Source: Gammaproteobacteria bacterium (lineage in GTDB: Bacteria > Pseudomonadota > Gammaproteobacteria > RBG-16-57-12). From it: a DNA stretch of 64,000 nucleotides. The stretch spans positions 64,184 to 128,183 of the forward strand of contig JAKIVC010000002.1 of the NCBI GenBank assembly GCA_021647245.1, given 5' to 3'. Positions 1 to 64,000 of the stretch are shown piece after piece. The notes under the pieces are model-generated. The model saw only the letters and a program-made list of their open reading frames with translations, was not told where the DNA came from and did no database searches. Every line of letters starts with the position of its first letter. Within the stretch, counting starts at the first letter, position 1. The translations under genes and the position numbers were made by a program.

Positions 1-804
1 GGTTGATATGTTTTACCAGCTTATCGAGAATGGTGTGACGAAGGTTTTTGTCAAAATAGATCAAGACATTTTGGCAGAAGACAATATCCATCTTGTGGAT
101 AGTACTCTGATCCATCTCAAGCAGATTGAGCATATTGAAACAGACACGCTTGCGCACCGCCTCATCTACCTGGTACTTGCCGCCCTCTTTTTTTGTTAGA
201 TAGCGCGCTAAAAGTGGCTGTGGGAACTCTTTGACACGCAGCGCGTCGTACACACCTTTACGTGCTTTTGCCAGGGCTGGCAGGCTGATGTCGCTGCCGA
301 CGACGCCGTAGTAGATGTTGGGGTGAAACCTCTTCAGGTAGTCATCCAGTGCAATCGCTAGCGTGTAGCTCTCCTCTCCTGTGGCACAACCGACACTCCA
401 GGCTTGGAGGTGGTTTTCACCCAGGTGGCTCCTGATATAGTCGGGCAAGAAGGCTTCCGTTAGCAGTTTAATAGAGCTGGGGTGGCGAAAAAAACGTGTT
501 TCATGAATAGTCAGGCGATCAACCAGTGTGGTCCACTCAATCTTGCCATTACGCCCCGAGAGCAGGTACTGGTAGTAGTCGCTATAGCATGTAAAGTCCA
601 GCTCACGCATACGCAGCCGAACCCCGGTGGTAAGGAACGATTTGCGCGCATACCGGACATCCATGCCCGTACGCTGCTTGAGCAGACAGCTCCACCGCAG
701 GAACTCCTGGTCATCCATTTCATTGATGCTGTTCATCCAGTCGGGTGTCTCAGCCATAGTCTGTTGTTCAATCACGTTATAACCGATACCTGCCATCAAC
801 ATAG
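1..804 (-). CDS. pilK: CheR-type chemotaxis protein methyltransferase, in the PilK position of a Pil-Chp cluster. Start ATG is at 804..802. The C-terminus runs off the window start, so the ORF track does not list it.
   Basis: Manual minus-strand translation gives MLMAGIGYNVIEQQ...WSVGCATGEESYTLAIAL...GSDISLPALAKARKGVYD...DIVFCQNVLIYFD, which are CheR SAM-methyltransferase motifs. It lies immediately downstream of the PilJ-like MCP. Confidence 0.8.
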
Positions 805-834
805 CTGTGAAGTCTATATTAGCGTTTTATGCTG

Positions 835-2868
835 CTAACTCGGCAGTTTGAAGCCGGCCACGGAGCCGCGAAGGTCGTGTGCCAGATCGGCCAAATTGCT
901 AATCGAGGCTGAGGTTTCATTCGTGCCCGCCGCCGTTTGGGTGGTGAGATCCTGAATGACATTCATGGTTTCGGAGATATTGTTTGCTGCATTACACTGC
1001 TGTGTTGCCGCTACCGAGATGTTGTGACTCAGGTCATTGAGTTCGTTAGAGACCTCCTCAATTTCAGTCAGAGTATCTCCGGCGGTTTTGGCTAGCTGGG
1101 TTCCCCTAACCACCTCAGTGGTGCTTCGCTCCATTGAAGCAATCGCTTCATTGGTGTCACTTTGAATGGTTTTAACCAGTGCTTCGATCTGTTTGGTAGC
1201 ATCGGTGGAGCGCTCGGCTAGGCGTTGAACTTCATCGGCGACAACCGCAAAGCCACGCCCCGCATCACCCGCCATGGCGGCTTGAATTGCGGCATTCAAT
1301 GCCAGAATATTGGTCTGGTCAGTCAAGTCATTGATTAATTCGACAATTTCACTAATCTCCAGCGAGCTCTCACCTAGGCGCTTGATGCGTTTCGAGGTCT
1401 CTTGAATCTGCTCGCGGATATGCTCCATGCCGTTAATAGAGTCGTGAACAGCGGTGACGCCATCATGGGCGGTTTTGACGGATGTCTTGGCAACGGTGGA
1501 GGAGTTGAGTGCATTAGTGGAGACATCCTCAATCGAGGTGGCCATCTCGTTAATTGCGGTAACAACCGTGGCAATCTGATGTGCTTGGTGGTCGGTGGCA
1601 TCGGCCAGATGTATCGCAGTGGTTTGCGTCTCTGTTGCAGCAGAGGAGACTTGTGACACGGTATCATTAATGGTGTTGACCAAGTTGCGCAGTGCGCTGA
1701 CCACGTAGTTGATATGTTCAGCAATAGCACCCGTAAAGTCATTTGATACGGTCGCTTCTACGGTGAGGTCGCCCTCAGCTAAGCCACTGATTTCGTACAA
1801 TAGACGTTGAATCGCCTCTTCATGCTCCTGGTTGGCTTGTGCACTCTCCTCGATACGCTGGCGTGCATCGCGTAGCAGTGAGTAGGCGAGCCAAATCAAC
1901 ACGATAAGTGCGAAAAAGGCAGCTGCATAGCCCAGGTTTTCGGCGAGAGAGCGTGAAGTGCTGTTGTTCAAATTGATATAGGCGCGCAGCAGGTTGCTGC
2001 TGGCGTGCAGCAGGGCATCTGACTCGCGGTACATATTATTGGCTGCAACCTGTGCCTTGAATAGCTCAGGGGTTCGCTCCAGAATACGCTCCGAGAGGTC
2101 ACTGACGGCCTGATACATCAGATCCAAAACCTCAAGTTTATCTCTTGCAAGCTCATTTCGTATGCGGCTGACATCTTGAGCGGTATCGCCTTCACGCATA
2201 CCGGCCAGCACTTCACCAAACTGGGCAATATCACGCTTAAATTCAGCTGCCGCATTAGCGGCACCCGTGTCGGCATTGATCATTCGGACAAGGTTATACT
2301 CTATGCGCTGTGCCAAGGTAACTTGGTTTGCTGCGTGCTGAATCTGTTTTGGGCGGTATCCGAGTTCCACCATGATATCGACCACTTCGGAAGAGCTCGC
2401 CTGTATCTGGGGCATTAACTCTGCCAGTGCGGAGATAAACTCACTGAGTATGCGGGTAGTCCCTTCAGACTCCAGCGTAATCTCTATATTATTGCTGAAC
2501 TTTTCCCACTCAGTGGTGAGGGCATCGAGTTCCGCCTGGACCTCTTTGGGCGATGGTGGCAGGCCACTCTCGGGGTTGCCATTTTGCAGCTTCATTAGTG
2601 ATGCATTGAAAAGGTCGTGGGTCTCTTTTAGCTTACCGAAGGCATCCACATCGGCTTGTGACGCGGCGATTGCGTATTTCAATACGCGTTGTGAAAGTAG
2701 CCGCTGCTCCCCTGCCGTATTAATGTACTCTCTATCGTGTTGCTCTTTGATAGAGGAGTAACCAAAGAGTAATCCCATTAATACCACCAGCACAATGAGC
2801 AGAGCGATGGCGTAGGTGATTGGCTTATTGTTAGTGCCGCTTTCTGTCTGAATTGCTGATGTTGTCAT
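835..2868 (-). CDS. pilJ: Methyl-accepting chemotaxis protein of the type IV pilus (twitching) chemosensory system, PilJ-like.
   Basis: 677 aa. N-terminal TM, then a PilJ-type periplasmic domain (EQRLLSQRVLKYAIAASQ), a second TM, HAMP, and the MCP signalling domain ([35 protein letters not shown]). Operon context is CheY/CheW/MCP/CheR. Confidence 0.85.
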   Translation of the reverse strand: MTTSAIQTESGTNNKPITYAIALLIVLVVLMGLLFGYSSIKEQHDREYINTAGEQRLLSQRVLKYAIAASQADVDAFGKLKETHDLFNASLMKLQNGNPESGLPPSPKEVQAELDALTTEWEKFSNNIEITLESEGTTRILSEFISALAELMPQIQASSSEVVDIMVELGYRPKQIQHAANQVTLAQRIEYNLVRMINADTGAANAAAEFKRDIAQFGEVLAGMREGDTAQDVSRIRNELARDKLEVLDLMYQAVSDLSERILERTPELFKAQVAANNMYRESDALLHASSNLLRAYINLNNSTSRSLAENLGYAAAFFALIVLIWLAYSLLRDARQRIEESAQANQEHEEAIQRLLYEISGLAEGDLTVEATVSNDFTGAIAEHINYVVSALRNLVNTINDTVSQVSSAATETQTTAIHLADATDHQAHQIATVVTAINEMATSIEDVSTNALNSSTVAKTSVKTAHDGVTAVHDSINGMEHIREQIQETSKRIKRLGESSLEISEIVELINDLTDQTNILALNAAIQAAMAGDAGRGFAVVADEVQRLAERSTDATKQIEALVKTIQSDTNEAIASMERSTTEVVRGTQLAKTAGDTLTEIEEVSNELNDLSHNISVAATQQCNAANNISETMNVIQDLTTQTAAGTNETSASISNLADLAHDLRGSVAGFKLPS

Positions 2869-2924
2869 TATCGGCTCCAGGCCTTATTTGTTGGTGGTAA
2901 TATCATTATTTATGGGATGCCGCA

Positions 2925-3452
2925 TTAAGCGGCTATGTTCATGAATGCCTGTGATTGCGCCAGCTTTGGCAGGCTTAGCACATGGTACTCTTGTGAGTCG
3001 TCCATAAAACCTGCTGTCAGGTAGGGTACTAATTTTGGGTCATTCGAGGCGTGATTTTCGACCTTTTTTGTCTGGTCGAGATGCCTGAGGCCGTGAACCT
3101 CGTCGACCAGCAACCCCGCCATCAGTCCCGACTGGTTAATGACCAGTATACGGCTGTTTTTTTGGGCGGTAGGTGCGCGTAAATCGAGAAATGCGGCGAG
3201 ATCAATGATGGTGATTAAGCTTCCTCGCACATTGGCTACACCTCTCACCCATGGCTTAACACCAGGCAGCAGAGAAATATGAGGGCAGGGTGCCACCTCC
3301 TGTATCTCGGAAAGAGCGGATATTAGGTTGATTTTGCCAAAGCGGTAGCTGATACCGTGCCAGATTTTCCGTGCCTTATCGGGCTGTGGTAATGGGGTGG
3401 CATTTTCGTGAGCTCGCGCTGCAATTTCTTGTAGTAATTGAAAAAAATTCAT
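2925..3452 (-). CDS. pilI: CheW-like coupling protein, PilI-like.
   Basis: 175-aa single CheW domain. It overlaps the upstream response regulator gene (ATGA) and sits between the response regulator and pilJ. Confidence 0.75.
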   Translation of the reverse strand: MNFFQLLQEIAARAHENATPLPQPDKARKIWHGISYRFGKINLISALSEIQEVAPCPHISLLPGVKPWVRGVANVRGSLITIIDLAAFLDLRAPTAQKNSRILVINQSGLMAGLLVDEVHGLRHLDQTKKVENHASNDPKLVPYLTAGFMDDSQEYHVLSLPKLAQSQAFMNIAA

Positions 3453-3850
3453 TGCGTAACCGCCCTCGGTACATGGTGTTTTACGGCATCCAGTAGTTCA
3501 TCTTTGGTAAAAGGCTTGGTCAGGTACTGATCCGAACCTACAATCCGCCCACGGGCACGGTCAAACAGACCATCTTTACTGGTGAGCATAACCACCGGAG
3601 TTGTTTTGAAGGTGTGGTTGTGTTTAATCAGGGCGCAGGTTTGATAGCCATCGAGGCGCGGCATCATCACATCAACAAAAATCAGATCGGGCTTGTGATC
3701 GGTGATGATAGAGAGTGCAGCAAACCCGTCGATGGCTGTGACAACATCACAACCCGCTTTTTGGAGGAGTGTTTCCGCTGTGCGGCGGATTGTTTTACTG
3801 TCATCAATGACCATCACTTTTACATTTTGAAACTGGGTTGTATTCGCCAT
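3449..3850 (-). CDS. CheY-like single-domain response regulator (PilG/PilH family). Only one copy is present here.
   Basis: 133 aa. Receiver motifs VMVIDDS ... LIFVDVMMPRLDG ... VMLTSKDG ... K. First gene of the pil-chp operon and divergent from the gshA/gshB side, as pilG is in Pseudomonas. Confidence 0.75.
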   Translation of the reverse strand: MANTTQFQNVKVMVIDDSKTIRRTAETLLQKAGCDVVTAIDGFAALSIITDHKPDLIFVDVMMPRLDGYQTCALIKHNHTFKTTPVVMLTSKDGLFDRARGRIVGSDQYLTKPFTKDELLDAVKHHVPRAVTQ

Positions 3851-4279
3851 GCGTTCGTCCTGTTATTTTCTTCGCCTTGATCGACTCGTTTCGACTGGCA
3901 GTAAAAGCGCACTAAAGCGAAGAAATTAAACCAATATTGTCAAAGTTGCACCTATTTTATTTTGCTCAAGATAACACTATTTTTGATTTTTTGAGACAAA
4001 TTTATCTGCTTTTCGCAGGGCGTGAAAAGGTTACCGGCGTTTCATGTTAAACTGATGGGCACCTGAACTTCGTTAGTTATCTTCAAATTTATTGTTTTAA
4101 GGTTTAATTGATTATCCCGCAAAAAACAACCGGGATTAGTGCTTTTTCGACGATTGTGTCAGGCTATTTCACTCTGAACATAGGGTGAAAGTATAGGCCG
4201 AACCAAGCGCCTATCAGTCGGTCGTACTCGTTGTATTTACTCGGTTTTTAGTGGTGGCCACAGTGATGAAGGAAAATTA

Positions 4280-5569
4280 ATGACATTTCAACAGCATGTG
4301 AGCGTACCGCACTTGACAACCGCCCTCACAGGACCTCTGCAACACATTGAGAGCCACCTGCTTGGGCATCAAGTCGAAATTGAGACGTGGTTCCGCAGTC
4401 AGTGGCTAAAGACCCCTGCCCCTTTTTATACCTCGGTTGATCTGCGTAATGCGGGTTTCAAGCTGGCGCCGGTCGATACCAACCTCTTCCCGGCAGGCTT
4501 TAATAACCTCAATAGTGCTTTCATGCCGCTCTGTATCCATGCAGTACAATCGGCCGTGGAGCGGATTTGCCCCACTGGGCGGCGAGTTTTATTGGTGCCC
4601 GAAAATCATACCCGTAACCTCTTCTACCTGGAGAGTCTGGCAACACTGGTGCAAATTATTACTGCGGCGGGTTTTGAAGTGCGCATTGGCTCACTGCTGG
4701 CAACACTGGATGAGCCCATGTGTGTGGAGCTGCCCTCGGGGCGAAGTGTGACGCTGGAACGCCTGATTCGCCATAACTCCCGCGTTGGTGTGGCCGGTTT
4801 TGACCCCTGTGCGGTGCTATTAAATAATGACCTCTCCGAGGGGTACCCTGAAATATTAGTGGGTATAGAGCAGTCTATTATTCCACCGCTGGCATTGGGC
4901 TGGTCAAATCGACTGAAATCGGGTCACTTTGCACACTATCGTGATGTTGCCGAAGAGCTCTCCGACTTGGTTGAAATCGACTCCTGGCTGATCTCTCCCT
5001 TGTTTCGCAACTGTGGTGAGGTCAGCTTTAAAAAGCGTGAAGGTGAAGATTGTTTACTGAAAAATGCGACCGCGCTATTTACCGCGATAAAGCTTAAATA
5101 TGAAGAGTATGGTTTAACCGATAAACCTTTTATTGTCGCCAAAGCAGATGCGGGCACCTACGGAATGGGAATAATGACCGTGGAGAGTCCAGAGGAGCTG
5201 GTTGAGCTTAATCGCAAGCAGCGCAATAAAATGGCTTCCGCCAAAGGGGGGCAAGAGGTGAGCCAGGTTATTTTGCAGGAGGGTGTTTATACCTTCGAGA
5301 CGTGGGGTGATGCGGTCGCAGAGCCGGTAGTTTATATGTTGGATCACTTTGTGGTTGGCGGGTTTTACCGGGTGCATAAAGGACGAGGTGTAAAAGAGAA
5401 TCTGAATGCACCAGGAATGCACTTTGAGCCGCTGGCTTTTGCAGAGTCTTGCAGCACCCCTGATCGCAGCGAGGCGCCGGATGCGGGTATTAACCGCTTT
5501 TACGCCTATGGCGTGATTGCTCGCTTGGCGATGCTGGCGGCAGCTCGTGAAATTCATCAACACAGTTAG
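4280..5569 (+). CDS. Putative glutamate--cysteine ligase of the rare proteobacterial (T. ferrooxidans-type) family.
   Basis: 429-aa ORF ending 10 bp before gshB on the same strand. It has no similarity to the E. coli GshA layout. The call rests on the conserved gshA-gshB pairing and on size, with no motif-level confirmation, so treat it as tentative. Confidence 0.45.
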   Translation: MTFQQHVSVPHLTTALTGPLQHIESHLLGHQVEIETWFRSQWLKTPAPFYTSVDLRNAGFKLAPVDTNLFPAGFNNLNSAFMPLCIHAVQSAVERICPTGRRVLLVPENHTRNLFYLESLATLVQIITAAGFEVRIGSLLATLDEPMCVELPSGRSVTLERLIRHNSRVGVAGFDPCAVLLNNDLSEGYPEILVGIEQSIIPPLALGWSNRLKSGHFAHYRDVAEELSDLVEIDSWLISPLFRNCGEVSFKKREGEDCLLKNATALFTAIKLKYEEYGLTDKPFIVAKADAGTYGMGIMTVESPEELVELNRKQRNKMASAKGGQEVSQVILQEGVYTFETWGDAVAEPVVYMLDHFVVGGFYRVHKGRGVKENLNAPGMHFEPLAFAESCSTPDRSEAPDAGINRFYAYGVIARLAMLAAAREIHQHS

Positions 5570-5578
5570 GGTCAGGTT

Positions 5579-6535
5579 ATGGGGATAAAGCTCGGCATTG
5601 TAATGGATCCGATTGACGCTATCACAACCTACAAAGATAGCAGTTTTGCGATGTTGCTGGAGGCGCAAAAGCGAGGTTATCAGCTCTACTACATGGAGAT
5701 GAAAGACCTCTCTCTACGTGATGGCAAGGCGTTCGGTCGTCTCTCCCCTCTGACGGTAGATGACAACCAGGAAGCATGGTTTACCTTAGGTGATGCGGTT
5801 GAGCAGCCACTGACAGAACTTGATGTTATTTTGATGCGTAAAGACCCCCCTTTTGATACAGAGTATATCTATGCCACCTACTTGCTCGAACGCGCTGAAG
5901 TGGAGGGTGTGCTGGTTGTCAACAAGCCACAGAGTCTGCGTGATGCCAATGAAAAGCTTTATACCGCATGGTTTAATCAGTGTACGCCCCCGACACTGGT
6001 GAGCCGCCGAGATGATCAATTGCGCGCTTTTTTGGTGGAGCAGGGTGATATTATTCTTAAGCCATTAGACGGGATGGGCGGAGCTTCGGTATTTCGGCTA
6101 CGTCAGCAGGATGCCAATATTGGTGTGACTATTGAAGTGCTGACCCAGCATGGCCAGCGCTATATCATGGCGCAACGTTTTATTCCGGAGATCACCTCAG
6201 GAGATAAGCGCATCTTGATGGTGGATGGCGAACCGATACCCTACGCACTGGCGCGCTTACCCGCTAAGGGCGAGGTGCGGGCCAACCTGGCGGTGGGTGG
6301 CCGGGGGGTGGGTGTCGAGTTAAGTGAAAGAGACCACTGGATCTGCCAACAGGTGGGGCCGGCGTTGCGAGAGAAAGGGTTGCTATTTGTGGGGCTGGAT
6401 GTGATTGGTGACTACCTGACAGAGATCAATGTGACCAGCCCTACCTGTATTCGCGAGCTAGATAATCAATACGGGATCAATATCAGCGGCAAACTGATGG
6501 ATGCCATTGAGCAGCGTCTGGCGGCGCGCACCTGA
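5579..6535 (+). CDS. gshB: Glutathione synthetase.
   Basis: 318 aa. N-terminal MGIKLGIVMDPIDAITTYKDSSFAMLLEAQKRGY and an ATP-grasp C-terminal half. Position matches Pseudomonas gshB next to the pil cluster. Confidence 0.9.
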   Translation: MGIKLGIVMDPIDAITTYKDSSFAMLLEAQKRGYQLYYMEMKDLSLRDGKAFGRLSPLTVDDNQEAWFTLGDAVEQPLTELDVILMRKDPPFDTEYIYATYLLERAEVEGVLVVNKPQSLRDANEKLYTAWFNQCTPPTLVSRRDDQLRAFLVEQGDIILKPLDGMGGASVFRLRQQDANIGVTIEVLTQHGQRYIMAQRFIPEITSGDKRILMVDGEPIPYALARLPAKGEVRANLAVGGRGVGVELSERDHWICQQVGPALREKGLLFVGLDVIGDYLTEINVTSPTCIRELDNQYGINISGKLMDAIEQRLAART

Positions 6536-7563
6536 TGCGTTGGCTACTACTGCTTATGGTGCTGCTACTGGCTGGATGTGATCATCCGGATACCCACAGC
6601 CATAAACAGCAGATGTATGTTTTTGGTACCTTGGTGGAGGTGTTGATCTGGACCGATGAGGAGGAGGCTGCCAGTGAGGCGATGACACGGCTGAACGCGC
6701 AGTTTCAACAGCAGCACCAACAGTGGCACCCATGGGAGCCCGGTCTACTGCGCGCATTTAATCAACAGCTTTCGAGTGGTGATTCGGTTCCCATCCCTGA
6801 TGTGATATCTCCACTTCTGGCGCGCTCTATTGAGCTATCAATAGCCAGTGATGGTCTGTTTGACCCCGCCCTGGGGCGATTGGTAGAGTTGTGGGGCTTT
6901 TCGGATAATCTGGTTAACGCTTCCCAGCCACCAGATGCCGCCGCGTTAGCTGATTTTACTGAACATGCTCCGCGTATCAAAGACCTGGAAATCAACAGTG
7001 GCGTGGCGCAGAGTCATAATGCTCTTCTCTATCTCGATTTTGGTGGTTTTGCCAAAGGGTATGCGGTGGATCGTGCGATTGAGGCATTGCGTGAAATGGG
7101 ATTCGAAAATGCGATTGTCAATGCAGGGGGTGATCTGCGGGCGATCGGTAGCAAAGGAGAGTGGCCGTGGCGGATCGGAATTCGTAATCCACGGGGTGAA
7201 GGGTTGATTGCATCACTCCAGATTAGCGGCGATGAGAGTGTTTTCACTTCAGGTGACTACGAGCGGTTTTATGAATACCGGGGTAAGCGGTACCACCATA
7301 TTATCGACCCACGTAGTGGCTACCCGACGGCTGGTTTTAGCTCGGTGACCATTTTACATGGCGATGCGGCCACGGCTGATGCTGCCGCCACGGCGCTGAT
7401 GGTGGCCGGGCCCAAGCAGTGGCGTGAGGTGGCAAAAAAAATGGGGTTAAATCATGTGATGGTGATTACTCCCCAGGGTGACATCAGCATGACACCCGCC
7501 ATGGTTGAGCGTATTCGATTTGAGGTTTCGCCCGCGCCCCTCGTCAAGGTGGTAGATTGGTAG
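6535..7563 (+). CDS. apbE: ApbE-family FAD:protein FMN transferase, lipoprotein.
   Basis: Lipobox MVLLLAGC. Motifs GGFAKGYAVDRAIEAL and SGDYERFYEYRGKRYHHIIDPRSGYP. The start overlaps the gshB stop (TGATG). Confidence 0.8.
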   Translation: MRWLLLLMVLLLAGCDHPDTHSHKQQMYVFGTLVEVLIWTDEEEAASEAMTRLNAQFQQQHQQWHPWEPGLLRAFNQQLSSGDSVPIPDVISPLLARSIELSIASDGLFDPALGRLVELWGFSDNLVNASQPPDAAALADFTEHAPRIKDLEINSGVAQSHNALLYLDFGGFAKGYAVDRAIEALREMGFENAIVNAGGDLRAIGSKGEWPWRIGIRNPRGEGLIASLQISGDESVFTSGDYERFYEYRGKRYHHIIDPRSGYPTAGFSSVTILHGDAATADAAATALMVAGPKQWREVAKKMGLNHVMVITPQGDISMTPAMVERIRFEVSPAPLVKVVDW

Positions 7564-7925
7564 TGCTGCGTCGAGGTGATTATCTGGTACTGTTGGCCAC
7601 ACTACTGCTGTTGCCATGGCTCTATTTGACGCTCTGGGGTGATCAGCGTGCGGGTGAGTATGCACAAATTCTTGTGGGTGGTGAGCAGATGGCGTTGGTG
7701 AGCCTTCACCAACCGCGAACCCTTGAAGTGGAAGGATCTCTGGGGTTGAGTCTGCTCGAAGTGCTGGACGGTAAAATTCGTTTTGTAGCATCGGCCTGCC
7801 AAAATAAACAGTGTGTTCATCGCCGCTGGATCAGCTTGGGCGGCGAGGTGGTGAGCTGCTTGCCCAACCGGGTGAGTATCGCCATATTAGGTGGTGAGCA
7901 GCGTTTTGATGCGATTAACTTTTAA
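7557..7925 (+). CDS. Small membrane-anchored protein, NusG-domain-II-like (DUF1312-type). Commonly co-encoded with ApbE.
   Basis: 122 aa. TTG or GTG start overlapping the apbE end. One N-terminal TM plus a beta-rich domain. Assignment is by architecture and context only. Confidence 0.4.
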   Translation: MVVLRRGDYLVLLATLLLLPWLYLTLWGDQRAGEYAQILVGGEQMALVSLHQPRTLEVEGSLGLSLLEVLDGKIRFVASACQNKQCVHRRWISLGGEVVSCLPNRVSIAILGGEQRFDAINF

Positions 7926-7931
7926 TCACCC

Positions 7932-8489
7932 ATGAATCAACTTGGCCACCGCAAGATTTTGACACAACCCAGTGACCATCGCATCGCTTGGTGGGCCGCG
8001 CTGGCGATCACCATTCATATTGTTGAGAGTGCGCTGCCCAGCCCGGTCCCGGGTCTTAAGCTGGGTTTGGCAAATGTGATTGTGGTGGCGGTGCTGGTGC
8101 TCTATGGCTGGCGAGATGCGGTTTGGGTGGCACTGTTACGGGTGTTGGTGGGGAGCCTGCTGGTGGGTACTTTCCTTACACCTACCTTTATGCTCAGTTT
8201 AAGTGGCGCGTGTGCCAGCCTGCTGGCGCTTGGCGCGGGATATTACTACAGTCGCCTGCTACCCAGTTGGGGGCTTGGGGCGCTGGGCTACAGTCTGTTG
8301 GCTGCCCAAGCGCATATGCTTGGGCAGTTTGCTATCGCCTATTTTGTATTGATTCCACACCCCGCGCTCTTTAAATTATTACCGGTATTGATGACGGCTG
8401 CATTGGTATTTGGCGTGATCAGTGGCATGATTGCAGTGGCAATGATTGATAAGGTACAGAAGCGAGTCAATGGTGGAACAAGTAGTTAA
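7932..8489 (+). CDS. Gx-transporter family membrane protein (heptaprenyl-diphosphate-synthase-component-I-like, ECF S-component-like).
   Basis: 185 aa. About 5 TM segments with Gly-rich helices (GLKLGLANVIVVAVLVLYGW... GSLLVGTF). Third gene of the apbE module. Confidence 0.45.
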   Translation: MNQLGHRKILTQPSDHRIAWWAALAITIHIVESALPSPVPGLKLGLANVIVVAVLVLYGWRDAVWVALLRVLVGSLLVGTFLTPTFMLSLSGACASLLALGAGYYYSRLLPSWGLGALGYSLLAAQAHMLGQFAIAYFVLIPHPALFKLLPVLMTAALVFGVISGMIAVAMIDKVQKRVNGGTSS

Positions 8490-9351
8490 AGCGACACCCA
8501 TTAAATCCTCAGATCGACTGAGTTTCACCATTTTTATCGCGGTGATTGTGCATTTGGTGCTGGTGTTGGGTGTTGTTTTTGAATATGAGCTGAATAAGCC
8601 GCCGGTACTCACTGAAATGGAGGTGATCTTCATTCAAAATAGCACGTCGAGTGAAGAGAGTGACGCGGACTACCTGGCACAGGTGACACAGCAGGGCGGT
8701 GGTAATACCGAAGACAAAGTACGTCCCACCAGCCCACCACCCTCCGAATTGCCCAGTGACAACCCTAATGAGGCACCTGCACCGCAAGTTGAAAGGGTGG
8801 CCAGCAACCCAGAGCCAACCCAGCAACAGTTGGCGGTGAGAGTAGCGCAACAGGCGGAGTTGATTGAGCAACAGGTGCGTGAGCTTGAATCCAAATTACA
8901 ACAAAACCTGACGGCACAGCAGCTGATTCAGCGTAGCCGGGAGATCGCCAGTCTTAATGCGGAAGTAAGCGAGGCGTGGGAGAGCTACTCGAAAATGCCG
9001 CGTAAGAAATATATATCAGCGGCAACCCAAGAGTATAGTGCGGCGGCTTACATGAGTGCCTGGCAGGATAAAGTAGAGCGCATCGGCAATATCAACTACC
9101 CGGAAGCGGCGCGGCACCAAAATATTTATGGCAGCTTGGTATTGGAAGTTAATATAAAGCCTGACGGCAGCGTACAAGAGATCAACGTGTTACGCTCATC
9201 AGGGGAGCGTTTACTGGATGATGCGGCGATTCGTATTGTGCGCCTAGCCTCACCCTTTGCACCACTTCCTGATGCATTGAGAGAGGGGGCTGATATTCTT
9301 GCTATTATACGTACTTGGCAGTTTCAGCAGGGCGGGCTGGCAACCAAGTAG
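8470..9351 (+). CDS. TonB-family energy transducer.
   Basis: N-terminal TM (FTIFIAVIVHLVLVLGVVF), a Pro/Glu-rich spacer, and the C-terminal TonB domain YPEAARHQNIYGSLVLEVNIKPDGSVQEINVLRSSG. The ORF-track start at 8446 overlaps the previous gene, and the ATG at 8470 is in frame. Confidence 0.8.
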   Translation: MVEQVVKATPIKSSDRLSFTIFIAVIVHLVLVLGVVFEYELNKPPVLTEMEVIFIQNSTSSEESDADYLAQVTQQGGGNTEDKVRPTSPPPSELPSDNPNEAPAPQVERVASNPEPTQQQLAVRVAQQAELIEQQVRELESKLQQNLTAQQLIQRSREIASLNAEVSEAWESYSKMPRKKYISAATQEYSAAAYMSAWQDKVERIGNINYPEAARHQNIYGSLVLEVNIKPDGSVQEINVLRSSGERLLDDAAIRIVRLASPFAPLPDALREGADILAIIRTWQFQQGGLATK

Positions 9352-9440
9352 TCATCACGCTATTCAACCGCGCCATAAGAGCTTGCAGCCGAGCGACTGA
9401 ATAGATTACTTAAAATAATCAAGTCAACGATATTGAATCA

Positions 9441-10016
9441 ATGAACACAACAGACTCCTTAAAAAACAACCTTTTGATTGCCATGCCCGGTATGGAGGAT
9501 GGCAATTTCTCCAAAACGGTTACCTATATTTGTGAACATACAGACGATGGCGCAATGGGCTTGATTCTCAGTATTCCCCTCGATATTACTTTCCGCCAAG
9601 TGGTAGGGCAGGTGGATAAAACCTTGTCACAGCGTGAAATGGACAAGTGCATCGATGATATCCCGGTCTATCTGGGTGGCCCGGTAGAGCCTGAACACGG
9701 CTTTGTTTTGCATACACCACAGGGGGAGTGGAGTGCTTCTCTGAAATTGACAGATGACCTCATGTTAACCACTTCCAGCGATATTATCAGTGCCATTGCC
9801 ACCGGTGAGGGGCCTGATCAATACTTGGTGATGCTAGGTTACGCGGGTTGGGGTGGTGAACAGCTGGAGCATGAAATGGCGCAAAATGCCTGGCTCAATG
9901 TGCCGGCAGATATGGCCCCGCTATGGGGCGAGCCAGCGGAGAAGCGTTGGCAGAAAGCGGCCGCTTTGCTGGGTGTGGATTTGAGCCGCCTCTCTCCGGA
10001 TGTCGGGCATGCCTGA
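9441..10016 (+). CDS. yqgE: YqgE/AlgH family protein (UPF0301).
   Basis: 191 aa. Conserved yqgE-ruvX pairing. Confidence 0.75.
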   Translation: MNTTDSLKNNLLIAMPGMEDGNFSKTVTYICEHTDDGAMGLILSIPLDITFRQVVGQVDKTLSQREMDKCIDDIPVYLGGPVEPEHGFVLHTPQGEWSASLKLTDDLMLTTSSDIISAIATGEGPDQYLVMLGYAGWGGEQLEHEMAQNAWLNVPADMAPLWGEPAEKRWQKAAALLGVDLSRLSPDVGHA

Positions 10017-10422
10017 GTCAACAGTGTTGGGGTTCGACTATGGCCGCCGCCGCATTGGCGTGGCTGTTGGCCAGACAATTACTCATACCAGCTCACCCCT
10101 GGCGACCATTCAGGCGGATCAGGGGAAGCCTGATTGGCACGCGGTACAGGCTCTGATCAATGAGTGGCAGCCGACAGTCTTTGTGGTAGGGATGCCGAAA
10201 AATATGGATGGCTCAGCACATCAGTTGACGGCGACGATTACCCGTTTTGGTAATCAGTTGCATGGGCGTTATGGCTTGCCGGTTCACTATATTGATGAGC
10301 GGTTGAGTTCCCGTGAGGCTGAGCGTAGCTTGATGCCGGGACAGGCCAAAAAGGATAAAGGCGTGATCGATCGGGTCGCCGCGCAACTCATATTACAAAC
10401 CTGGCTGGATCAAGAGAGATGA
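10000..10422 (+). CDS. ruvX: Putative pre-16S rRNA nuclease / Holliday junction resolvase-like YqgF.
   Basis: [19 protein letters not shown]-terminus, 140 aa. Confidence 0.85.
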
Positions 10423-10925
10423 GAGAAAATTTTGAGGTAACCACCCTGCTAGTGCAGATGGGCGAACAACTACAGGCACTCCTGAAGAAAAACGGGATTA
10501 GCGAAGCCAAGATGATTGGGATATACAGTGGTGGCGTCTGGGTAGCAGAACCACTGCACCGGCAGCTGGGTCTGGAGAGTCCGCTGGGTTGCCTCAACAT
10601 CTCCTTCTACCGGGATGACTTCACCCAGGTGGGCATGCACCCCGAGGTAAAGCCTTCGAACTTGCCTTTCGGCATCGATGGTGAAAACCTGATTTTGGTG
10701 GATGATGTTCTCTATACCGGACGAACGATTCGAGCCGCGTTGAACGAGATATTTGATTATGGCCGACCCGCATCGGTAACCTTAGTGGTGTTGGCGGATC
10801 GAAATGGCCGTGAGCTACCCATTCAGGCCGATGTGGTGGGCGTTAAGCTTGATCTGGACAGTCATGAACAGGTTAAGTTGAGTGGCCCCCAAAAACTCTC
10901 CCTGAATATTATCGAGTCCTTATGA
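10419..10925 (+). CDS. pyrR: Bifunctional pyrimidine operon regulator / uracil phosphoribosyltransferase.
   Basis: PRTase motif [21 protein letters not shown]. Confidence 0.85.
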
Positions 10926-11902
10926 GTAGACGAAATATACAGCTGGATGAGCAACAGAAACTGCGCCACTTCATTGCCGTGGAGGGGTTGAAGCGACAGA
11001 TGCTGGTGGATATTCTTGATAGTGCAGAAAACTTTCTCGGACTCGGTGCACGCAAGGCAAAAAAAGTACCGCTGCTGCGGGGGAAAACCGTAGCCAATCT
11101 CTTTTTTGAAGCCAGTACCCGCACCCGCAGTACCTTTGAGCTGGCCGCACAGCGACTCTCTGCGGATCTACTGAGTATGGATATTAAAACCTCAGCTACC
11201 AGCAAAGGAGAGAGCCTGCTGGATATGTTGCAAAATCTGGAGGCGATGGGCGTGGATATGTTTATTGTGCGTCATGCTAGCAGTGGCGCGGCCCGCTTTA
11301 TTGCCGAACATGTGGCTCCCCATGTCAGCGTGATCAATGCTGGAGATGGTTGTCATGCCCATCCCACACAGGGAATGTTGGATATGTTTACTATTCGTCA
11401 GCAAAAGGGCGAGTTTGCGCCACTGACCGTGGCTATCGTGGGGGATATTTTGCACTCGCGGGTAGCGCGATCACAGATTCATGCACTGACCACCCTTGGG
11501 GTCACCGAAGTGCGGGTGGTCGCGCCGCGAACCCTGATCCCTGCGGATGTGGAGAGATTAGGGGTGCATGTTCATCATGAAATGGAGAGTGGCATTGAAA
11601 ATGCGGATGTAATCATTATGTTGCGCCTGCAAAAAGAGCGTATGCAGGGTGGGTTTCTACCCAGTGAAGCGGAATATTTCAAGCGCTATGGTTTGACCGA
11701 GGCACGTTTGAAGCTTGCAAAGCCTGACGTGACCGTGATGCACCCCGGGCCGATTAACCGTGGTGTCGAGATCGCCTCGGAGGTGGCTGATGGTCATCAT
11801 TCGGTTATCTTGCAGCAGGTTACCAATGGTATCGCCATTCGCATGGCGGTGATGTCGATGACTCTGGGGCGACCCACCTCTGCTGCGGGGGTAGCCAAAT
11901 GA
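10922..11902 (+). CDS. pyrB: Aspartate carbamoyltransferase catalytic subunit.
   Basis: [18 protein letters not shown] and HPTQGMLD motifs. Confidence 0.9.
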
Positions 11903-13173
11903 AAACCCATATTCAAGGGGGTCGCCTAGTCGATGCTTCACAGGGTATCGACAGCGTTTGTGATCTCTACCTTGCCAATGGCAAGGTGTTGGCGATAGGC
12001 GACCGCCCGGACGGCTTTGAACCGGAGCAGTGCATTGATGCCAGTGGAAAAATTGTCTGCCCAGGCCTGGTGGATATGCAGGTCTACCTGCGTGAACCGG
12101 GTAATAGCCACAAGGGAACCATCGCCAGCGAATCTGCCGCTGCGGTGGCTGGCGGTGTTACCTCGCTCTGCTGTCCACCCGATATCACCTCAGTCACCGA
12201 TACCACTGCGGTTGTAGAGTTGATTCGCTTGAAGGCCGAAAAGGCTGCCAAGGCACATGTCTATGTGATCGGTGCTTTGACAAAAGGGCTTAACGGCGAA
12301 GAGATCAGCGCCATGCAGAGCCTCAAGGAGGCTGGCTGCGTGGGTGTAAGCAATGGCCACTATCCGATTAAAAATAGCCAGGTCATGCGGCGGGCAATGG
12401 AGTATGCCCGCACCATGGATATGACGCTGTTTCTACATGCTGAAGATCCGTGGCTGAGCCAAGGTGGCTGTGCCCATGAAGGTGCGGTGAGTACCCGAAT
12501 GGGTTTGACGGGTATCCCCGCGTGTGCCGAGGAGGTGGAGGTGGCCAAGCTGCTGCAACTGGTTGAAATGACCGGTGCACGGGTTCATTTTAGTCAGCTA
12601 TCCACCACAAAAGCGGTGCGAATGATCAGCCGGGCACAGTTTGAAGGGCTACCTATCAGCGCCGATGTGGCCGCTCATCAACTCCATTTGAGTCATATTG
12701 ATATTGCTGAATTTAACAGCCTTTGCCATGTTCAGCCACCACTGCGTAGTGAGCGTGATCGTGACGGGCTACGTGAAGGTCTAAGAGAGGGGATAATCGG
12801 TGTGATCTGCTCCGATCATCAACCCCACGATAAAGACGCCAAACTTGCCCCCTTTGCTGAGGCAGAACCGGGCATTTCGGCACTGGAGAGCTTGCTCCCC
12901 CTAGCGCTGCGCCTATCTGACTCGGGCATGAGCCTGATGGATATTATTGGCTGCTTGACCACCACGCCAGCCAAAATTTTGGGTATTGCGGCAGGTAGCT
13001 TGGCAGAGGGTTGCTGTGCCGACGTCTGTATTTTTGACCCGCAAGAGTATTGGGTATTGAGTGAGCAAGCGATGGTCAGTCGGGGTAAGAATAATCCATT
13101 TGTTGGTCGGGAGTTAAAAGGGCGAGTGCACTACACCTTGCTGGCCGGTGCGATTGTCTACCACCTAGGCTGA
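11899..13173 (+). CDS. Dihydroorotase-like, non-catalytic PyrC' (ATCase structural partner).
   Basis: 424 aa with the amidohydrolase fold. The metal-binding DxHxH is replaced by [10 protein letters not shown] (Q and Y in place of the two His). It overlaps pyrB, as in Pseudomonas-type pyrB-pyrC'. Confidence 0.75.
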
Positions 13174-13185
13174 TCGGGCAGGCTG

Positions 13186-13770
13186 ATGATTGAGCATATT
13201 AAGAGAGTATCTGCGAGCAACTATCCTGGCGGGTTTACACATTTACGCCTCGTCGCTGAGGGTATTGCAGAGAAGGCTCGGCCGGGGCAGTGGATTATCT
13301 GGGGCAGCCGCACGCTCTACATTATGCGTAGCGACCCTCAAACAGGCTGTATTGAGCTGCTGTTTACCGGTAAAACACCCCACCAAGATAAGATTGAAGG
13401 GCCTGGCGGAGACGCGCCCGTTCTTCCTGAGGTGTGCTTTCGCTCACTGTTGGTGGGTGGCGTTGAGGCGCTAGCGCAGCTGATTTTTTTTGCTGATTCA
13501 CTGCGCAAGCGCCGGAGTCACACCACGCTGTTGCTGCTGCAAGCGACTCAGCCGCTGCCCTTCACGCCCACTCCTTGCCGCATCATGATTCCAGGAATGC
13601 CTGCGGGTGTTATCGCAACCCTGCCGTTACTGAGTGATTGGGGGGTTGCGCTGCGAATCGCCTCTAATGATGGGCTTCCAGGTTGCTATCATGGCAGTGT
13701 GGATGAGCTGGCAGAGCAGTGGTTGAGCGCGCAGCCTCGACCGAGTGAAATTGCGTGTAGTCGGCTATGA
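13186..13770 (+). CDS. Hypothetical protein with a degenerate ferredoxin-reductase-like (FNR/PyrK-like) signature.
   Basis: RPGQWIIWGSRTLYIMRSD resembles the FAD-binding RxYS/PGQ region. LLVGGVEALAQ resembles a degenerate NAD-binding GGxG. No Cys cluster is present. Confidence 0.3.
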   Translation: MIEHIKRVSASNYPGGFTHLRLVAEGIAEKARPGQWIIWGSRTLYIMRSDPQTGCIELLFTGKTPHQDKIEGPGGDAPVLPEVCFRSLLVGGVEALAQLIFFADSLRKRRSHTTLLLLQATQPLPFTPTPCRIMIPGMPAGVIATLPLLSDWGVALRIASNDGLPGCYHGSVDELAEQWLSAQPRPSEIACSRL

Positions 13771-14987
13771 CTCATCAGGGTTGAGCAATACGTAATCTGT
13801 CTGCTGCTTTTTTTTGGGTTCTTTCTCTTTAGGCTCACTCTCTGTATCCTCTTGTTGCTGCTCCGTTATGTTCCAGTCGCGCTCGTTTTCATCCCTATCG
13901 CCATCATGGTCAAGCTTAATCATTAAACGTAACTGATTAGCGGAGTCCGCATGGCGCAGCGCATCTTCATAGGTGATATCACCCGCGTCGTAAAGATCAT
14001 AAAGTGCCTGGTCAAAGGTCTGCATACCCCTATTTTTGGATTTCCCCATCACCTCTTTTATTTTGGCAATCTCACCTTTTTGAATGAGATCCGAGACGAA
14101 GGGTGTGCCGATCAGAATCTCCAGAGCGGCGCACCGACTATTGCCATCAACGCGGGTAATCAGCTGCTGGGCGATGATTGCTTTTAGGTTGAGTGAAAGA
14201 TCCAGCAGTATCTGCTCACGCCGCTCAAAGGGGAAGAAGTTGATAATGCGCTCGAGTGACTGGTTGGCATTATTAGCATGTAGCGTAGCGAGGCAGAGGT
14301 GCCCAGTTTCAGCAAAGGTAAGCGCGTGCTCCATGGTTTCGCGGGTACGAATTTCACCAATCAAAATAACATCGGGTGCTTGTCGCAGGGTGTTTTTAAG
14401 TGCGATGCCATAGCTTTCAGTATCAACACCCACTTCGCGCTGGGTGATGATACAGCCATCGTGTTGGTGAATATATTCGATGGGATCCTCAATGGAGATG
14501 ATATGACCATGCGAGTTACGGTTGCGGTGGCCGATCATGGCAGCCAGTGAGGTGGATTTTCCTGAGCCGGTTCCACCCACCACTAAAATTAAGCCACGCT
14601 TCTCCATTACCATCTCATTGAGCTGAAGAGGAAGCTTGAGCGCTTCTATTGTTGGAATTACCGTCTCAATCTTGCGTAACACCATGCCGATTTTCTGTTT
14701 TTGACAGAAGACACTGACACGAAAGCGCCCGACATTAGGTCGGTGGATGGCAAAGTTAGCCTCCTGTGTCTCATCAAACTGGCGGCGTTGCTCTGCATTC
14801 ATTACGCTATAGACCACATCCGTGGCCTGCTGCTGGCTGAGTGGGTTGGGTGAGACTGGGACATTTCGACCATTGATTTTTAGCGTGGGTGGCAAGTCTG
14901 CGGATACAAACATATCCGAGGCTTGTCTGCGCATCATCAGCTTGAGCAGGTAGTCAAAATTTTCAATCGATTGGGTGTTTTTTGTCA
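13765..14987 (-). CDS. pilU: Type IV pilus retraction ATPase PilU with an acidic C-terminal extension.
   Basis: PilT/PilU family motifs: Walker A GGTGSGKST, the aspartate box and the His box. The likely start is a GTG immediately after the pilT stop (cTAGtg); the ORF-track ATG at 15072 overlaps pilT by 85 nt. The C-terminal roughly 45 residues are Asp/Glu/Lys-rich (DRDENERDWNITEQQQEDTESEPKEKEPKKKQQ). Confidence 0.8.
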
Positions 14988-16025
14988 CTAGCGGAATAGA
15001 TCCTTGTTGACGGCTTTTGTGGCAGCATCCTGCTTGCTGACCAAACCTTTTTGTACCAGGTTTTGTAGGCACTGATCCAGTGTTTGCATGCCAATCGCCT
15101 GGCTGGTTTGAAGTACCGAGTACATCTGCGGCACCTTCGCTTCGCGAATAAGATTACGAATTGCGGGCGTACCAATCATTATTTCGTGGGCCGCTATGCG
15201 CCCGCCACCCATCTTTTTCAGCAGTGATTGGGAGATAACCGCTTGCAGTGACTCAGAGAGCATCGCCCGCACCATCTCTTTTTCACCACCAGGAAAGACA
15301 TCGATAATCCGGTCGATGGTTTTCGCCGCTGAGCTGGTGTGGAGCGTGCCAAATACCAAGTGCCCGGTTTCAGCGGCTGAAAGCGCTAAACCGATGGTTT
15401 CAGGGTCACGCATTTCACCCACCAGAATAACATCAGGGTCTTCACGTAGCGCAGAGCGCAGTGACTCGGAAAAGCCAAGGGTGTCGCGATGAACTTCGCG
15501 TTGATTGATGAGGCATTTTTTTGATTCGTGCACAAATTCTATCGGGTCTTCAATGGTTAGAATATGGCCAAACTCATTCTCATTTTTGTCATTTACCATG
15601 GCGGCGAGGGTGGTGGATTTACCCGAGCCGGTAGGGCCCGTTACCAGCACCAGGCCGCGTGGATATTGTGCAATCCTCTTGAATATTTCGGGGGCACCCA
15701 GATCGTCCAGCGTGAGTATTTTTGAAGGGATGGTTCGGAATACCGCACCGGCTCCCCGGTTTTGATTGAAAGCATTGACACGAAAACGCGCTAAGTTGGG
15801 TATTTCGAAGGAGAAATCAGTCTCAAAGAACTCCTCGAAATCTTTGCGCTGTTTATCATTCATGATGTCATAAATCAGGCTCTGCACCGTTTTGTGGTCG
15901 AGTGCTGGCACATTAATTCGGCGAATATCACCGTCAACACGAATCATCGGCGGCTCACCCGCAGAGAGGTGTAGATCAGATGCGTTATTTTTCACACCAA
16001 AAGCGAGCAGTTCTGTAATGTCCAT
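14988..16025 (-). CDS. pilT: Type IV pilus twitching-motility ATPase.
   Basis: MDITELLAFGVKNNASDLHLSAGEPPMIRVDGDIRRI and Walker A GPTGSGKST. 345 aa. Confidence 0.92.
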   Translation of the reverse strand: MDITELLAFGVKNNASDLHLSAGEPPMIRVDGDIRRINVPALDHKTVQSLIYDIMNDKQRKDFEEFFETDFSFEIPNLARFRVNAFNQNRGAGAVFRTIPSKILTLDDLGAPEIFKRIAQYPRGLVLVTGPTGSGKSTTLAAMVNDKNENEFGHILTIEDPIEFVHESKKCLINQREVHRDTLGFSESLRSALREDPDVILVGEMRDPETIGLALSAAETGHLVFGTLHTSSAAKTIDRIIDVFPGGEKEMVRAMLSESLQAVISQSLLKKMGGGRIAAHEIMIGTPAIRNLIREAKVPQMYSVLQTSQAIGMQTLDQCLQNLVQKGLVSKQDAATKAVNKDLFR

Positions 16026-16215
16026 CTGTTATTCCCAATAATAAATTGTACCGAAGTCATCTTACCACCCTATGGTGTGGGTTGGTAAGCGGTTGATTAT
16101 TTGATGGTTGAGCATTGATTATAGCCGTGTATAGCGGCATTCTAGAAGAAAAACTTAGCCCCTGTAAGGCCTTTGTTCTCATTCCCAGATAGGGTCACGC
16201 ATACTGTACAAGCTC

Positions 16216-16233
16216 TTGATTCCACAGTGAAAC
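16216..16233 (+). repeat. Dispersed intergenic motif copy TTGATTCCACAGTGAAAC (pilT/yggS intergenic).
   Basis: Shares TTGATTCCACAG with 41492-41503 and with the reverse complement of 37957-37972. Shares CACAGTGAAAC with 50591-50604. Confidence 0.5.
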
Positions 16234-16309
16234 CAAACGCTTACACACTAACCTGGGGATGAGGGCTTTACGTGAAAGGTGGTTTCATCCTGCGGGGTGG
16301 TAGTATGAG

Positions 16310-17044
16310 GTGTCATATCCAACGGGAGAGGTGATGGTGAGTTCGCGACAAAATCCACTGGCGGAGCGTTATGCGCAGCTGATAATGCGTATTCGGCATG
16401 CCGAGCAACAGGCTGGCCGCTCTGTCGGTTCGGTGCAGCTATTGGCTGTTAGTAAAACGGTGGCCGCTGAGCGGCTGGGTTATGCTGCTCTGCTGGGGCA
16501 ACAGGCGTTTGGTGAGAATTACCTACAAGAGGCGTTGAATAAACAGGTTTTACTTGCCGAGCTTGATCTCCAGTGGCATTTTATTGGGCCGTTGCAATCC
16601 AATAAAAGCCGGGCAGTTGCAGAGAAGTTCAACTGGTTGCACACACTTGATCGGCTAAAATTGGCACGGCGGCTCTCAGCTCAGCGCCCCGAAAATATGC
16701 CACCCTTGAATATCTGCTTGCAAGTGAATATCAGTGGTGAGCCGAGCAAGTCCGGTGTATTACCTGACGAACTCTCACCGCTGGCGGCTGATATTGCCGA
16801 GTTGCCGGGGTTGCAATTGCGGGGTTTGATGGCACTGCCGGCCCCTTGTGATAAGTTTGATGAACAGCGTCGCGTATTTGCCTCAGTACGCAAGCTTTAT
16901 CAGCAGTTGATTGATGAGGGGCACCCGTTGGATACGTTGTCCATGGGAATGTCGGCAGACCTTGAGGCAGCGGTGGCGGAAGGTGCTACCATAGTACGCA
17001 TAGGCAGTGCACTGTTTGGTGCTCGTGATCATAAGATGCAGTAA
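16310..17044 (+). CDS. yggS: PLP homeostasis protein YggS.
   Basis: 244 aa, alanine-racemase-N-like fold. Synteny with proC and yggT. Confidence 0.8.
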   Translation: MSYPTGEVMVSSRQNPLAERYAQLIMRIRHAEQQAGRSVGSVQLLAVSKTVAAERLGYAALLGQQAFGENYLQEALNKQVLLAELDLQWHFIGPLQSNKSRAVAEKFNWLHTLDRLKLARRLSAQRPENMPPLNICLQVNISGEPSKSGVLPDELSPLAADIAELPGLQLRGLMALPAPCDKFDEQRRVFASVRKLYQQLIDEGHPLDTLSMGMSADLEAAVAEGATIVRIGSALFGARDHKMQ

Positions 17045-17056
17045 AGGGCTGGGTTT

Positions 17057-17881
17057 ATGGAACAGTGTAAAATTGTTTTTATCGGTGGCGGCAATATGGC
17101 CGGCAGTATTATGGGTGGTTTACTACAGGGTGGCTGCCAGGCAGAAAATATCTATATTTGTGACCCTAACCAAGAGCGGCTGACGGTTCTCCAGCAGCGC
17201 TATGGGGTGAATGTTTCGACCCGTAACGATGACTTTGTGGCGCTGGCGGATCTGTTGGTATTGGCGGTGAAGCCACAAGTGATGCACTCAGTGGTGGAAG
17301 GGATGGCCTCTAAAATAAGAGATGACACGCTACTGGTATCAGTAGTAGCCGGTATTCGTGGAAAGGATATTGAGTCTTGGCTGAAGGGTAATCACGCGAT
17401 TGTTCGTTGTATGCCAAACACACCGGCATTGGTGCAGAGTGGTGCCAGTGGCTTGTACGCAAATAGTCAGGTGAGCGATGCACAGCGTAACCTAGCCGAA
17501 TCCTTAATGCGGTCGGTAGGAATAGTCGTCTGGTTAGACCATGAAGAGCAGATGGATGCGGTAACAGCAGTTTCAGGCAGTGGTCCAGCCTACTTTTTTC
17601 TGGTGATGGAGGCGATGCAAAAGTCGGCAGAAAAACTAGGGCTTACCCCTGAAATGTCACGCCTGCTAACGGTACAGACTGCGCTTGGAGCCGCCAAAAT
17701 GGCGATGGAGAGTGAAGAGGGCGTGGCGGCACTACGGCACCGTGTTACCTCGCCAGGCGGTACCACTGAACAAGCAGTCAATACGTTACAGGCGGGAGGG
17801 GTTGAGGCTGCCTTTGATGATGCACTGCAAGCGGCTTGTCGTCGTTCAAAAGAGCTGGCAGAAATGTTTGGGGGTCGGTAA
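17057..17881 (+). CDS. proC: Pyrroline-5-carboxylate reductase.
   Basis: IGGGNMAGSIMGG Rossmann motif plus the P5CR C-terminal domain. Confidence 0.88.
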   Translation: MEQCKIVFIGGGNMAGSIMGGLLQGGCQAENIYICDPNQERLTVLQQRYGVNVSTRNDDFVALADLLVLAVKPQVMHSVVEGMASKIRDDTLLVSVVAGIRGKDIESWLKGNHAIVRCMPNTPALVQSGASGLYANSQVSDAQRNLAESLMRSVGIVVWLDHEEQMDAVTAVSGSGPAYFFLVMEAMQKSAEKLGLTPEMSRLLTVQTALGAAKMAMESEEGVAALRHRVTSPGGTTEQAVNTLQAGGVEAAFDDALQAACRRSKELAEMFGGR

Positions 17882-18468
17882 TGAGTGGCGAATATTTTGG
17901 CGCAGCCTCTATTTTTTTGGTGCGAACCCTGTTTGGACTTTACATCTTAGCGGTACTGCTGCGTTTTTTGTTACAGATGGTGCGTGCTGATTTTTATAAC
18001 CCAATTTGTCAGATTTTAGTTAAAGTGACGGATCCCGCGCTGCGGCCACTACGTCGAGTTATTCCAGGTCTCCTGGGTATCGATATGGCCGCTGTGGTAT
18101 TGCTGCTGCTGTTAAAGACGGCGGAGCTGTTTATCATTCAGCAGCTGGCAGGTGTGGGTGGCAATGTGATGGGTCTGTTTGTGCTGGGTATTGCTCAAAT
18201 GGTTGAGTTGACGCTGAATATTTTTTTCTTCTCGGTATTAGCCCAGGTGATTTTAAGCTGGGTTAATCCAGCTACAAACTATAATCCTGTGGTGGCACTG
18301 CTCCATGCACTGAATGAGCCGTTGATGCGGCCAGCCCGGCGCCTGCTACCCGCCATGTCAGGGCTGGATCTTTCACCGTTGCTGGTGATCATTGTGATAC
18401 AGTTGATAACAATGTTATTGGTGGCGCCACTCAATGATGTTGCACTGCGATTATTATCCGCAGCTTAA
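17881..18468 (+). CDS. yggT: YggT-family membrane protein.
   Basis: ATG overlaps the proC stop (TAATG). The ORF-track start at 17836 is probably an over-extension. Four TM segments with duplicated YGGT repeats. Confidence 0.75.
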   Translation: MSGEYFGAASIFLVRTLFGLYILAVLLRFLLQMVRADFYNPICQILVKVTDPALRPLRRVIPGLLGIDMAAVVLLLLLKTAELFIIQQLAGVGGNVMGLFVLGIAQMVELTLNIFFFSVLAQVILSWVNPATNYNPVVALLHALNEPLMRPARRLLPAMSGLDLSPLLVIIVIQLITMLLVAPLNDVALRLLSAA

Positions 18469-18594
18469 TCGCTTGATAGGCCATTATCTGCACGGTAAAA
18501 ATAAATTCTGTTAATACCCAGTAAATACAGACCGATACACTGTGATGTAAATGTAAAAAGGCAACTGGCCTTCTTCCCCAGGCGGATATGGAAA

Positions 18595-20544
18595 GTGATG
18601 GAAACCAATACTTTATCAGAGAGATTACACTGCTATAACCAATGGAAAGATGACGTCGTCCATAAGCTTAAAGCTTATGAACAGGTTCTTAAGGATGCTG
18701 AACTTGACAGCGTAGAGCAGGAAATCCGCATCGACGATATGATTGCCAAGTTGCATGATGATCGTATTGTTGTGGCCTTTGTCGCAGAGTTTTCCCGGGG
18801 GAAAACCGAATTAATAAATGCTATTTTCTTTGCAGATTACAAACGCCGACTACTGCCATCTGAGGCAGGTCGTACCACGATGTGCCCAACCGAGCTATTT
18901 TACGACCATGAGAGTACGGATGCTTACATTCGGTTACTGCCAATAGAGACACGCCTAGACGACAGCAGCATCAATGAACATAAACAGGATCTGAGTTACT
19001 GGACAACGTTACACCTTGATATCTCTTCACCAGAAAAGATGGCAGAGAGCTTTAAAGAGGTTATAAAGGTTAAAAAGGTGAGCGTGAAGGAGGCGATTAA
19101 ACTCGGCCTCTACGACGAAACACTGGTGGATAATGAAGAGTCGGAGGTTGAGATCCCCATGTGGCGGCATGCCCTGATCAGCTTCCCCCACCCGCTGTTA
19201 AAAGAGGGACTAGTGATCCTGGATACACCCGGCTTGAACGCGCTGGGTACAGAGCCAGAATTGACCATGGATATGTTACCCAATGCACATGCAATCATGT
19301 TTGTTTTGGGTGCTGACACCGGTGTAACCCGCTCTGATATGGAAGTGTGGGATCAGCATGTGAGCAGTTTTAGCCGTGGCAGTAATCATTCAAACCTGAT
19401 GGTGGTGCTCAATAAAATTGACACATTATGGGATGAGTTGCTGGATGATGAGCAAGTGGCCGCCAATATCGACAGCCAGTGCCAAAATACCGCTAAAACA
19501 TTGAATGTCTCCCCCGACTCAATATTCCCTGTCTCGGCCCACAAGGGGTTGCTGGGGCGCGTGAAAAATAACCCAGAGCTGCTGGAAAAGAGTGGCATTG
19601 CATCGATTGAAAATATGCTTTCGGATACTGTTTTACCGGAAAAGCAGACCATTATTCGTGATCGGGTTATCGACGAAGTGGGCACTATGGTGGAGTCAAC
19701 GCTAAATATTATCCAGGCGCGACATAATTCAGTGCAAGAGCAGCTGGGCGAACTGCAAGGGATCGGCAACAAAAATGAGGCGATGATCAGCCACTTGATC
19801 AAGACCACCCATGCTGAAGCAATCGCCTATAAGGTGAGAGTCGACAACTACCACACCAGCCGTAATCTGCTTAACAGCAAAATCAAAGAGATCCTGGAAT
19901 ACGTTGACCTTAAAGTCCTCGATAGGGTGATTGATGAGGCTCGCAATGAGATGCAAGGCACCTGGACAACCGGCGGCTTGCGTAAATCAATGATGTTCTT
20001 CTTTGAAAATATGATGCAGATCATGTCGCAGGTGAACTACCTTGGCGAGCAAGCCAATGATTTGGTCAAGACATCTTACAAGCGCTTCCATGAAGAGTTT
20101 GGCTTGCCAAACATTCGCCCAACGCTGTTTTCCAACCAGGTTTATGTGCTGCGTATGGAGCGACTACTCAAGCGCTCCGAGGAGTACCGAACCAGCTCAA
20201 CCATGACCATGACCGAACAGAGCTTTGTTATTAAGCGTTTCTTTGTCTCGGTGGTGAGCCATGCCCGTGATGTTTTTTATAAAGCGAATGAAGAGTCTAG
20301 GCTGTGGTCAAAAAGTGCCTTGGCTCCTATCGCAACGGAGATAAAAGAGCGCAAGCGGGTAATGGATAAGCGGCTCAGTAACCTGAATCGAGTAAAAGAC
20401 TCCAAAGAGACATTAGAGAGCAAGCTGAACGAGCTGGCTGACGAACAGCGTGGCCTAGATAAACAGCTCAGCGAACTCAATGAGATCAATGAAATTATTT
20501 GCGCCCCCCTCGACAAAGAGAAGAGTGAGCCTAATAATCAATAA
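18595..20544 (+). CDS. Bacterial dynamin-like protein (dynamin-family large GTPase).
   Basis: 649 aa. G1 is VAEFSRGKTELINAIF, G3 is VILDTPGLNALG, G4 is VVLNKIDTLW. The GTPase is followed by a long helical stalk and a C-terminal coiled coil (LESKLNELADEQRGLDKQLSELNEINE). Confidence 0.7.
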   Translation: MMETNTLSERLHCYNQWKDDVVHKLKAYEQVLKDAELDSVEQEIRIDDMIAKLHDDRIVVAFVAEFSRGKTELINAIFFADYKRRLLPSEAGRTTMCPTELFYDHESTDAYIRLLPIETRLDDSSINEHKQDLSYWTTLHLDISSPEKMAESFKEVIKVKKVSVKEAIKLGLYDETLVDNEESEVEIPMWRHALISFPHPLLKEGLVILDTPGLNALGTEPELTMDMLPNAHAIMFVLGADTGVTRSDMEVWDQHVSSFSRGSNHSNLMVVLNKIDTLWDELLDDEQVAANIDSQCQNTAKTLNVSPDSIFPVSAHKGLLGRVKNNPELLEKSGIASIENMLSDTVLPEKQTIIRDRVIDEVGTMVESTLNIIQARHNSVQEQLGELQGIGNKNEAMISHLIKTTHAEAIAYKVRVDNYHTSRNLLNSKIKEILEYVDLKVLDRVIDEARNEMQGTWTTGGLRKSMMFFFENMMQIMSQVNYLGEQANDLVKTSYKRFHEEFGLPNIRPTLFSNQVYVLRMERLLKRSEEYRTSSTMTMTEQSFVIKRFFVSVVSHARDVFYKANEESRLWSKSALAPIATEIKERKRVMDKRLSNLNRVKDSKETLESKLNELADEQRGLDKQLSELNEINEIICAPLDKEKSEPNNQ

Positions 20545-20568
20545 CCCCTCCCTTCCGCAGTAGACTCA

Positions 20569-20592
20569 CCCTAAGTCCGACAGCCTCCTGGC
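20569..20592 (+). repeat. 22-bp intergenic repeat CCTAAGTCCGACAGCCTCCTGGC, copy 1.
   Basis: 20 of 22 positions identical to 33740-33762. Confidence 0.5.
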
Positions 20593-20662
20593 GTGTGGAT
20601 AGCGCTCTCGCAATGAAGGGGGGCAATCGGTTATATTGTGCATAACTTAATCTATAAGTGAT

Positions 20663-21730
20663 GTGCACCCTATGCAAAATCGCGATACCTTGCCAGATAC
20701 CATTCGTATGACTGAATATAGCCATGGTGCCGGTTGTGGCTGTAAAATATCACCTAAGTTGCTGGATGATATTCTCAAAAGCACAACACCTAACCCCACC
20801 TTTCCAAAATTGTTGGTGGGCTACGACACCAAGGATGATGCGGCGGTATTCGATTTGGGTAATGGCAGTTCGGTCATATCAACCACTGACTTCTTCATGC
20901 CGATTGTGGATGACCCCTTCGAGTTTGGGCAAATTGCGGCGACCAATGCGATCAGTGATGTTTATGCCATGGGCGGCACGCCGTTGATGGCCATCTCTAT
21001 TTTTGGCTGGCCGATTGAGACATTAGGAGCTGATGTTGCCTCACAGGTTATTGAGGGTGGCCGTCGCGCCTGCGCACTGGCCGGTATACCACTGGCGGGA
21101 GGGCACTCCATTGACTCACCCGAACCCATTTTTGGGTTGGCAGTAACCGGGCAGGTGGAAAATCGCCACCTGAAGCGCAACAGCCAAGCAGAGGCGGGCT
21201 GCAAACTCTATCTGACCAAGCCACTTGGTATCGGTATTTTGACCACTGCACAGAAAAAAAAGTGCCTTAAGCCAGCACACCGCCGGATCGGCCCCGAAGC
21301 GATGTGCCAGCTTAACAGTGCCGGTACTCAGTTTGCTAAGCTCCCGGCGGTCAAGGCGATGACGGATGTGACGGGGTTTGGCCTGATGGGGCACCTCACA
21401 GAGTTGTGTCTGGGGAGTCATTTACAGGCGCAACTGATCTTTGATGCCGTGCCGACGCTACCGGAGGTTGAATACTATCTGGCGCTAGGGTGTACTCCAG
21501 GCGGCACGCTACGAAATTTTGAAAGCTATGGTCACCATATTGGTGGCATGAGTGAACAGCAACAGATGATTTTGTGTGACCCACAAACCTCAGGCGGCCT
21601 CTTGGTGGCTGTTGCAGCCGAGGGCGAAGCTGAATTTTTAGCATTAACCGAAGCGCTAGGAATGTCATTGAGTCCGATAGGCCAGTTGAGCACCCCCGTC
21701 GCGAATCATGCTCTGGTGGAGATTATATGA
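20663..21730 (+). CDS. selD: Selenide, water dikinase (Cys-type).
   Basis: [13 protein letters not shown] active-site motif. Alternative start at MTEYSH (20708). Confidence 0.88.
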
Positions 21731-22842
21731 TGGAGCTTCCACAGGTTGACGACTATTCAGCGCTTTTTTTAGATGAAGTACCGATGATCGACCTGCGAGC
21801 CCCGCAGGAGTTTGAGCAGGGACGCTTTCAAAATGCGATAAACCTACCGTTAATGAACGATGAAGAGCGCAAGTTAGTGGGTATTTGCTATAAAGAACAA
21901 GGCCAGCAACAGGCGATTGCGCTGGGTCATGAGCTAGTAACCGGCGAGGTAAAACAGCAGCGCCTGGAGCGGTGGCTGCGGTTTGTAGAAGAGAATCCAC
22001 AGGGTGTTTTGTACTGCTTTCGTGGCGGACTACGCTCACAAATAACCCAGCGCTGGATCTATGAAGAGAGCGGCATCGTCTACCCACGAGTACACGGTGG
22101 CTACAAAACACTGCGCCGTTATTTGCTCGATGAGCTAGAGCGCTCCATTGCGCAGATACAGCCGACCATCCTCAGTGGACGCACTGGCACAGGCAAGACA
22201 CTGCTACTAAAGAAAATCAATAACAGCATCGACTTGGAAGGCGTCTATCATCATCGTGGTTCAGCATTTGGTCGTCACGCCACGCCACAACCGAGCCAGA
22301 TCGATGTGGAGAACCGGCTTTCAGTTGAGCTGCTGAAAAAAATCATATTAGCCGCTGAAGCAGCGCCCCAACTGCTGCTTGAAGATGAAGGGAGCAATAT
22401 CGGCTCACGCAACCTGCCCCACTCACTGATTGAGCGCATGGTGGCGGCACCCATCGTGGTACTGGAAATTCCACTAGCGCAACGGGTCGATATCGTATTC
22501 GATGAATATATTACGGCAGCGCTCTCTGAATATCAGCAGCTACTGGGCGACGAGCACGGCTTTACCACCTGGTCAGAAAACCTGCGCCAGGCACTTGGAC
22601 GGGTTAAACGTCGCTTAGGTGGAGAGCGTTACGGACTGCTTGATGCCGTGATGAGTGGTGCGATTTCTGACCAGCAACAACGGGGTGAAACATCGGCTCA
22701 CCGCGAGTGGATTCAGCGATTACTTAACGATTACTACGACCCAATGTATGACTATCAGTTACAGAAAAAAGCCGAGCGCATCACCTTTCGGGGCGATGAC
22801 AAAGCAGTAATTGAGTATCTTAATACTCAAAATATTACCTAA
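21727..22842 (+). CDS. selU: tRNA 2-selenouridine synthase.
   Basis: N-terminal rhodanese domain with CFRGGLRS and a P-loop TGTGKT. Overlaps the selD stop. Confidence 0.8.
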
Positions 22843-22851
22843 TTGCACACT

Positions 22852-22885
22852 GGGGTCAGAGTAAACGTTACTTTACTCTGACCCC
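22852..22885 (+). terminator. 14-bp-stem hairpin immediately after selU. No U-tract, so its role as a terminator is uncertain.
   Basis: GGGGTCAGAGTAAA-cgttac-TTTACTCTGACCCC. Confidence 0.35.
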
Positions 22886-22900
22886 AGCGTCCACTCCCCT

Positions 22901-22915
22901 GCGACAACATGTCGC
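22901..22915. promoter_or_regulatory. Perfect 15-bp palindrome GCGACAacaTGTCGC about 85 bp upstream of the Met-rich lipoprotein operon.
   Basis: Read directly from the sequence. Candidate operator. Confidence 0.35.
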
Positions 22916-22998
22916 ATTCTTTCTATGCCGGGATTCCAATACAATTTTGTCATTAACTGTTCCCTACCCGGTTTATTGACTAAATTATAGGAGTCTCC

Positions 22999-24663
22999 AT
23001 GGCTATTCATAATAAGCGTAATATTTTATGGTCGGCACTGCTGCTGAGTGGTGCTGTGGCATTGAGTGGCTGTAATAGCTCATCAGATGATAATACCGTT
23101 GAGGGTGCAGCAATCGAGGGCTCTATTTTTGCCGCCCCGGTGAGTGCTGCTTCGATATCTGTGTTTGACCTGAATGGTAATCGGGTGGCAGGTCCGGTGA
23201 CGAGTGGGGCAGATGGGCATTATCAAATCACAATTCCTGATGCACACCTTGCCAGTGACCTTAGCTTTATCAGCAGTGGCGGCACGTTTACAGATGAGGC
23301 GACGGGTGAGGCTAATGTCAGCGCAGGTCAAATGTCTGTTTATGTCGCGGCAGATAGCCTTGCGGCGGGTAGTGAAGTACACGCGACACCCTCTTCTACG
23401 ATTATGCACCAGTTGATTATGCAACATGGTCAAGGCTATGTAGAGGCGCAGGCGGCTTTTGAGAGTGCCTTTGGTTATCAGCCTGATTATACTGTGGCAC
23501 CAACGGATGCGACCGCACCGGCGGCCGATGCGACCGACCAGCAAATGTTGGCGGGACTGCGTGCCGCCAGTTTCAGCCAATTAGCCCAGGATTTGGGGAT
23601 GAGCGCCACTGATCAGTTTGCCTTGCTGGAGGCGTTGGCACTGGATTTGTCAGATGGTGAGCTTGACGGGCAGAGTACATCGGGTGCGGTTATTCTCCCG
23701 GCACCTGTCAACATACCATTGCAATTGCATATTCAGCATCAGTTTGCGATGGCACTGGAGGGGTTTCATCGGGGGGGGCGCAATGCAACCAGTTTAAATG
23801 CCAGTCAAATAGGCGTATTGCCCTTTGCTAAAGTGGCCAGCAGTGAAAGTTACCGCTTCGAATATCAGCCGGGCATGATGCCGGCAATGGAGGGGAAAAC
23901 CACATTCAAAATTGTGGTTACAGATGCGGCCACTGGGCAGCTGGCGCAGGGCGGATTGAACTTAATACTACAGGCAAAAATGTATATGGCGACAAAAATG
24001 CATGCCACACCAGTGGATGGTTGTAGTGAATCGGCAACAGCAGGTGTTTATGATTGTACTATTTTCTACCTGATGCCTTCGGTTATGAACGGTATGTCGA
24101 TGGGCTATTGGGAGTTGATGGTTACCACTGATAATAATGAAATGGTCAGCTTTTACCCGGGTGTTGGTATGGGCATGAACGGCAATGGTAAGCGCAGTTT
24201 GATGGCTCAATCAACGGGCACTGTGGTGGATGATGCCGGTTTGACTGTTCCTACCTACAGCGATTTTGTTATGAGTCCCACCTCGGCACGGAAGTACCTC
24301 CTGTTTAAAGACAGTATTGCAGCAGGCTCCATTTCAGGCCACAAAGTGCGCCTGTTTATTGCGGTAAAAGAGAGTATGGACTCATTTCCAGCGCTCTACA
24401 CAGGTGCTAGTTTTAATATGGCTAGTTTTACTGTCAGCTCAATTAACGCAGAATTTTCAGTGGATGGCGCTAGCTGGTCACCTATGACAGAAGAGGGCGC
24501 GGGTTATTGGTCTGTTGATAACGCACCGGGTTTAGTCGATGGTGTTGAAAACACGTTCTATATGCGCCTGCATGTCAATGGTGAACAGAAAACAGCCAAT
24601 GGTAGTGTGCCGGCACTGGATGGTAGTAACGATTACGCAATTTTTACAACTACCCTGAATTAA
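22999..24663 (+). CDS. Large lipoprotein with an N-terminal carboxypeptidase-regulatory-like beta-sandwich and a Met-rich C-terminal half. Function unknown; possible Cu(I)-binding.
   Basis: Signal peptide plus lipobox ALSGC. GSIFAAPVSAASISVFDLNGNRVAGPVTSGADGHYQITIP. Met clusters GMMPAMEG, KMYMATKMH, LMPSVMNGMSMGYWELM, GVGMGMNGNG. Confidence 0.5.
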   Translation: MAIHNKRNILWSALLLSGAVALSGCNSSSDDNTVEGAAIEGSIFAAPVSAASISVFDLNGNRVAGPVTSGADGHYQITIPDAHLASDLSFISSGGTFTDEATGEANVSAGQMSVYVAADSLAAGSEVHATPSSTIMHQLIMQHGQGYVEAQAAFESAFGYQPDYTVAPTDATAPAADATDQQMLAGLRAASFSQLAQDLGMSATDQFALLEALALDLSDGELDGQSTSGAVILPAPVNIPLQLHIQHQFAMALEGFHRGGRNATSLNASQIGVLPFAKVASSESYRFEYQPGMMPAMEGKTTFKIVVTDAATGQLAQGGLNLILQAKMYMATKMHATPVDGCSESATAGVYDCTIFYLMPSVMNGMSMGYWELMVTTDNNEMVSFYPGVGMGMNGNGKRSLMAQSTGTVVDDAGLTVPTYSDFVMSPTSARKYLLFKDSIAAGSISGHKVRLFIAVKESMDSFPALYTGASFNMASFTVSSINAEFSVDGASWSPMTEEGAGYWSVDNAPGLVDGVENTFYMRLHVNGEQKTANGSVPALDGSNDYAIFTTTLN

Positions 24664-24679
24664 TGTTTTAAGGTTTTCC

Positions 24680-25651
24680 ATGGCTAATCTCTCAACAAAG
24701 GCCGCCCTCTTTGCAGTGGCGGCCCTTACCCTTTCTCAGCCTTTATCTGCGGCATCATGCTGTGGCGGTGGCTCCTCTTCTGCCTTGGTTATGCCCAAAT
24801 TTGCTACGGGGATGGTCGACCTTTCGTTTTCCATGGAAAACTACGATGGCTATTGGAATAGAGAGGGGGAGTATACCGAAGACCCTGTGGGCTCTCGCTT
24901 GAAACAGTATCGTTTTAATGTTGGCTATGCCCACCGCTTGGGTAAACGCTGGCAGGCGAGTGTTGTCACCCCTTATGTCTGGAATGATAACCAATACAGC
25001 GGTGTCTCATCCGAAACCCAAGGGATGGGGGATACCACCATTAACCTTTGGTATGAAGGATTTGAGAATATCACCTGTGTCTGGAAAATAAAAAAGCCGG
25101 AGGATTGGATACCCGCCAGTTACTACGGGTTATCCATGACACTCCCCACGGGTGTCTCTCCTTATGACAATGTGGAGAATAGCTTTGATATTACCGGTCG
25201 GGGTTTTTATCGTGTGGATGCCAATCTGCTGTTGGATAAGACCATCTACCCCTGGAATGCGACACTGGCACTCTCTTACGGAAAGTATATAGAGCGTCCG
25301 GTTAATCGTGAATATGGCCGCTATGTGGCGCCGTATGATAAGCAGTTGGGTGACCGCTTTTCAGGCTCGCTCTCTGGGGGGTATACCCAGTTTCTTGATA
25401 ATATGGATACCCTGAGCTACACCCTCTCTTATGCTTATTTACAAGAGAGCCAAGGTGAAATTGATGGCATTACAGATACTACCACCGGAATGGAGAAGCA
25501 GACGCTATCCGCAACAGCAGCTTATGCCAGTATGGATCGGGACTGGGTCTTTAAACTAACCTTGAGCCACAGCCCTAAGCGGGATGGTTATGGTGAGAGT
25601 TTTCCCGTTACCAATGTGGTGACACTGGGGGTGAGCCATGTTCTTCGTTAA
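24680..25651 (+). CDS. Putative outer-membrane beta-barrel protein.
   Basis: Signal peptide, then mature N-terminus ASCCGGGSSS. Alternating amphipathic beta-strands rich in Tyr/Gly. Overlaps the next gene. Confidence 0.45.
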   Translation: MANLSTKAALFAVAALTLSQPLSAASCCGGGSSSALVMPKFATGMVDLSFSMENYDGYWNREGEYTEDPVGSRLKQYRFNVGYAHRLGKRWQASVVTPYVWNDNQYSGVSSETQGMGDTTINLWYEGFENITCVWKIKKPEDWIPASYYGLSMTLPTGVSPYDNVENSFDITGRGFYRVDANLLLDKTIYPWNATLALSYGKYIERPVNREYGRYVAPYDKQLGDRFSGSLSGGYTQFLDNMDTLSYTLSYAYLQESQGEIDGITDTTTGMEKQTLSATAAYASMDRDWVFKLTLSHSPKRDGYGESFPVTNVVTLGVSHVLR

Positions 25652-26174
25652 ACTTGTTGGCCTACTCATGCTGTTGCTGTTAAGTGCCTGCCAAGATGAC
25701 CTGAATCCATCGGATAGCGATGAGCGGCCTGTGGTTCAGACCGGTATTATTGGCAATCAAGTAGGGCAAATTGCCCCTGACTTTACGGCAGGCTCAACAA
25801 CACTAAACACCGCCCACACACTCTCTTCTGATTTACAAACCTATGATGCAGTGGTGCTCTATTTCACCATGTGGTGTCCTATTTGTGATGAGCATATGAG
25901 CCATCTGCGTGCGACTTATGTGAGCAACTACCCCAATGTGCAATTTTTCCTGGTGGATTATGTGAGCGGCTCGCTGGAGGCTGCACGTAATACACAACTT
26001 GCCAGTGGTTATGGCGATATGAGAGTGCTGGTTGATGTAAACCGGGAGATTGAATTTCTTTATGAAGGCACCATGGGGAGTACGGTTGTGATTAATAACA
26101 GTGGTATTGTGCTTATGAACCAAGGCTATAGTGATGGTCGTCAACTGGGTCAGGTATTGGGGGAGCTGCCATGA
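25638..26174 (+). CDS. Thioredoxin-fold lipoprotein with a CPxC motif.
   Basis: Lipobox LLSAC. Motif YFTMWCPICDEH. Confidence 0.55.
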   Translation: MFFVKLVGLLMLLLLSACQDDLNPSDSDERPVVQTGIIGNQVGQIAPDFTAGSTTLNTAHTLSSDLQTYDAVVLYFTMWCPICDEHMSHLRATYVSNYPNVQFFLVDYVSGSLEAARNTQLASGYGDMRVLVDVNREIEFLYEGTMGSTVVINNSGIVLMNQGYSDGRQLGQVLGELP

Positions 26175-26434
26175 GAGTGTGGTTACTCATCGCGCTATTT
26201 TTGCTCACCAAGCTGGCTTATTCTGAATCGGTCGAATTAAATGGCCAGCAGCTTTTTGAGGCTCGATGCAGTATTTGTCACCAACTGCCTGCACCCGATA
26301 TGTTGAATCATCGGCAGTGGCACCGGGTAATCAACACCATGCAAATTCGTATGCAACAAGCGGATATTGAGCCGCTGGATGAGGACGAAATTACCGCAAT
26401 AAAAGAGTATTTGCAGTGGTATGTAGATGATTAA
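26171..26434 (+). CDS. Small secreted monohaem c-type cytochrome-like protein.
   Basis: Signal peptide. Single CSICH (CxxCH) with a downstream Met (PDML). About 67-aa mature protein. Confidence 0.5.
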   Translation: MRVWLLIALFLLTKLAYSESVELNGQQLFEARCSICHQLPAPDMLNHRQWHRVINTMQIRMQQADIEPLDEDEITAIKEYLQWYVDD

Positions 26435-26942
26435 ATATTTGGCTTCAGCTGGCCTGTTGCTGCTTCTGAGCTTTCCGTTGCAGGCTGACCCTCTGGCAAC
26501 ATTTGGTGCGGAACCGGTGTCGGGAGCAGCAACGGCCTTTATCTTGCCGGACCTTGAGGGTGAAATTCATGCCTTGGCGCAGTGGCAGGGCAAGGTGGTG
26601 ATGCTCAACTTCTGGGCAACCTGGTGTGCCCCTTGTCGGGACGAAATGCCGGGAATGGAACGGCTTTGGCAACGCTATGGTGAGGATGGCCTAGTGGTAG
26701 TGGCGATATCTGTTGATGAGGGAATGGAGCGCCGGGTTGCCAAATTTGTTGAGATATTGAGATTAACCTATCCGATTTTACTCGACCCAGACTATGCGGT
26801 AGGTGACCTTTATCAAGTGAGCGGGCTGCCACACAGTCTATTGATTGACCGTGAAGGGCAGTTGATTGCAAAGGTTGTGGGCCAGCGTGAGTGGGATAGT
26901 GCAGAGTCTTTTGCGTTAATTGAGTCACTACTCTCCCAGTGA
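26427..26942 (+). CDS. TlpA/ResA-like periplasmic thiol:disulfide oxidoreductase.
   Basis: Signal peptide. Motif NFWATWCAPCRDEMP. Confidence 0.75.
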   Translation: MIKYLASAGLLLLLSFPLQADPLATFGAEPVSGAATAFILPDLEGEIHALAQWQGKVVMLNFWATWCAPCRDEMPGMERLWQRYGEDGLVVVAISVDEGMERRVAKFVEILRLTYPILLDPDYAVGDLYQVSGLPHSLLIDREGQLIAKVVGQREWDSAESFALIESLLSQ

Positions 26943-26972
26943 GTAGCTGGCAGTCCACGGTGTGTGATCAGA

Positions 26973-27608
26973 TCAGCGTGTACCGCGAATAACCATGGTT
27001 TTCCCGCGAGCGGTGATCAACCCCTGCTCCTCCAGATTTTTTAATACTTTGCCTACCATCTCCCGCGAACACCCTGCAATGCGTCCTAACTCCTGACGGG
27101 TTATTTTGATCTGCATGCCATCGGGGTGGGTCATGGCATCCGGCTGCTTACTCAGGTCGAGCAGGGTACGGGCAACCCGTCCGGTCACATCCATAAAGGC
27201 AAGATGGCCTACTTTAAGGCTGGTGTTGCGTAGCCTGAGCGCCATCTGGCTGGCGAGGGAAAACATGATCTCGGGGTGCTCCTGGATAAGTCGACGAAAT
27301 TTATCGTAGCCAATCTCTGCCAACTCACAACTTACCCGTGCACGAATGATGGCGCTGCGCCCTTGTGACTCTTTATCAAACAGCCCCATTTCACCAAAGA
27401 AATCACCCGCATTAAGATAGGCGAGCACAATCTCGCGCCCATCCTCATCTTCTATATACACCGCGACCGAGCCTTCAGTAATGTAGTAGAGGGTCTCAGG
27501 GGTGTCACCCGCGTGGATAATCGTGCTCTTAGCAGCGTGCTTGCGACGGTGGCAGTGACTGAGAAAAAGCTCAATAACAGCATCCGGCTGTGGCGGGGTA
27601 AATTTCAT
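26973..27608 (-). CDS. crp: cAMP receptor protein (CRP/Vfr) transcriptional regulator.
   Basis: Near-identical blocks to E. coli CRP: [30 protein letters not shown], and the [38 protein letters not shown]. Confidence 0.92.
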
Positions 27609-27914
27609 ATCAGCACCTTTTGATTATGGCCTATCTCTTGATTATAGAACGATTTAGATGACAGCTGGAATAATTAATCTATTTAATATAGAGCCTATAT
27701 AGGCGTTGTGTGCTGGGCCATATTTAACACATTAAACCCCGTTAGCTGCAATCGATGAATGAAAGGTCTCGATAAGATAAACAAAAGAGCCGTTACCGCG
27801 CAGATAGTTCATAATTTCTCTCTTTCCGTCGCTGGTCATCATCTCGATTAATATTAATTTTTTTAAGTGTTGTGGTAAGCTTCAGGTTTTCCAACGTATC
27901 AGGATTATCAGTGA

Positions 27915-28340
27915 ATGAAGGCGCGGATTAAATGGGTAGAAGATGCCACTTTTCTGGGCGAGTCAGGTAGCGGGCATGCGGTTGTAATGGATGGCCCACC
28001 CGAGAGTGGTGGCCGCAACCTGGGTGTACGCCCCATGGAGATGCTGCTGCTGGGAATGGGCGGCTGCGCCAGTTTTGACGTGGTGAGTATCTTGAAGAAA
28101 TCGCGCCAGCCGATAACTGACTGTATTGCCGAAATCACAGCGCAACGGGCTGATGATGAGCCCAAGGTATTCACTCAAATACACATACACTTTATTGTGT
28201 CGGGTGAAGGGCTTAAAGAGAAGCAGGTGGCGCGGGCGGTCTCGCTCTCGGCAGAAAAATATTGTTCGGCCTCCATCATGTTGGGAAAAACCGCTAAAAT
28301 AAGCCACGACTATCAAATACGAGGTGGTGTTGATGAGTGA
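27915..28340 (+). CDS. yhfA: OsmC/Ohr-family protein (YhfA-like), divergent from crp as in E. coli.
   Basis: 141 aa. LLLGMGGCASFDVVSILKK OsmC core. Confidence 0.7.
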   Translation: MKARIKWVEDATFLGESGSGHAVVMDGPPESGGRNLGVRPMEMLLLGMGGCASFDVVSILKKSRQPITDCIAEITAQRADDEPKVFTQIHIHFIVSGEGLKEKQVARAVSLSAEKYCSASIMLGKTAKISHDYQIRGGVDE

Positions 28341-28734
28341 GTTACCCGTTCGTCCGAAGCCCACAGGGGGAATGCGCCATGTGGCACTTTTTCTGGAAAA
28401 CTTCGAAGCGTGTGAACAGTTTTACACTGAGTTAATGGGCATGAAGCTGGAGTGGCGGCCCGATCCGGATAACCTCTACCTGACCAGTGGCAACGATAAC
28501 CTGGCGTTACACCGCGCAAAAAATGTCGATATGAGTGGCTTTCAGCGGCTGGATCACATCGGCTTTATTATTGAATCTCCCGAGCAGGTACAGGTGTGGT
28601 ATGACTATCTGCTGGCACACGATGTCAAGATGAAAACCACCCCGCGCCAGCATCGGGATGGTGCCCATAGCTTTTACTGCTTCGACCCTGACGGTAATAC
28701 TGTGCAGATCATATATCACCCGCCTATTTCATAG
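28333..28734 (+). CDS. VOC-family (glyoxalase/bleomycin-resistance fold) protein.
   Basis: MRHVALFLENFEACEQFY plus a beta-alpha-beta-beta-beta module. ATG at 28333 is preferred over the GTG at 28324. Confidence 0.6.
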   Translation: MSELPVRPKPTGGMRHVALFLENFEACEQFYTELMGMKLEWRPDPDNLYLTSGNDNLALHRAKNVDMSGFQRLDHIGFIIESPEQVQVWYDYLLAHDVKMKTTPRQHRDGAHSFYCFDPDGNTVQIIYHPPIS

Positions 28735-28837
28735 AATCAAAGGGCGGTCATAGCCGTAGGTCTGGGCAGTCTTGACCCTGTTTAGCGGCTCTTATTGTGT
28801 TGTTGGCATTTATGAGGATAGACGATTGGCCGAGTCA

Positions 28838-29635
28838 ATGAAGAAGTTGAAACTACATGGTTTTAACAACCTAACCAAAACCCTGAGCTTCAATATTTAT
28901 GATATCTGTTATGCCAAAACGTCGCAGGAACGCCGCGCTTACATTGAGTATATCGATGAAGAGTACAATGCTGAACGCTTGACTCATATTCTCACAGAGG
29001 TGACCCGTATCATTGGCGCTAATGTGCTGAACATTGCCCGCCAGGATTATGAACCGCAGGGTGCCAGCGTCACGCTGTTGGTCTCTGAGGAGTCAGACCT
29101 ATCGGACTTACAGAACAGCGAGGCCCCTGGCCCGCTGCCCAAGACGGTCGTTGCTCACTTGGATAAATCACACATTACCGTACACACCTACCCCGAGAGC
29201 CACCCTGATAATGGCATCTCAACCTTTCGAGCTGATATTGATGTCTCGACCTGTGGCCGCATCTCACCGCTGAAGGCGTTGAACTACCTGATTCACAGTT
29301 TTGACTCCGACATGGTGACTATGGATTATCGGGTGCGCGGCTTTACCCGTGATATTGATGGCCACAAACACTTTATCGATCACGGCATTAACTCCATCCA
29401 GAACTTCATTGCGGAAGATACCAAAGAGCTGTACGAAATGATTGATGTGAATGTCTATCAGGAAAATATTTTCCATACCAAGATGATGCTTAAAGAGATG
29501 CTGCTGCCCCGTTATCTGTTTGCTTCGGCGATAGAAGATTTCAGTAAGGAGGAGCTGACGATTATCCACCATAGCCTCAAGCGTGAAATGCTGGAGATCT
29601 TCTATGGTAGAAATATGAGTAACATGCCTGAATAA
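28838..29635 (+). CDS. speD: S-adenosylmethionine decarboxylase proenzyme.
   Basis: [28 protein letters not shown]...[15 protein letters not shown] is nearly identical to E. coli SpeD. The ORF-track start at 28772 is an over-extension. Confidence 0.92.
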
Positions 29636-29754
29636 ACCTTGTTATCCCCCCCCGCTTTCCGCGCTGACTCCTTGCCATGCGGCGGTCAGCAGCCTCCTCT
29701 AATTTCATGTAGAATACCCGACCTGCGTATATCTTAAAGACTCAAGGTGAATAA

Positions 29755-32319
29755 ATGATCGAAGCATATAATCAACACGTTGCTGAACGTGAAGCAGATG
29801 GCTTGCCCCCCTTGGCACTGAATGCGGAGCAAACAGCCGCACTCGTGGAATTGATTAAACAACCACCCGTGGGCAAAGAAGCATTTTTGGTGGAACTGCT
29901 GGTAGAGCGTGTGCCTGCCGGTGTAGATGATGCTGCTTACGTCAAAGCGGCCTTCCTTGCAGCCATTACAACGGGCGATGCCGTTTCACCGTTAATTGAT
30001 GCCGCCCGTGCCACTGAGTTGTTAGGCACTATGCTGGGTGGTTACAACATCGAGGCATTAATTGCAGCACTGGATAAGGATGCGATTGCACCGATTGCGG
30101 TCACCGCACTCTCAAAAACACTGCTGATGTTTGATGCTTTTAACGATGTGATCGCCAAGGCCAAGGCGGGTAACGGTTATGCCAAGCAGGTCGCGGATTC
30201 CTGGGCCAATGCTGAGTGGTTCACCAACAAACCTGAGATGCCAAAAGAGATTCAAGTCACCGTCTTCAAAGTGCCTGGTGAAACCAATACAGATGACCTC
30301 TCCCCCGCCTCAGAAGCGTGGAGTCGCCCGGATATTCCGCTCCATGCCAAGACCATGCTGGTGGCCAAAATGCCCGATGCAATGGAGAAGATTGCCGAAC
30401 TGAAAGCCAAGGGTAATCCACTCGCCTATGTGGGCGATGTGGTTGGAACCGGCTCTTCCCGTAAATCAGCCATCAACTCGGTGCTGTGGCATATGGGAAA
30501 TAATATCCCCTTCGTACCTAACAAGCGCCAGGGTGGAGTGATACTGGGTGGCAAGATAGCCCCCATTTTCTTTAATACGGCAGAAGACTCGGGCGCATTG
30601 CCGATTGAATGCGATGTCGCACAATTGAATATGGGTGATGTGATTACCATCAAACCCTATCAGGGCGTGATTGAAAATGAAGCAGGAGAGGTGATCTCCC
30701 GCTTTGATCTTAAGCCAGCCACGATGGCTGATGAAGTGCGAGCAGGGGGTCGTATCCCGCTGATTATTGGTCGATCGCTAACCGATAAAACCCGAGAAGC
30801 ACTGGACTTGTCGGCATCGACACTCTTCACCCGGCCAACACCCGCCGCAGAGACAGGGAAAGGTTATACTCTGGCGCAGAAGATAGTCGGCAAGGCGTGT
30901 AGTGTTGAGGGTATCCGCCCGGGCACCTATTGTGAGCCGCGTATAACAACGGTTGGCTCACAGGATACCACCGGCGCGATGACCCGAGATGAGCTGAAAG
31001 AGCTGGCATGTCTCGGTTTCTCTGCTGACTTGGTGATGCAATCGTTTTGCCACACAGCCGCCTACCCCAAGCCGGTTGATATTAGCCTGCAACACACCCT
31101 CCCCAGCTTCTTCAACAACCGTGGTGGTGTTGCGCTACGACCTGGGGATGGGGTGATCCACTCCTGGTTAAATCGGATGTTGTTACCCGACACGGTGGGG
31201 ACCGGGGGTGATTCCCACACCCGCTTTCCAATGGGTATCAGCTTTCCTGCAGGCTCTGGATTGGTGGCCTTTGCCGCTGCATTGGGCGTTATGCCGCTGG
31301 ATATGCCCGAGTCGGTTCTGGTGCGTTTTAAGGGCAAGATGCAACCAGGCATTACCCTGCGTGACCTGGTCAACGCGATTCCATTGGCAGCGATTCAGCA
31401 AGGTTTGCTGACGGTAGAGAAAACGGGCAAGAAAAATATTTTCTCGGGTCGCATTCTGGAGATTGAGGGTTTGGAGCAGATGAAGGTTGAACAAGCCTTT
31501 GAGCTATCCGATGCATCAGCCGAACGCTCTGCGGCCGGTTGTACAGTTAAACTGGATCAAGCACCGATCATCGAATACCTTAAATCCAACATCACACTGT
31601 TAAAGTGGATGATCGCCAATGACTATGCGGATGCCAAAACCCTCAGCCGCCGTGTTGAATCAATGGAGCAGTGGCTGGAAAACCCGGTATTGCTGGAGGG
31701 GGATGGTGATGCTGAATATGCAGAAATTATCGAGATTGATTTGGCCGAGATAAAAGAGCCGATTCTCTGCTGTCCCAATGATCCTGATGACGTTAAGTTG
31801 CTCTCAGAAGTGGCGGGCGAGAAAATTGATGAGGTCTTCATCGGTTCGTGTATGACTAATATTGGCCATTTCCGCGCAGCGGGTAAAGTGCTTGAAGCCT
31901 TTGGTGGCGCAGTTCCCACCCGCCTGTGGATCGCACCACCCACTAAAATGGACGAGCATCAACTAACGGAAGAGGGCTACTACAGCATCTACGGCAAAGC
32001 GGGAGCCCGCACTGAAATGCCTGGCTGCTCACTCTGCATGGGTAATCAGGCCCGCGTAGCAGACAGCGCAGTGGTGATGTCCACCTCAACCCGAAACTTT
32101 CCAAATCGCTTGGGTAAGGATGCCATGGTCTACCTGGGGTCGGCTGAGCTGGCGGCGGTTTGTGCGCAGATGGGCAAGATCCCCACGGTTGCTGAGTATC
32201 ATGAAGCGGTCAAAACTATAGAGCCACTGGCGGCTGATACCTATCGCTACCTCAATTTTCATGAAATTGAAGAGTACAAAAAGGTGGCCGATAAGGTGAT
32301 TCCAATTACCGCTGGGTAA
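29755..32319 (+). CDS. acnB: Aconitate hydratase B.
   Basis: 854 aa. N-terminal [38 protein letters not shown] matches the AcnB HEAT-like domain, followed by the aconitase domains. Confidence 0.92.
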
Positions 32320-32374
32320 TTGTCAGCACACCAATGTTGATAGCGGATCGATTATTGCAAAAGAAACACCTCTT

Positions 32375-33598
32375 ATGACGGTATGGGGAAATATGATGAG
32401 CTTTTTTGCTAAAAAAATGAAGTGGGGTGTTTGTGTCATTAGCGGCGCTACCCTAATGGTTGCAGGCTCGGCAGCATCGGCATCTGGAATCACTGAAGCG
32501 ATTAAAGGGGGTGAGGTCAGCGGTGATTTTCGTCTGCGAATGGAGACGGTGACTCAAGATAACGCCCTAAATGATGCAAATGCACTCACATTGCGCAGTC
32601 GGCTGGGTTATCGAACAGCGGACTACAAGGGATTGACTGGTTTTATGGAGTTTGAAAATGTTACCGCGCTGAATGATGATTATGAGCCGATGCCCAGTAA
32701 CCCGGCCAAAACAGAGTCAGTGGTGGCTGATCCGGAAGGCACCGAGGTTAATCAGCTCTATTTGAAGTATGTTTCGGGTGGTCACGCGATTACCGCAGGT
32801 CGCCAGCGGGTTATTCTGGATAATGCCCGTTTTGTGGGCAACGTTGGGTGGCGCCAAAATGAGCAGACATTTAATGCCATTGTCTTTACGGTAGATTCCG
32901 TTGCGGATACCTCACTTGTTTATGCTTACGTGGACGGGGTTAATACAATCCTCGGGGGTGAGTACGATACTTCCGCGTATATCTTTAACGCATCATATAC
33001 TGGCTTTAGTGCCGGAAAAATAACCGGTTACTCCTATGTTATTGAGCAGGATGATGTGCCTTCGGCCTCAAATTCAATCCTGGGTTTACGGTTTTCCGGG
33101 GCGACAGATGTAGCAGAAGCCAAGGTAAAATATACGCTTGAGTATGCGAAGCAGTCGGATTATGCCGAGGGCACTAATATTGATGCCCAATACCTGTTGG
33201 CTGAATTAGGCGCAGAATTCAGTGGTGTGGGTATCAAGCTGGGCTACGAAGTGTTGGGGGATGGTAAGGGTGCAAATGACGCTTCATTCAGCACGCCCTT
33301 AGCCACGAAACACGCCTTTAATGGCTGGGCAGATGCCTTTTTAACCACGCCTACCGATGGCCTGCAGGATATTTATCTCTCCGTTACCACCCAAATTGAA
33401 GGGGTAAAGCTGTTAGCCGTCTACCACGACTACTCCGCAGATACCGGCAGTGCCGACCATGGCTCGGAGATCAACCTGCTTGCCGCTAAAAAGTTTGCAG
33501 GCCACTACACTGCGCTACTAAAGTATGCAGATTACTCTGCGGGTGATAGTGGTACGGATACCAGAAAGCTGTGGTTGATGGGGCAGATGAAATTTTAG
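32375..33598 (+). CDS. Outer-membrane beta-barrel porin-like protein (alginate-export/OprD-like).
   Basis: Signal peptide, beta-strand periodicity, C-terminal ...WLMGQMKF ending in Phe. Confidence 0.5.
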   Translation: MTVWGNMMSFFAKKMKWGVCVISGATLMVAGSAASASGITEAIKGGEVSGDFRLRMETVTQDNALNDANALTLRSRLGYRTADYKGLTGFMEFENVTALNDDYEPMPSNPAKTESVVADPEGTEVNQLYLKYVSGGHAITAGRQRVILDNARFVGNVGWRQNEQTFNAIVFTVDSVADTSLVYAYVDGVNTILGGEYDTSAYIFNASYTGFSAGKITGYSYVIEQDDVPSASNSILGLRFSGATDVAEAKVKYTLEYAKQSDYAEGTNIDAQYLLAELGAEFSGVGIKLGYEVLGDGKGANDASFSTPLATKHAFNGWADAFLTTPTDGLQDIYLSVTTQIEGVKLLAVYHDYSADTGSADHGSEINLLAAKKFAGHYTALLKYADYSAGDSGTDTRKLWLMGQMKF

Positions 33599-33739
33599 GA
33601 GGAGGTCGGACTTAGGGTGAATCTACTGCGGAAAAGCCATTCTGGCCCATTTCTCTGATCCTTTTCGTTGAATATGCCCAATATTCGCCTCAAACGACCA
33701 AAAAAATGGACTCAAAATGGCTTTCCCTCGCTACGATTA

Positions 33740-33762
33740 CCTAAGCCCGACAGCCTCCTAGC
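33740..33762 (+). repeat. 22-bp intergenic repeat CCTAAGCCCGACAGCCTCCTAGC, copy 2.
   Basis: See 20569-20592. Confidence 0.5.
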
Positions 33763-33875
33763 CGAGTTTTACCACGGACAAAAAACAGCAAAAATTGTCG
33801 ACCCCTTCTCTTTTCTGATAAAAGCGCATTGCGAGGCCTATGGGGGCAAGGTAAGTTAATTATCTTGCTCCTGAG

Positions 33876-34967
33876 GTGAATGAGATGTTCCGATATTTAG
33901 TAGTGGCTGCGCTGTTTCCTATGTTGTCCGGCTGTGGTGGAGATACCCCGGCATCATCCAGTGAACCAGAGCGTGTTGAAAAAATAGTCGCTCGAGAGAG
34001 TAACCGTAGCTGCCTTGCTCCGGCGGATGCTATCGATACCGCGACCCGGCTCTCCACCACAGGCTGTTTTACAGATGTTAGCAACCAGATAATGGCGGGT
34101 GGGGTGATCCCCTACACCGTCAATAGCGTGTTGTGGTCCGATGGTGAGAGCAAAGGGCGTTATTTTGCAGTGCCGGATGGCACGACCATCAGCTTAACGG
34201 TGGACGAATCTTCAATTGTTGCCAGTAATGGCACTAAAAATGGTGATTTCAACTTTCCGGTAGGCGCGGTGGTGATCAAACACTTCTATAGTGGCAGCCG
34301 TATCGTTGAGACCCGCTTGCTGATGAACCATGCCAATGATGGTTGGGGTGGCTACGCCTATCAGTGGGATGAGTCACAGAGTGACGGTACCCTGCTGGTT
34401 GGCTCAAATAGCATCACCACACCGGTCAGCCACTATTTCCCGAGCCGCGAAGAGTGTATGGAGTGCCATACGGATGCCGCTCGGGTGTTATTAGGGCCGG
34501 ATACTCTACAACTCAATTACCCCCTTTACTATACGGATGGCACAGAAGAGAACTATCTCGATGCTTTGGTTCGATTAAATTACCTCTCGGCACCGTTGCT
34601 GGCGGATTATAAGGTGGATCGGCTCTATGCAATTGACGATAGCGACGCACCATTAGAGCAGCGAGCCAGAAGCTATTTGCACAGTAACTGCTCGGGCTGT
34701 CACCGCACTGGCGCACCGCAAGGTGGCTTTGATCTTCGTTACACCTCATCGTTTGTAAACAATGTTTGTGGTATCGCTGCAGCAGAGCCGACCAGCCCCA
34801 CCGGAGGGTTGCTGATCGACCCCGGCAATGCTGATAACGCCACTATTCAGCAGCGACTCGCCTCTATGGGGAGCATTCAAATGCCACCTATCGGGCGAGA
34901 GCAAACCGACCCCGAAGCGGTTCAAGTGATGGCTGATTGGATCAATAGCCTGCAGGGCTGTGATTAA
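33876..34967 (+). CDS. Putative dihaem c-type cytochrome lipoprotein.
   Basis: Lipobox MLSGC. Two CxxCH motifs (CMECH and CSGCH), the second followed by GAPQGGFDLRY and MPPIG. Confidence 0.5.
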   Translation: MNEMFRYLVVAALFPMLSGCGGDTPASSSEPERVEKIVARESNRSCLAPADAIDTATRLSTTGCFTDVSNQIMAGGVIPYTVNSVLWSDGESKGRYFAVPDGTTISLTVDESSIVASNGTKNGDFNFPVGAVVIKHFYSGSRIVETRLLMNHANDGWGGYAYQWDESQSDGTLLVGSNSITTPVSHYFPSREECMECHTDAARVLLGPDTLQLNYPLYYTDGTEENYLDALVRLNYLSAPLLADYKVDRLYAIDDSDAPLEQRARSYLHSNCSGCHRTGAPQGGFDLRYTSSFVNNVCGIAAAEPTSPTGGLLIDPGNADNATIQQRLASMGSIQMPPIGREQTDPEAVQVMADWINSLQGCD

Positions 34968-37612
34968 CCCAGCAACTTTTTTAACTCCGGCACACATGAG
35001 CCACAATTTGTGCCGGCATTCAGATAGCTACCAATCTCTTCCACACTTTTCAAGCCATGTTTTTGGATCGCCTCTCGAATACTGTTTTCACCTACCTTGA
35101 AACAGGCGCAGACCACACGCCCGGTATCAACCTGGCCGACCGGTGGCTTTCCAGTGAGCAGTGCACGGCGCTCATCATTATCCAGCACCTCTTTTTCAAA
35201 AAGTGAGGCGAGCCAACTGCGGGGTGGCAGCGCTTTGTCCGGGGCGATGAAAATACAGCTCTCCACTTGATCTCCTGTCATACGAATACCTCGATAGGTG
35301 TTTGCGCCGTTATCCAGCAGTTCGACCCAGTTGACATCATTATTTGAGGTGCAAAGATAACTTCTCGCCCATGCGGGGAGATCTTTGGAGCGTTGCTCAC
35401 CCGCCACTTCGTATCGATAGTGGTTATTGCCGGTTGCCCTTGCCCAGTAACAGACCCCTTCCAGTTTTAATGCGCGGCGCGAAAGGATAAAGCCGTGCCA
35501 TGCGGTTTGGTAAGGCTTAAGCTGCACCGGCGTATGTTTAAACTCAGGTTGGCCCGAAAGCGGGTCTACCGCAGGATTGACCACTGCGGAGGCTTTTCCC
35601 CTGCTGGAAAACTGCTCGCTCCAGTGCATCGGCGCAAACAATTCACCACGGCGCTGGCCGTTGTCCAAGCGTACTCGCCCGATCATCTCACCCCAGCGGC
35701 TGGTCACCGTGGCTAACGCATCCTCATTGATAGAGAGCGCCACGGCATCATCAGGATGAATGGCGATGTAGGGTTCGGGGCTATGCTCAGATAGCCGTGG
35801 CGCCTTTCCAGTGCGGGTCATGGTGTGCCACTGGTCGCGTACCCGCCCAGTATTCAGAATAAAGGGAAAGCTGTCACAGGGCATGTGTGCGGGTAGCCGT
35901 GGCTCAATGGCTTGAAACTGTGCCTTGCCTGATGGCGTGAAAAAATGGCCATCACTAAACATGCGAGCACTCCCCGCAGGCTGCTGTTGATTCACTGGCC
36001 ACTGGATGGGTGATAGCTGGTGGTAACTCTGTTGAGTTTGACTGCTCAGTGCCGAAAGGTCGAAGTCACGCTCTCCGTTGTTTCTATATCCGGAAAGAGC
36101 CGCGTGTTCGTTAAATATTTCGTAAGGGTGTTGATAATTAAAACCATCGCTATACCCCATACGCTTGGCCACCTCAGAGATTATCCACCAATCGGGTTTT
36201 GCTTCACCGGCAGCCGCCTGAAAAGCTCTCTGGCGTGAGATACGTCGTTCAGAATTGGTAACGGTGCCGCTCTTCTCCCCCCAGCCTTGGGCCGGTAATA
36301 AAATATTGGCACGGAGGGTGGTGTCGGTCTGCTTAACGCAATCGGAGACCACTACAAACTCGCACTGTTTGATCGCTTCTGCAACGTGGTCTGCATTGGG
36401 CATGCTGGCTGCGGGGTTGGTGGCCATGATCCATACAGCCTTGATCTTTCCCTTGGCAATATCATCAAACATATCTACCGCCTTGCGGCCGCTTTGTTTA
36501 GGAATGGCGGGTGAGCCCCAGAAGCTTTGTACTAAAGTACGGTGCGCGGGGTTTTTTATCTCCATATGAGCGGCCAACATATTGGCCAACCCGCCTACTT
36601 CGCGCCCTCCCATGGCGTTTGGTTGGCCAGTAAAAGAGAAGGGGCCCATGCCGGGGCGACCGATACGCCCGGTGGCCAGATGGCAGTTGATAATGGCATT
36701 GACCTTATCCGAACCACTGGTTGATTGATTAATGCCCTGAGAGTAGACAGTGACCACCCGCTCTGTGCGGGAGAAGAGTCGATAAAACGCTTGAACCACA
36801 GACACTTCGAGGCCACAGCGTAGTGCCACGGAGTCGACGCTAGGCGCGGTTTTTTCTGCCATGCGGAGTGCGGTCTCAAACCCCTCGGTATAAGCATTCA
36901 AATAACTGTGGTTTATTTCACCATCCCGCTGCAGATAACTTAGCAAGCCATTAAACAGTACGGTATCGGTACCAGAACGCAGGGGCAGGTGGAGGTCGGC
37001 AATGTCACAGCTGGGGGTCTCTCTGGGGTCGATTACTACCACCATCAGATCGGGGTTGACCCGCTTTGCCTGGTTGATTCGCTGAAACAGTACCGGATGA
37101 CACCAGGCTGCATTGGTGCCGGCCAGTACAATCAGCTTTGCTCGTTCCAGATCTTCATAACAGCAGGGCACGGTGTCTGACCCAAAAGCGCGTTTATGGC
37201 CTGTGACAGAAGAGGACATGCAGAGCCGCGAGTTGGTATCAATATTGGCTGTGCCGATATAACCTTTGATCAGCTTATTGGCGACATAGTAATCTTCAGT
37301 CAAGAGTTGCCCCGACACATAAAAAGCGACCGCGTCAGGGCCGTGCTGCTCAACGGTTGCTAAAAACCTCTCCGCGACCTCCCCAAGCGCCTGATCCCAG
37401 CTGGCGGGTATTCCCTCAATTTCGGGCTGGAGCAGCCGCCCCTCCAGTCCCAAGGTTTCGCCCAACGCCGACCCTTTGGAGCAGAGCTTGCCAAAATTAG
37501 CGGGGTGCAGCGGGTCACCTTGGACTGTGTAGCCGCCATCAGCATTCGCTGCTACCAGCACTCCGCAGCCAACACCACAATAGGGGCAGGTTGTTTTTGT
37601 CATCTTGGACAT
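34964..37612 (-). CDS. nasA: Assimilatory nitrate reductase catalytic subunit (molybdopterin oxidoreductase with a C-terminal BFD-like 2Fe-2S domain).
   Basis: N-terminal 4Fe-4S Cys motif TTCPYCGVGCGV. Mo-bisMGD domains. C-terminal CACFKV...CGSC. Confidence 0.85.
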   Translation of the reverse strand: MSKMTKTTCPYCGVGCGVLVAANADGGYTVQGDPLHPANFGKLCSKGSALGETLGLEGRLLQPEIEGIPASWDQALGEVAERFLATVEQHGPDAVAFYVSGQLLTEDYYVANKLIKGYIGTANIDTNSRLCMSSSVTGHKRAFGSDTVPCCYEDLERAKLIVLAGTNAAWCHPVLFQRINQAKRVNPDLMVVVIDPRETPSCDIADLHLPLRSGTDTVLFNGLLSYLQRDGEINHSYLNAYTEGFETALRMAEKTAPSVDSVALRCGLEVSVVQAFYRLFSRTERVVTVYSQGINQSTSGSDKVNAIINCHLATGRIGRPGMGPFSFTGQPNAMGGREVGGLANMLAAHMEIKNPAHRTLVQSFWGSPAIPKQSGRKAVDMFDDIAKGKIKAVWIMATNPAASMPNADHVAEAIKQCEFVVVSDCVKQTDTTLRANILLPAQGWGEKSGTVTNSERRISRQRAFQAAAGEAKPDWWIISEVAKRMGYSDGFNYQHPYEIFNEHAALSGYRNNGERDFDLSALSSQTQQSYHQLSPIQWPVNQQQPAGSARMFSDGHFFTPSGKAQFQAIEPRLPAHMPCDSFPFILNTGRVRDQWHTMTRTGKAPRLSEHSPEPYIAIHPDDAVALSINEDALATVTSRWGEMIGRVRLDNGQRRGELFAPMHWSEQFSSRGKASAVVNPAVDPLSGQPEFKHTPVQLKPYQTAWHGFILSRRALKLEGVCYWARATGNNHYRYEVAGEQRSKDLPAWARSYLCTSNNDVNWVELLDNGANTYRGIRMTGDQVESCIFIAPDKALPPRSWLASLFEKEVLDNDERRALLTGKPPVGQVDTGRVVCACFKVGENSIREAIQKHGLKSVEEIGSYLNAGTNCGSCVPELKKLLG

Positions 37613-37956
37613 TATTATTGCCTTTTACATACAGATAAACATTGTTGAGCAAATTTTGCGCCATATTCACATTGTGGTGGTCAAGGGGGTAAATGACGAC
37701 ACAGCGTATCTGGTTTGTGGCTTGGCCACTTTTTCCACACCCTTTTGGTGCGACATTGCCACCATATGCCTATATTAGGTGCGGCTAATACTCTGTTTTC
37801 AGGAGAAAATTAGCCCCTCAAAATAAAATAATATGCCCTTGAGGTAATTGATATAGGGGTTGCAGGCTATAGAAGAGTCTGCTTATACTGCGATAGTGCG
37901 CTTTTAACTGTGGTGAGTACTTGGCTCCTACCCTATCTTCATGTAGGAGTGTAAAG

Positions 37957-37972
37957 CACTGTGGAATCAATC
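37957..37972 (-). repeat. Dispersed motif copy (reverse complement GATTGATTCCACAGTG) in the nasA/glbN intergenic region.
   Basis: Exact 14-mer TTGATTCCACAGTG. Confidence 0.5.
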
Positions 37973-38060
37973 TCTTGCACAGTATACGCACTTCTATTTG
38001 AGGGTTAGGGTTTTAGTCAAAAGCAAGTGAAGCAGTTTGCCGTATACCGTTGTAACTTGA

Positions 38061-38080
38061 TAACGATCTGATAATCGTTA
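38061..38080. promoter_or_regulatory. Perfect 7-6-7 inverted repeat TAACGAT-ctgata-ATCGTTA about 85 bp upstream of glbN.
   Basis: Read directly from the sequence. It lies in the 550-bp nasA/glbN divergent intergenic region. Confidence 0.4.
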
Positions 38081-38162
38081 ATAAAGTGTTATTTTTTTAG
38101 TGTATTTATGTTTAACTGCACAAGGTAAGAGACAAAACTATTTTCTTTATAGGAGAGAACAC

Positions 38163-38519
38163 GTGAGTTCATTATTTGATCGTTTGGGTGGTAATGCGGC
38201 TGTAGATGCAGCGGTAGATATTTTTTACGCTAAGGTATTGGCAGATGATCGTATCAACCAGTTTTTTACAACGGTTGATATGGAGACACAAGCGGCCAAG
38301 CAAAAAGCCTTTTTAACCATGGCTTTTGGTGGTCCGAATAGCTATACCGGGCTGGATATGCGTGAAGGGCATAAACATATGAACCTGAACGAAGGTCATT
38401 TTACTGCGGTGGTTGAAAATCTGGCCGCTACACTGAAAGAACTGGGTGTTTCTGATGCCGATATTGCCGAAGTTGCTGAAGTTGCCAATAGCGTAAAGGA
38501 TGATGTGCTAAACCGTTAA
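38163..38519 (+). CDS. glbN: Truncated haemoglobin, group I (trHbN-like).
   Basis: GTG start preceded by AGGAGA. VSSLFDRLGG...DIFYAKV (B10 Tyr)...REGHKHMNL (proximal His). The ORF-track start at 38100 is an over-extension. Confidence 0.8.
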   Translation: MSSLFDRLGGNAAVDAAVDIFYAKVLADDRINQFFTTVDMETQAAKQKAFLTMAFGGPNSYTGLDMREGHKHMNLNEGHFTAVVENLAATLKELGVSDADIAEVAEVANSVKDDVLNR

Positions 38520-38682
38520 GAACAGCTGCTACGGATAATAGCGCCTCAACACATGCTGTGTTGAGGCGTTTTTTATTGCAAAATATTACTCGTTTCTATA
38601 TTTATTAAAATGGGTTTGATTGAGGCCTCTTTACGAGATCTCTTTAAGATAAAAATACCTTTTACTGCCAAGGTGGGCGTAA

Positions 38683-39231
38683 GTGTCAAAATTACTCAAA
38701 ATATTTGAGAAGCTCGCGGGCGAGCGGCGGGGCCGAGTGCGTCACGTTGAGATTCTGATCGCAACGGTGGCGGCGTTAACTGCACTTTTGATGGTGGGGT
38801 GGATTAGTCGCTCGGTTGCGGGTGATCAGGCTGGCCTCTATTTAATGGCCTCAATGGGCGCATCAGCGGTATTGATTTTTGCTGTGCCTGCTACTCAAAT
38901 GGCAAGGCCGTGGGCCTTCTGTTGCGGGCACTTTGTCTCTGCCTTTGTGGGTGTGAGTTGTAGTTTGTTGATAGGGGATCTGGTTTTAGCGGCGGCACTC
39001 GCGGTCTCGATCTCTATCTTTTTGATGAGCTACCTGCGTTGCCTGCATCCGCCGGGTGGCGCTGCGGCAATGATTCCTATTGTTAGTGGCGAGTCAGTTA
39101 CTGCAATGGGCTACAGTTTTCTACTTATCCCTGTTGGCATTAATGTATTGGTGATGCTGCTGTTTTCACTGGCTTACTTTCGCTGGATGGCACAGCGGGA
39201 GAAGCGGTTTATGGCGCAGCGATCCAAGTAG
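38683..39231 (+). CDS. HPP-family membrane protein (the family includes plastid and cyanobacterial nitrite transporters).
   Basis: 4 to 5 TM segments. Signature CLHPPGGAAAMIPIV. Confidence 0.7.
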   Translation: MSKLLKIFEKLAGERRGRVRHVEILIATVAALTALLMVGWISRSVAGDQAGLYLMASMGASAVLIFAVPATQMARPWAFCCGHFVSAFVGVSCSLLIGDLVLAAALAVSISIFLMSYLRCLHPPGGAAAMIPIVSGESVTAMGYSFLLIPVGINVLVMLLFSLAYFRWMAQREKRFMAQRSK

Positions 39232-39241
39232 CGGCTCTTAG

Positions 39242-40189
39242 CTACTCCGCCAGTTGCAGTATAAACATCTCGACTACAAGCAAGGTACTTAAGAAGGTGG
39301 AAAATAGACTGATGTAGAGTGTTTTGTATTGGTTGTCATACTCTTTTTCGAGGGTATTGCTGAGTTGTTTCATGAGTGAGTTGAGCTGCTTGAAGCTAAG
39401 GCCGATGGCATCACTGGCAATAGCAAAATAGTGATCAGGTTTGATCATAATTTTTTTTGCGCTCAGGAATTCCCTGTCTAGAGTGCTCAAAAACAGCGCA
39501 ATACTTTTCTGGCATTGGGTGAAATCCAACATGTTTTTATCGATTTTTTGATGCCTTAAAATGGTAATTGTCTCATCACATACCAGTGAGGCCTTTTGAT
39601 GAAGATAGCCCAACTTACTCCGGCTTTGTGTATTTAGACGGGCTTGAGTTGCGGCTCCAGTGCCAATTCCCCTTGCCTGACCCAGCACTTCGGTAACAAA
39701 GGGGAGTATGTTGATACCGATCTCCAGCAGTCCATGCAGCTGCTTGTCATCACTGTTGTCCAGCTTGCTCAGGCTGCCGGTATCACTAATTAGATTAAGT
39801 AGTTTTGAGATAATGGCGGTGTGCAGGGAGAAGCTCTCCTCAGCACTGAGTGATGAGAAGTTTTCAGTTACTTTATGCCAGCCCTTCTTAACCTCAAGAT
39901 AACCGGGTGAGCTTGAAAATTCAGGGTAATCGTTACTTATTTTCTGTAGCTGCCGGCCTATTTTTTTTTGGTGCGCATAGCACTTCTCCTTGAAAGCTGA
40001 GTTGCCTTTCAGTAGCGCATTGCTCATGCCGCGATGCTGGGGAATGCTCTCTAGTAACTGGAAAAGCTGGCGGATAACCAATAATCCTGCCTGCCGCCGA
40101 GCTGAAAAACGCCGTTGAACCACCACAGAGCGTAACCACGCCACTGAGATAAAAAATAAAATGAGAGAGACCAGAGTAAGCGTCAGCAT
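39242..40189 (-). CDS. Stand-alone TM-periplasmic sensor-TM protein. The periplasmic domain is NIT-like (nitrate/nitrite sensing) or of the PilJ type.
   Basis: N-terminal TM, then about 270 helical residues with [16 protein letters not shown] and [13 protein letters not shown], then a C-terminal TM and no output domain. Its start overlaps the MCP stop (ATGcTGA). Confidence 0.5.
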
Positions 40190-41340
40190 GGTGACTTCTC
40201 TTGTGAACGGGATAACTTGACCAGATAGCCGGCTGTTTCGGATGCCTCTTGGATCACTTCGGTGGTCTGTTGAGCCATCTGATTTATTTTTTCGATATTG
40301 ATGGAGATTTCGCTACTGCTGCTATTCTGCTGGTGAATTGCCAGGCTGATATTTTCCATTGCCGCAACGGTGGATTTCGCCCCTTGTTTAATTGACTGAA
40401 GGGCGTTGTGGGTCGAATCAGAGAGCCCAACACTGTTATTGATGGCGTTGATGATCTGCTCCATACCGTTGCTGACATTCTGCACATCTTGTTGAATAGC
40501 GGATATTTGTTGATTAACTTTGGAGGCCGCCTGCTGGGAGCGTTGCGCCAACTGCCTTACTTCATCAGAAACCACAGAGAAGCCACGGCCATGTTCACCT
40601 GCACGAGCTGCTTCGATGGCTGCATTCAGTGCCAGCAGGTTAGTCTGGTTTGCTATATCATTGATGGTGTCGATGATTGAGCTGATCTCTTGCGAGCGTG
40701 ATAGCAGGCCGTTGATCTGTTCGGTTGATTGATTAATTGAATGAGAGGCCGTCTGGATTTCGGTCGCCATGGTTTTAACAATGTCATCACCTTCAGTCGC
40801 ATAGGTGTCCAACATTTTTGAGGTGCTGTCGGCTTCGTCAGCAAGCCCCGAGATGGTATCGATATTACCGCTTAACTGCTCCATCTCATTTAAAATGCTA
40901 GCCACCGAAGTCTGTTGAATGGTCATCATTTCAGTCGAGTGCCCATTCATTTTTGCTAAATCAAGTGCCGCACTGTGTAGCTCTTCGCTGGCGCTTTTAC
41001 TCTTTTCGTCCAAGCGTTCAACCGCAACCCGCTGCTGATGAAATGCGCTGAATATGGGGTTAAACTCATTCTCTTTATAGCAAGCGGTCTCCCCCTTTGT
41101 CAGGCGGCGTATAGTGTGTAGCTGATAGTGGTGATAAGCAAAAATCAGGTAGAGGGTGATGCTCAGCGTTATGATGACAAGGAGTGTCAGGTCAAATTGC
41201 AGTGCGGGTTCAAGCGTCGGGATAAGATAGAGCAGCGCAGAGGCTAAGGGCAGTACGGTAAGTGATACGATAAAAATCAGTTTTTGGCGTAGTGAGAGTC
41301 GTTCAAAAAGAGCGGTGACGGGTTTGAATAATTGATCCAT
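40183..41340 (-). CDS. Methyl-accepting chemotaxis protein lacking a periplasmic ligand-binding domain.
   Basis: Two TMs separated by about 10 residues, then the MCP signalling domain ([35 protein letters not shown]). Confidence 0.8.
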
Positions 41341-41491
41341 TCTGCTATTCCTCGTTTTCCTCGTCTATCAGGTAGCCCAGAATAACATTATGATGCGGGT
41401 TTCGAGTTACTCCGTACTACTACCTATAAGGGGTTTGGAACAAGTGAGGGTAATTCCCCTAATCCCTAGGTAGCAACACGTATGCAGGCCC

Positions 41492-41566
41492 TTGATTCCA
41501 CAGCAAAGCAAAAAATCGTCACCGAACCTACGGGTGCTACTCCTATTTTTTATTTCACTGTGAAAC
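41492..41566 (+). repeat. Composite element: TTGATTCCACAG ... CACCGAACCTACGGGTGC ... TTTCACTGTGAAAC.
   Basis: Architecture parallels 50591-50662. Confidence 0.5.
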
Positions 41567-41751
41567 CGATATCTTACATATCATTACGTATTTTTATCTG
41601 GAGTTTATGCTGAGCCTAAACCTACCCAAACTTGTTTAAAATCTCCTTAACGGATAGCGTTCTATGCTTGCAGATCTTTAACATTTTTTTCATGAATGGT
41701 CTTGGGCTGGCCGGCTGGTTTTTGGTGGTTGGCCCCCAAAAATCACTCTGG

Positions 41752-43164
41752 CTACCCCTCTACAAGTTCGCGGGCATACTCTTTTAATGTATCCAGTATG
41801 GCTTTTTCGCTGTCACCGTATTCAGGGGTGGCGCGCAGTTCATTTAGCTCAGCCAGATAGCTGGCTAGATCAAGGCGACTCAGGCGGAATGTTTGCCAGC
41901 GTGCCTGCTCCTCTTCGGTCAAGGTGTCGAGGTAGTTGCGAGCACGCATGCGAAACAGCATTTCGGGCAGGCGGCTATCATCAAAAGGTGGCTCATAGCC
42001 TACCAGCTCTTGCGGGGTCATGGTATGGATCTGTGCCATGCGGGACTTATCGTCCGGGCTAAAAAAACCGCCCCCATAGAGCATCTGGTCGGGGTCGGTT
42101 CGTTTTTCGAACTGGCTCTCCGAGAGCACCTGCTGCACTTTCTTGGCGAGTCCTTTTGCCTCTTGCAGAACGGCCAGGTTTTGGCGGCAGAGGTTAAGGT
42201 CGATGCCATACTTTTTGGCCGCCTTGCCATCGAGGGACATAAATGGGGCAATCACCGGGCATTTGTTTATATGTACCGTTTTTAGTGGGATGCGCTCAAC
42301 CCCCTCGGGTAACTCATCACTGCGAGTAAAGAGGCGCTGGTGGATCTTCTTCGCACTGAGGTTGATTAAATCAGCCGGGTCAACGCTTAGATCGTACACC
42401 ACCACGCCATTTTTGTTGGTGGGGTGCTCGGCAATCGGCACCACTATGGCCATATTTCCTTTCTCTACCGGGTACATGCCCGAAACATGAATTACCGGCT
42501 TCTGCTCACGTAAATCAAGCAGCTTGCTCAATTTGCGCTTGTTACGGTTGTTGTATACGTATTCGAACAGCTTGGGCTGTTTCTCTTTAATGAGCTTGGC
42601 CATGGCGATGGTGGCGTAGACATCAGAGAGCGCATCGTGAGCCGATTCATGTGCGATACCATTTGCTGCGGTAAGGTCTTCTAGTCGGACCGAGGGCCGG
42701 CCCTCTTCGGTGGTGGGCCACTCAATGCCTTCAGGGCGCAATGCGCGGGTCATGCGTACCACATCTAAAAGGTCCCAGCGGCTACAGCCATTTTGCCACT
42801 CCCGTGCGTAGGGGTCCATTAGGTTGCGGTAGAGCGTATAACGGGTAAACTCATCATCAAAGCGCAGGTTGTTATAACCCAGCACGCAGGTATTAGGCTC
42901 GCTAAACTGCTCATTGATCAGGCGGATAAACTCAACCTCAGGCAACCCGGCTTCAAGTGCCATGGGTGGTGTGATACCAGTGATTAAGCAGGAGCTGGGG
43001 CTGGGGAAAAAATCATTGGCAGGCTTACAATAGATCATTAATGGATCGCCAATAATATTGAGATCCTCATCGGTACGCACCCCGCCAAATTGTGCAAGGC
43101 GGTCATTCATTGGGCTGAGGCCAAAGGATTCGTAGTCGTACCAATAGAATGTTTTTTTGCTCAT
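41752..43164 (-). CDS. sbcB: Exodeoxyribonuclease I.
   Basis: MSKKTFYWYDYESFG DnaQ-like exonuclease N-terminus. 471 aa from the ATG at 43164. The ORF-track start at 43326 is an over-extension. Confidence 0.85.
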   Translation of the reverse strand: MSKKTFYWYDYESFGLSPMNDRLAQFGGVRTDEDLNIIGDPLMIYCKPANDFFPSPSSCLITGITPPMALEAGLPEVEFIRLINEQFSEPNTCVLGYNNLRFDDEFTRYTLYRNLMDPYAREWQNGCSRWDLLDVVRMTRALRPEGIEWPTTEEGRPSVRLEDLTAANGIAHESAHDALSDVYATIAMAKLIKEKQPKLFEYVYNNRNKRKLSKLLDLREQKPVIHVSGMYPVEKGNMAIVVPIAEHPTNKNGVVVYDLSVDPADLINLSAKKIHQRLFTRSDELPEGVERIPLKTVHINKCPVIAPFMSLDGKAAKKYGIDLNLCRQNLAVLQEAKGLAKKVQQVLSESQFEKRTDPDQMLYGGGFFSPDDKSRMAQIHTMTPQELVGYEPPFDDSRLPEMLFRMRARNYLDTLTEEEQARWQTFRLSRLDLASYLAELNELRATPEYGDSEKAILDTLKEYARELVEG

Positions 43165-43204
43165 GATCGTCTGCTCTTTAGAATAATTATAACGTGCTGC
43201 AAGG

Positions 43205-43684
43205 TTATCTAGACTCTCTGTTTCTGAAGCCAAGGCGCTGGCTGCTGGGGTCGGCTGGGCGGATCGCGACTTCACAGCTAATCTGACAGCAATGGGTGCC
43301 ATCTGTTCGATAAAAGCCGTAACCAAAGTGTGGGGTATGACTGCCCTTTTCGGCCAGTGCGGCTGCTATCTGTTGCCGTAGCGGTTCGGGAAAATCGAAT
43401 TGTAAAACTAGATCCTCACTGCCTGGGCGTAAAAAATCCAGCTGCAAACGCTTTGTCCACACCGTGTAATCTGGGAAGCCGTTGGCACAAGCCAGTGCCG
43501 CAATCGGATCCGCCAGGGAGGCCATGGCACCGCCAAACAGGGTGCCACCGGGATTAAGGTTTTGTGGCTCCCGCGGCAGCAAAATACGTACCCGCTGCCA
43601 CTGTTCGCTCAGTTCCAACACTTTTATATTCATCGATTTAAACGGTGGATAGCTTTCCAGGCGTTGTGCGGCGTGTTGTGACAC
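43205..43684 (-). CDS. Hotdog-fold thioesterase (PaaI/YbgC-like).
   Basis: NPGGTLFGGAMASLADPIAALAC motif. 159 aa. Confidence 0.55.
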   Translation of the reverse strand: MSQHAAQRLESYPPFKSMNIKVLELSEQWQRVRILLPREPQNLNPGGTLFGGAMASLADPIAALACANGFPDYTVWTKRLQLDFLRPGSEDLVLQFDFPEPLRQQIAAALAEKGSHTPHFGYGFYRTDGTHCCQISCEVAIRPADPSSQRLGFRNRESR

Positions 43685-43750
43685 GATGAGTTCCCGATGA
43701 CTGATGGATCAGGTTATGATAGCAGCTCCTGATAAGTCATGTAATCTACG

Positions 43751-44512
43751 ATGTCTCACACTACTGTTGCTATTATCGCTACTCATCCAGCACGTCAGCC
43801 AGAGGCGGATATGCTTGCCCATCATTTGGCGCTGCCTTGTGGCGAGTCGCCACAATTTAATTTGGAGTTTACGGGTGACCGGTTGCAGCTGTGCCTTAAT
43901 GCGGTGGCGGCTCCCGGCCCCATCTATGTCGACTTTGTGGGGGGTAAAGCGGCTCATCGCCGCCACTTTGGTGGTGGACGTAACCAGCCCATGGTGAGGG
44001 CTGTGGGGTTAAAGCCGGGTATAAACCCACACATTTTCGATGCGACGGCGGGGCTGGGGCGGGATAGCTTTGTCTTCGCCAGTCTGGGTTGCCAAGTGAC
44101 GATGGTAGAGCAAAATCCGCTCATCGCCGCACTGCTTGAAGATGGTTTACAGCGAGGTCAGGGCACCCTGCCCGAAATCTGCCAGCGGATGACGCTGGTT
44201 AATATGGATAGCGTAGAGTACCTACAGCACTGCAGTGAAACCCCTGATGTGATCTATCTTGACCCGATGTACCCGCATCGGGATAAATCGGCTTTGGTAA
44301 AAAAAGAGATGCGCCTGTTTCAGCTGCTGCTCGGGGAGCCAGTAGATAGTCGTGATCTAATGGTGGCAGCGCTAAATTGTGCCAGAAAACGCGTGGTGGT
44401 AAAGCGCCCCAAGGGGGCCGAACGGATATCAAAGCATTTACCGACCATGAGCATTAACAGTAAAAATACCCGCTATGATGTTTATGTTATTGCGGCAATG
44501 CACACAAAATAG
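43751..44512 (+). CDS. rsmJ: 16S rRNA (guanine1516-N2)-methyltransferase.
   Basis: DATAGLGRDSFVFASLGCQVTMVEQNPLIAALLEDGLQRG matches RsmJ/YhiQ. Confidence 0.8.
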   Translation: MSHTTVAIIATHPARQPEADMLAHHLALPCGESPQFNLEFTGDRLQLCLNAVAAPGPIYVDFVGGKAAHRRHFGGGRNQPMVRAVGLKPGINPHIFDATAGLGRDSFVFASLGCQVTMVEQNPLIAALLEDGLQRGQGTLPEICQRMTLVNMDSVEYLQHCSETPDVIYLDPMYPHRDKSALVKKEMRLFQLLLGEPVDSRDLMVAALNCARKRVVVKRPKGAERISKHLPTMSINSKNTRYDVYVIAAMHTK

Positions 44513-44687
44513 TGAGCGCATTCGCATAGTGCTGGACATTCGTTAAAACCCAGTGCTATGCTGAGGTTTGGCCGTTGGTGAGTTAACGGTCAACTGTATG
44601 TCCTCATTATATGCGCTGGATGCTTTTGGTGTACGGTGAAATTTAGAGTTCAAAATTAGCGTAATCAACGAAGAGAAGGATAATCCC

Positions 44688-45167
44688 ATGAAAAAGACAA
44701 TTCTGGCGGGCGTAATGGCCTTGGCAATGGCTCCAATGGCATCTCAAGCTGAAACAGGTGCAGGTTGTGGTCTGGGTTCAATGTTATTGGAAGGTCAGCA
44801 GGGGCTGGTTTTTAATGTACTGGCAGCAACTGTCAACGGTACATCGGGCAATCAAACCTTCGGTATGACTTCTGGCACCTTGGGTTGTGATGGCGAAGGT
44901 ACGGTCACTTTCGCAGCGGCGGGTGAATATCTGGATGCCAATATGGAGCAGGTTGCTCGCGGTATGGCAACGGGTGAAGGTGAAGCGATGGATACGTTGG
45001 CAAGTCTGATGGGTGTTTCAGCAGCAGATAAAGCTGCTTTTGTTCAAGTTTCTAAAGCTAATTTCTCAGTTATTTTTAGCAAAGAGAATGTAACCAGTGC
45101 TGATGTGATGTCATCACTGACTCAAGCTATGGCAGCTGATCAGTCGCTATCAAAGTATATCTCTTAA
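44688..45167 (+). CDS. Secreted DUF3015-family protein.
   Basis: Signal peptide, then a GAGCGLGSML Gly/Cys-containing mature N-terminus. 159 aa. Confidence 0.5.
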   Translation: MKKTILAGVMALAMAPMASQAETGAGCGLGSMLLEGQQGLVFNVLAATVNGTSGNQTFGMTSGTLGCDGEGTVTFAAAGEYLDANMEQVARGMATGEGEAMDTLASLMGVSAADKAAFVQVSKANFSVIFSKENVTSADVMSSLTQAMAADQSLSKYIS

Positions 45168-45260
45168 TTGAGAGCTTGCTTTGAGTGGTCGCCTTTCGGC
45201 GGCCGCTCTTCCCCTCGTTTTTTCTTTATTCCAACACCCCCTATCCAAAAAGTGTCCAAT

Positions 45261-47159
45261 GTGACAAGACTCCTGTTTACCTTGTTAATAGCGCTGTTTT
45301 CTCTCAATAGCAATGCCACAGAAAATAGCTACCTGAACCAATTAATTGCAGCGAGCCACGAGCAGCAATTGGCGCAGAATGCTGGCTGGTGGTCACTACT
45401 CCACTACCGAAAAGAAGTGCTGGGAGGCTATCCGCTAAGTGAGGCTGATGATGAGCGTTTTTTCTTCTCTGCGGAGGGTAGCCGCGATGCCGAACTTGAG
45501 TTGGCAGCGACGCTAAGTGCCTTTTTTACGCCACTGATAGGCGATTTGAGTGAACACCCTCAGTGCCGCTTTCCGGCACGTTATTATTGGCTGTCACAAC
45601 AGCTGGATATCGCTACAGAGCGGTTGCCACAGCCCCCTTGTGATGAGTTTAACCAGTGGATGGAGACCATTAATCCTGGCAGTGCCACACTGGTCTTTCC
45701 GGCCGCCTACCTCAATAGCCCCTCCTCGATGTTCGGTCATACATTGCTACGGATTGACCCCGCTGATAAGCGCAGTGAGACGCCGCTGATCTCTTATGCC
45801 CTCAATTATGCGGCCGCAATCACTGGAGAGGAAAATGGGTTTGTTTTTGCTTATAAAGGCATCTTTGGTGGCTACCCCGGTAGCTTTGCGCTGGTGCCCT
45901 ATTATGAAAAGATAAAAGAGTACAGCGATATGGAGAATCGCAATATTTGGGAGTACCAGCTTAATTTAAGTGGTGATGAGGTACGCCAGCTGATGCGCCA
46001 TACATGGGAAGTAAGTAAGATTCGCTTTGACTACTATTTTTTCGATGAAAACTGCTCCTATCGTCTGCTTACATTGCTGGATGTCGCTCGCCCGGGACTT
46101 GGTTTGGCTGAGCCGTTCTCCGCCACGGCGATCCCCGCAGATACGGTACGTGCGGTTGAGCAAAAAAATCTATTCAGTGGTATTAATTACCGCCCCTCAA
46201 CGACTACCACGCTCAACCATCGCTTGAATCTGTTGGATGAGTCGCAGCAGCGGCAACTGCTCATGTTAATTACCGATGACACGGCACACCAACAGAGTGA
46301 ATTTTTATCTTTAAATGAATCATTGCGGGCCAAGCTTTTGGAGTTAGCTTATGATCTGCAACTTTATCGCATCCGCGCAAGCGGCTTACAGCGTGATCCA
46401 CGGGCATCTCATGCTTATCAGCTGTTATCACAACGCAGCAAGCTGGCATCATCAGCAGAGTGGCCGGAAGTGCCGATTCCCGGGGTACGCGCAGAGCAGG
46501 GGCACCTCAGCTCGCGCATCGCACTCTCTCTGGGTAGCCGTGAAAAGCAGTTGTTTACAGCACTGCGCTACCGCCCCGCTTATCACGATATTCTTGACCC
46601 GGCACAGGGCTATGGTGTGGGCATGCAGATCAACTTTTCCGATCTTAATCTACGTTACTATCCAGAAGAGCAGCGCGTAGAAATTGAAGAGTGGAAAATC
46701 ATCAATATACTGTCGCTCTCACCCCGCAATGATTTTTTTCAGCCTATCTCCTGGGGTATCGATTTGGGTTTTCAGCGGCAGCGGTTTAATGGGCAGAGCG
46801 TTTTACCACTACAGGTGACGGGAGAGGCGGGTGTCAGTTACCGGCTGGGCAAGCAGTGGCTTGCCAGCACCCTGGCTCAACTACAGTTTGCTGCGCACCA
46901 CGATTTTGACGAAAAAATTAAAGCGGGAGTGGGGCCGAACTTGAAACTGCTCTATCATTCAAATCAGGTGCACAGCCTGCTTTTAGTACAAATGATGCAC
47001 TTCCCTCAAGGGGATGAATATCAAACATGGCAGCTGAACTGGCAGTTAAACCTCCCCTTGCCAAGCGAGCAACAGGGGCTACGTTTCAGTGCTAAACGTG
47101 AGTGGCAGGAGGGTAATGCCTTTAATGAGTTTGAGATTGCCTGGCAGTGGTATTTTTAA
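45261..47159 (+). CDS. DUF4105-domain (Lnb-like) exported protein.
   Basis: A GTG at 45261 gives the signal peptide TRLLFTLLIALFSLNSNA. The alternative ATG at 45168 would overlap the upstream stop and a hairpin. WWSLLHY motif. Confidence 0.5.
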   Translation: MTRLLFTLLIALFSLNSNATENSYLNQLIAASHEQQLAQNAGWWSLLHYRKEVLGGYPLSEADDERFFFSAEGSRDAELELAATLSAFFTPLIGDLSEHPQCRFPARYYWLSQQLDIATERLPQPPCDEFNQWMETINPGSATLVFPAAYLNSPSSMFGHTLLRIDPADKRSETPLISYALNYAAAITGEENGFVFAYKGIFGGYPGSFALVPYYEKIKEYSDMENRNIWEYQLNLSGDEVRQLMRHTWEVSKIRFDYYFFDENCSYRLLTLLDVARPGLGLAEPFSATAIPADTVRAVEQKNLFSGINYRPSTTTTLNHRLNLLDESQQRQLLMLITDDTAHQQSEFLSLNESLRAKLLELAYDLQLYRIRASGLQRDPRASHAYQLLSQRSKLASSAEWPEVPIPGVRAEQGHLSSRIALSLGSREKQLFTALRYRPAYHDILDPAQGYGVGMQINFSDLNLRYYPEEQRVEIEEWKIINILSLSPRNDFFQPISWGIDLGFQRQRFNGQSVLPLQVTGEAGVSYRLGKQWLASTLAQLQFAAHHDFDEKIKAGVGPNLKLLYHSNQVHSLLLVQMMHFPQGDEYQTWQLNWQLNLPLPSEQQGLRFSAKREWQEGNAFNEFEIAWQWYF

Positions 47160-48004
47160 TGCTACGCCGGCTTACACTAATAATAATTTTGCTGCTTACC
47201 CTTAGCGGCTGCACACAGCTTTTTTTCCAGCCCTCACAGGGGTACCTCATAACACCAGATCAGCTTGGTCTCAGTTATCAAGAGATCATATTCAATAGCC
47301 CTGATGGTCTTGAACTTCACGGCTGGTGGCTTCCGTCGGTAGGCGAGGCGCATGCCACGGTGCTTTTTTTGCACGGCAATGCTCAAAATATCAGCAACCA
47401 CCTTGGTAGCGTCTATTGGCTGCCTAAAGAGGGGGTCAATCTATTTATTGTGGACTATCGTGGCTATGGACAGTCGGAAGGCGTGCCTTCCCTGCCTGGG
47501 GCGATGCTGGATATCGAAGCCGCACTACAACAGGCACTCACCTTGACGGATAATACCCCGCTGGTTGTGGTCAGCCATAGTCTGGGTGCCAGTATGGCAA
47601 TTCATGCCTTGGCTGAAAGCCCAAATAAAAGCAGCCTCTCTGGTGCGATTTTCGCAGCCCCTTTTAGTGATTATCGTCAGGTGGTGCGGGAGGTTGTGGC
47701 AAAGGTGTGGTTTCTGTGGCCGTTTCAGTATCCACTCTCCTGGAGTATCAATAATGACTTTGCGCCTATTGAGAGTGTTGCTAGGCTCGCACCACTTCCT
47801 CTGCTCTTTTTACATAGCTCTGCTGATACGATTATCATACCCCGGCACAGCGAACAGTTATTTGCGGTGGCGAGAGAGCCGAAACAGCTGCAGCTGCTGA
47901 AGGGGGGGCACAATGAGCTGTTTACCCCGCAAGAGAATCGGCAACTCATACTCGACACCATCTATCGCTGGAGTAATAGAATCCTAATCACCACAAACCA
48001 TTAG
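47159..48004 (+). CDS. Alpha/beta-hydrolase lipoprotein.
   Basis: ATG overlaps the DUF4105 stop (TAATG). Lipobox LTLSGC. HGNAQN oxyanion region and the nucleophile elbow SHSLGAS. Confidence 0.7.
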   Translation: MLRRLTLIIILLLTLSGCTQLFFQPSQGYLITPDQLGLSYQEIIFNSPDGLELHGWWLPSVGEAHATVLFLHGNAQNISNHLGSVYWLPKEGVNLFIVDYRGYGQSEGVPSLPGAMLDIEAALQQALTLTDNTPLVVVSHSLGASMAIHALAESPNKSSLSGAIFAAPFSDYRQVVREVVAKVWFLWPFQYPLSWSINNDFAPIESVARLAPLPLLFLHSSADTIIIPRHSEQLFAVAREPKQLQLLKGGHNELFTPQENRQLILDTIYRWSNRILITTNH

Positions 48005-48025
48005 TTCTATGCTTCAATACCGCTT

Positions 48026-50527
48026 ATGACACTTCCTATCGATGCGGTACTGCCACAGCTACTTGAGCACCTCTCACAGCAGCCCAATGTGGTATTGCAG
48101 GCGGCACCGGGGGCAGGAAAAACCACCCGTGTGCCGCTGGCGCTGATCGGTGAGCCTTGGCTCCGCCAACAGAAAATAATTATGCTGGAACCCCGTCGTC
48201 TAGCGGCGCGCAATGCGGCCATCTATATGGCCTCTCTGCTGGGCGAAAAGGTGGGAGAGACCATTGGTTATCGTACCCGCCTGGATAGCAAAATAGGCGC
48301 AACGACTCGCATTGAGGTGGTTACTGAGGGCATTTTGACGCGGTTGATTCAGCAAGACCCTGAGCTCACTGCTTATGGGTTAGTTATTTTTGATGAGTTT
48401 CATGAGCGTAGCCTGCATGCCGATCTGGGTCTGGCGCTTACTCTGGAGACACAAGCGGCGCTGCGGGATAACCTGAAAATAGTAGTTATGTCGGCCACTC
48501 TGGATGCTGAGCCGGTTGCAAAACTATTGGGCGATGCACCGATTATAACCAGTGAAGGGCGCTGTTACCCGGTAACGATCATCTATGGGCAGCGCCCTGA
48601 GTGGCGACACCTGATTGAGGTGGTGAGTCGAGCCATCCTTAATGCACTCACTGATGAGTCAGGTGACCTGCTGGTATTTCTGCCCGGTGCGGGAGAGATA
48701 CAGCGCGTCAAACAACAGCTCGAAGCGGCTGATCTGGCCACTCATATCACCATATGTCCGCTCTATGGTGATCTCCCCCGTGATGCTCAGGAGAGGGCGA
48801 TCTATCCCAGCACTGAGGGCGAGCGTAAGATTGTGCTCGCGACCTCCATCGCCGAAACTTCGCTCACTATTGAAGGGGTTCGCGTGGTGATTGATGCGGG
48901 TCTACAGCGCCAGCCAAAATTTAACCCGCAAAGTGGTTTGAGCCGCCTAGAGACCACGGCGGTAACGCGGGCCTCTGCAACGCAGCGTAGCGGTCGAGCG
49001 GGTCGTCTGGAGGCGGGTGTCTGCTACCGGCTCTGGAGTAAAGAGCAGCATGCGCGGCTGTTGGCGCATGGTCAGGCGGAGATTATGGAGGCTGACCTGG
49101 CTGGGCTAATGCTGGAGTTGGCACGCTGGGGCGTCAGTTGTCCTAAGCAGTTAAGCTGGCTGGAGGAGCCACCAGCTGCCGCGTGTGACCAAGCCCGGGA
49201 GCTGCTGCAACAGCTGGCCGCATTGGATGAAAAAGGACGTATTAGCCGACACGGCAGCGCAATGGCGCGTCTCGGTATGCACCCGCGCTTGGCACATATG
49301 GTGTTGATGGGTGAGCAGATAGGGCTCGGTAGCCTCGCTTGCGAGGTGGCGGCTCTGCTGGGTGAGCGGGATATTATCAAAGGTAGCTATCGTGATGCTG
49401 ATCTGCGCCAGCGTATTGAATTGCTACACAATAACCCGCGCTCATCGCAACTTAACCGGGGTGCGGTGCAGCGAGTGCAATTGACTGCCCGGCGCTGGCA
49501 GTGGCAACTAAAAACCGGCGAAGTGCAACAGCCCGCTAGCCATTGCGGGTTACTGCTGGCCTTCGCCTATCCCGATCGCATTGCGCAACGTCGAGGGGGC
49601 GTGGAGCCTCGTTATCGGCTGAGTAGCGGCAAAGGGGCTTGCTTTCAGGATCATCAAAGTATGAGTGACGCGCCTTATTTGGTGGTGGCAGAGCTGGGGA
49701 GCGCCGGACGGGAGTCGCATATCTACCTTGCAGCCCCTGTGGCACTCGCTGAGTTGGAGCAGCACCTGCCAGCCAGAATAGAGCCGCACACCTTTGTCGG
49801 TTGGGATAGTCGCAGTGAAAGTGTAGATGCCCGGCAGCAGCGAAAGCTGGGTGCGCTGATCATAGAGGAGCACCGGCTAAAAGAGGTGCCCGCCGCACAG
49901 CTGAGCCAGGGCTTGATCGATGCTGTTCGCCAAAAAGGGTTGCAAATATTGCCTTGGAATAGTGAGGTAGAAAACCTGCGTGCGCGGCTGATGTTGTTAC
50001 ACAACCATCAAACCCGCATGGCAGGTGACGAGGTGTGGCCGGATATGAGCAAACAGGCGCTGCTCGATAATATGGAGAGCTGGCTATCTCCCTATCTACC
50101 GGGGCTAAGCCGGCTTGCCCAGTTACAGAAGCTAAAGCTTAAAGAGATACTGATCAATCAACTCAGCTGGCAACAGCAACAACAGCTCGAGCGCGAAGCC
50201 CCTAGCCATATACAGATACCCAGCGGTTCACGGATTAAAATTGATTACAGCCAGTCGTCGCCAGTACTGGCCGCCCGCCTGCAAGAGCTGTTTGGTATGC
50301 TGGAAACGCCGCAGATTATGGGTGGAAAAATCAGACTCACCATCCACCTGCTCTCGCCAGCACAGCGTCCCATTCAAGTTACCCAGGATCTTGCCAGCTT
50401 CTGGGCCAATACCTACCAAGAGGTTAAAAAGGAGCTTAAGGGGCGCTACCCCAAACACTACTGGCCAGATGACCCCTACCAGGCAGAGGCGACTCGTCGG
50501 GTTCGTCCCCACCGCCCTGCGCGCTGA
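48026..50527 (+). CDS. hrpB: ATP-dependent RNA helicase HrpB (DEAH-box).
   Basis: QAAPGAGKTTRVP Walker A, DEFHER. 833 aa. Confidence 0.9.
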   Translation: MTLPIDAVLPQLLEHLSQQPNVVLQAAPGAGKTTRVPLALIGEPWLRQQKIIMLEPRRLAARNAAIYMASLLGEKVGETIGYRTRLDSKIGATTRIEVVTEGILTRLIQQDPELTAYGLVIFDEFHERSLHADLGLALTLETQAALRDNLKIVVMSATLDAEPVAKLLGDAPIITSEGRCYPVTIIYGQRPEWRHLIEVVSRAILNALTDESGDLLVFLPGAGEIQRVKQQLEAADLATHITICPLYGDLPRDAQERAIYPSTEGERKIVLATSIAETSLTIEGVRVVIDAGLQRQPKFNPQSGLSRLETTAVTRASATQRSGRAGRLEAGVCYRLWSKEQHARLLAHGQAEIMEADLAGLMLELARWGVSCPKQLSWLEEPPAAACDQARELLQQLAALDEKGRISRHGSAMARLGMHPRLAHMVLMGEQIGLGSLACEVAALLGERDIIKGSYRDADLRQRIELLHNNPRSSQLNRGAVQRVQLTARRWQWQLKTGEVQQPASHCGLLLAFAYPDRIAQRRGGVEPRYRLSSGKGACFQDHQSMSDAPYLVVAELGSAGRESHIYLAAPVALAELEQHLPARIEPHTFVGWDSRSESVDARQQRKLGALIIEEHRLKEVPAAQLSQGLIDAVRQKGLQILPWNSEVENLRARLMLLHNHQTRMAGDEVWPDMSKQALLDNMESWLSPYLPGLSRLAQLQKLKLKEILINQLSWQQQQQLEREAPSHIQIPSGSRIKIDYSQSSPVLAARLQELFGMLETPQIMGGKIRLTIHLLSPAQRPIQVTQDLASFWANTYQEVKKELKGRYPKHYWPDDPYQAEATRRVRPHRPAR

Positions 50528-50590
50528 AGAGATTTTTTCAATAAACGGTTAACTCTAGATAGAAGCGCGAGATGATGTGTAAGATACGGG

Positions 50591-50662
50591 TTTCACAGTG
50601 AAACTAAAAATATTAGTCGCACCCGCAGGTTCGGCGGCTATTTTTTGTTTTACTGTGAAATC
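50591..50662 (+). repeat. Composite element: TTTCACAGTGAAAC ... GCACCCGCAGGTTCGGCG ... TTTACTGTGAAATC.
   Basis: Two near-palindromic TTTCAC-N-GTGAAA boxes flank a core that is the reverse complement of the 41524-41540 core (CCGAACCTRCGGGTGC). Confidence 0.5.
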
Positions 50663-50730
50663 AATGACTTGTACAGAATACGTGCTTCTATCTGGGGATT
50701 AGGGGTTAACTCCAAACTGGCACTTAACAG

Positions 50731-51141
50731 ATGTCTGTGTTAAAAAAAGCAACTAACTTTTTAGAGGATAAAATGATGCGTAAATCAATTATTGCAATGG
50801 GTGCCCTGATCGCACTGACACTGGCCAGTGGCTCGGTGTTGGCAGCAGAGAAAAAGAGCGTTGAACAGGTTAATAAAAACAGCCAGGCGTTAAGTGGTCA
50901 GCAGGTTGAGCTGCGCGGTGAAGTAACCAAGGTCAATAACGGTATTATGCGCCGCAACTTCATACACATCAAAGATGGCACGGGTGCGGGTAACAGCGGT
51001 AGCCTGATCGTGACCAGCAAAGATACCGCGCAAGTGGGTCAGACAATAACAGTGGTGGGTACCGTTAAACTGGGTACCGACTTCGGCATGGGCTATACCT
51101 ATCCGCTACTGGTTGAGAATGCCACCATCACTGTCGAGTAA
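50731..51141 (+). CDS. Periplasmic OB-fold protein, YgiW/YdeI (BOF) family-like.
   Basis: Signal peptide (probable start MMRKS at 50773). VELRGEVTKVNNG...IHIKDGTG...TITVVGTV pattern. Confidence 0.45.
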   Translation: MSVLKKATNFLEDKMMRKSIIAMGALIALTLASGSVLAAEKKSVEQVNKNSQALSGQQVELRGEVTKVNNGIMRRNFIHIKDGTGAGNSGSLIVTSKDTAQVGQTITVVGTVKLGTDFGMGYTYPLLVENATITVE

Positions 51142-51155
51142 ACCGCCCTTCCACA

Positions 51156-53240
51156 TTAAACTTCGGCAAATTTAAGCCCCTTTCCAATCCAACGCTGAAT
51201 GAGTGGTTGGATGAGTTGGGGGTAGCGCCGTTGAATCAACTCACTGGCTGCTTCAACCTGTGGTAATAGCTGTTCATCACGTAGTAGGTCGGCGATTTGC
51301 AGGGTTATATCTCCAGTTTGGCGTGTGCCAAGCACGTCACCGGGGCCGCGTATCTCAAGGTCTCGGCGAGCGATGAGGAATCCATCGTTGGTTTCACGCA
51401 TTATGGAGAGGCGGGACTTTGCAAGCCGTGAGAGGGGGCTGTGGTACATCAGTAGGCAGCTGCTGCGGGTGGTACCACGACCTACCCGGCCTCGCAGCTG
51501 GTGTAGCTGCGCGAGACCTAGCCGCTCGGCGTTTTCAATGACCATCAGAGATGCATTGGGCACATCGACCCCCACTTCGATTACAGTGGTGGCCACTAAA
51601 AGGTCGATTTCAGCGCGTTTGAAAGCATCCATTACCTGTTTTTTCTCACTGGGTTTCATGCGCCCATGTACTAGCCCGATCCGCACCCCTGACAATAGGT
51701 TACGCAACTCAATCTCGGCATCCTCGGCCGCTTGACACTGCAATACTTCGGACTCTTCAATGAGCGTGCAGACCCAATAAACCTGTCGTCCGCTCTGGCA
51801 GGCAGAGTAGATGCGTTGAATGACCTCAGGGCGACGACTGTTGGGTACCACTACGGTCTCCACAGGGCTACGCCCGGGGGGTAGTTCATCGATGGTGGAA
51901 CAGTCGAGGTCGGCGAATACCGACATGGCGAGGGTGCGAGGAATTGGTGTGGCAGTCATGATCAGCTGGTGAGGTACCCGATTATCAGCGGCTCCTTTCT
52001 CCTTGAGCGCCAACCGTTGATGGACACCAAAACGGTGCTGTTCATCAATAATAACTAACCCTAAGCGTGCAAACTCAACGCCCTGTTGAAAAAGTGCGTG
52101 AGTACCCACGATCATTTGTGCCTCACCAGATTCTAAGTCTGATAGCACCCCCTGACGCTGTTTTCCCTTTAATTTTCCCGCCAGTAAGGTGACTTGCAGG
52201 TCGAGGGGCGTTAGCCACTCACTAAAGTTGCGGTAGTGCTGCTCTGCCAGTAGCTCGGTGGGTGCCATTAAAACGGCTTGGTGGCCGGCTTCAATTGCGC
52301 TAAGGGCGGCCATCGCTGCGACCACTGTTTTACCCGAGCCGACATCACCCTGCACCAGTCGCTGCATCGGATAGGGTTGGCTTAGATCCTGGTTAATCTC
52401 ACCGATGACACGTTGTTGCGCACCCGTCAGCTGGTAAGGGAGGCGCTGTGTGAATGTTTTTCGGAGTGCACCGTTGCCGTTAAGAGGAGGCCCCCCTTGT
52501 TGTCTGACGTGGCGGTGAAGTTCGCGCAGTGAGAGCTGGTGGGCCAGTAGCTCCTCAAATGCGAGGCGTTGCTGAGCGGGATGAGTCCCCGCTTCTAATT
52601 CGGCTTGTGAAACCTCGGGTGGCGGGTAGTGGATAAACTGTATCGCCTCAGCTGTTGTGGGGTAGTGATGCGCTGATCGCGTCTCGGCGGGGAGCAGTTC
52701 GCTGAGACTCTCCGCACTGTTTTCCAGCAACACCAGTGCCTGTGTAACCAGTTTTCGCAGGGTCGGTTGTTGCAGCCCTTCTGTGGCTGGGTAGATAGGC
52801 GTGAGGGCGTCGTCGAGGGTCTCAGTGAGGCGGTTGCTGTTGATTAATTTTATTTCGGGGTGGATGATTTCAAGCGTTGCTCCGCCCCCACGAATTTCAC
52901 CAAAACAACGCACGCGCTGTCCCTGACTAAGGCGGTTTTGCTGTCCACTATTGAAGTAGAAAAAACGTAGCGTTAACAAGCCGCTGCCATCACTGATGCG
53001 TGATAGAAGCATGCGTCGCCTGCCCATTTTGATCTCGGTGTGTTGAACATCGCCCTCAACCATCACATTGTCGCCAGGGCGTAGCGTGCCGATGGGGGTG
53101 ATGCGGGTACGGTCTTGGTAGCGGGCGGGGAGGTGAAACAGCAGATCACGAACGGAGTGAATACCGAGTTTGGCCAGCTTCGCTTCCATGCGAGGGCCGA
53201 CCCCTTTTAAGAGGGTGGTTGGCTGGCTATCCAGTGCCAT
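51156..53240 (-). CDS. recG: ATP-dependent DNA helicase RecG.
   Basis: Wedge domain, Walker A GDVGSGKT, DEQHRFGV. 694 aa. Confidence 0.92.
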   Translation of the reverse strand: MALDSQPTTLLKGVGPRMEAKLAKLGIHSVRDLLFHLPARYQDRTRITPIGTLRPGDNVMVEGDVQHTEIKMGRRRMLLSRISDGSGLLTLRFFYFNSGQQNRLSQGQRVRCFGEIRGGGATLEIIHPEIKLINSNRLTETLDDALTPIYPATEGLQQPTLRKLVTQALVLLENSAESLSELLPAETRSAHHYPTTAEAIQFIHYPPPEVSQAELEAGTHPAQQRLAFEELLAHQLSLRELHRHVRQQGGPPLNGNGALRKTFTQRLPYQLTGAQQRVIGEINQDLSQPYPMQRLVQGDVGSGKTVVAAMAALSAIEAGHQAVLMAPTELLAEQHYRNFSEWLTPLDLQVTLLAGKLKGKQRQGVLSDLESGEAQMIVGTHALFQQGVEFARLGLVIIDEQHRFGVHQRLALKEKGAADNRVPHQLIMTATPIPRTLAMSVFADLDCSTIDELPPGRSPVETVVVPNSRRPEVIQRIYSACQSGRQVYWVCTLIEESEVLQCQAAEDAEIELRNLLSGVRIGLVHGRMKPSEKKQVMDAFKRAEIDLLVATTVIEVGVDVPNASLMVIENAERLGLAQLHQLRGRVGRGTTRSSCLLMYHSPLSRLAKSRLSIMRETNDGFLIARRDLEIRGPGDVLGTRQTGDITLQIADLLRDEQLLPQVEAASELIQRRYPQLIQPLIQRWIGKGLKFAEV

Positions 53241-53254
53241 GCTGTCTCCTGAAA

Positions 53255-53638
53255 TTAGTTTTGCAGTATGAGTATGCCATCCATTTCCACCTCGGCATCA
53301 CGGGGTAGTTGAGCAACACCAACCGCAGCACGAGCCGGGTAGGGCTGTGTGAAGTACTCTTCCATCACTTCATTAACCGCAGCAAAATTAGCGAGGTCGG
53401 TCAGGAAAATATTGAGTTTGACTACATCGGAAAAGCGCCCGCCCGAGGCTTCGATAACCGCTTGCAGGTTTTTAAATACTTGGTGGATCTGCGCTTTGAT
53501 GTCACCTTCAATCATCTGCATGCTGTCAGGCAGCAGCGGTATCTGGCCTGACAAATAGACCGTATTGCCAACTTTTACCGCTTGAGAATAGGTACCAATT
53601 GCTTTGGGTGCATTGTCGGTGTGGATGATCTGTTTCAT
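53255..53638 (-). CDS. ridA: RidA-family reactive intermediate deaminase.
   Basis: [21 protein letters not shown]...[19 protein letters not shown]. Start at MKQ; the ORF-track start at 53668 is an over-extension. Confidence 0.85.
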
Positions 53639-53664
53639 TCTGTTTCTCAGTGTCGTTAATAGGT

Positions 53665-55773
53665 TCACCCACGGGTGCGGGTGATTTTTGCCACATTGGG
53701 TAGTGCGCGCAACTTGCGGATAATCGCGGCCAAGTGGATTCGGCTGCGCACGGTAATGGTGTAGAGGGTGGAGTGATGGGTACCATCATGTTCGGCGGTA
53801 TAGACCTTTTCGATGTTGGACTCCTGCGAGGCAATGGCCGACGCAACCGTCGCCATTACGCCACGGCGATTGAGCGCATCGACGCGAATGCTTACGGCAA
53901 ACTCCCCCTCTACGCTGCTATCCCACTGAACATCCAGGCTCTGTTCCGGGCGGTTGCGGAACTCAGCAGTATTGTTGCAAGATTCGGTGTGAATGACGAT
54001 ACCCCGCCCAATACTGATATGACCACAAATGGGGTCTCCAGGAATGGGGTGACAGCACTTTGCAAAGGTTACCACCATCCCTTCGGTGCCACGGATCGCG
54101 AGTGGCCGGGTGAGTCCATTGGTGTCACCTTCAGGCTGCTGATCCGCAATCAGCTGACGTGCGGTGATAAGGGCAACACGCTGACCCAAGCCAATGTCAA
54201 CCAGTAGGTCGTCAAGCGACTGACACGCTTGCTCCTCCAGGTAACGCTGCACGGATTGTTCGGAAACTTGCTCAATCGAGCTGGAAAAAGCGCCAAGCGT
54301 TTTATTGAGCAGGCGCTTGCCCAGCGCCAGTGCCTCATCATATTGCAGGTTTTTAAGTGCGGAACGAATGCTGGTACGCGCCTTTCCGGTAACGGCAAAA
54401 TCGAGCCACACAGGGTTGGGGTGTGAGTTTTTGGTGGTGATAATCTCTACGGTTTGACCATTTTGTAACCGGGTGCTGAGCGGCACCAGTTTGCGGTCTA
54501 TTTTGGCGGCAACGCAGCGATCACCAACAGCGGTATGTACGGCATAGGCAAAGTCAACGGTGGTGGCACGCCGTGGCAGCTCCATGATCTCCCCTTTGGG
54601 GGTGAAGACATAGACCTCATCCGGAAAGAGGTCGATTTTGACATTTTCAAGGAACTCTAATGAGTCACCCACGCTATTTTGAATATCCAGCAGCTCCCGC
54701 AGCCACTCCTGTGCCCGCACCTGGCTACCCGACTCACTGGCATCCGATTTATAGAGCCAATGGGCGGCAATGCCCGCCTCAGCCACTTCATCCATGCTGG
54801 TGGTTCTGATCTGAATTTCGATGGGCACACCGAACGGGCCAAAAAGAATGGTATGCAGGGATTGGTAGCCATTGGTTTTGGAGATGGCGATATAGTCTTT
54901 GAACTTTCCGGGCACCGGCTTATAAAGATTGTGCATGGTACCGAGAATGCGGTAGCAGCTATCCACACTATCCACCACAATACGAAAAGCATAGACATCC
55001 ATCACTTCAGAGAAGTTGAGATGGTTGCGTTTCATTTTCTGGTAGAGGCTGTAGATGTGTTTTTCGCGGCCAAAAACCTGGCATGGGATGCCCTCCTGAT
55101 CAAGACGCTCCTTAATTGCCGTTTCAATTCTCTGGAGTATCTCCTTGCGGTTTCCCCGTGCGTTGAGTACCGCTTTTTTAAGCACCTTATAGCGGTTTGG
55201 GTAGTAGGCTAAAAAGCCAAGGTCTTCCAGGTTAAGTCGCAACTGGTTCATACCCAGTCGGCTGGCGATAGGTACATAGATTTCGAGGGTTTCACGGGCG
55301 ATACGGCGGCACTTGTCTGGTCGCATGACACCCAGGGTGCTCATGTTGTGTAGGCGATCTGCCAGCTTGATCAGGATAACGCGAATATCCTTGACCATGG
55401 CCAAAATCATTTTACGAAAATTGGCCGCCTGGGCCTCCACTTTGCTTTCAAAGTGGATGTGGGTCAGCTTGGAGACACCATCCACTAGCTCGGCAACTTC
55501 GTTGCCAAACTCAGTTTCTAGTTGTGCCTTATCAACACCGGTATCTTCGATAACATCGTGCAGAATGGCCGCCATGAGCGAGCGATAATCCATGCGCATT
55601 TCGGCAAGAATAGTGGCCACTGCAAGCGGATGGGTAATGTAGGGCTCGCCGCTTTTACGGTATTGCCCTTCATGGGATTCGGCGCTAAACACATAGGCGC
55701 GATAAACCTCGGTGATCTGGTACGGCTCAAGATACTCTTCGAGCTGCTGGCATAATGTGCTGATGCTGGACAT
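53665..55773 (-). CDS. spoT: Bifunctional (p)ppGpp synthetase/hydrolase.
   Basis: HD-domain HDVIEDT, the synthetase domain, and TGS/ACT. 702 aa. rpoZ-spoT-ridA-recG synteny. Confidence 0.92.
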
Positions 55774-55797
55774 TGGAGGTAAATATCGAGGCTAAGC

Positions 55798-56061
55798 TTA
55801 AAGTTCTTGCTGTAGCTCTTCGTCACTTACTTTTGACTCGAGGGCATGCTCTTTGGCAATAACCCCTTCGAGCATTTCACGCTGGTCGATTTTACCCGCA
55901 GCAATCTCACGCAGTGCAACCACGGTGGGTTTGTCATTTTCCCACTCAACCAATGGTTCTTTGCCATTGCTGATTTGGCGCGCACGCTTTGCGGCCACTA
56001 ATACTAAATTGAAGCGGTTGTCCACGTGGTCAAGACAATCTTCTACTGTGATGCGAGCCAT
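55798..56061 (-). CDS. rpoZ: RNA polymerase omega subunit.
   Basis: [29 protein letters not shown]. The ORF-track start at 56154 is an over-extension. Confidence 0.88.
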
Positions 56062-56122
56062 TTGCGTTACCTTGTGTTGTTCGATTGACGAAAAGGAGTC
56101 GATTCTACTTAATTTGTATGTA

Positions 56123-56758
56123 CTATGACAATAAATTGTCCAATAATTGTTCATTGCGCTGTTGTTGGGGCAGCATGCGTAGCCGCTGGCTGAGGATTAC
56201 AGTGCGTAGCTCTGCAAGCGCGGTATTGAAATCATCATTGATAATGAGATAGTCAAACTCACTATAGTGCGTAATCTCGTTAATAGCGTCACGCATACGA
56301 CGTGCAATGATCTCATCGCTATCTTGTCCGCGCCCCTTGAGTCGCTTCTCCAGCGCTTGCCGAGAGGGGGGTAGAATGAAAATTGAGAGGCACTCCGGCA
56401 TCATCTTGCGAACCTGTTGCGCCCCTTGCCAATCTATCTCAAGAATGACATCAACACCCTTATTCTGCTGTTTTGTCACCCAGTCACCACAGGTTCCGTA
56501 GTGGTTATCAAAAACCTGGGCATGTTCCAAAAAGGTGGCTCGGCCAACCATCTCTTGGAAGGTATTGCTGTCGACAAAGTTATAGTGCACCCCGTTGATT
56601 TCACCAGGTCGAGCATCCCGGGTGGTGTGTGAGACGGAGACCTTAATATCATCACAGGACTCAATTAGCGCCTTCACAAGTGAGGTTTTACCCGCACCAG
56701 AGGGTGCTGAAATAACAAAAAGAGTGCCTCGGGCGGTGTTTGGAGTGATATCTGCCAT
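56123..56758 (-). CDS. gmk: Guanylate kinase.
   Basis: [22 protein letters not shown]-loop. 211 aa. Confidence 0.92.
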
Positions 56759-56836
56759 AGTGATGTTGTTCTCAATGGTTGCTTGTGTTTGACGCAGCCC
56801 CCGGCTGCTCAGTGCGTGTCCTGCTTCAATGAATAG

Positions 56837-57943
56837 CTAAAACAGCTCAATTTCAGACTCGACAACTTCTGGTGTGGAGACCTTTAAGAGGCCTTGCGCG
56901 ACCAGCTCGGTATGAAAGCAGACGCGGTTTCGGCCATTATCTTTGGCGTAGTAGAGCGCATCATCCGCATGCCCCAAAACAATCGCTGAAATGCCTTGGT
57001 CTGCTATCTCCACGTAGCCAATACTGACGGTGACAGAGCCAATTTGCGGGAAGTCATAGTTTTCCATGGTTGCGCGAAAACGCTCGAGTGCGGCGGCGGC
57101 TCCTTTTTGGCTGGTAGCACGAAGTAGCACCACGAACTCTTCACCACCAAACCGAAATAGTTTGTCGTAGCTGCGAAAAGTGCTTCGCATAATATTGGCC
57201 AGTAGCAGTAATACCTCATCACCGTAGAGGTGGCCATACTGGTCATTTATTTTCTTGAAAAAATCGATATCAATGACCGCTAGCCAGTTACCCACACTCT
57301 CTTCATTGCAATGGCGTCGCTGCGGATGTTGGCTCTCCTCTCTGTCCTGGTCATTGGGGTGCTTCCATTCACCCAGGATGCGTTCAAGGTCGCGGTCAAA
57401 GGTGCGACGATTGAGTAATCCGGTCAAGGTGTCATGTTCACTATCATCGAGCAGGCAGGCGTAGTTACGATAAATCTGGAAATAACCTGTTAGCAGTTTT
57501 TTATGGGTACTTTTTGAGAGACCTTCCCCACAGATAACAAATGAACTAATGATCACGCCCGCACGATTGGTGAGGGGATAAACATAGGTATCCGGCTGCT
57601 CTTTAGTGCTCTCAACAAACACCGGCTCTCTGCTCTCAATACACTGGCTGAGGCCGGTGATTTGGTGTATGAGGAATTGTGAGGAGGGTGTGCAAGGGTC
57701 GTGGAAGGTTAAATTGCCATCTGTTATATCGGTTGTGATAAGACAGCGTTGCTCACCATATTCTGAAATGATTTTATAGAGTGAAATTCTTTTTAATTTT
57801 AATAGCTCAAAGAGTGTGCTCATCAAGCTTGCTTCAAGCAGCTCGCGATCTGCCTGAGTCGTGACATGAGCAATGGACTCTATTATTTTGTCTGCGGTAT
57901 ATTCCGACATGTGACCCTCATCTCTGTTCAGCATGGTGTACAA
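56837..57943 (-). CDS. Diguanylate cyclase (GGDEF) with an N-terminal domain of unknown function.
   Basis: About 180-aa N-terminal region, then the RxxD I-site and GGEEF active site (FRFGGEEFVVLL). The start may be the internal MSEY at 57910, because the listed start overlaps apaH. Confidence 0.75.
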   Translation of the reverse strand: MYTMLNRDEGHMSEYTADKIIESIAHVTTQADRELLEASLMSTLFELLKLKRISLYKIISEYGEQRCLITTDITDGNLTFHDPCTPSSQFLIHQITGLSQCIESREPVFVESTKEQPDTYVYPLTNRAGVIISSFVICGEGLSKSTHKKLLTGYFQIYRNYACLLDDSEHDTLTGLLNRRTFDRDLERILGEWKHPNDQDREESQHPQRRHCNEESVGNWLAVIDIDFFKKINDQYGHLYGDEVLLLLANIMRSTFRSYDKLFRFGGEEFVVLLRATSQKGAAAALERFRATMENYDFPQIGSVTVSIGYVEIADQGISAIVLGHADDALYYAKDNGRNRVCFHTELVAQGLLKVSTPEVVESEIELF

Positions 57944-58740
57944 GGCAGGCTAAAGAGTGCCCGATCTTCAATACGCAGTGCTGTCAGGCTTCCGCCCCAT
58001 AAGCAGCCGCTATCCAATGAAATAACATTACTACCCTGATGTATGCCCAGCGTTGACCAGTGCCCAAATAGGATCGTGAACTCGCGGCTGTTTCGTGCCG
58101 GGTGCTCAAACCAGGGTAGGGCTCCGGTGGGTTGTGTGCCGGGGGCTCCTTTGGGTTTCATGAGGTAGTGCCCCTCGTTATCACAATAACGCAGCCGGGT
58201 GAATGTGTTAGCGATAAAGCGCAATCGATCCCATCCCGTCAGCTTTTCAGACCACTTATCGGGCCGGTTGCCATACATGTTATCAAAAAAAAGCTTATAC
58301 CGGTCACTCTTTATCATGTTGCTCAGTTCATCCGCGCAGCTTAGAGTGGTGGCCAAGTCCCATTGCGGGCAAACACCCGCATGTACCATAAGGGTATTAT
58401 ATTTTTGATTGTAGTGCGCGACGGGTTTTTTTCTGAGCCACTTCATCAATTTTTTACAATCATCTGCTTGAAAAATGGGGTAGAGAGAATTATCTGGATC
58501 AGGGGTTGTACCCTGATAATAGCGCGCCAGCAGATGAAGGTCGTGGTTGCCCAACACGGTGATGGCACGCTTCCCTAAGGCACGTACGTAACGCAGCACT
58601 TCAAGGGATTTCGGTCCTCGGTTAACAAGGTCTCCACAGAACCATAGGGTGTCCTGGCTCTGATCAAACTTGATTAGCGCCAACAGCGCCTGAAGCTCAT
58701 CAAAACAGCCTTGTATGTCGCCGATTGCGTAGGTTGCCAT
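57928..58740 (-). CDS. apaH: Bis(5'-nucleosyl)-tetraphosphatase, symmetrical.
   Basis: MATYAIGDIQGCFDELQALL...GDLVNRGP...GNHD metallophosphatase motifs. Confidence 0.9.
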   Translation of the reverse strand: MATYAIGDIQGCFDELQALLALIKFDQSQDTLWFCGDLVNRGPKSLEVLRYVRALGKRAITVLGNHDLHLLARYYQGTTPDPDNSLYPIFQADDCKKLMKWLRKKPVAHYNQKYNTLMVHAGVCPQWDLATTLSCADELSNMIKSDRYKLFFDNMYGNRPDKWSEKLTGWDRLRFIANTFTRLRYCDNEGHYLMKPKGAPGTQPTGALPWFEHPARNSREFTILFGHWSTLGIHQGSNVISLDSGCLWGGSLTALRIEDRALFSLPCTPC

Positions 58741-58789
58741 AATTTAATTCAAAACTATCCGAAAATGTAGTATCTCGACTAGTTTAACG

Positions 58790-59230
58790 CTATTTTGCCT
58801 GTAACCAAAAGGTAACCGGGCCATTGTTGGTCAGTGAGACCTGCATATCCGCCGCAAATTCTCCTGCTGCAACGTCTGGGTGTTGTTGCTGAGCTTGCTG
58901 TACAAAGTAGTGGTAGAGGCGTGCCCCTTGATCGGCTGCGGCTGCGGGCGTGAGGCTGGGTCGAGTTCCCTTGCGGGTATCTGCGGGCAGGGTGAATTGC
59001 GGCACCAGCAATAGACCGCCATTGACCTGTTGCAGGCTAAGGTTCATTTTCTTTTCGTCATCCTCAAATACTCGGTAACTGAGCAGGCGTTGCAGTAGTC
59101 GGTCTGCGCTACTTTCATGATCGCCTCTCTCAATGCCGAGTAGCACCAGCAGGCCGTGCTCTATTTGCCCAACCACCTCACTATTAACCTCTACTTTTGC
59201 GTAGCTAACACGCTGTAATAGCCCAATCAT
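58790..59230 (-). CDS. dtd: D-aminoacyl-tRNA deacylase.
   Basis: MIGLLQRVSYAKVEV...SNNGPVTFWL. 146 aa. Confidence 0.9.
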   Translation of the reverse strand: MIGLLQRVSYAKVEVNSEVVGQIEHGLLVLLGIERGDHESSADRLLQRLLSYRVFEDDEKKMNLSLQQVNGGLLLVPQFTLPADTRKGTRPSLTPAAAADQGARLYHYFVQQAQQQHPDVAAGEFAADMQVSLTNNGPVTFWLQAK

Positions 59231-59267
59231 GGTTATTTATCCTTGGATTATTGGCGATGTGCAGGCA

Positions 59268-59312
59268 TAAAAAAACACCCGCCACCCAGATGATAACATC
59301 GGGTGGCGGGTG
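59268..59312 (-). terminator. Rho-independent terminator downstream of typA.
   Basis: CACCCGCCACCC (59276-59287) pairs with GGGTGGCGGGTG (59301-59312). On the minus strand this is followed by 8 U (plus-strand A-run 59268-59275). Confidence 0.75.
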
Positions 59313-59328
59313 CTTTCAGGTGAGCAGC

Positions 59329-61146
59329 TTATTTGCCGGAACGACCAGCACGTTTGCGCTCATTTTCGGTGAGTAGCTTCTTGCGTGGGCGAATATGGTT
59401 GGGTGTTACTTCAACCAGTTCATCATCATCAATAAACTCCAGCGCCTGCTCTAGGGTATGGGTAATAGGGGTGACCAGTGATTGCGCCTCATCCGTACCC
59501 GATGCGCGCACATTGGTCAGCTGTTTGCCTTTTAGTGCATTAACGACCAAATCGTTAGTACGGCTGTGAATACCGATGATCATCCCTTCATAAACCTCAG
59601 CCCCGTGACCAATTAACAAGCTGCCACGAGCTTGTAAGAAGAACAGTGCGTTGGTCAGTGCTTTACCCGCGGCATTGGCAATCAATACGCCATTCATGCG
59701 GGTGCCATATTCGCCTTTCTTTAATGGGCCATAATGATCGAAGATGCTGAACATTAAGCCGGTGCCCTGGGTTGCTGTTAGAAACTCGGTACGAAAGCCG
59801 ATCAAACCACGTGAGGGGATGATAAAGTCGATACGAACACGACCCTTACCGTCCAGCTCCATGTTGCTCATCTCTCCACCACGGCTACCCAGCTTCTCCA
59901 TGATGGTGCCCTGGTGTTGCTCCTCAATATCGATGGTTAACTGCTCGTAAGGCTCCTGTTTTTTGCCGTCAATTTCGCGAAAGATAACTTCAGGACGGGA
60001 GACACCCATCTCAAAACCTTCACGGCGCATGGTTTCGATCAACACAGAGAGGTGAAGCTCGCCACGTCCTGAAACCCGGAATTGATTGGCATTTCCAGTC
60101 TCTTCAACCCGCAGTGCCACATTGTGAATTAACTCTTGATCCAGGCGCTCTTTAATTTGACGTGAGGTGACAAACTTACCGTCAAGGCCTGCAAAGGGAG
60201 AGTTATTAACCTGGAATGTCATGCTGACGGTTGGCTCATCAATGCTCAATGGCGCCAGGGCTTCAACAGCAGCAGGGTCACACAGCGTATCAGAGATGCT
60301 TAACCCATCAATACCAGTGAAGCAGATGATGTCACCCGCCTGCGCCTCTTCAACCTCGATGCGCTCTAACCCCATAAAGCCCATGAGTTTGAGTATGCGT
60401 GCGTTGCGACGCTCGCCGTCGGGACCTACCACGGTCACTTGGGTGTTGGTTTTGATACGGCCACGGGCGATACGACCGATACCGATAACACCGACATAGC
60501 TGTTGTAATCAAGCTGTGAAACCTGCAACTGGAAAGGATCCTCAATCTCAACTTGTGGTGGGTGAACCTTGTCGACGATGGTTTGCAGCATTGGCGTCAA
60601 ATCACCGTCGCGGACACTGTCTTCAAGGCCAGCAAAACCATTTAGACCAGAGGCGTAGACCACCGGAAAGTCGAGCTGCTCGTCGGTAGCACCCAGGTGG
60701 TCAAATAGATCGAAAGTTTGATCCAGCACCCACTGTGGGCGCGCACCTGGACGATCAATTTTATTGATTACCACGATGGGCTTAAGACCGCGATTCAGTG
60801 CTTTTTGCGTTACAAAGCGTGTCTGGGGCATTGGTCCTTCGACGGAGTCAACCAGTAGTAGTACGGAGTCAACCATAGAGAGTACACGTTCTACCTCGCC
60901 GCCAAAATCAGCATGTCCCGGAGTATCCACGATATTGATGTGGTACTTACCCCATTTAATTGCGGTTGGCTTTGCCAAGATGGTAATACCACGCTCACGC
61001 TCTTGATCGTTGGAGTCCATAGCGCGCTCTTCCAGCTGAGTGCGTTCGTCCAATGTATCCGATTGCTTGAGTAGTTGGTCGACCAGGGTGGTTTTGCCAT
61101 GGTCAACGTGGGCAATAATGGCGATATTACGTAAATTCTCGATCAC
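59329..61146 (-). CDS. typA: Translational GTPase TypA/BipA.
   Basis: GTG start giving (M)[22 protein letters not shown], cf. E. coli [21 protein letters not shown]. The ORF-track start at 61227 is an over-extension. Confidence 0.9.
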
Positions 61147-61296
61147 AGTAGTAAGCTCGATGATTAATTGAATTGAATTGAATGGCGCGGATTGTACAGT
61201 AAGTGGACAGATTGTTCCTAGTCCCATAGGTGATTATTTGACGATTTAACTATGAAAAGGCATGATCCCAGCAATATTCTGTGAAATATCGATAAG

Positions 61297-62178
61297 ATGA
61301 GCCAAAAAGACGCCCCCTTTAAAGTTTTTGTAATTAAATGGCTACTGCACCTTTTCGCCTTGCTGCCACTACGTGCGGCGCATGCTGTTGGCCATCTATT
61401 GGGGCTGTTTTTATGGCGCTTTTCAGCAACCACTCGTCGGGTGGTGTTAAAAAATATCGCACTCTGTTTTCCTGATATGAGTAAGTCATCACAAATGAAA
61501 CTGGCTAAAGCGAATCTGCTTGAAACCGGTAAAAACATCACTGAGTTGGGGGCGATTTGGCTCTGGCCAGCAGAAAAAACACGACAACTGGTAAAGCAGG
61601 TGAGTGGCGCTGAGCTAATTGAGCAAGCGAATAAACAGCAGCAGGGGATTATATTTGTCGCACCTCACCTCGGGTGCTGGGAGTTAATTGGCCTATACCA
61701 GCCGATGCTCTGCCTCTATCGGCCACCGCGAATGAAACAGCTAGACCCCGTCATCAGAAAAGCACGCACTCGAAATGGCACTCGCTTGGCACCCACCGAT
61801 GCCAGAGGTGTGCGTGCGATACTGCAAGCGCTGCGCAAAGGTGAGGCAACCGGAATTTTACCTGATCAGGACCCGGGGCGTGGCCATGGCCTGTTTGCCC
61901 CCTTTTTTGGTGTAGAGGCAAACACCATGACTCTGGTATCCAAATTGGCAATTAAGAGCAAGGCAAAAGTGATCTTTACCTATGCAGAGCGGTTACCAAA
62001 AGGTGAGGGTTACCACTTACACTTTATACCGGCGAGCGATGAAATTTACGGTGATCATTCCGCCGGTTATATGAATCAGCAAGTCGAGCAGTTGATACGT
62101 CAAACACCGAACCAATACATGTGGAGCTACAAGCGCTTCAAGAGCCGGCCAGAGGGTGAAAGGGGTGTATATGATTAA
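61297..62178 (+). CDS. Lipid A biosynthesis lauroyl/myristoyl acyltransferase family (LpxL/HtrB-like).
   Basis: N-terminal membrane anchor. The HX4D-type acyltransferase region is recognisable as IFVAPHLGCWELIG. Confidence 0.75.
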   Translation: MSQKDAPFKVFVIKWLLHLFALLPLRAAHAVGHLLGLFLWRFSATTRRVVLKNIALCFPDMSKSSQMKLAKANLLETGKNITELGAIWLWPAEKTRQLVKQVSGAELIEQANKQQQGIIFVAPHLGCWELIGLYQPMLCLYRPPRMKQLDPVIRKARTRNGTRLAPTDARGVRAILQALRKGEATGILPDQDPGRGHGLFAPFFGVEANTMTLVSKLAIKSKAKVIFTYAERLPKGEGYHLHFIPASDEIYGDHSAGYMNQQVEQLIRQTPNQYMWSYKRFKSRPEGERGVYD

Positions 62179-62789
62179 GCTCGAACAGTTAAAAAATATG
62201 GCTCTATGTGAAATAGAGCGGGTAATTGAACTTTAGTTTTCCACAAAGAAAGTAAACCATATTGATGAAATTATCGATATTACGATAGCCTCTTGCTCGA
62301 CGTTTGGCGAGCTGAACCTTGCTCCCAAATCCCCAGATAGGACTCCCTCCGACCTCTAAGAACCATTAACGAGGCTGTAGAAAAACCCACCCAGAGCCCC
62401 TTCCTACCTGCCCAGTGTCTATTCCACATCACTTTCAATGATAATCATCTTGTAGTCCGACATTGACCTGCCAATAGCGGTATTGGCGGCTATTGAGGGC
62501 TTTATTTGGCCTTTTCTTTACACTCAGTGGATTAGTTGTCCATAGTTGGCCAGCTTCTCTATATAGTGCACTATAAGCAGTAGCCTTGTACTTTGCTTTT
62601 TCCTCTCAGGCTAAAACGATTGAGTCCTTTATTGCTGCACATATTGGCGAATACGGGCTGACCGCCATGGACGCAAATGTGCCTTAGATTCTTAAAGATC
62701 AAGCCATATAGAAAACAATAGACCTCTAAATACATTATGTACAGACTTGACCCCTTTACTTTATCTGACCCCTTTATAAAATAAAAAGA

Positions 62790-63080
62790 ATGGTCAGCCA
62801 AAAAGTTGCCGTTGAAGAAGTGTCACCAACAAAAACAGAGGCTTATAATGAGGCCTCTGCACGTTTTATCCTTCACATTGATGGTTATGCTCACAACACA
62901 TCAATGACGCGATGCTTTGGTGGGTACATGTTTGAATACATTAATGTTGAGTTAATTGATGTAAGAACAAATGAAACAGCTTTACACTATTCAAATTCTG
63001 GCTATTCTGAAAACTGTCCGCCTTTATCAGGTACAATTTTTACTGATGTAGTTGAATTGGTCTCCGAAGTATGGGAATAG
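62790..63080 (+). CDS. Hypothetical small protein in a low-GC islet.
   Basis: 96-aa ORF in a region of about 38-40% GC, with no recognisable motifs. Confidence 0.3.
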   Translation: MVSQKVAVEEVSPTKTEAYNEASARFILHIDGYAHNTSMTRCFGGYMFEYINVELIDVRTNETALHYSNSGYSENCPPLSGTIFTDVVELVSEVWE

Positions 63081-63173
63081 CACATAACACGGCGCTACAC
63101 CTGACTGCCCAAAGCGGCGCCGCTCGTGCCTCGCTCTGCCACTTTGGGCAGCAGGTGAGCTAAACGTTATGTG
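63081..63173. repeat. Large GC-rich nested palindromic element between convergent genes.
   Basis: CACATAAC (63081-88) pairs with GTTATGTG (63166-73). CACCTGACTGCCCAAAG (63098-63114) pairs with CTTTGGGCAGCAGGTG (63142-63157), with a 27-nt GC-rich loop. The element overlaps the NYN stop codon. Confidence 0.6.
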
Positions 63174-63844
63174 TTTTTACATGGTCGGGGCCATGAAGAA
63201 ACAAGCCCATCAATGTGCTCGTGAAGATCTGGATTTATATTGTTCCACATGGGGTCAAGCACAAAGTCAATACCTTCTCTACGTGCGAGTTTTGCGGCAG
63301 GAACAAAATCACTATCTCCAGCTATGAGAATTATTTGGTCAACCGATTTTTTGTATGCCAGTGAAGAAATATCTAGGCCAATTTTCATATCAACACCTTT
63401 TTGCCTAGCCTCGTATTTAACATCGCCTTCGGAAAGTTCATCGATTGAAATTTTGCTATTTAGCAGTTCTTTAGTTTTCTTCGCATTTATTACCCAATGA
63501 CCATCATCGGCTATTCTCCCGAATCGTAGGGCTACTTTCCTGAATCGCTTTAATTCTTGGTGAAATTCATTGCGAAATTTCGCTTCAGGAGTATCCCCAA
63601 AGCTAAATCCTTTTTTGGTAACAGGATTCTGCGCCCGCTTCGCAAGAGGAGGGCAGTCATAGAAGAAAATCCGATATAGCTCCTTCTTTTTGACTCCCTT
63701 GCTATTTACTTGTCGTAAATTACGCAGAAGACCGCTATAGAGGTCTCTTGCAACTTGGTTTGGAGATTTATCGCGCCAACCTGGATAGAGTGCTCGATAT
63801 CGTTTAATGAAGTAACTGCCGTCCACAAGTATCGCTGATTTCAT
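63167..63844 (-). CDS. NYN-domain (LabA/PIN-like) putative nuclease.
   Basis: ILVDGSYF ... GVDMKIGLDI ... IAGDSDFVPA acidic-residue motifs of the NYN/PIN-like fold. Low-GC gene. Confidence 0.6.
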   Translation of the reverse strand: MKSAILVDGSYFIKRYRALYPGWRDKSPNQVARDLYSGLLRNLRQVNSKGVKKKELYRIFFYDCPPLAKRAQNPVTKKGFSFGDTPEAKFRNEFHQELKRFRKVALRFGRIADDGHWVINAKKTKELLNSKISIDELSEGDVKYEARQKGVDMKIGLDISSLAYKKSVDQIILIAGDSDFVPAAKLARREGIDFVLDPMWNNINPDLHEHIDGLVSSWPRPCKNT

Positions 63845-64000
63845 ATAAGCCTCTGTTTTTAGGCATAAAAAAGCCCCGGATTTCGTGAGCCTCGCTATTG
63901 TTGGAGGCCCGTACTTTCCAGGGCGCTATTCAACTTTGATTATGGTATATACACTATTCATAGTCAATGAACAAACATAATCGGGTAGCCAAGGGTCTCT

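Follow-up and report, generated by a model that had tools for sequence, protein, structure and literature searches.

The DNA analyzed here, a window of 64,000 nt, carries an operon of five genes (g1 to g5), and we put the chances at slightly better than even that its first three genes form an envelope Cu(I) relay that acquires copper and delivers it to cuproenzymes. In favor of this reading are the co-conservation of the three-gene core, the Met/His/Trp positions of g1, the cis-proline exchange in g3, the SCCGG sequence of g2, and a gene context of NosL, Sco, and leader proteins. We infer the relay steps from sequence, models, and gene context, and the same holds for copper itself, the direction from outer membrane to periplasm, and cuproenzyme maturation. 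No description of the g1-g3 system was found in the literature searched. The features of the locus are as follows.

22853 to 22916, + strand: two hairpins past selU, the upstream operon boundary (read from sequence)
22853 to 22886, + strand: hairpin 1, GGGGTCAGAGTAAA...TTTACTCTGACCCC (read from sequence)
22900 to 22916, + strand: hairpin 2, TGCGACA-ACA-TGTCGCA followed by a T-run, scored terminator-like
22989 to 22993, + strand: AGGAG ribosome-binding site, 5 nt upstream of the g1 ATG (read from sequence)
22999 to 24663, + strand: g1, 554-aa lipoprotein of four modules with predicted lipidated Cys25 (ORF, relatives, AlphaFold model)
23104 to 23385, + strand: g1 residues 36-129, N-terminal beta-sandwich of transthyretin/carboxypeptidase-regulatory type
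23389 to 23811, + strand: g1 residues 131-271, helical domain with conserved GLRAAxFSQL and DLSDGxLDG
23821 to 24213, + strand: g1 residues 275-405, Met-rich beta-sandwich with a putative Cu(I) site
24286 to 24654, + strand: g1 residues 430-552, C-terminal beta-sandwich (model and conservation)
24680 to 25651, + strand: g2, 12-stranded outer-membrane beta-barrel, 323 aa (ORF, relatives, AlphaFold model)
24755 to 24772, + strand: g2 residues 26-31, S-C-C-G-G-G, mature N-terminal tail (alignment of relatives)
25638 to 26174, + strand: g3, thioredoxin-fold lipoprotein, Cys18, 178 aa (conservation; profile matches to Etrx1 and ResA structures)
25869 to 25895, + strand: g3 residues 78-86, M-W-C-P-I-C-x-x-H, with C80, C83, and M78 invariant and H86 in at least 90%
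26073 to 26078, + strand: g3 M146-G147 at the cis-proline position of the thioredoxin fold, invariant
26171 to 26434, + strand: g4, 87-aa monohaem class I cytochrome c (profile match, conservation)
26267 to 26281, + strand: CSICH haem motif of g4
26427 to 26942, + strand: g5, predicted TlpA/ResA-like periplasmic thiol:disulfide reductase, 171 aa (Pfam, conservation)
26622 to 26636, + strand: WCAPC of g5, with cis-Pro135 kept

A preliminary description of this DNA had proposed a single envelope operon, and the ORF listing of the window supports it, with five tightly packed + strand ORFs between 22999 and 26942. A 16-nt gap separates g1 from g2, and the g2/g3, g3/g4, and g4/g5 junctions overlap by 14, 4, and 8 nt, matching the three overlaps of 4 to 14 nt reported there. 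Signal peptides or lipoboxes had been assigned to all five products; we likewise read lipoboxes in g1 (LSGC) and g3 (LSAC, Cys18) and N-terminal hydrophobic signal peptides in the translations of g2, g4, and g5. All of the quoted motifs (MMPAM, MYMATKMH, MPSVMNGMSMGY, GVGMGMNG, SCCGGG, WCPIC, CSICH, and WCAPC) are present. The operon is distinct from the upstream selD-selU pair, from which it is separated by a selU-g1 intergenic region of 156 nt; the two hairpins precede the AGGAG ribosome-binding site. The five ORFs are real genes and not chance ORFs, since g1 and g2 have many database relatives (221, all annotated hypothetical, and 821, respectively, at E<=1e-3) and confident AlphaFold models (pLDDT 87 and 80).

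The genes are co-conserved elsewhere: g2 follows g1 in 74 of the 76 related loci with room, and g3 comes next after g2 in 71 of 73. This synteny spans Gammaproteobacteria, Desulfuromonadota/Geobacter, and Nitrospirota with unrelated flanks, and 303 GTDB species genomes contain a g1 relative. The five-gene unit originally described therefore stands as an operon in the window, but the conserved unit consists of g1-g3, and g4 and g5 are lineage-specific accessories found mainly in Gammaproteobacteria. The cytochrome g4 was found in 26 of 37 gammaproteobacterial loci and in none of those from Desulfuromonadota or Nitrospirota. It retains C33, C36, H37, M57, and M61 and scores just above the Pfam cut-offs for Cytochrom_C (22.5 bits; cut-off 21.3) and DHC (22.8 bits; cut-off 22.2), so that the small CxxCH monohaem cytochrome is upheld by haem motif, distal Met, and profile match. 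The second thioredoxin-fold protein was also correctly recognized: g5 matches AhpC-TSA (5.8e-26, 91 bits) and Redoxin (1e-19, 71 bits) in Pfam and conserves W66-C-A-P-C70 and P135. Its NCBIfam scores are below cut-off for both TlpA (104.8 bits versus 230) and the ResA subfamily (121.9 versus 170), and by sequence we class it as a TlpA/ResA relative, not an equivalog.

The lipidated Cys25 of g1 is kept in 79/79 relatives. The putative Cu(I) site comprises M328, M330, H335, M359, M368, W371, M391, and M393; M328, M330, M359, and W371 are conserved in 100% of relatives, H335 in 96%, and M368, M391, and M393 in 90-92%. Met residues are thus kept in g1 orthologues, and the proposed Met clusters hold for these later Met/His/Trp positions (90-100%) but not for MMPAM, which is conserved at just 47-68%. 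The C-terminal beta-sandwich conserves M460, W493, W504, and K531-T532 and is kept in the short form of the family. Pfam and NCBIfam searches gave no match above threshold for g1; no curated family in either collection names g1 or g2, in line with the initial failure to name a characterized system, and neither protein matched a characterized family of unrelated function.

By structure comparison, the Met-rich domain of g1 has a CopC-type beta-sandwich fold, and its closest match is CrdA, a CopC-family copper protein. We treat this model-based match as a lead, not proof, because the beta-sandwich fold is common. Pfam searches of g1 and its relatives gave no CopC sequence match, and we rejected membership in the CopC/CrdA sequence family, the loop LMPSVMNGMSMGYW merely resembling MxxMPGMxxM. 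Both CrdA/CopC/PcoC and g1 have a Met-rich loop beside a Pro, but it reads LMPSxMxxGxSMGYW in g1 versus MxxMPGMxxM (PMC9182242). Unlike these proteins, the g1 domain sits inside a multidomain lipoprotein, carries an invariant Trp and one invariant His, and is partnered by a barrel and a thioredoxin-fold protein rather than by CopD or an RND pump.

The sequence of the same domain suggests a remote relationship to the YtkA/CtaK domain of copper chaperones. Pfam YtkA (PF13115; gathering score, 25.9 bits) matched 13 of 29 g1 relatives in a common register at 13-33 bits, and two relatives exceeded the gathering score (L034, 33.3 bits; P0265, 37.8 bits). Most of these matches are below threshold and the Met-rich domain of the window's own g1 has no Pfam match even at E<=10, which argues against the copper relay. 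YtkA/CtaK, a lipoprotein, acts as a copper chaperone together with Sco (PMC13344008, PMC9145763), and its conserved His and Met are proposed to bind copper (PMC9145763); g1 is likewise a lipoprotein with conserved Met and His and putative copper binding. CtaK and Sco in Bacillus subtilis, and TlpA in Bradyrhizobium, serve CuA assembly of cytochrome c oxidase; CtaK is required for it, and the defect is rescued by added copper. The likeness of g1-g5 to this system lies in a lipoprotein tethered to the membrane whose beta-sandwich is of YtkA type with conserved His/Met, a thioredoxin-fold lipoprotein partner that would hold copper on cysteines, and a TlpA-like reductase (PMC13344008, PMC9145763). 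However, g1 is four times larger than CtaK with three extra domains, g3 falls outside the Sco family, and the g1-g3 cluster has an outer-membrane barrel as its obligatory third member and is not linked to oxidase genes.

The barrel g2 is of the 12-stranded FapF/COG4313 class, and its nearest fold is FapF, a protein-secretion channel. Assignment to the PcoB/CopB class was rejected, as g2 has neither the fold nor the Met/His-rich N-terminal extension; the CopB/PcoB/CusF likeness drawn in the preliminary description was for the Met clusters of g1. Pfam and NCBIfam searches with g2 gave nothing above threshold and no PF13557 match (FapF equivalog score, 13.5 bits versus a cut-off of 700), and several 60%-identical relatives carry precomputed PF13557 matches. 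FapF and COG4313 (Pput2725) are 12-stranded outer-membrane channels of the family PF13557, and g2 shares the 12-stranded barrel at 13-15% identity; it would be set apart by substrate from FapF, which exports amyloid subunits, and from COG4313, which handles hydrophobic molecules. A mature N-terminus with vicinal Cys had been noted, and 69/69 relatives, drawn from every lineage, have S26, C27, C28, G29, and G30. FapF and COG4313 channels are not known to have an invariant SCCGGG N-terminal tail. The A-A-S preceding the first of these Cys also fits a lipobox pattern. C133 of g2 is Ser in 18/69 relatives, which counts against the relay.

The closest solved sequences to g3 are Etrx1/Etrx2 and ResA (2yp6, E 1e-10; ResA, E 6.6e-7), all lipoproteins with WCxxC; its Pfam matches are AhpC-TSA and Redoxin only, near threshold. 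Unlike these proteins, g3 has Met-Gly for the cis-proline, and its WCxxC is flanked by an invariant Met ahead of the Trp and a conserved His past the second Cys; g3 also conserves a tether, DDLxPSGxDKRP. In alignment, M146-G147 takes the place of "siPt" in Etrx1 and of L134-P135 in g5. The earlier "CPxC" lipoprotein is confirmed in its WCPIC and thioredoxin fold, but g3 is not an ordinary thiol reductase, because the cis-proline is lost; a TlpA/ResA/CcmG-type oxidoreductase was rejected on the same position. Sco1/SenC was rejected as well, g3 having CPIC (CxxC) instead of CxxxC with a distal His and no Sco Pfam match, a difference that also weighs against the relay. According to a proposal by Su et al. 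2007 (cited in PMC2757866), the cis-proline keeps CxxC from binding metal, and the Met-Gly of g3 would be a change associated with metal binding.

The copper link suggested earlier is supported by neighbors in other lineages. Of the related loci, 16/19 from Desulfuromonadota and 5/5 from Nitrospirota have NosL downstream (Pfam E 2e-11 to 2e-15), with one to three paralogues per anaerobic-lineage locus in place of g4/g5, and Sco1/SenC (true Sco) occurs as separate genes in two to three related loci. A Cys-rich exported leader ending in PP[DEV]PPP (160-250 aa, 10-16 Cys, motif TSRxx[DE]PP[DEV]PPP) is encoded 0-225 nt upstream of g1 in 16/22 Desulfuromonadota loci. In anatomy it resembles the CutF/CruR copper sensors (PMC9973294, PMC9426467), but it is larger, has its own motif, and gave no match in a Pfam search. 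In one locus (L088), a DUF2946-like gene (21.8 bits; cut-off 23.7) precedes a short-form operon. Compared with known NosL and CutF/CruR (DUF2946) systems, the related loci thus have the core followed by NosL and preceded by a proline-rich-tailed Cys-rich protein or a DUF2946-like protein (PMC9973294, PMC9426467). NosL is absent from this window, as is a CutF/CruR-type (DUF2946) leader ORF from the ORF listing of its selU-g1 region. Two further points speak against the relay: CutF-like leaders also sit upstream of systems for other metals (PMC9973294), and cuproenzyme genes (oxidase, NosZ, multicopper oxidase) do not recur beside the cluster in the related loci surveyed.

An unlikely alternative is copper/silver detoxification, in which g1 would sequester Cu(I) like PcoC/CopC/CrdA/CusF, g2 would release it across the outer membrane as proposed for PcoB/CopB, and the thioredoxin-fold proteins, like those of the Scs system, would mend thiols damaged by copper. 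CrdA, which g1 matches best in structure, is a determinant of copper resistance (PMC9182242), CutF-like leaders are frequent upstream of metal-detoxification genes (PMC9973294), and in Scs systems copper stress is accompanied by proteins resembling thioredoxin (PMC10907172). The recurrent partners, however, are assembly factors (NosL, Sco, YtkA-like, TlpA-like) and not efflux parts; P-type ATPases, RND pumps, multicopper oxidases, and CopR/CusR-type regulators do not recur near the related loci. Moreover, by their record titles the carriers come mostly from sulfidic or anoxic sediment and vent settings, where free copper should be scarce, not in excess.

Quite unlikely, in our estimate, is an accessory role in extracellular electron transfer or envelope redox, with g1 and g2 as a porin-lipoprotein conduit or surface-lipoprotein exporter, the cytochrome c and thioredoxins carrying electrons, and the Met residues in another role. 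In about eight gammaproteobacterial loci, multihaem gene sets (MtrC-like, NHL, and Fer4) immediately precede the cluster, which suggests such a link and argues against the relay; Geobacteraceae, Desulfuromonadales, and Deferrisomatales are among the carriers, and the secretion function of FapF would fit an exporter. But most loci, this window included, lack these multihaem neighbors, g1-g3 have no haem motif (0 CxxCH per protein), the sole cytochrome is missing from all Desulfuromonadota and Nitrospirota loci, and the Met/His/Trp signature, NosL, Sco, and CutF-like leaders are left unexplained. We give similarly little credence to another thiophilic or redox-active substrate, be it ferrous iron (through a P19-like site assisted by copper), Zn/Cd/Hg, or sulfane sulfur/polysulfide, which sulfur oxidizers would take up through the Cys-Cys tail of g2. 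Thioredoxins accompany P19 systems in Campylobacter, FtrD-like proteins and MacB-type ABC transporters recur beside the cluster in anaerobes, many carriers are sulfur oxidizers, and DUF2946 proteins of the CzcI type reportedly sense other metals (PMC9973294). Yet the cluster is also found in non-sulfur-oxidizing Geobacter and Nitrospirota, and in characterized systems the partners NosL, Sco, and YtkA are specific for copper. The P19 copper site is His-rich, whereas g1 conserves a single His with many Met and Trp; P19/FtrA/Tp34 copper-iron proteins, which pair a His-rich copper site and an adjacent acidic iron site with an Ftr1 permease partner, were rejected, and no Ftr1/EfeU permease recurs near the related loci. 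The selD-selU pair, a separate operon in the window, is not among the 25 most frequent neighbor families of gammaproteobacterial loci.

In the Cu(I) relay that we favor, g2 would be a small 12-stranded outer-membrane channel whose invariant Cys-Cys-Gly-Gly-Gly tail lies on the periplasmic side, and g1 an outer-membrane-anchored lipoprotein whose YtkA/CrdA-like beta-sandwich presents a Met/His/Trp site of the Cu(I)-binding kind seen in CusF, CopC, and CtaK. g3 keeps its CxxC, Met78, and His86, and with Met-Gly in place of the cis-proline that normally keeps metals off the thiolates, it would for that reason serve as a thiolate acceptor of the Sco kind and not as a reductase. Cu(I) might cross or be captured at g2, pass among the Cys-Cys tail, the g1 Met site, and the two-Cys site of g3, and from these sites enter cuproenzyme assembly. 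In (micro)aerobic Gammaproteobacteria, this window included, the TlpA-like g5 may keep the cysteines reduced, and g4 could, conjecturally, supply electrons, e.g., for Cu(II) to Cu(I). In anaerobes, NosL chaperones may serve instead, and the PPDPPP-ending Cys-rich leader probably senses metal. The accessories would thus fit host lifestyle, with g4/g5 in (micro)aerobic hosts and NosL plus the leader in anaerobic ones.

The preliminary description had proposed a five-gene envelope operon at 22999-26942, with a possible role in copper or redox traffic, and the ORF listing bore out five plus-strand reading frames at these positions.

Genes of the cluster in the window (ORF listing)
22999-24663, + strand: g1, Met-rich lipoprotein, 554 aa
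24680-25651, + strand: g2, outer-membrane beta-barrel, 323 aa
25638-26174, + strand: g3, thioredoxin-fold lipoprotein, 178 aa
26171-26434, + strand: g4, monohaem cytochrome c, 87 aa
26427-26942, + strand: g5, TlpA/ResA-like thiol:disulfide reductase, 171 aa

The tight gene packing also held, with 16 nt separating g1 from g2 and the next three junctions overlapping by 14, 4 and 8 nt, as did the export signals on all five products (lipoboxes LSGC in g1 and LSAC in g3; signal peptides in g2, g4 and g5), and every motif that had been quoted was found in the translations. Two hairpins (22853-22886 and 22900-22916) close the selD/selU-like pair upstream, and an AGGAG site lies 5′ of the g1 ATG; g1-g5 therefore form their own transcription unit. 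A promoter scan of the region gave a count no better than that of shuffled sequence. The hairpin nearer to g1 is a perfect palindrome (TGCGACA-ACA-TGTCGCA) followed by a T-run, which was scored as terminator-like; an operator at which a regulator of g1-g5 binds would be just as plausible a reading. Recent horizontal acquisition of g1-g5 was rejected because the GC content of the operon region (0.48-0.51) is the same as in the remaining window. The upstream pair (20663-22842) consists of selD, with AIRS domains of the selenophosphate synthetase type, and a 371-aa gene that overlaps it by 4 nt; by eye the latter resembles tRNA 2-selenouridine synthase (selU/ybbB), and a Pfam search with it found no match at E ≤ 1e-5. 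We dismissed a selenium link as coincidental, since both hairpins separate this pair from the operon; the selD-type family is absent from the 25 commonest neighbour families of the gammaproteobacterial loci.

Related loci were sampled by context look-ups and by scanning a single genome for each GTDB species, from which 80 loci were fetched, and synteny was counted by tblastn and clustering over 83 non-redundant loci. A g1 relative is encoded in 303 of the genomes scanned. The barrel gene follows g1 in 74 of the 76 loci with enough sequence, g3 comes next in 71 of 73, and the flanks are unrelated across loci. The conserved unit is thus the three-gene core g1-g3 and not the five genes initially proposed, with g4 and g5 varying by lineage. 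Gammaproteobacterial carriers belong to the Chromatiales, Thiohalomonadales, Thiotrichales and Oleiphilaceae; others are found in the Desulfuromonadota (Geobacteraceae, Geomonas silvestris Red330), the Nitrospirota, the Deferrisomatales and further groups. Database relatives number 221 for g1 and 821 for g2; all that are named are called "hypothetical", and uncultured bacteria account for nearly the whole set. The g1 family is small, its Met-rich domain matching only 154 cluster representatives among 1.84 billion.

The g1 protein has no match above threshold in Pfam or NCBIfam. Its AlphaFold model (pLDDT 87) shows four modules: an N-terminal transthyretin/carboxypeptidase-regulatory-like sandwich, a helical domain, a Met-rich sandwich (residues ∼275-405, 11.5% Met) and a C-terminal sandwich. 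The Met clusters noted earlier are conserved in part. Across 79 sequences M328, M330, M359 and W371 are invariant, H335 is conserved at 96%, M368, M391 and M393 at 90-92% and M460 at 84%, but the first cluster, MMPAM, reaches just 47-68%. Pfam YtkA matches 13 of 29 Met-domain sequences in the same register, two of them above the gathering score; the Met domain of the window's own g1 has no YtkA match. In the lipoprotein YtkA/CtaK, His and Met residues are conserved; the protein is a partner of Sco during assembly of CuA, and copper supplementation rescues its loss (PMC9145763, PMC13344008). Among solved structures, neither the profiles of g1 and of its Met domain nor a search with the N-terminal half found a meaningful sequence match, and Foldseek of whole g1 against the PDB gave just generic, uninformative tandem-Ig matches (antibodies, filamin). 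Variant architectures occur: a short form of ∼290-320 aa (relatives P0262, P0263 and P0267) has the Met-rich and C-terminal domains only, and a duplicated form carries this two-domain unit in tandem (P0241, 526 aa). For the one short-form gene with a context look-up, which is on two contigs (L088, at 2608-6169, and L089), the next genes again encode a barrel and a thioredoxin-like protein; in L088, TlpA-like and DUF2946-like genes precede (DUF2946 at 21.8 bits against a cut-off of 23.7).

The barrel g2 likewise has no Pfam or NCBIfam match above threshold, and its profile found only a marginal match among solved structures, to FapF. Its N-terminal S26-C27-C28-G29-G30 does not vary among the 69 sequences compared, which cover every lineage, and a conserved L36-x-x-P39-K40 comes after it. 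The A-A-S/C junction is compatible with cleavage by signal peptidase I and also, though less typical, with a lipobox; whichever cleavage applies, the mature protein is predicted to start with Cys-Cys-Gly-Gly-Gly on the periplasmic side. The vicinal cysteines of Cox17, which loads Sco1, bind Cu(I), and we liken the g2 tail to them as an analogy only. We dropped C133 as a third universal copper ligand because this position is Ser in 18 of the 69 relatives.

The g3 protein matches Pfam AhpC-TSA at 27.5 bits (cut-off 26), with Redoxin slightly under its cut-off, and a profile of 31 sequences matches the extracytoplasmic thioredoxin lipoproteins Etrx1 (E 1e-10) and ResA. This profile shows M78-W-C80-P-I-C83 without variation, and H86 in at least 90% of the sequences. 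Since it has a CxxC motif and no Sco match, g3 is by its sequence not a Sco family member. A conserved tether, DDLxPSGxDKRP, lies C-terminal to the lipidated Cys. At the cis-proline position g3 has an invariant Met146-Gly147; g5 keeps Leu-Pro at the same aligned position. In the passage of PMC2757866 that cites Su et al. 2007, the cis-proline is described as better conserved across the fold than CxxC and is thought to block metal binding. Its loss is a hallmark that would let the g3 thiolates hold metal. A paralogous origin of g3 and g5 was rejected, their pairwise match not being significant (E 0.5).

Library searches identified g4 as a monohaem class I cytochrome c and g5 as a clear TlpA/ResA-type redoxin, below the NCBIfam equivalog cut-offs. 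The cytochrome is present in 26 of 37 gammaproteobacterial loci and in no Desulfuromonadota or Nitrospirota locus; g5 lies downstream in 29 of the 37 and upstream in 4 of 5 Nitrospirota loci. In 16 of 19 Desulfuromonadota and all 5 Nitrospirota loci, the place after g3 is taken by members of the NosL family (one to three genes; Pfam E 2e-11 to 2e-15). Upstream of g1, 16 of 22 Desulfuromonadota loci encode an exported Cys-rich protein (160-250 aa, 10-16 Cys), in most cases 0-225 nt away, with the motif GECSGDCxxCGCSxERSATRTCCCWQKK; every copy ends in TSRxx[DE]PP[DEV]PPP plus 4-6 residues. This family has no Pfam match and looks like a new CutF/CruR-type metal-sensing leader.

Examples of the putative Cys-rich leader gene in related loci
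L054:7107-7739
L025:7259-7783
L083:7118-7630
L063:7260-7748

Beside the NosL paralogues of anaerobes, a four-gene set recurs (L079:7468-10568, L070:2500-5651, L055:3361-6509), coding for a small ∼100-aa protein, a permease of the FtsX/MacB type, an ABC ATPase, and a multi-pass membrane protein of 330 aa that has conserved Cys pairs but lacks a Pfam match; FtrD-like proteins sometimes accompany it.

Taken together, all three core proteins carry invariant soft-ligand signatures, fold and remote sequence link the core to copper chaperones, and its lineage-specific partners include copper-chaperone and copper-sensor-like genes. On balance we favor, with some reserve, the reading that g1-g5 relay Cu(I) at the outer membrane and in the periplasm. 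Copper would be the metal of g1-g3, passing from the barrel to g1 and on to g3, or in reverse, and the purpose would be supply rather than detoxification. The reductase g5 would keep thiols reduced and g4 might supply electrons, e.g., for Cu(II) reduction; the limitation of g4 to lineages other than strict anaerobes is consistent with such a role. Sco1/SenC genes occur in two to three related loci, and no cuproenzyme gene recurs in the neighbour census. Gammaproteobacterial neighbours include histidine kinases (10), MtrC-like multihaem cytochromes (about 8), Crp-family regulators (5) and NnrS (2), and those in anaerobes MacB-type ABC transporters (8) and FtrD-like proteins (2-3). Such neighbours fit copper less neatly, and we retain as minority alternatives that the cluster serves electron transfer or handles iron; the NosL, Sco1/SenC, Cys-rich leader-like and DUF2946-like genes of related loci point to copper.

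A bolder and rather doubtful version of the copper relay would make g1-g3 a new class of TonB-independent outer-membrane Cu(I) importer for sulfidic or low-oxygen habitats, with its own leader type. Here g1 may sit on the FapF-like barrel or pass through it, a placement hinted at by its resemblance to the surface lipoprotein PgcA, and would capture Cu(I); the Cys-Cys tail of g2 would hand it to the cis-proline-less chaperone g3, and the PPDPPP proteins would be the copper-sensing leader peptides of the core. To our knowledge, outer-membrane copper passage and delivery to cuproenzymes are well understood for few systems only. These are the TonB-dependent OprC/NosA type and the PCuAC-Sco-TlpA and CtaK-Sco relays. 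We found no described system of the same composition in the literature searched: each part is of a known kind, and we rate the cluster among envelope copper-chaperone relays, but the assembly matches none of the systems in that literature, its unmatched features being an obligatory FapF-like barrel with a Cys-Cys tail, a multidomain YtkA/CrdA-like lipoprotein and a thioredoxin-fold lipoprotein without cis-proline. At least 303 species carry the cluster, among them sulfur oxidisers, Nitrospirota and relatives of Geobacter; these organisms drive S, Fe and N cycling where copper is sulfide-bound. In such settings cbb3/aa3 oxidases, N2O reductase and multicopper oxidases are limited by copper supply. 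If the cluster is a copper supply line, it would add a barrel-coupled relay to the known chaperone repertoire, a natural case of a thioredoxin fold turned metal-binding through cis-proline loss, and genes that could mark copper acquisition in metagenomic data; the PPDPPP proteins of Geobacter relatives would extend CutF/CruR-type translational metal sensing to a new family.

Directly upstream of g1-g5, about 8 gammaproteobacterial MAGs carry large multihaem cytochrome gene sets, which may share a transcript with the cluster. They hold MtrC/MtrF-like domains together with a haem-motif-bearing Fer4_5 protein of ∼750 aa and a cytochrome that combines NHL repeats with ∼12 CxxCH.

Examples of multihaem gene sets in related loci
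L001:1-7692
L006:691-7892
L005:1-4699

In the window, a Crp-family regulator gene (26973-27608, − strand) converges on the cluster end; such genes adjoin the cluster in 5 other gammaproteobacterial loci (e.g., L007:11829-12467), which may reflect shared ancestry or a regulatory link. Farther out, 18595-20544 encodes a GTPase of the bacterial dynamin family (649 aa; Dynamin_N, E 1e-14) whose long C-terminus is coiled-coil-like, and 34964-37612 (− strand) a molybdopterin oxidoreductase of 882 aa that carries a BFD-like [2Fe-2S] domain at its C-terminus, the domain architecture of assimilatory nitrate reductase.

Follow-up and report, generated by a model that had tools for sequence, protein, structure and literature searches.

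The window, that is, the whole 64-kb stretch of DNA analysed here, carries an assimilatory-type nitrate reductase gene (nasA) which is divergent from the gene of a group-I truncated haemoglobin (trHb), followed by the gene of an HPP-family membrane protein (Table 1). Two more genes, convergent with the trHb and HPP genes, encode a sensor-less MCP and a stand-alone TM-NIT-TM protein; these were overlooked by an earlier note on this DNA. Housekeeping genes flank the locus. The host is an uncultured marine-type gammaproteobacterium.

Table 1. Genes and sequence elements of the locus, with positions in the window.
Feature	Position	Strand	Description
nasA	34964-37612	(-)	882 aa; Mo-bisMGD nitrate reductase catalytic subunit, cytoplasmic, assimilatory-type
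sigma-54-type -24/-12 promoter (predicted)	37648-37663	(-)	TGGCGCaaaatTTGCT; lies 36 nt ahead of the nasA ATG start codon
Two NtrC-like sites (candidate)	37737-37782	(-)	GCACCAAAAGGGTGT (37737-37751); GCACCTAATATAGGCAT (37766-37782)
33-nt block	37858-37890	(-)	CAGTATAAGCAGACTCTTCTATAGCCTGCAACC; identical in three genomes (alignment of the nasA-trHb spacer)
Dispersed intergenic repeat copy	37931-38001	(+)	roughly 70 nt; core CTGTGGAATCAA
trHb upstream block	38047-38081	(+)	CCGTTGTAA..GAyGATCT..CGTTAA; encloses the 7-6-7 palindrome
7-6-7 palindrome	38061-38080		TAACGAT-ctgata-ATCGTTA; within the trHb upstream block
trHbN, group-I truncated haemoglobin	38163-38519	(+)	118 aa; GTG start
Intrinsic terminator (predicted)	38540-38577	(+)	14-bp stem with a 3-nt loop and a T-run; lies after trHb and before HPP
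HPP-family membrane protein	38683-39231	(+)	182 aa; putative nitrite (anion) channel or transporter
Stand-alone TM-NIT-TM protein	39242-40189	(-)	315 aa; periplasmic NIT domain between two membrane anchors
Sensor-less MCP	40183-41340	(-)	385 aa; two TM helices, then MCP signalling domain
Second dispersed repeat copy	41440-41530 (approximate limits)	(-)	upstream of the MCP gene

The NasA protein has the Pfam domains Molybdop_Fe4S4, Molybdopterin, Molydop_binding, and Fer2_BFD. The N-terminal 4Fe-4S Cys motif claimed in the earlier note is present (C9-x2-C12-x3-C16...C44), while the motif of the C-terminal BFD-like [2Fe-2S] domain is C-x-C...C-x2-C and not CxxC...CxxC as had been proposed. The top solved relative is Desulfovibrio desulfuricans NapA (2jio, 357 bits), in an alignment that pairs nsrlCMsssv with nprlCMasav. 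No Tat signal was seen in NasA, whose N-terminus is MSKMTKTTCPYCG, and the protein scores under the cut-offs of both the NasC and the NasA equivalog models of NCBIfam. The stop codon of nasA overlaps by 4 nt with a convergent dihaem cytochrome gene. On the upstream side, the predicted promoter is the sole match to TGGCRC-N5-TTGCW on both strands of the 64 kb, and its sequence is identical in the sister-species loci L032 and L039. In an alignment of these two loci with the window, both NtrC-like sites are conserved GCACC-N5-GGTGT-type blocks, resembling the NtrC consensus, GCACC-N5-GGTGC. Since the sigma-54 match and the upstream blocks are conserved and the downstream gene is convergent and overlapping, nasA is predicted to be monocistronic, a transcription unit of its own. 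The promoter and the NtrC-like sites suggest that nasA is probably turned on under nitrogen limitation. The lack of an adjacent nirBD or NasFED, pointed out before, extends over the full 64 kb: genes for NirB/NirD, NasFED/NrtABC, or NarK were not found in the window. No nitrite reductase, NasA electron donor, or nitrate transporter is visible there, so the window by itself does not complete the pathway of assimilation.

The spacer between nasA and trHb (37613-38162) is exactly 550 nt in length, as had been stated. Its trHb upstream block is kept in the window, L032, L039, L007, L040, and L034/35 irrespective of the upstream gene, and thus its conservation spans three different genomic contexts. 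The enclosed palindrome (TAACGAT-N6-ATCGTTA) is unique in the window, where 0.11 matches with up to two mismatches are expected by chance. The perfect 7-6-7 palindrome described in the earlier note is present, but it is perfect in the window species only; L032 and L039 have five of the seven arm positions, which argues against a conserved operator in that form. When compared with the NsrR operator, neither the block nor the palindrome of the window was NsrR-like. The dispersed motif copy is also present in the spacer; blastn and alignment of the copies place the repeat at 37960(+), in the spacer, with related copies near 16216(-) and 41492(-), and a comparison with Rfam gave no match. However, the spacer copy is an insertion, with a gap at its place in L032 and L039, and this argues against a part in regulation.

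The true start of the trHb gene is the GTG codon preceded by an RBS (AGGAGA), in agreement with MAG gene calls; the ORF list gave 38100. The protein matches Pfam Bac_globin (E 4e-19), and its closest solved relatives are group-1 trHbs (Tetrahymena 3aq5, E 2e-35). The aligned haem-pocket residues are Tyr22 (B10), Gln43 (E7), Gln47 (E11), and His70 (F8), so that the group-I assignment with the B10 Tyr and the proximal His was correct. The identical protein MCF6217369.1 is annotated as 'group 1 truncated hemoglobin'. Family membership makes NO dioxygenation the most likely activity. Downstream of trHb, the terminator hairpin and GGCGTTTTTTATTG are kept in six sequences from four species, with stems that vary yet still pair, while the stretch that follows ranges from 127 to 314 nt due to insertions. 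Because of these pairing-preserving changes and the upstream block kept across contexts, trHb appears to be a separate unit.

The HPP protein, likewise recognized before by its CLHPPGG motif, matches Pfam TM_HPP (E 2.5e-43) and lacks a CBS domain. The RCLHPPGG motif occupies residues 118-125, and H122-P-P-G125 is invariant. It has five hydrophobic segments; no solved structural relatives were found for its AF2 model (pLDDT 91.8). The closest relatives outside the clade share at most 50% identity. An HPP protein with 52% identity, P0044, adjoins a LysR regulator in a locus where N-oxide genes are absent. Cyanobacterial and chloroplast HPP proteins transport nitrite (Maeda 2014, cited in PMC7438415), and nitrite uptake for assimilation is the sole HPP function tested in experiments. 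By family membership, transport of nitrite or a similar small anion is the most likely function of the window protein.

In the window NIT protein, the Pfam NIT match is weak (E 0.0027, under the cut-off); relatives score above the cut-off. A sequence comparison of the protein with the PDB gave no match, and the AF2 model (pLDDT 91.2) has NasR 4akk as its sole significant PDB fold match (E 6e-5, TMq 0.64). The TM segments are residues 1-19 and 293-311, and the invariant motifs are Q51-H-R53-G and G170-Q-A-R173-G. In NasR, NIT is a nitrate receptor, and a G-x-x-R nitrate motif has been described (PMC8199190); compare G170-Q-A-R173 of the window protein. In PA4520 of Pseudomonas aeruginosa, the NIT domain showed no binding of nitrate or nitrite (PMC6381276). 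MCPsignal is the only Pfam domain of the MCP, which lacks a HAMP domain and a ligand-binding domain and has TM helices (22-40 and 51-69) linked by a loop of roughly 10 residues. Its stop codon overlaps the start of the NIT gene by 7 nt, and this overlap is kept in all members of the clade. Judging from the overlap, the two genes are translationally coupled.

The trHb-HPP-NIT-MCP block is present in the window species, L032/33/39, L007/40, and L035, flanked by nasA, by ntrBC-OmpA-YceI-like genes, or by rotamase/CitMHS genes. By gene order, this block and not nasA-trHb-HPP is the conserved unit. nasA is missing beside it in two of the four clade species (L007/L040 and L034/L035), so the link to nitrate reduction is not obligatory. 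Thus nasA, a separate sigma-54 unit, does not seem to be the integral partner that the earlier note had made of it. In distant lineages (NIT about 30% identical), an MCP>NIT pair is again joined to HPP(-CBS), trHb with a flavoprotein reductase, and NnrS. L037 has trHb, a Fer2-FAD-NAD reductase, HPP, and MCP>NIT; L054 has the same set plus HPP-CBS and NnrS; L041/46 have trHb, reductase, and MCP>NIT; L060/61 have MCP>NIT and then HPP-CBS; L042 has NIT and HPP. After dereplication, HPP, trHb, reductase, or NnrS was nearby in 6 of about 19 split-pair lineages versus none of 9 fused NIT-MCP lineages, and among the split MCP>NIT lineages whose flanks are complete, the majority lack a neighbouring HPP or trHb. 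The reductase gene directly follows trHb in 15 of 24 orthologue loci. An NsrR-type operator lies upstream of trHb in 11 of 25 orthologue loci, among them all four examined loci where trHb adjoins MCP>NIT. Unlike these relatives, the window clade has neither an adjacent trHb reductase nor an NsrR-like operator. The recurrence of the block beside NO-defence genes in distant bacteria suggests a portable kit which senses and handles nitrate, nitrite, and NO. The N-oxide theme proposed before is thus plausible, and it is strengthened by the downstream NIT/MCP pair and by the relatives' trHb reductases, NsrR-like operators, and NnrS.

Tentatively, with a probability of about 45%, I read the locus as a composite of units, each transcribed on its own, that share an N-oxide theme, the trHb-HPP-NIT-MCP module lying beside an Ntr-controlled nitrate reductase. 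Nitrogen limitation would turn on nasA through sigma-54/NtrC-type activation, and nitrite would be made in the cytoplasm. Side reactions of nitrite at molybdo- and haem enzymes may then give NO, and trHb, most likely an NO dioxygenase, would convert it back to nitrate. The role of HPP would most likely be the inner-membrane transport of nitrite or a similar small anion. Together, the MCP and the TM-NIT-TM protein most likely form a two-polypeptide membrane chemoreceptor, which may steer the cell in nitrate/nitrite (N-oxide) gradients. The sequences show which genes and folds are present, the promoter and terminator elements, and that the module is conserved and recurs; from these the activities of the proteins, the ligand of NIT, its contact with the MCP, and a functional coupling to nasA are inferred.

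It is rather unlikely, though the strongest of the alternatives, that the module is a kit for nitrosative-stress defence and avoidance with nasA as an incidental neighbour: trHb, with a reductase encoded elsewhere, would act against exogenous NO, HPP would export nitrite or nitrate, and NIT-MCP would mediate escape from N-oxide stress. The relatives' modules, with an NsrR-like operator, trHb reductase, and NnrS and no nitrate reductase, fit this reading, as do the separate predicted promoter of nasA and the sister species (L007/L040, L034/35) in which nasA is not beside the module. However, exactly the NO-specific features have been lost in the window clade, the module abuts nasA in two species with a conserved shared control region of 450-550 nt, the L007 module is 2.5 kb from glnA-ntrBC, and the sole HPP function tested in experiments is nitrite uptake that serves assimilation.

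The earlier note's own model, in which nasA is co-regulated with one divergent operon of trHb and HPP, HPP handling the nitrite that NasA makes and trHb the NO derived from it, is improbable. The divergent arrangement with its shared spacer is kept in the window, L032, and L039, and the narK-bjgb-flp-nasC genes, as far as PMC6965051 describes them, offer a precedent. The strong terminator, conserved in all six sequences, nevertheless makes a single divergent transcript unlikely; the spacer behind it varies through insertions, two sister species keep trHb-HPP without nasA, and neither the palindrome as such nor the inserted repeat is conserved. Slightly less probable still is a set of chance neighbours, with trHb, HPP, and NIT acting outside N-oxides (O2/redox buffering, another anion or ligand): NIT domains can bind non-nitrate ligands (PMC6381276), the HPP family is mostly uncharacterised with one relative lacking an N context, and NasA, HPP, and NIT are all missing from the surroundings of trHb in 24 of 25 orthologue loci, but chance is hard to credit because the same four families, present about once per genome, recur together in varied order and orientation in lineages about 30% identical, and NnrS and the NsrR-like sites give an independent link to NO.

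Under the favoured reading of separate units, the locus is best seen as a non-homologous variant of the idea behind Bradyrhizobium narK-bjgb-flp-nasC, which couples nitrate assimilation with NO detoxification (2016 study, described in PMC6965051). As described there, an assimilatory nitrate reductase, a haemoglobin, and a transporter of the nitrate/nitrite type are neighbours in both, and in both the globin would remove the by-product NO of nitrate/nitrite reduction. The Bradyrhizobium genes form a single operon, whereas the window locus has at least four transcription units, a 2/2 group-I trHb instead of a 3/3 single-domain Hb, HPP instead of the MFS NarK, and an added NIT sensor/MCP pair. 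The Flp-type reductase of that operon is absent from the window but present in its relatives, and the nasA link is not conserved across the sister species. In algae, a group-I truncated haemoglobin is likewise associated with assimilatory nitrate reductase (Chlamydomonas THB1; Heterosigma akashiwo NR2-2/2HbN fusion; PMC4304232, PMC9837059), and NO-to-nitrate dioxygenation is proposed to feed assimilation, as it may in the window. The window trHb matches the solved structure of THB1 (4xdi, E 1e-23). In contrast, the algal reductases are eukaryotic Mo-co/haem/FAD enzymes linked by fusion or electron transfer, while the window has a bacterial Mo-bisMGD enzyme and gene adjacency. The window HPP resembles the nitrite transporters of cyanobacteria and chloroplasts, as far as these are described, at the family and motif level (TM_HPP, invariant HPPG, small multi-TM), and both lie beside nitrate-assimilation genes; related module members carry CBS domains.

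Flavohaemoglobin Hmp and the NsrR regulon offer a further comparison. In the relatives of the window, an NsrR-like 11-1-11 operator precedes trHb and a Fer2-FAD-NAD reductase, which together mimic a split Hmp; the window copy has neither reductase nor operator. The predicted NIT fold is common to the window protein and the NIT-ANTAR antiterminator NasR (4akk). Fused NIT-MCPs such as PA4520, recovered with the same profile, also have a periplasmic NIT between two TM helices; the window sensor is a separate polypeptide encoded after a coupled sensor-less MCP, a permuted and split arrangement. The window pair would work like the haloarchaeal photoreceptor/transducer pairs SRI-HtrI and SRII-HtrII, in which a two-TM MCP-type transducer lacking its own sensor is signalled by a separate membrane sensor via helix-helix contacts. 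That sensor is a 7-TM rhodopsin, whereas the window has a two-TM sensor with a periplasmic four-helix bundle, whose interaction with the MCP is putative.

Comparison of gene orders indicates that the conserved unit of this locus is not nasA with its divergent neighbours but the four-gene block trHb-HPP-NIT-MCP, which occupies three different genomic places. The same locus is present in several MAGs of the window species. In the sister-species loci L032/33/39 (97% trHb identity), the order is speD-acnB-porin-cytochrome-nasA and then trHb-HPP-NIT-MCP, with a different far flank. L007/L040 (94%) and L034/35 (91%) keep the block and have no nasA within 10 kb; the genes upstream are glnA-ntrBC-OmpA-YceI-like in the former and CitMHS-rotamase in the latter. 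Thus, the block is kept with or without nasA. The main rival explanation takes the block for a nitrosative-stress kit and nasA for an incidental neighbour; it fits the species without a nearby nasA. It is the less probable of the two in my estimation; nasA adjoins the block in the window and in L032/33/39. The reading I prefer, with a probability of about 0.45, is a composite one: an Ntr-controlled nasA stands beside a module for sensing and handling N-oxides. The interpretation of the earlier note, nasA plus a trHb-HPP transcript, was partly right, and its unit is redrawn here as a sigma-54 nasA beside a portable trHb/HPP/MCP>NIT module (MCP>NIT, an MCP gene directly before a NIT gene). The MCP and NIT genes, which converge on HPP, had been overlooked. 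In the database, the proteins of the locus are MCF6217368-72 under the label 'Gammaproteobacteria bacterium', and the NIT protein is 'hypothetical'. In another genome of the same species (L002, GCA_024278815.1), acnB, NIT and Lnb_N are each split into two ORFs (1074-3637, 10560-11505 and 16568-18475), by assembly frameshifts or as pseudogenes.

Features of the nasA-trHb-HPP-NIT-MCP locus and copies of the intergenic repeat, in window coordinates
Feature	Position	Strand	Length	Details
nasA	34964-37612	-	882 aa	Pfam Molybdop_Fe4S4 PF04879, Molybdopterin PF00384, Molydop_binding PF01568, Fer2_BFD
Putative sigma-54 -24/-12 element	37648-37663			TGGCGCaaaatTTGCT; 36 nt upstream of nasA ATG; pattern match and conservation
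Conserved spacer block	37858-37890		33 nt	CAGTATAAGCAGACTCTTCTATAGCCTGCAACC (minus-strand reading); identical in three genomes despite divergent surrounding spacer
trHb upstream block	38047-38081		~35 nt	CCGTTGTAA..GAyGATCT..CGTTAA; precedes trHb in all four species, whatever the upstream gene
trHb	38163 (GTG start)	+	118 aa	AGGAGA ribosome-binding site; same start by gene callers in two MAGs
HPP	38683-39231	+	182 aa	TM_HPP PF04982, E 2.5e-43; RCLHPPGG
NIT	39242-40189	-	315 aa	TM helix at either end
MCP	40183-41340	-	385 aa	two TM helices, ~ten-residue connection
Intergenic repeat, copy	37931-38001	+		
Intergenic repeat, copy	about 16170-16260	-		near 16216
Intergenic repeat, copy	about 41440-41530	-		near 41492

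By architecture, NasA is predicted to be a cytoplasmic Mo-bisMGD nitrate reductase of the assimilatory type. Its N-terminus (MSKMTKTTCPYCG) has the [4Fe-4S] Cys motif (C9-x2-C12-x3-C16...C44) right at the start without a Tat signal, and its C-terminus is a BFD-type cluster domain (Fer2_BFD in Pfam, residues 833-881, E 8e-17); together these features indicate the cytoplasmic assimilatory architecture. Both domains had been recognized earlier, but the C-terminal cysteines are spaced C-x-C...C-x2-C and not CxxC...CxxC. The closest solved relative is D. desulfuricans NapA (2jio, 357 bits), in which nprlCMasav aligns with the NasA segment nsrlCMsssv at the Mo-ligand Cys. At this position, 'C-M' is a nitrate-reductase signature, while 'U/C-H' is that of formate dehydrogenases. 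The NCBIfam equivalogs all scored below their cut-offs for NasA (NasC, 450 bits for 1100; NasA_Halo, 406 for 1000; Fdh-alpha, 487 for 666), and the NCBI product name is 'molybdopterin-dependent oxidoreductase' only. No nitrite reductase, electron donor or electron-transfer subunit for NasA, or nitrate transporter was found beside nasA or anywhere in the 64-kb window. Thus, the lack of nirBD and of a transporter, pointed out for the vicinity of nasA, extends to the whole window.

The nasA gene seems to be a transcription unit of its own. Its stop codon and that of the convergent gene for a dihaem cytochrome overlap by 4 nt. The sigma-54 element is the sole -24/-12 pattern match in 64 kb on both strands, and it is identical in both sister genomes that likewise have nasA. 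This GG-N10-GC element stands at a proper distance from the gene and has activator-like sites upstream. Two blocks conserved in the alignment of the sister genomes, GCACCAAAAGGGTGT and GCACCTAATATAGGCAT, lie upstream of it and resemble what I take to be the NtrC-site consensus; by this resemblance only, they are putative NtrC sites. A NasR- or NasT-type (ANTAR) antiterminator leader for nasA was ruled out because the leader from the sigma-54 promoter, about 25 nt, is too short.

The trHb ORF as first listed began at 38100, and the true start is the downstream GTG codon. The product was rightly called a group-I truncated haemoglobin with B10 Tyr and the proximal His. It belongs to the 2/2 globin family (Pfam PF01152) and aligns over its full length with Tetrahymena (T. 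pyriformis) trHbN (3aq5, E 2e-35) and its Q46E/Q50E mutants; Tyr22 (B10), Gln43 (E7), Gln47 (E11) and His70 (F8) are all in place. Further aligned relatives are cyanoglobins, Chlamydomonas THB1 and M. tuberculosis HbN. On the other hand, the proposal of a single divergent trHb-HPP transcript is not supported. Behind the trHb stop codon, an intrinsic-terminator hairpin (14-bp stem, then a T-run) separates trHb from HPP. The hairpin and its GGCGTTTTTTATTG tail are conserved in six sequences from four species, and altered stems still pair. Like nasA, trHb is probably a transcription unit of its own. Past the terminator, the trHb-HPP spacer is 127 to 314 nt in length across species. In L039 and L040, insertions of 150-190 nt separate the terminator of trHb from the start of HPP, so that either the promoter elements of HPP must lie near its start or large leader changes must be tolerated.

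nasA and trHb are exactly 550 nt apart. The palindrome and the dispersed motif copy noticed there do exist, but neither is conserved. The 7-6-7 palindrome, unique in the window, sits within the trHb upstream block. As a conserved operator it was rejected: it is perfect in the window only, L032 and L039 keep 5/7 positions of the arms, and L007 has another spacing. An FNR/DNR box at the palindrome is matched, as judged by eye, by a TTGAT half-site only. The motif copy is a repeat of about 70 nt inserted here and missing from the sister genomes. It belongs to a low-copy intergenic repeat (about 70-80 nt; its core is CTGTGGAATCAA and it contains an ACTGTG...CACAGT dyad), whose copies at 37.9 kb and 41.5 kb bracket the trHb..MCP module in inverted relative orientation. 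An Rfam scan of the whole window returned no family; neither the spacers nor the repeat match a known riboswitch, leader or sRNA.

The assignment of HPP to its family, including the CLHPPGG motif, was confirmed. The protein has multiple hydrophobic (TM) segments, and H122-P-P-G125 is invariant among 40 homologues. Its profile has no match by sequence in the PDB and thus no solved family member, and a fold search with the AF2 model (pLDDT 91.8) found no significant structural relative, so that structure is uninformative on the mechanism of HPP. The only assayed function of the family is nitrite transport, for cyanobacterial and plant members, as Maeda 2014 is cited in PMC7438415. N-oxide genes are absent among the neighbours of P0044, an HPP protein 52% identical to that of the window.

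The mcp and nit genes form a split pair convergent with HPP, in which the MCP stop and the NIT start overlap by 7 nt. No ligand-binding or HAMP domain was detectable with Pfam in the window MCP. The NIT protein itself has a weak match to Pfam NIT (18.5 bits for a gathering score of 24.9, E 0.0027). Most of its relatives have precomputed PF08376 hits, and the distant L055 partner passes Pfam NIT with 46.3 bits, the match covering positions 2-238 of the 239-position model. An AF2 model was built from 23 homologues (pLDDT 91.2). Its sole significant PDB match in Foldseek is the NIT-ANTAR protein NasR (4akk_A, E 6e-5, prob 1.0, TMq 0.64); the second-ranked fold match has an E of 0.07, and the profile found no match in the PDB by sequence. 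Two motifs, Q51-H-R53-G and G170-Q-A-R173-G, are invariant. From the domain matches in the family, the fold match to NasR alone and the invariant motifs, the NIT protein is predicted to be a stand-alone periplasmic sensor of TM-NIT-TM layout, encoded behind a sensor-less MCP. A nitrate-binding motif G-x-x-R was described for NarX, NarQ, McpN and NasR (PMC8199190). G170-Q-A-R173 fits it and P50-Q-H-R53 is a variant; these are candidate nitrate-binding motifs, and both Arg residues are invariant. It should be noted that the NIT domain of PA4520, a fused NIT-MCP of P. aeruginosa, bound neither nitrate nor nitrite (PMC6381276).

Is this split pair common? The NIT profile matched 5,200 cluster representatives among 1.84 billion, and 67 of the best 150 matches are stand-alone proteins of 340 aa or less. 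A metagenome scan with the profile yielded 74 loci. Among all NIT-bearing loci collected, 44 have the split permuted pair, with the MCP gene immediately upstream of a NIT gene for about 300 aa and a gap of -7 to +25 nt, and another 13 have ordinary fused NIT-MCP receptors. Clustering at 60% identity reduced them to about 19 split and 9 fused lineages. HPP, trHb, a Fer2-FAD-NAD reductase or NnrS adjoins the pair in 6 of the ~19 split lineages, in contrast to none of the 9 fused ones; in most split-pair lineages, neither HPP nor trHb is near the pair. The associated genes are trHb, reductase, HPP and MCP>NIT in L037; trHb, reductase, HPP-CBS, MCP>NIT and NnrS in L054; trHb, reductase and MCP>NIT in L041/46; and NIT and HPP in L042. 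In L060/61, MCP>NIT is followed by HPP-CBS and then by an AcnB gene whose product is 78% identical to the window AcnB. The NIT proteins of these lineages are only ~30% identical to that of the window, and gene order and orientation differ, which argues for selection on the trHb/HPP/MCP>NIT association rather than shared ancestry of the segment. Among open-access papers, no literature was found on split NIT+MCP chemoreceptors or on their linkage to HPP(-CBS), trHb-reductase or NnrS, and nothing relevant on NnrS with HPP. In a related gammaproteobacterium (L061, 226-6375), acnB comes immediately after MCP>NIT>HPP-CBS, and in the window (29755-41340) acnB is 5 kb from the module; the acnB linkage may be the ancestral position of the module.

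A genome scan with trHb gave 25 loci. HPP, NIT or MCP was found only in L007, a member of the window clade, and NasA in none. Since NasA, HPP and NIT are absent at 24 of the 25, trHb by itself is no marker of nitrate assimilation. In diverse taxa, a gene for a Fer2-FAD_binding_6-NAD_binding_1 flavoprotein (NAD(P)H reductase) directly follows trHb, at 15 of the 24 orthologue loci outside the clade (L010, L012-L015, L017, L019-L023 and L025-L028; around 10.4-11.5 kb in full-length loci). This pair looks like an operon type of split flavohaemoglobin. Outside the window clade, 11 of 25 loci carry an NsrR-type 11-1-11-like operator upstream of trHb (at most 3-4 of 16 positions mismatched, p_shuffle no higher than 0.013; for example AACATATATTTCAAATACATGTT). 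Sites from E. coli ChIP-seq, for example ytfE, AAGATGCATTTAAAATGCATCTT (PMC5320621), served to check the motif. All four trHb-by-MCP>NIT loci examined (L037, L041, L046 and L054) have such an operator ahead of trHb, and the rest of each locus has none. Unlike these relatives, the window clade is without both the adjacent reductase and the NsrR-like operator: no trHb reductase gene is in the window, the best candidate operator upstream of its trHb was rejected (6/16 mismatches, p_shuffle 0.9), and no site with three or fewer mismatches is found in 22 kb around the locus. In L036 (5910-19141; GCA_050294515.1, contig JBNKOF010000047.1), a trHb 80% identical to that of the window lies between two tandem three-gene sets. 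Each set encodes a 660-aa Pyr_redox_2 + Rubredoxin_C + Fer2_BFD flavoprotein, which is like the N-terminal half of NirB without the sirohaem domain, a ~441-aa multihaem cytochrome c and a ~192-aa Tll0287-like protein. An NrtABC-like ABC transporter follows the gene sets. These genes may represent an unusual type of N-oxide reductase cluster that relies on cytochromes.

If the composite reading is true, nitrogen limitation would let NtrC and sigma-54 activate nasA, and nitrate would be reduced to nitrite in the cytoplasm. Nitrite would go to a reductase encoded elsewhere or across the membrane via HPP, and the trHbN would oxidise side-product NO to nitrate. The NIT protein might sense a periplasmic N-oxyanion and signal to the MCP via TM-TM contacts; sensory rhodopsins signal to Htr transducers in a similar way. 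A broader proposal, somewhat doubtful at present, is that a TM-NIT-TM protein and a sensor-less two-TM MCP make up widespread two-polypeptide chemoreceptors with an intramembrane signal. An N-oxide-dedicated subset would travel with HPP(-CBS), trHbN with or without the reductase, and NnrS, and would be docked here onto an Ntr-controlled nitrate reductase. If so, the split-receptor module would place bacterial HPP proteins in a functional context for the first time.

The locus differs from the Bradyrhizobium operon narK-bjgb-flp-nasC, which joins nitrate assimilation and NO detoxification in a single unit. In the window, the units are separate: nasA has its own sigma-54 promoter, trHb is followed by a terminator, and mcp-nit is an operon in convergent orientation. 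The locus has no flavoprotein, whereas the Bradyrhizobium operon has one, and its globin is not homologous to Bjgb, nor its transporter to NarK. With non-homologous parts and no common operon, the window locus is not a member of that operon type. The logic of that operon is also seen in algae, in the couple of NR with THB1 and in the fusion of NR and trHbN in Heterosigma (PMC4304232, PMC9837059); the window locus would work like them, if at all. A safety valve for NO built into nitrate assimilation is established for one rhizobial operon and algae, and the window would show this logic from non-homologous parts (trHbN and HPP) in an uncultured gammaproteobacterium. More important than this is the four-gene block kept across the species, trHb-HPP-NIT-MCP. 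It offers a testable genomic context for bacterial HPP/HPP-CBS proteins and for NIT domains, whose ligands are disputed, and points to a chemoreceptor made of two separate membrane proteins. It also suggests that a single portable unit may pass on motility together with the transport and detoxification of nitrate, nitrite and NO, which is relevant to marine and sediment bacteria exploiting and surviving N-oxide gradients.

Other genes in the window deserve mention. Between acnB and nasA (32375-34967) are genes for a porin resembling the Opr/alginate-export type and for a dihaem cytochrome c of the SO2930 family; both are conserved in L032. At the left edge (835-3452), a PilJ-domain MCP (677 aa) and a CheW-like protein are encoded, and pilT and pilU are at 13765-16025; together they make up a chemosensory system of type IV pili. 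The domain with which McpN binds nitrate is of the PilJ type. At 20663-22842, a SelD-like gene (AIRS/AIRS_C) overlaps with a gene having a weak rhodanese match and a P-loop. The latter may encode a tRNA 2-selenouridine synthase, which would make a selenium-utilisation pair with the SelD-like gene.

Follow-up and report, generated by a model that had tools for sequence, protein, structure and literature searches.

Two adjacent minus-strand genes in the window (the whole 64-kb stretch of DNA analysed here, which comes from a metagenome-assembled genome, MAG) encode an MCP that lacks a ligand-binding domain and, directly downstream, a stand-alone protein with a NIT domain between two transmembrane (TM) helices. 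It is moderately probable, in our assessment, that the two genes specify one bipartite receptor resembling CetA/CetB, in which a membrane-tethered NIT domain on the cytoplasmic side responds to nitrate, nitrite or a related anion inside the cell. Of this receptor we infer the topology, the contact between the two proteins, the ligand and the direction of signalling; the arrangement of the genes and its recurrence in other genomes are observed directly.

Both open reading frames are intact (Table 1). The ATG of the 315-aa NIT gene (40187-40189) overlaps the TGA of the 385-aa MCP gene (40183-40185) in the sequence ATGcTGA, a 7-nt overlap that putatively couples the translation of the two, and the ORF coordinates agree in full with the original prediction of two intact minus-strand ORFs joined in this manner. 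Since the 315-aa ORF has no earlier in-frame start, its N-terminus, MLTLTL..., is fixed. A promoter/terminator scan of positions 38900-41900 found no promoter-like site, the minus strand between both genes included, and terminator-like sites on the plus strand only. Scanning the whole window with Rfam at its gathering thresholds produced zero matches, and a known RNA element is therefore not involved.

Table 1. Features of the MCP/NIT locus and its neighbours, in window coordinates; residue numbers refer to the encoded protein
Feature	Position	Strand	Evidence
Transducer gene, 385-aa MCP without ligand-binding domain	40183..41340	-	Pfam MCPsignal, E=3.7e-42
MCP TM1, residues 21-40	41221..41280	-	sequence
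MCP periplasmic loop, residues 41-50, zero positive charge	41191..41220	-	sequence
MCP TM2, residues 51-69	41134..41190	-	sequence and hydropathy
Shortened HAMP-like linker of the MCP, residues 70-116	40993..41133	-	sequence; Pfam HAMP call absent
MCP signalling domain, residues 190-355	40276..40773	-	Pfam match
ATGcTGA overlap, MCP stop/NIT start	40183..40189	-	sequence
Sensor gene, 315-aa stand-alone TM-NIT-TM protein	39242..40189	-	Pfam, AlphaFold, fold search
NIT-protein TM1, residues 2-19, no charged residue ahead	40133..40186	-	sequence, alignment
Arg cluster after TM1, residues 20-33, predicted cytoplasmic flank	40091..40132	-	sequence, alignment
Invariant QHRG motif, residues 51-54, helix 1	40028..40039	-	family alignment
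Nearly invariant GQARGIG motif, residues 170-176, helix 5	39662..39682	-	family alignment
NIT-protein TM2, approximately residues 291-312, ends last helix	39254..39319	-	sequence, AlphaFold model
HPP-family membrane protein gene, convergent with NIT gene	38683..39231	+	Pfam TM_HPP, E=2.5e-43
Truncated (bacterial-like) globin gene	38100..38519	+	Pfam Bac_globin, E=4.1e-19, residues 24-137
NasA-like assimilatory nitrate reductase gene	34964..37612	-	Pfam

In the 385-aa protein, a cytoplasmic motif at the N-terminus is followed by a TM hairpin, a short HAMP-like linker and a signalling domain, the last of which is matched by MCPsignal (PF00015) at 144.5 bits against a cut-off of 34.6. Its K/R-rich N-terminus (K6, R14, R18, K20) precedes TM1 and resembles the N-termini of canonical NIT-MCPs. 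TM1 and TM2 lie approximately 10 residues apart, and a ligand-binding domain would therefore not fit between them, as expected of the sensor-less MCP that this protein had been taken for. The partner-MCP family was described from the genome loci collected below, where the corresponding loops mostly span 5-20 residues. No match to Pfam HAMP was obtained in the 385-aa protein; the canonical HAMP motif (GDx..R...DE...L...FN) is kept at the same place in the betaproteobacterial partner MCPs and in those of the L024 type, which carry a NIT domain of their own. NCBIfam alignments (CtpM with no net indel, E. coli Tap with +28 residues) suggest that the protein belongs to the 40-heptad class of MCPs. 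A search with its N-terminal 135 residues against a collection of 5.8 billion proteins gave zero matches.

The 315-aa protein had been described as a helical domain flanked by two TM helices and devoid of an output module, a description that both the sequence and the AlphaFold model uphold. The model is all-helical, with eight long helices (pLDDT 90.5); TM1 runs on into helix 1, and the C-terminus beyond TM2 amounts to 3 residues only (AE plus stop). No output domain is present, and Pfam finds no PAS domain in the protein or its relatives. The assignment to the NIT family (PF08376) was only partly recovered by the HMM search that had been proposed for it. The window protein itself scores 18.5 bits (E=0.0027, residues 111-201 only), below the gathering score of 24.9. 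Still, 19 of the 21 relatives match NIT at E<=0.01 (best 8.9e-9), most homologues carry a precomputed PF08376 match, and a Foldseek search with the model returned the NIT protein NasR (4AKK) as the sole significant match (E=1.2e-4, prob 1.00, TMq 0.63). A family profile, which matched 5227 proteins, gave zero matches to PDB sequences at E<=1. In combination, model and sequence support a NIT-domain protein with two four-helix bundles, as in NasR. A cleavable signal peptide was also considered and rejected, the positive n-region being absent.

The motifs that had been singled out from the sequence, QHRG and GQARGxG, turned out to be invariant, or nearly so, across the family alignment. Helix 5 of NasR holds residues proposed for its nitrate pocket (PMC7496416), and the GQARGIG motif in helix 5 of the window protein may be equivalent to these pocket positions. 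The choice among nitrate, nitrite and NO as the ligand is a guess; the NIT domain of at least one chemoreceptor, PA4520, binds neither nitrate nor nitrite (PMC6381276).

A survey of orthologous loci, a check put forward together with the original prediction, showed that the split arrangement recurs in the order transducer gene, then NIT gene. At approximately 30 species-level non-redundant genome loci of Gamma- and Betaproteobacteria, with 25-85% identity, the gene of a 385-400-aa MCP directly precedes a same-strand gene for a stand-alone NIT protein (273-331 aa). The carriers, mostly sulfur-, iron- and methane-oxidising Proteobacteria of redox gradients, include Chromatiales, Woeseiaceae, Ectothiorhodospiraceae, Ca. 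Tenderia, Methylocaldum, Gallionella, Sulfuricella and Sterolibacterium. Of 30 other loci, 11 have genes that overlap by 1, 4 or 7 nt, and in 15 the genes are 0-30 nt apart. In neighbour-joining (NJ) trees, built without bootstrap, the stand-alone NIT domains form one clade separate from all fused NIT domains, and the signalling domains of the partner MCPs likewise form a single clade. The trees of the two partners are congruent, and their pairwise distances correlate with r=0.97 over 28 pairs, a high value being expected for any adjacent, vertically inherited genes. The pair thus appears to have a single origin and to be co-inherited. The family is fairly widespread, with at least some 80 clusters at 50% identity among the top matches listed.

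The same survey bears on whether the split could be an artefact or a sign of decay, with a canonical NIT-MCP gene misassembled, frameshifted or rearranged into a pseudogene. The window DNA does come from a MAG, the hairpin-type carriers among the loci found are all MAGs, and one related locus (L014) carries a broken NIT gene. However, a frameshift in a NIT-MCP gene cannot yield the order MCP-then-NIT, both window ORFs are intact, and the arrangement recurs across some 30 independent assemblies, with identities as low as 25%, among them the complete genome of an isolate, Methylocaldum sp. GT1BB (L028). In addition, the N-terminal charge pattern of the NIT protein, described below, is a derived, family-wide feature. 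An artefact is rejected because of gene order and conservation; we regard it as vanishingly improbable and effectively refuted, and the earlier claim of a genuine two-polypeptide split, not a frameshift, holds at the species-level genomes surveyed.

The original prediction placed the NIT domain in the periplasm, as a free sensor docking onto the transducer. Conversely, the evidence collected here suggests that the NIT domain of the stand-alone protein probably faces the cytoplasm as a membrane-tethered domain. The cytoplasmic position is favoured because the charge pattern around TM1 is reversed, because homologues without TM2 exist and because natural fusions carry the domain at the C-terminus. 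Charges were surveyed in 80 stand-alone NIT proteins of <=335 aa and in 72 multidomain NIT receptors, the topology of which is fixed by cytoplasmic HAMP, MCP or kinase domains and which provide a built-in positive control for the positive-inside rule. In 78 of the 80 stand-alone proteins no K/R precedes TM1, and the 15 residues after it contain on average 4.19 K/R and 0.74 D/E. The multidomain receptors, in contrast, have 3.03 K/R before TM1, and 2.17 K/R and 3.0 D/E after it, so that the stand-alone proteins mirror the canonical periplasmic ones. The same contrast was recovered in the set of genome loci, and the window protein has five Arg within the 15 residues directly after TM1. Roughly one in three stand-alone members (30/80) has no TM2, and the homologues without it have an acidic N-terminus; P0020, of the Gallionella/Sulfuricella type, is one homologue with a single TM helix. 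The betaproteobacterial ones among them begin with M-x-x-Y-E-W, followed by the TM helix and then by RRSR, a pattern that would be compatible with an N-out/C-in orientation only. The K/R flank before TM2 is similar in stand-alone and canonical proteins (3.6 vs 3.0) and was dropped as evidence for a cytoplasmic location.

The fusions are found in two receptors that share the order NIT-TM-HAMP-MCPsignal-NIT: P0024, of 950 aa, encoded on a contig of 414 kb, and P0049, of 918 aa, on one of 66 kb. In both, the cytoplasmic signalling domain leads into the second NIT domain without an intervening TM helix. The duplication took place independently in the two, with 58-60% identity between the NIT copies within each protein, and their C-terminal NIT domains fall outside the stand-alone clade.

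For a periplasmic NIT domain (N-in, TM1, NIT outside, TM2, C-in) that docks on the MCP through TM-TM packing or the 10-residue MCP loop and receives an external nitrate or nitrite cue, the general layout offers several points of agreement. The stand-alone proteins share homology with the NIT modules that canonical MCPs and kinases carry in the periplasm, and the TM1-NIT-TM2 layout of the window protein is that of the same module, the window lineage having kept both helices in their canonical positions. The partner MCP retains the canonical NIT-MCP N-terminal motif and TM1, as if a sensor had been excised, and the sensory rhodopsin/Htr system is a precedent for signalling via TM-TM contacts alone. 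Nevertheless, we consider this topology unlikely. Five Arg behind a signal-anchor should block export of a 270-residue domain, just 0-6 residues would remain in the cytoplasm for signalling, and the TM1 sequence is poorly conserved across the family. It is also at odds with the charge reversal and the TM2-less members, and with the cytoplasmic position of the extra NIT domain of P0024 and P0049. At L024, L028 and L033 (Methylocaldum, Methyloversatilis), moreover, a full periplasmic NIT-MCP is followed by a stand-alone NIT protein of the split clade, and an MCP already bearing one NIT domain outside would gain little from a second. This arrangement is a possible intermediate.

With the NIT domain on the cytoplasmic side, the two proteins could operate as follows. 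The 385-aa protein would be the transducer, anchored by its TM hairpin with almost nothing in the periplasm, its degenerate HAMP-like linker leading to an ordinary MCP signalling domain, through which it would engage CheA and CheW. The sensor would be the 315-aa protein. Its N-terminal TM helix, oriented N-out/C-in, would hold the NIT domain at the inner membrane face, the C-terminal TM helix of the window lineage would provide a second anchor, and the domain would be suspended on the cytoplasmic side, next to the part of the transducer closest to the membrane. On binding a small anion, the most plausible being nitrate or nitrite imported into or formed within the cell, the NIT domain would change, and the change would pass laterally to the HAMP-like/adaptation region or to the TM hairpin, biasing kinase control in a manner comparable to the PAS domain of Aer, or to CetB acting on CetA. 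CetB, for its part, depends on CetA for its stability. The tight or overlapping gene junction would lead to co-expression of the two.

A two-protein receptor of this kind, which serves energy taxis, exists in Campylobacter jejuni. Its hairpin MCP, CetA, and its separate cytoplasmic sensor, CetB, are encoded by co-transcribed genes, that of the transducer leading and 17 bp separating the two (PMC2628428); a second such complex is CetB2/CetA2 of Magnetospirillum gryphiswaldense (PMC12442639). The window pair shares with CetA/CetB the adjacent, co-directional genes, the TM-hairpin MCP with essentially no periplasmic domain and the sensor on a polypeptide of its own, which here is predicted to lie at the membrane on the cytoplasmic side, as CetB does. 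The sensor itself differs, being here a NIT domain of two four-helix bundles and about 270 residues, and there an FAD-binding PAS domain. Furthermore, the HAMP region present in their transducer is shortened in the window MCP and unrecognised by Pfam, and the expected cue is an anion as opposed to redox state. As the sensor is a NIT protein without a PAS match, the pair is not a member of the CetAB family; by analogy it is predicted to work like CetAB from outside that family.

Aer, the E. coli aerotaxis receptor, likewise has a TM hairpin with a minimal periplasmic loop and a cytoplasmic sensor that signals sideways to HAMP, but it is a single polypeptide with a PAS-FAD sensor N-terminal to the hairpin. 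The sensory rhodopsin/Htr receptors of haloarchaea consist of two polypeptides, both integral membrane proteins; the transducer gene precedes that of the receptor, and its stop codon overlaps the start codon of the latter. The Htr transducer has two TM helices; the sensor, in contrast to the NIT protein, is a 7-TM retinal protein that signals by TM-TM contact in archaea.

The NIT domain (PF08376; Shu, Ulrich and Zhulin 2003) is otherwise found in canonical receptors and kinases such as PA4520 and PacN. These belong to the same sensor family as the stand-alone protein and share its QHRG and GQARG motifs and the TM1-NIT-TM2 cassette, and the window's partner MCP has the N-terminal motif of the canonical NIT-MCPs. 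Their NIT domain, however, is periplasmic and on the same chain as the signalling domain, whereas here it is on its own polypeptide, encoded downstream; the stand-alone protein also lacks the K/R-rich N-terminus of about 20 residues, has the opposite TM1 charge bias and belongs to a separate clade. NasR (a NIT-ANTAR antiterminator) provides the only solved NIT structure (PDB 4AKK) and has the NIT fold in common with the window protein. Its own NIT domain is cytoplasmic, senses intracellular nitrate/nitrite and controls assimilation genes. In contrast to the window protein, it is soluble and carries an RNA-binding ANTAR output on the same chain, and the sequence similarity between the two is below profile detection.

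More tentatively, and with less than even confidence, the history of the family may be read as a duplication of the TM1-NIT-TM2 cassette downstream of its own receptor gene, followed by a topological inversion, such that the copy now reads the cytoplasm. Along this route the N-terminal positive charges would have been lost and the Arg/Lys cluster after TM1 gained. Both copies would have been kept as two genes at L024, L028 and L033, and as NIT-MCP-NIT fusions in P0024 and P0049, which would have arisen twice more independently. If this reading is true, a two-copy receptor could compare external with internal nitrate/nitrite, and the window lineage, keeping the internal sensor only, would possess a dedicated 'internal nitrate status' taxis receptor, wired beside the genes of a nitrate reductase, of an HPP channel and of a globin that detoxifies NO. 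The natural series of canonical receptor, canonical receptor plus extra NIT gene, hairpin MCP plus NIT gene, and NIT-MCP-NIT fusions makes domain relocation and topology inversion testable.

A literature search found no published account of an MCP that is partnered by a stand-alone NIT protein. To our knowledge, the bipartite chemoreceptors known to date have PAS sensors only, and the MCP/NIT family would extend the bipartite principle to another fold and to a membrane-anchored sensor. Nitrate taxis has so far been explained by energy taxis, an indirect metabolic read-out, or by direct periplasmic binding, as with McpN (PMC6381276). A cytoplasmic chemoreceptor sensor of the nitrate/nitrite type would constitute a third route, the direct sensing of an internal pool. 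Carriers of the pair may thus steer by internal, not external, nitrate/nitrite, and nitrate-guided movement would be ecologically relevant in the redox gradients that they inhabit.

Pfam matches confirm the neighbours named in the original prediction, that is, nasA, a truncated globin and an HPP gene. The NasA-like protein, a molybdopterin oxidoreductase, carries a BFD-like [2Fe-2S] domain at its C-terminus, and a NasA gene lies beside the pair also at L008. HPP and/or truncated globin genes stand beside the split pair at 10 divergent loci and at none of the canonical fused NIT-MCP loci, a recurrence that substantiates the proposed link to genes of N-oxide metabolism. The stop codons of the HPP and NIT genes in the window are 10 nt apart.

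This neighbourhood also allows a reading in which the NIT protein is not the input of the MCP but serves the N-oxide genes (HPP channel/globin), or acts as a ligand-free scaffold or modulator of the MCP. The recurrence of the HPP and globin genes and the near-abutting ends of the HPP and NIT genes are compatible with such a role, as are the lack of an output domain in the NIT protein and the existence of certain NIT domains without a known ligand. We nonetheless judge it quite improbable. The MCP is the sole invariable neighbour, and about 20 split loci, all betaproteobacterial ones included, have the MCP with no HPP or globin gene within 5 kb. The order, the strand and the tight junction with the MCP gene are conserved, both partners co-diverge, independent MCP-NIT fusions exist, and the invariant QHRG and GQARGxG motifs at the putative ligand site argue for a binding role. 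As for the globin gene, its true start probably lies some 20 codons inside the ORF given in Table 1, the relatives being 118-122 aa long.

In the window, which originates from a MAG labelled Gammaproteobacteria bacterium, two intact ORFs on the minus strand are joined through ATGcTGA, where the start codon of the NIT-protein gene overlaps the stop codon of the MCP gene. In the 385-aa product the MCP signalling domain is a strong match (PF00015, E=3.7e-42) and a ligand-binding domain is absent; Pfam called no HAMP domain in this protein, although TM2 is followed by a shortened HAMP-like segment. The 315-aa product, whose N-terminus (given as 33 residues) is fixed because the ORF has no earlier in-frame start, gave an all-helical AlphaFold model (pLDDT 90.5, pTM 0.83) with a hydrophobic helix at each end and no output domain. 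The original prediction, a sensor-less MCP whose gene overlaps that of an output-less TM protein, thus described the sequence correctly.

Features of the gene pair and of receptors with two NIT domains
Feature	Position	Strand	Description
MCP gene	window 40183..41340	-	intact ORF, 385 aa
NIT-protein gene	window 39242..40189	-	intact ORF, 315 aa
MCP N-terminal segment	ahead of TM1		contains K/R
MCP TM1	residues 21-40		
MCP loop	between TM1 and TM2		10 residues
MCP TM2	residues 51-69		
P0024	L062 4001-6853		950 aa, 414-kb contig
P0049	L061 4001-6757		918 aa, 66-kb contig
NIT-MCP + stand-alone NIT (Methylocaldum and Methyloversatilis)	L024 2860-5882; L028 2858-5882; L033 2702-5882		

The Pfam NIT match of the 315-aa protein is sub-threshold (18.5 bits against 24.9). 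Despite this score, the NIT assignment already proposed from the sequence is supported by relatives, profile and fold: 19 of 21 family members match NIT, the family profile retrieved 5227 proteins out of 1.84 billion representatives, the long ones being NIT-HAMP-MCP, NIT-kinase or NIT-GGDEF/EAL proteins, and the sole significant PDB structure match is NasR (4AKK, E=1.2e-4, TM 0.63), which we take to be the one NIT structure solved. NasR was beyond the reach of the family sequence profile when searched against PDB sequences. The motifs noticed earlier proved to be invariant columns of the family alignment, Q51-H52-R53-G54 (QHRG) in helix 1 and G170-Q-A-R173-G-x-G176 (GQARGxG) in helix 5. The proposed nitrate pocket of NasR comprises arginines on helices 1, 5 and 6 (PMC7496416), and we infer a residue-by-residue equivalence of the family motifs with this pocket.

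An MCP gene was present immediately upstream in all three homologues looked up (28-67% identity). Scanning one genome per species yielded 53 loci, classed by ORF and phmmer analysis as split (~30 non-redundant loci, with a stand-alone NIT protein of 273-331 aa encoded after an MCP of ~385-400 aa), fused (17 loci, canonical NIT-MCPs of ~680 aa or longer) or, in a few cases, NIT-kinases. Split carriers include Chromatiales, Woeseiaceae, Ectothiorhodospiraceae, Ca. Tenderia, Methylocaldum, Methyloversatilis, Gallionella, Sulfuricella, Sterolibacterium and unclassified Gamma- and Betaproteobacteria. At 11 loci the two genes overlap (by 1, 4 or 7 nt); at 15 they are 0-30 nt apart. In neighbour-joining trees without support values, the stand-alone NIT domains form one clade apart from every fused NIT domain, and the signalling domains of the partner MCPs also fall into a single clade. 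The two trees agree with each other, and their pairwise distances correlate at r=0.97 (28 pairs); this correlation shows co-inheritance of the partners and is not proof of interaction. The split is genuine and old, and the two genes are inherited together.

Conservation of the arrangement across the ~30 loci excludes an error of assembly or a frameshift as its origin. In a Woeseiaceae MAG (L014 4908-5876) the NIT gene is broken into ORFs 4908-5174 and 5199-5876, with the partner MCP upstream intact; it is a pseudogene unless the break is a sequencing error. The GenBank record of Methylocaldum sp. GT1BB (L028, NZ_CP194902.1) is 5.3 Mb long yet titled 'plasmid unnamed', and is probably a mislabelled chromosome.

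The periplasmic placement of the NIT domain in the original prediction was not borne out, given a reversed charge bias around TM1, absences of TM2 and the existence of NIT-MCP-NIT fusions. In canonical NIT receptors the domains after TM2 (HAMP, MCP or kinase) are cytoplasmic and thereby set the topology; a K/R-rich N-terminus of ~20 residues with the motif ...RPA..L..RL.Y..KF... precedes TM1, and a net acidic flank follows it. This set served as internal positive control for the positive-inside rule. Charges were compared between 80 stand-alone proteins (335 aa or less) and 72 multidomain proteins. Lys/Arg ahead of TM1 was zero in 78 of the 80, the exceptions being a protein that has one Lys and a canonical fragment that is truncated, and the 15 residues past TM1 held on average 4.19 K/R and 0.74 D/E. 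The corresponding values for the multidomain proteins were 3.03 K/R ahead of TM1, then 2.17 K/R and 3.0 D/E. The genome loci gave the same picture, and the NIT protein in the window has no K/R ahead of TM1 and five Arg past it. By the positive-inside rule this bias predicts an N-out/C-in helix and hence a cytoplasmic NIT domain. TM2 is wholly absent in 30 of the 80 stand-alone proteins; betaproteobacterial members start with M-x-x-Y-E-W, a TM helix and RRSRQE and end in a soluble tail, a pattern difficult to square with the domain being exported. Against the cytoplasmic reading counts the TM1-NIT-TM2 cassette layout, inherited from periplasmic modules; the flank ahead of TM2 is equally K/R-rich in both classes. 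Judged from sequence, a cytoplasmic orientation seems likely.

Two unrelated proteins, P0024 and P0049, have the architecture NIT-TM-HAMP-MCPsignal-NIT, and their second NIT domain is cytoplasmic, since it directly follows the signalling domain without a TM helix. Within each, the C-terminal copy is 58-60% identical to the periplasmic one, indicating two further independent origins by duplication. The C-terminus of an MCP is close to the membrane-proximal end of its cytoplasmic hairpin, from which we infer that the fused C-terminal and the N-terminally tethered stand-alone NIT domains would share the region next to HAMP. At L024, L028 and L033, a TM-NIT-TM gene begins 23-25 nt after the gene of a full-length periplasmic NIT-MCP (674 aa); the signalling domain of the NIT-MCP falls in the partner clade and the stand-alone NIT in the split clade. 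Each receptor would here have two NIT sensors, which may be an intermediate state, consistent with an internal sensor having been added, not an external one excised.

The MCP and the NIT protein would form a bipartite chemoreceptor, with a hairpin MCP keeping the N-terminal motif of canonical NIT-MCPs as transducer and a NIT domain tethered beneath the membrane as sensor. On binding of the ligand, a lateral signal would reach either the HAMP or adaptation region or the TM hairpin. The MCP of the window has a HAMP-like linker; in partner MCPs of the beta group and the L024 type this linker is a canonical HAMP. The poor conservation of sensor TM1 in the family alignment fits better with an anchor than with a specific signalling interface. 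CetB, which acts on CetA, provides a model for lateral relay (PMC2628428; PMC12442639), as does Aer, in which the PAS domain signals to HAMP. In function, Aer and the bipartite receptors of the CetA/CetB type are the closest systems. However, the sensor here is an integral NIT protein whereas that of CetAB is a peripheral PAS protein, and the two chains and reversed charge bias separate the pair from canonical NIT-MCPs.

The C-terminal tail of the MCP (window 40183-40320) contains a (T/S)A-x-Y-L-x-x-L-(S/A) motif common to gammaproteobacterial partner MCPs (also L001, L010-L016, L021, L029 and L034); canonical NIT-MCPs have a different end, ...V-x-x-F-(K/R)-(I/V). The gammaproteobacterial motif may provide the NIT partner with a docking surface specific to this clade.

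The neighbours named previously were confirmed: a truncated globin, an HPP membrane protein and a NasA-like molybdoenzyme that bears a BFD [2Fe-2S] domain. At 10 divergent split loci a gene for HPP, for a truncated globin or for both is found next to the pair, which is the case at none of the fused loci; NasA adjoins the pair in the window and in L008. Nitrite transport is reported for HPP proteins, and a truncated globin with a reductase can turn NO into nitrate. Considering the NIT family, the invariant Arg motifs, the HPP/globin neighbours and the adjoining NasA, intracellular nitrate or nitrite is the most plausible cue. Still, one NIT chemoreceptor domain binds neither anion (PMC6381276), and for this reason the putative ligand assignment is about evenly balanced.

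The HPP (+, stop ending at 39231) and NIT (-, stop ending at 39242) genes converge at window 39229-39244 with 10 nt between their stop codons, where a scan found no terminator-like site. In one split lineage (L001 979-1944), a ferredoxin-NADP reductase-like gene (Fer2, FAD_binding_6, NAD_binding_1) follows the globin gene; alongside HPP and the MCP-NIT pair, these two genes suggest an NO-dioxygenase module of two components that is linked to the receptor.

Among the papers accessible to full-text search, none described an MCP with a stand-alone NIT partner, or a cytoplasmic NIT on a chemoreceptor. The split pair is solidly real and fairly widespread, with its topology, interaction and ligand as predictions, and suggests a third route to nitrate taxis as well as a tractable case of sensor relocation.

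Two further plus-strand ORFs in the window, 33876-34967 (363 aa) and 22999-24663 (554 aa), had no Pfam match at E<=1e-6; the end of the former lies 4 nt within the convergent nasA-like gene. A second chemoreceptor gene (window 835-2868, minus strand) encodes a 677-aa PilJ-type MCP (PF13675 PilJ N-terminal and MCPsignal), an indication that this genome also encodes a type IV pilus chemosensory system.
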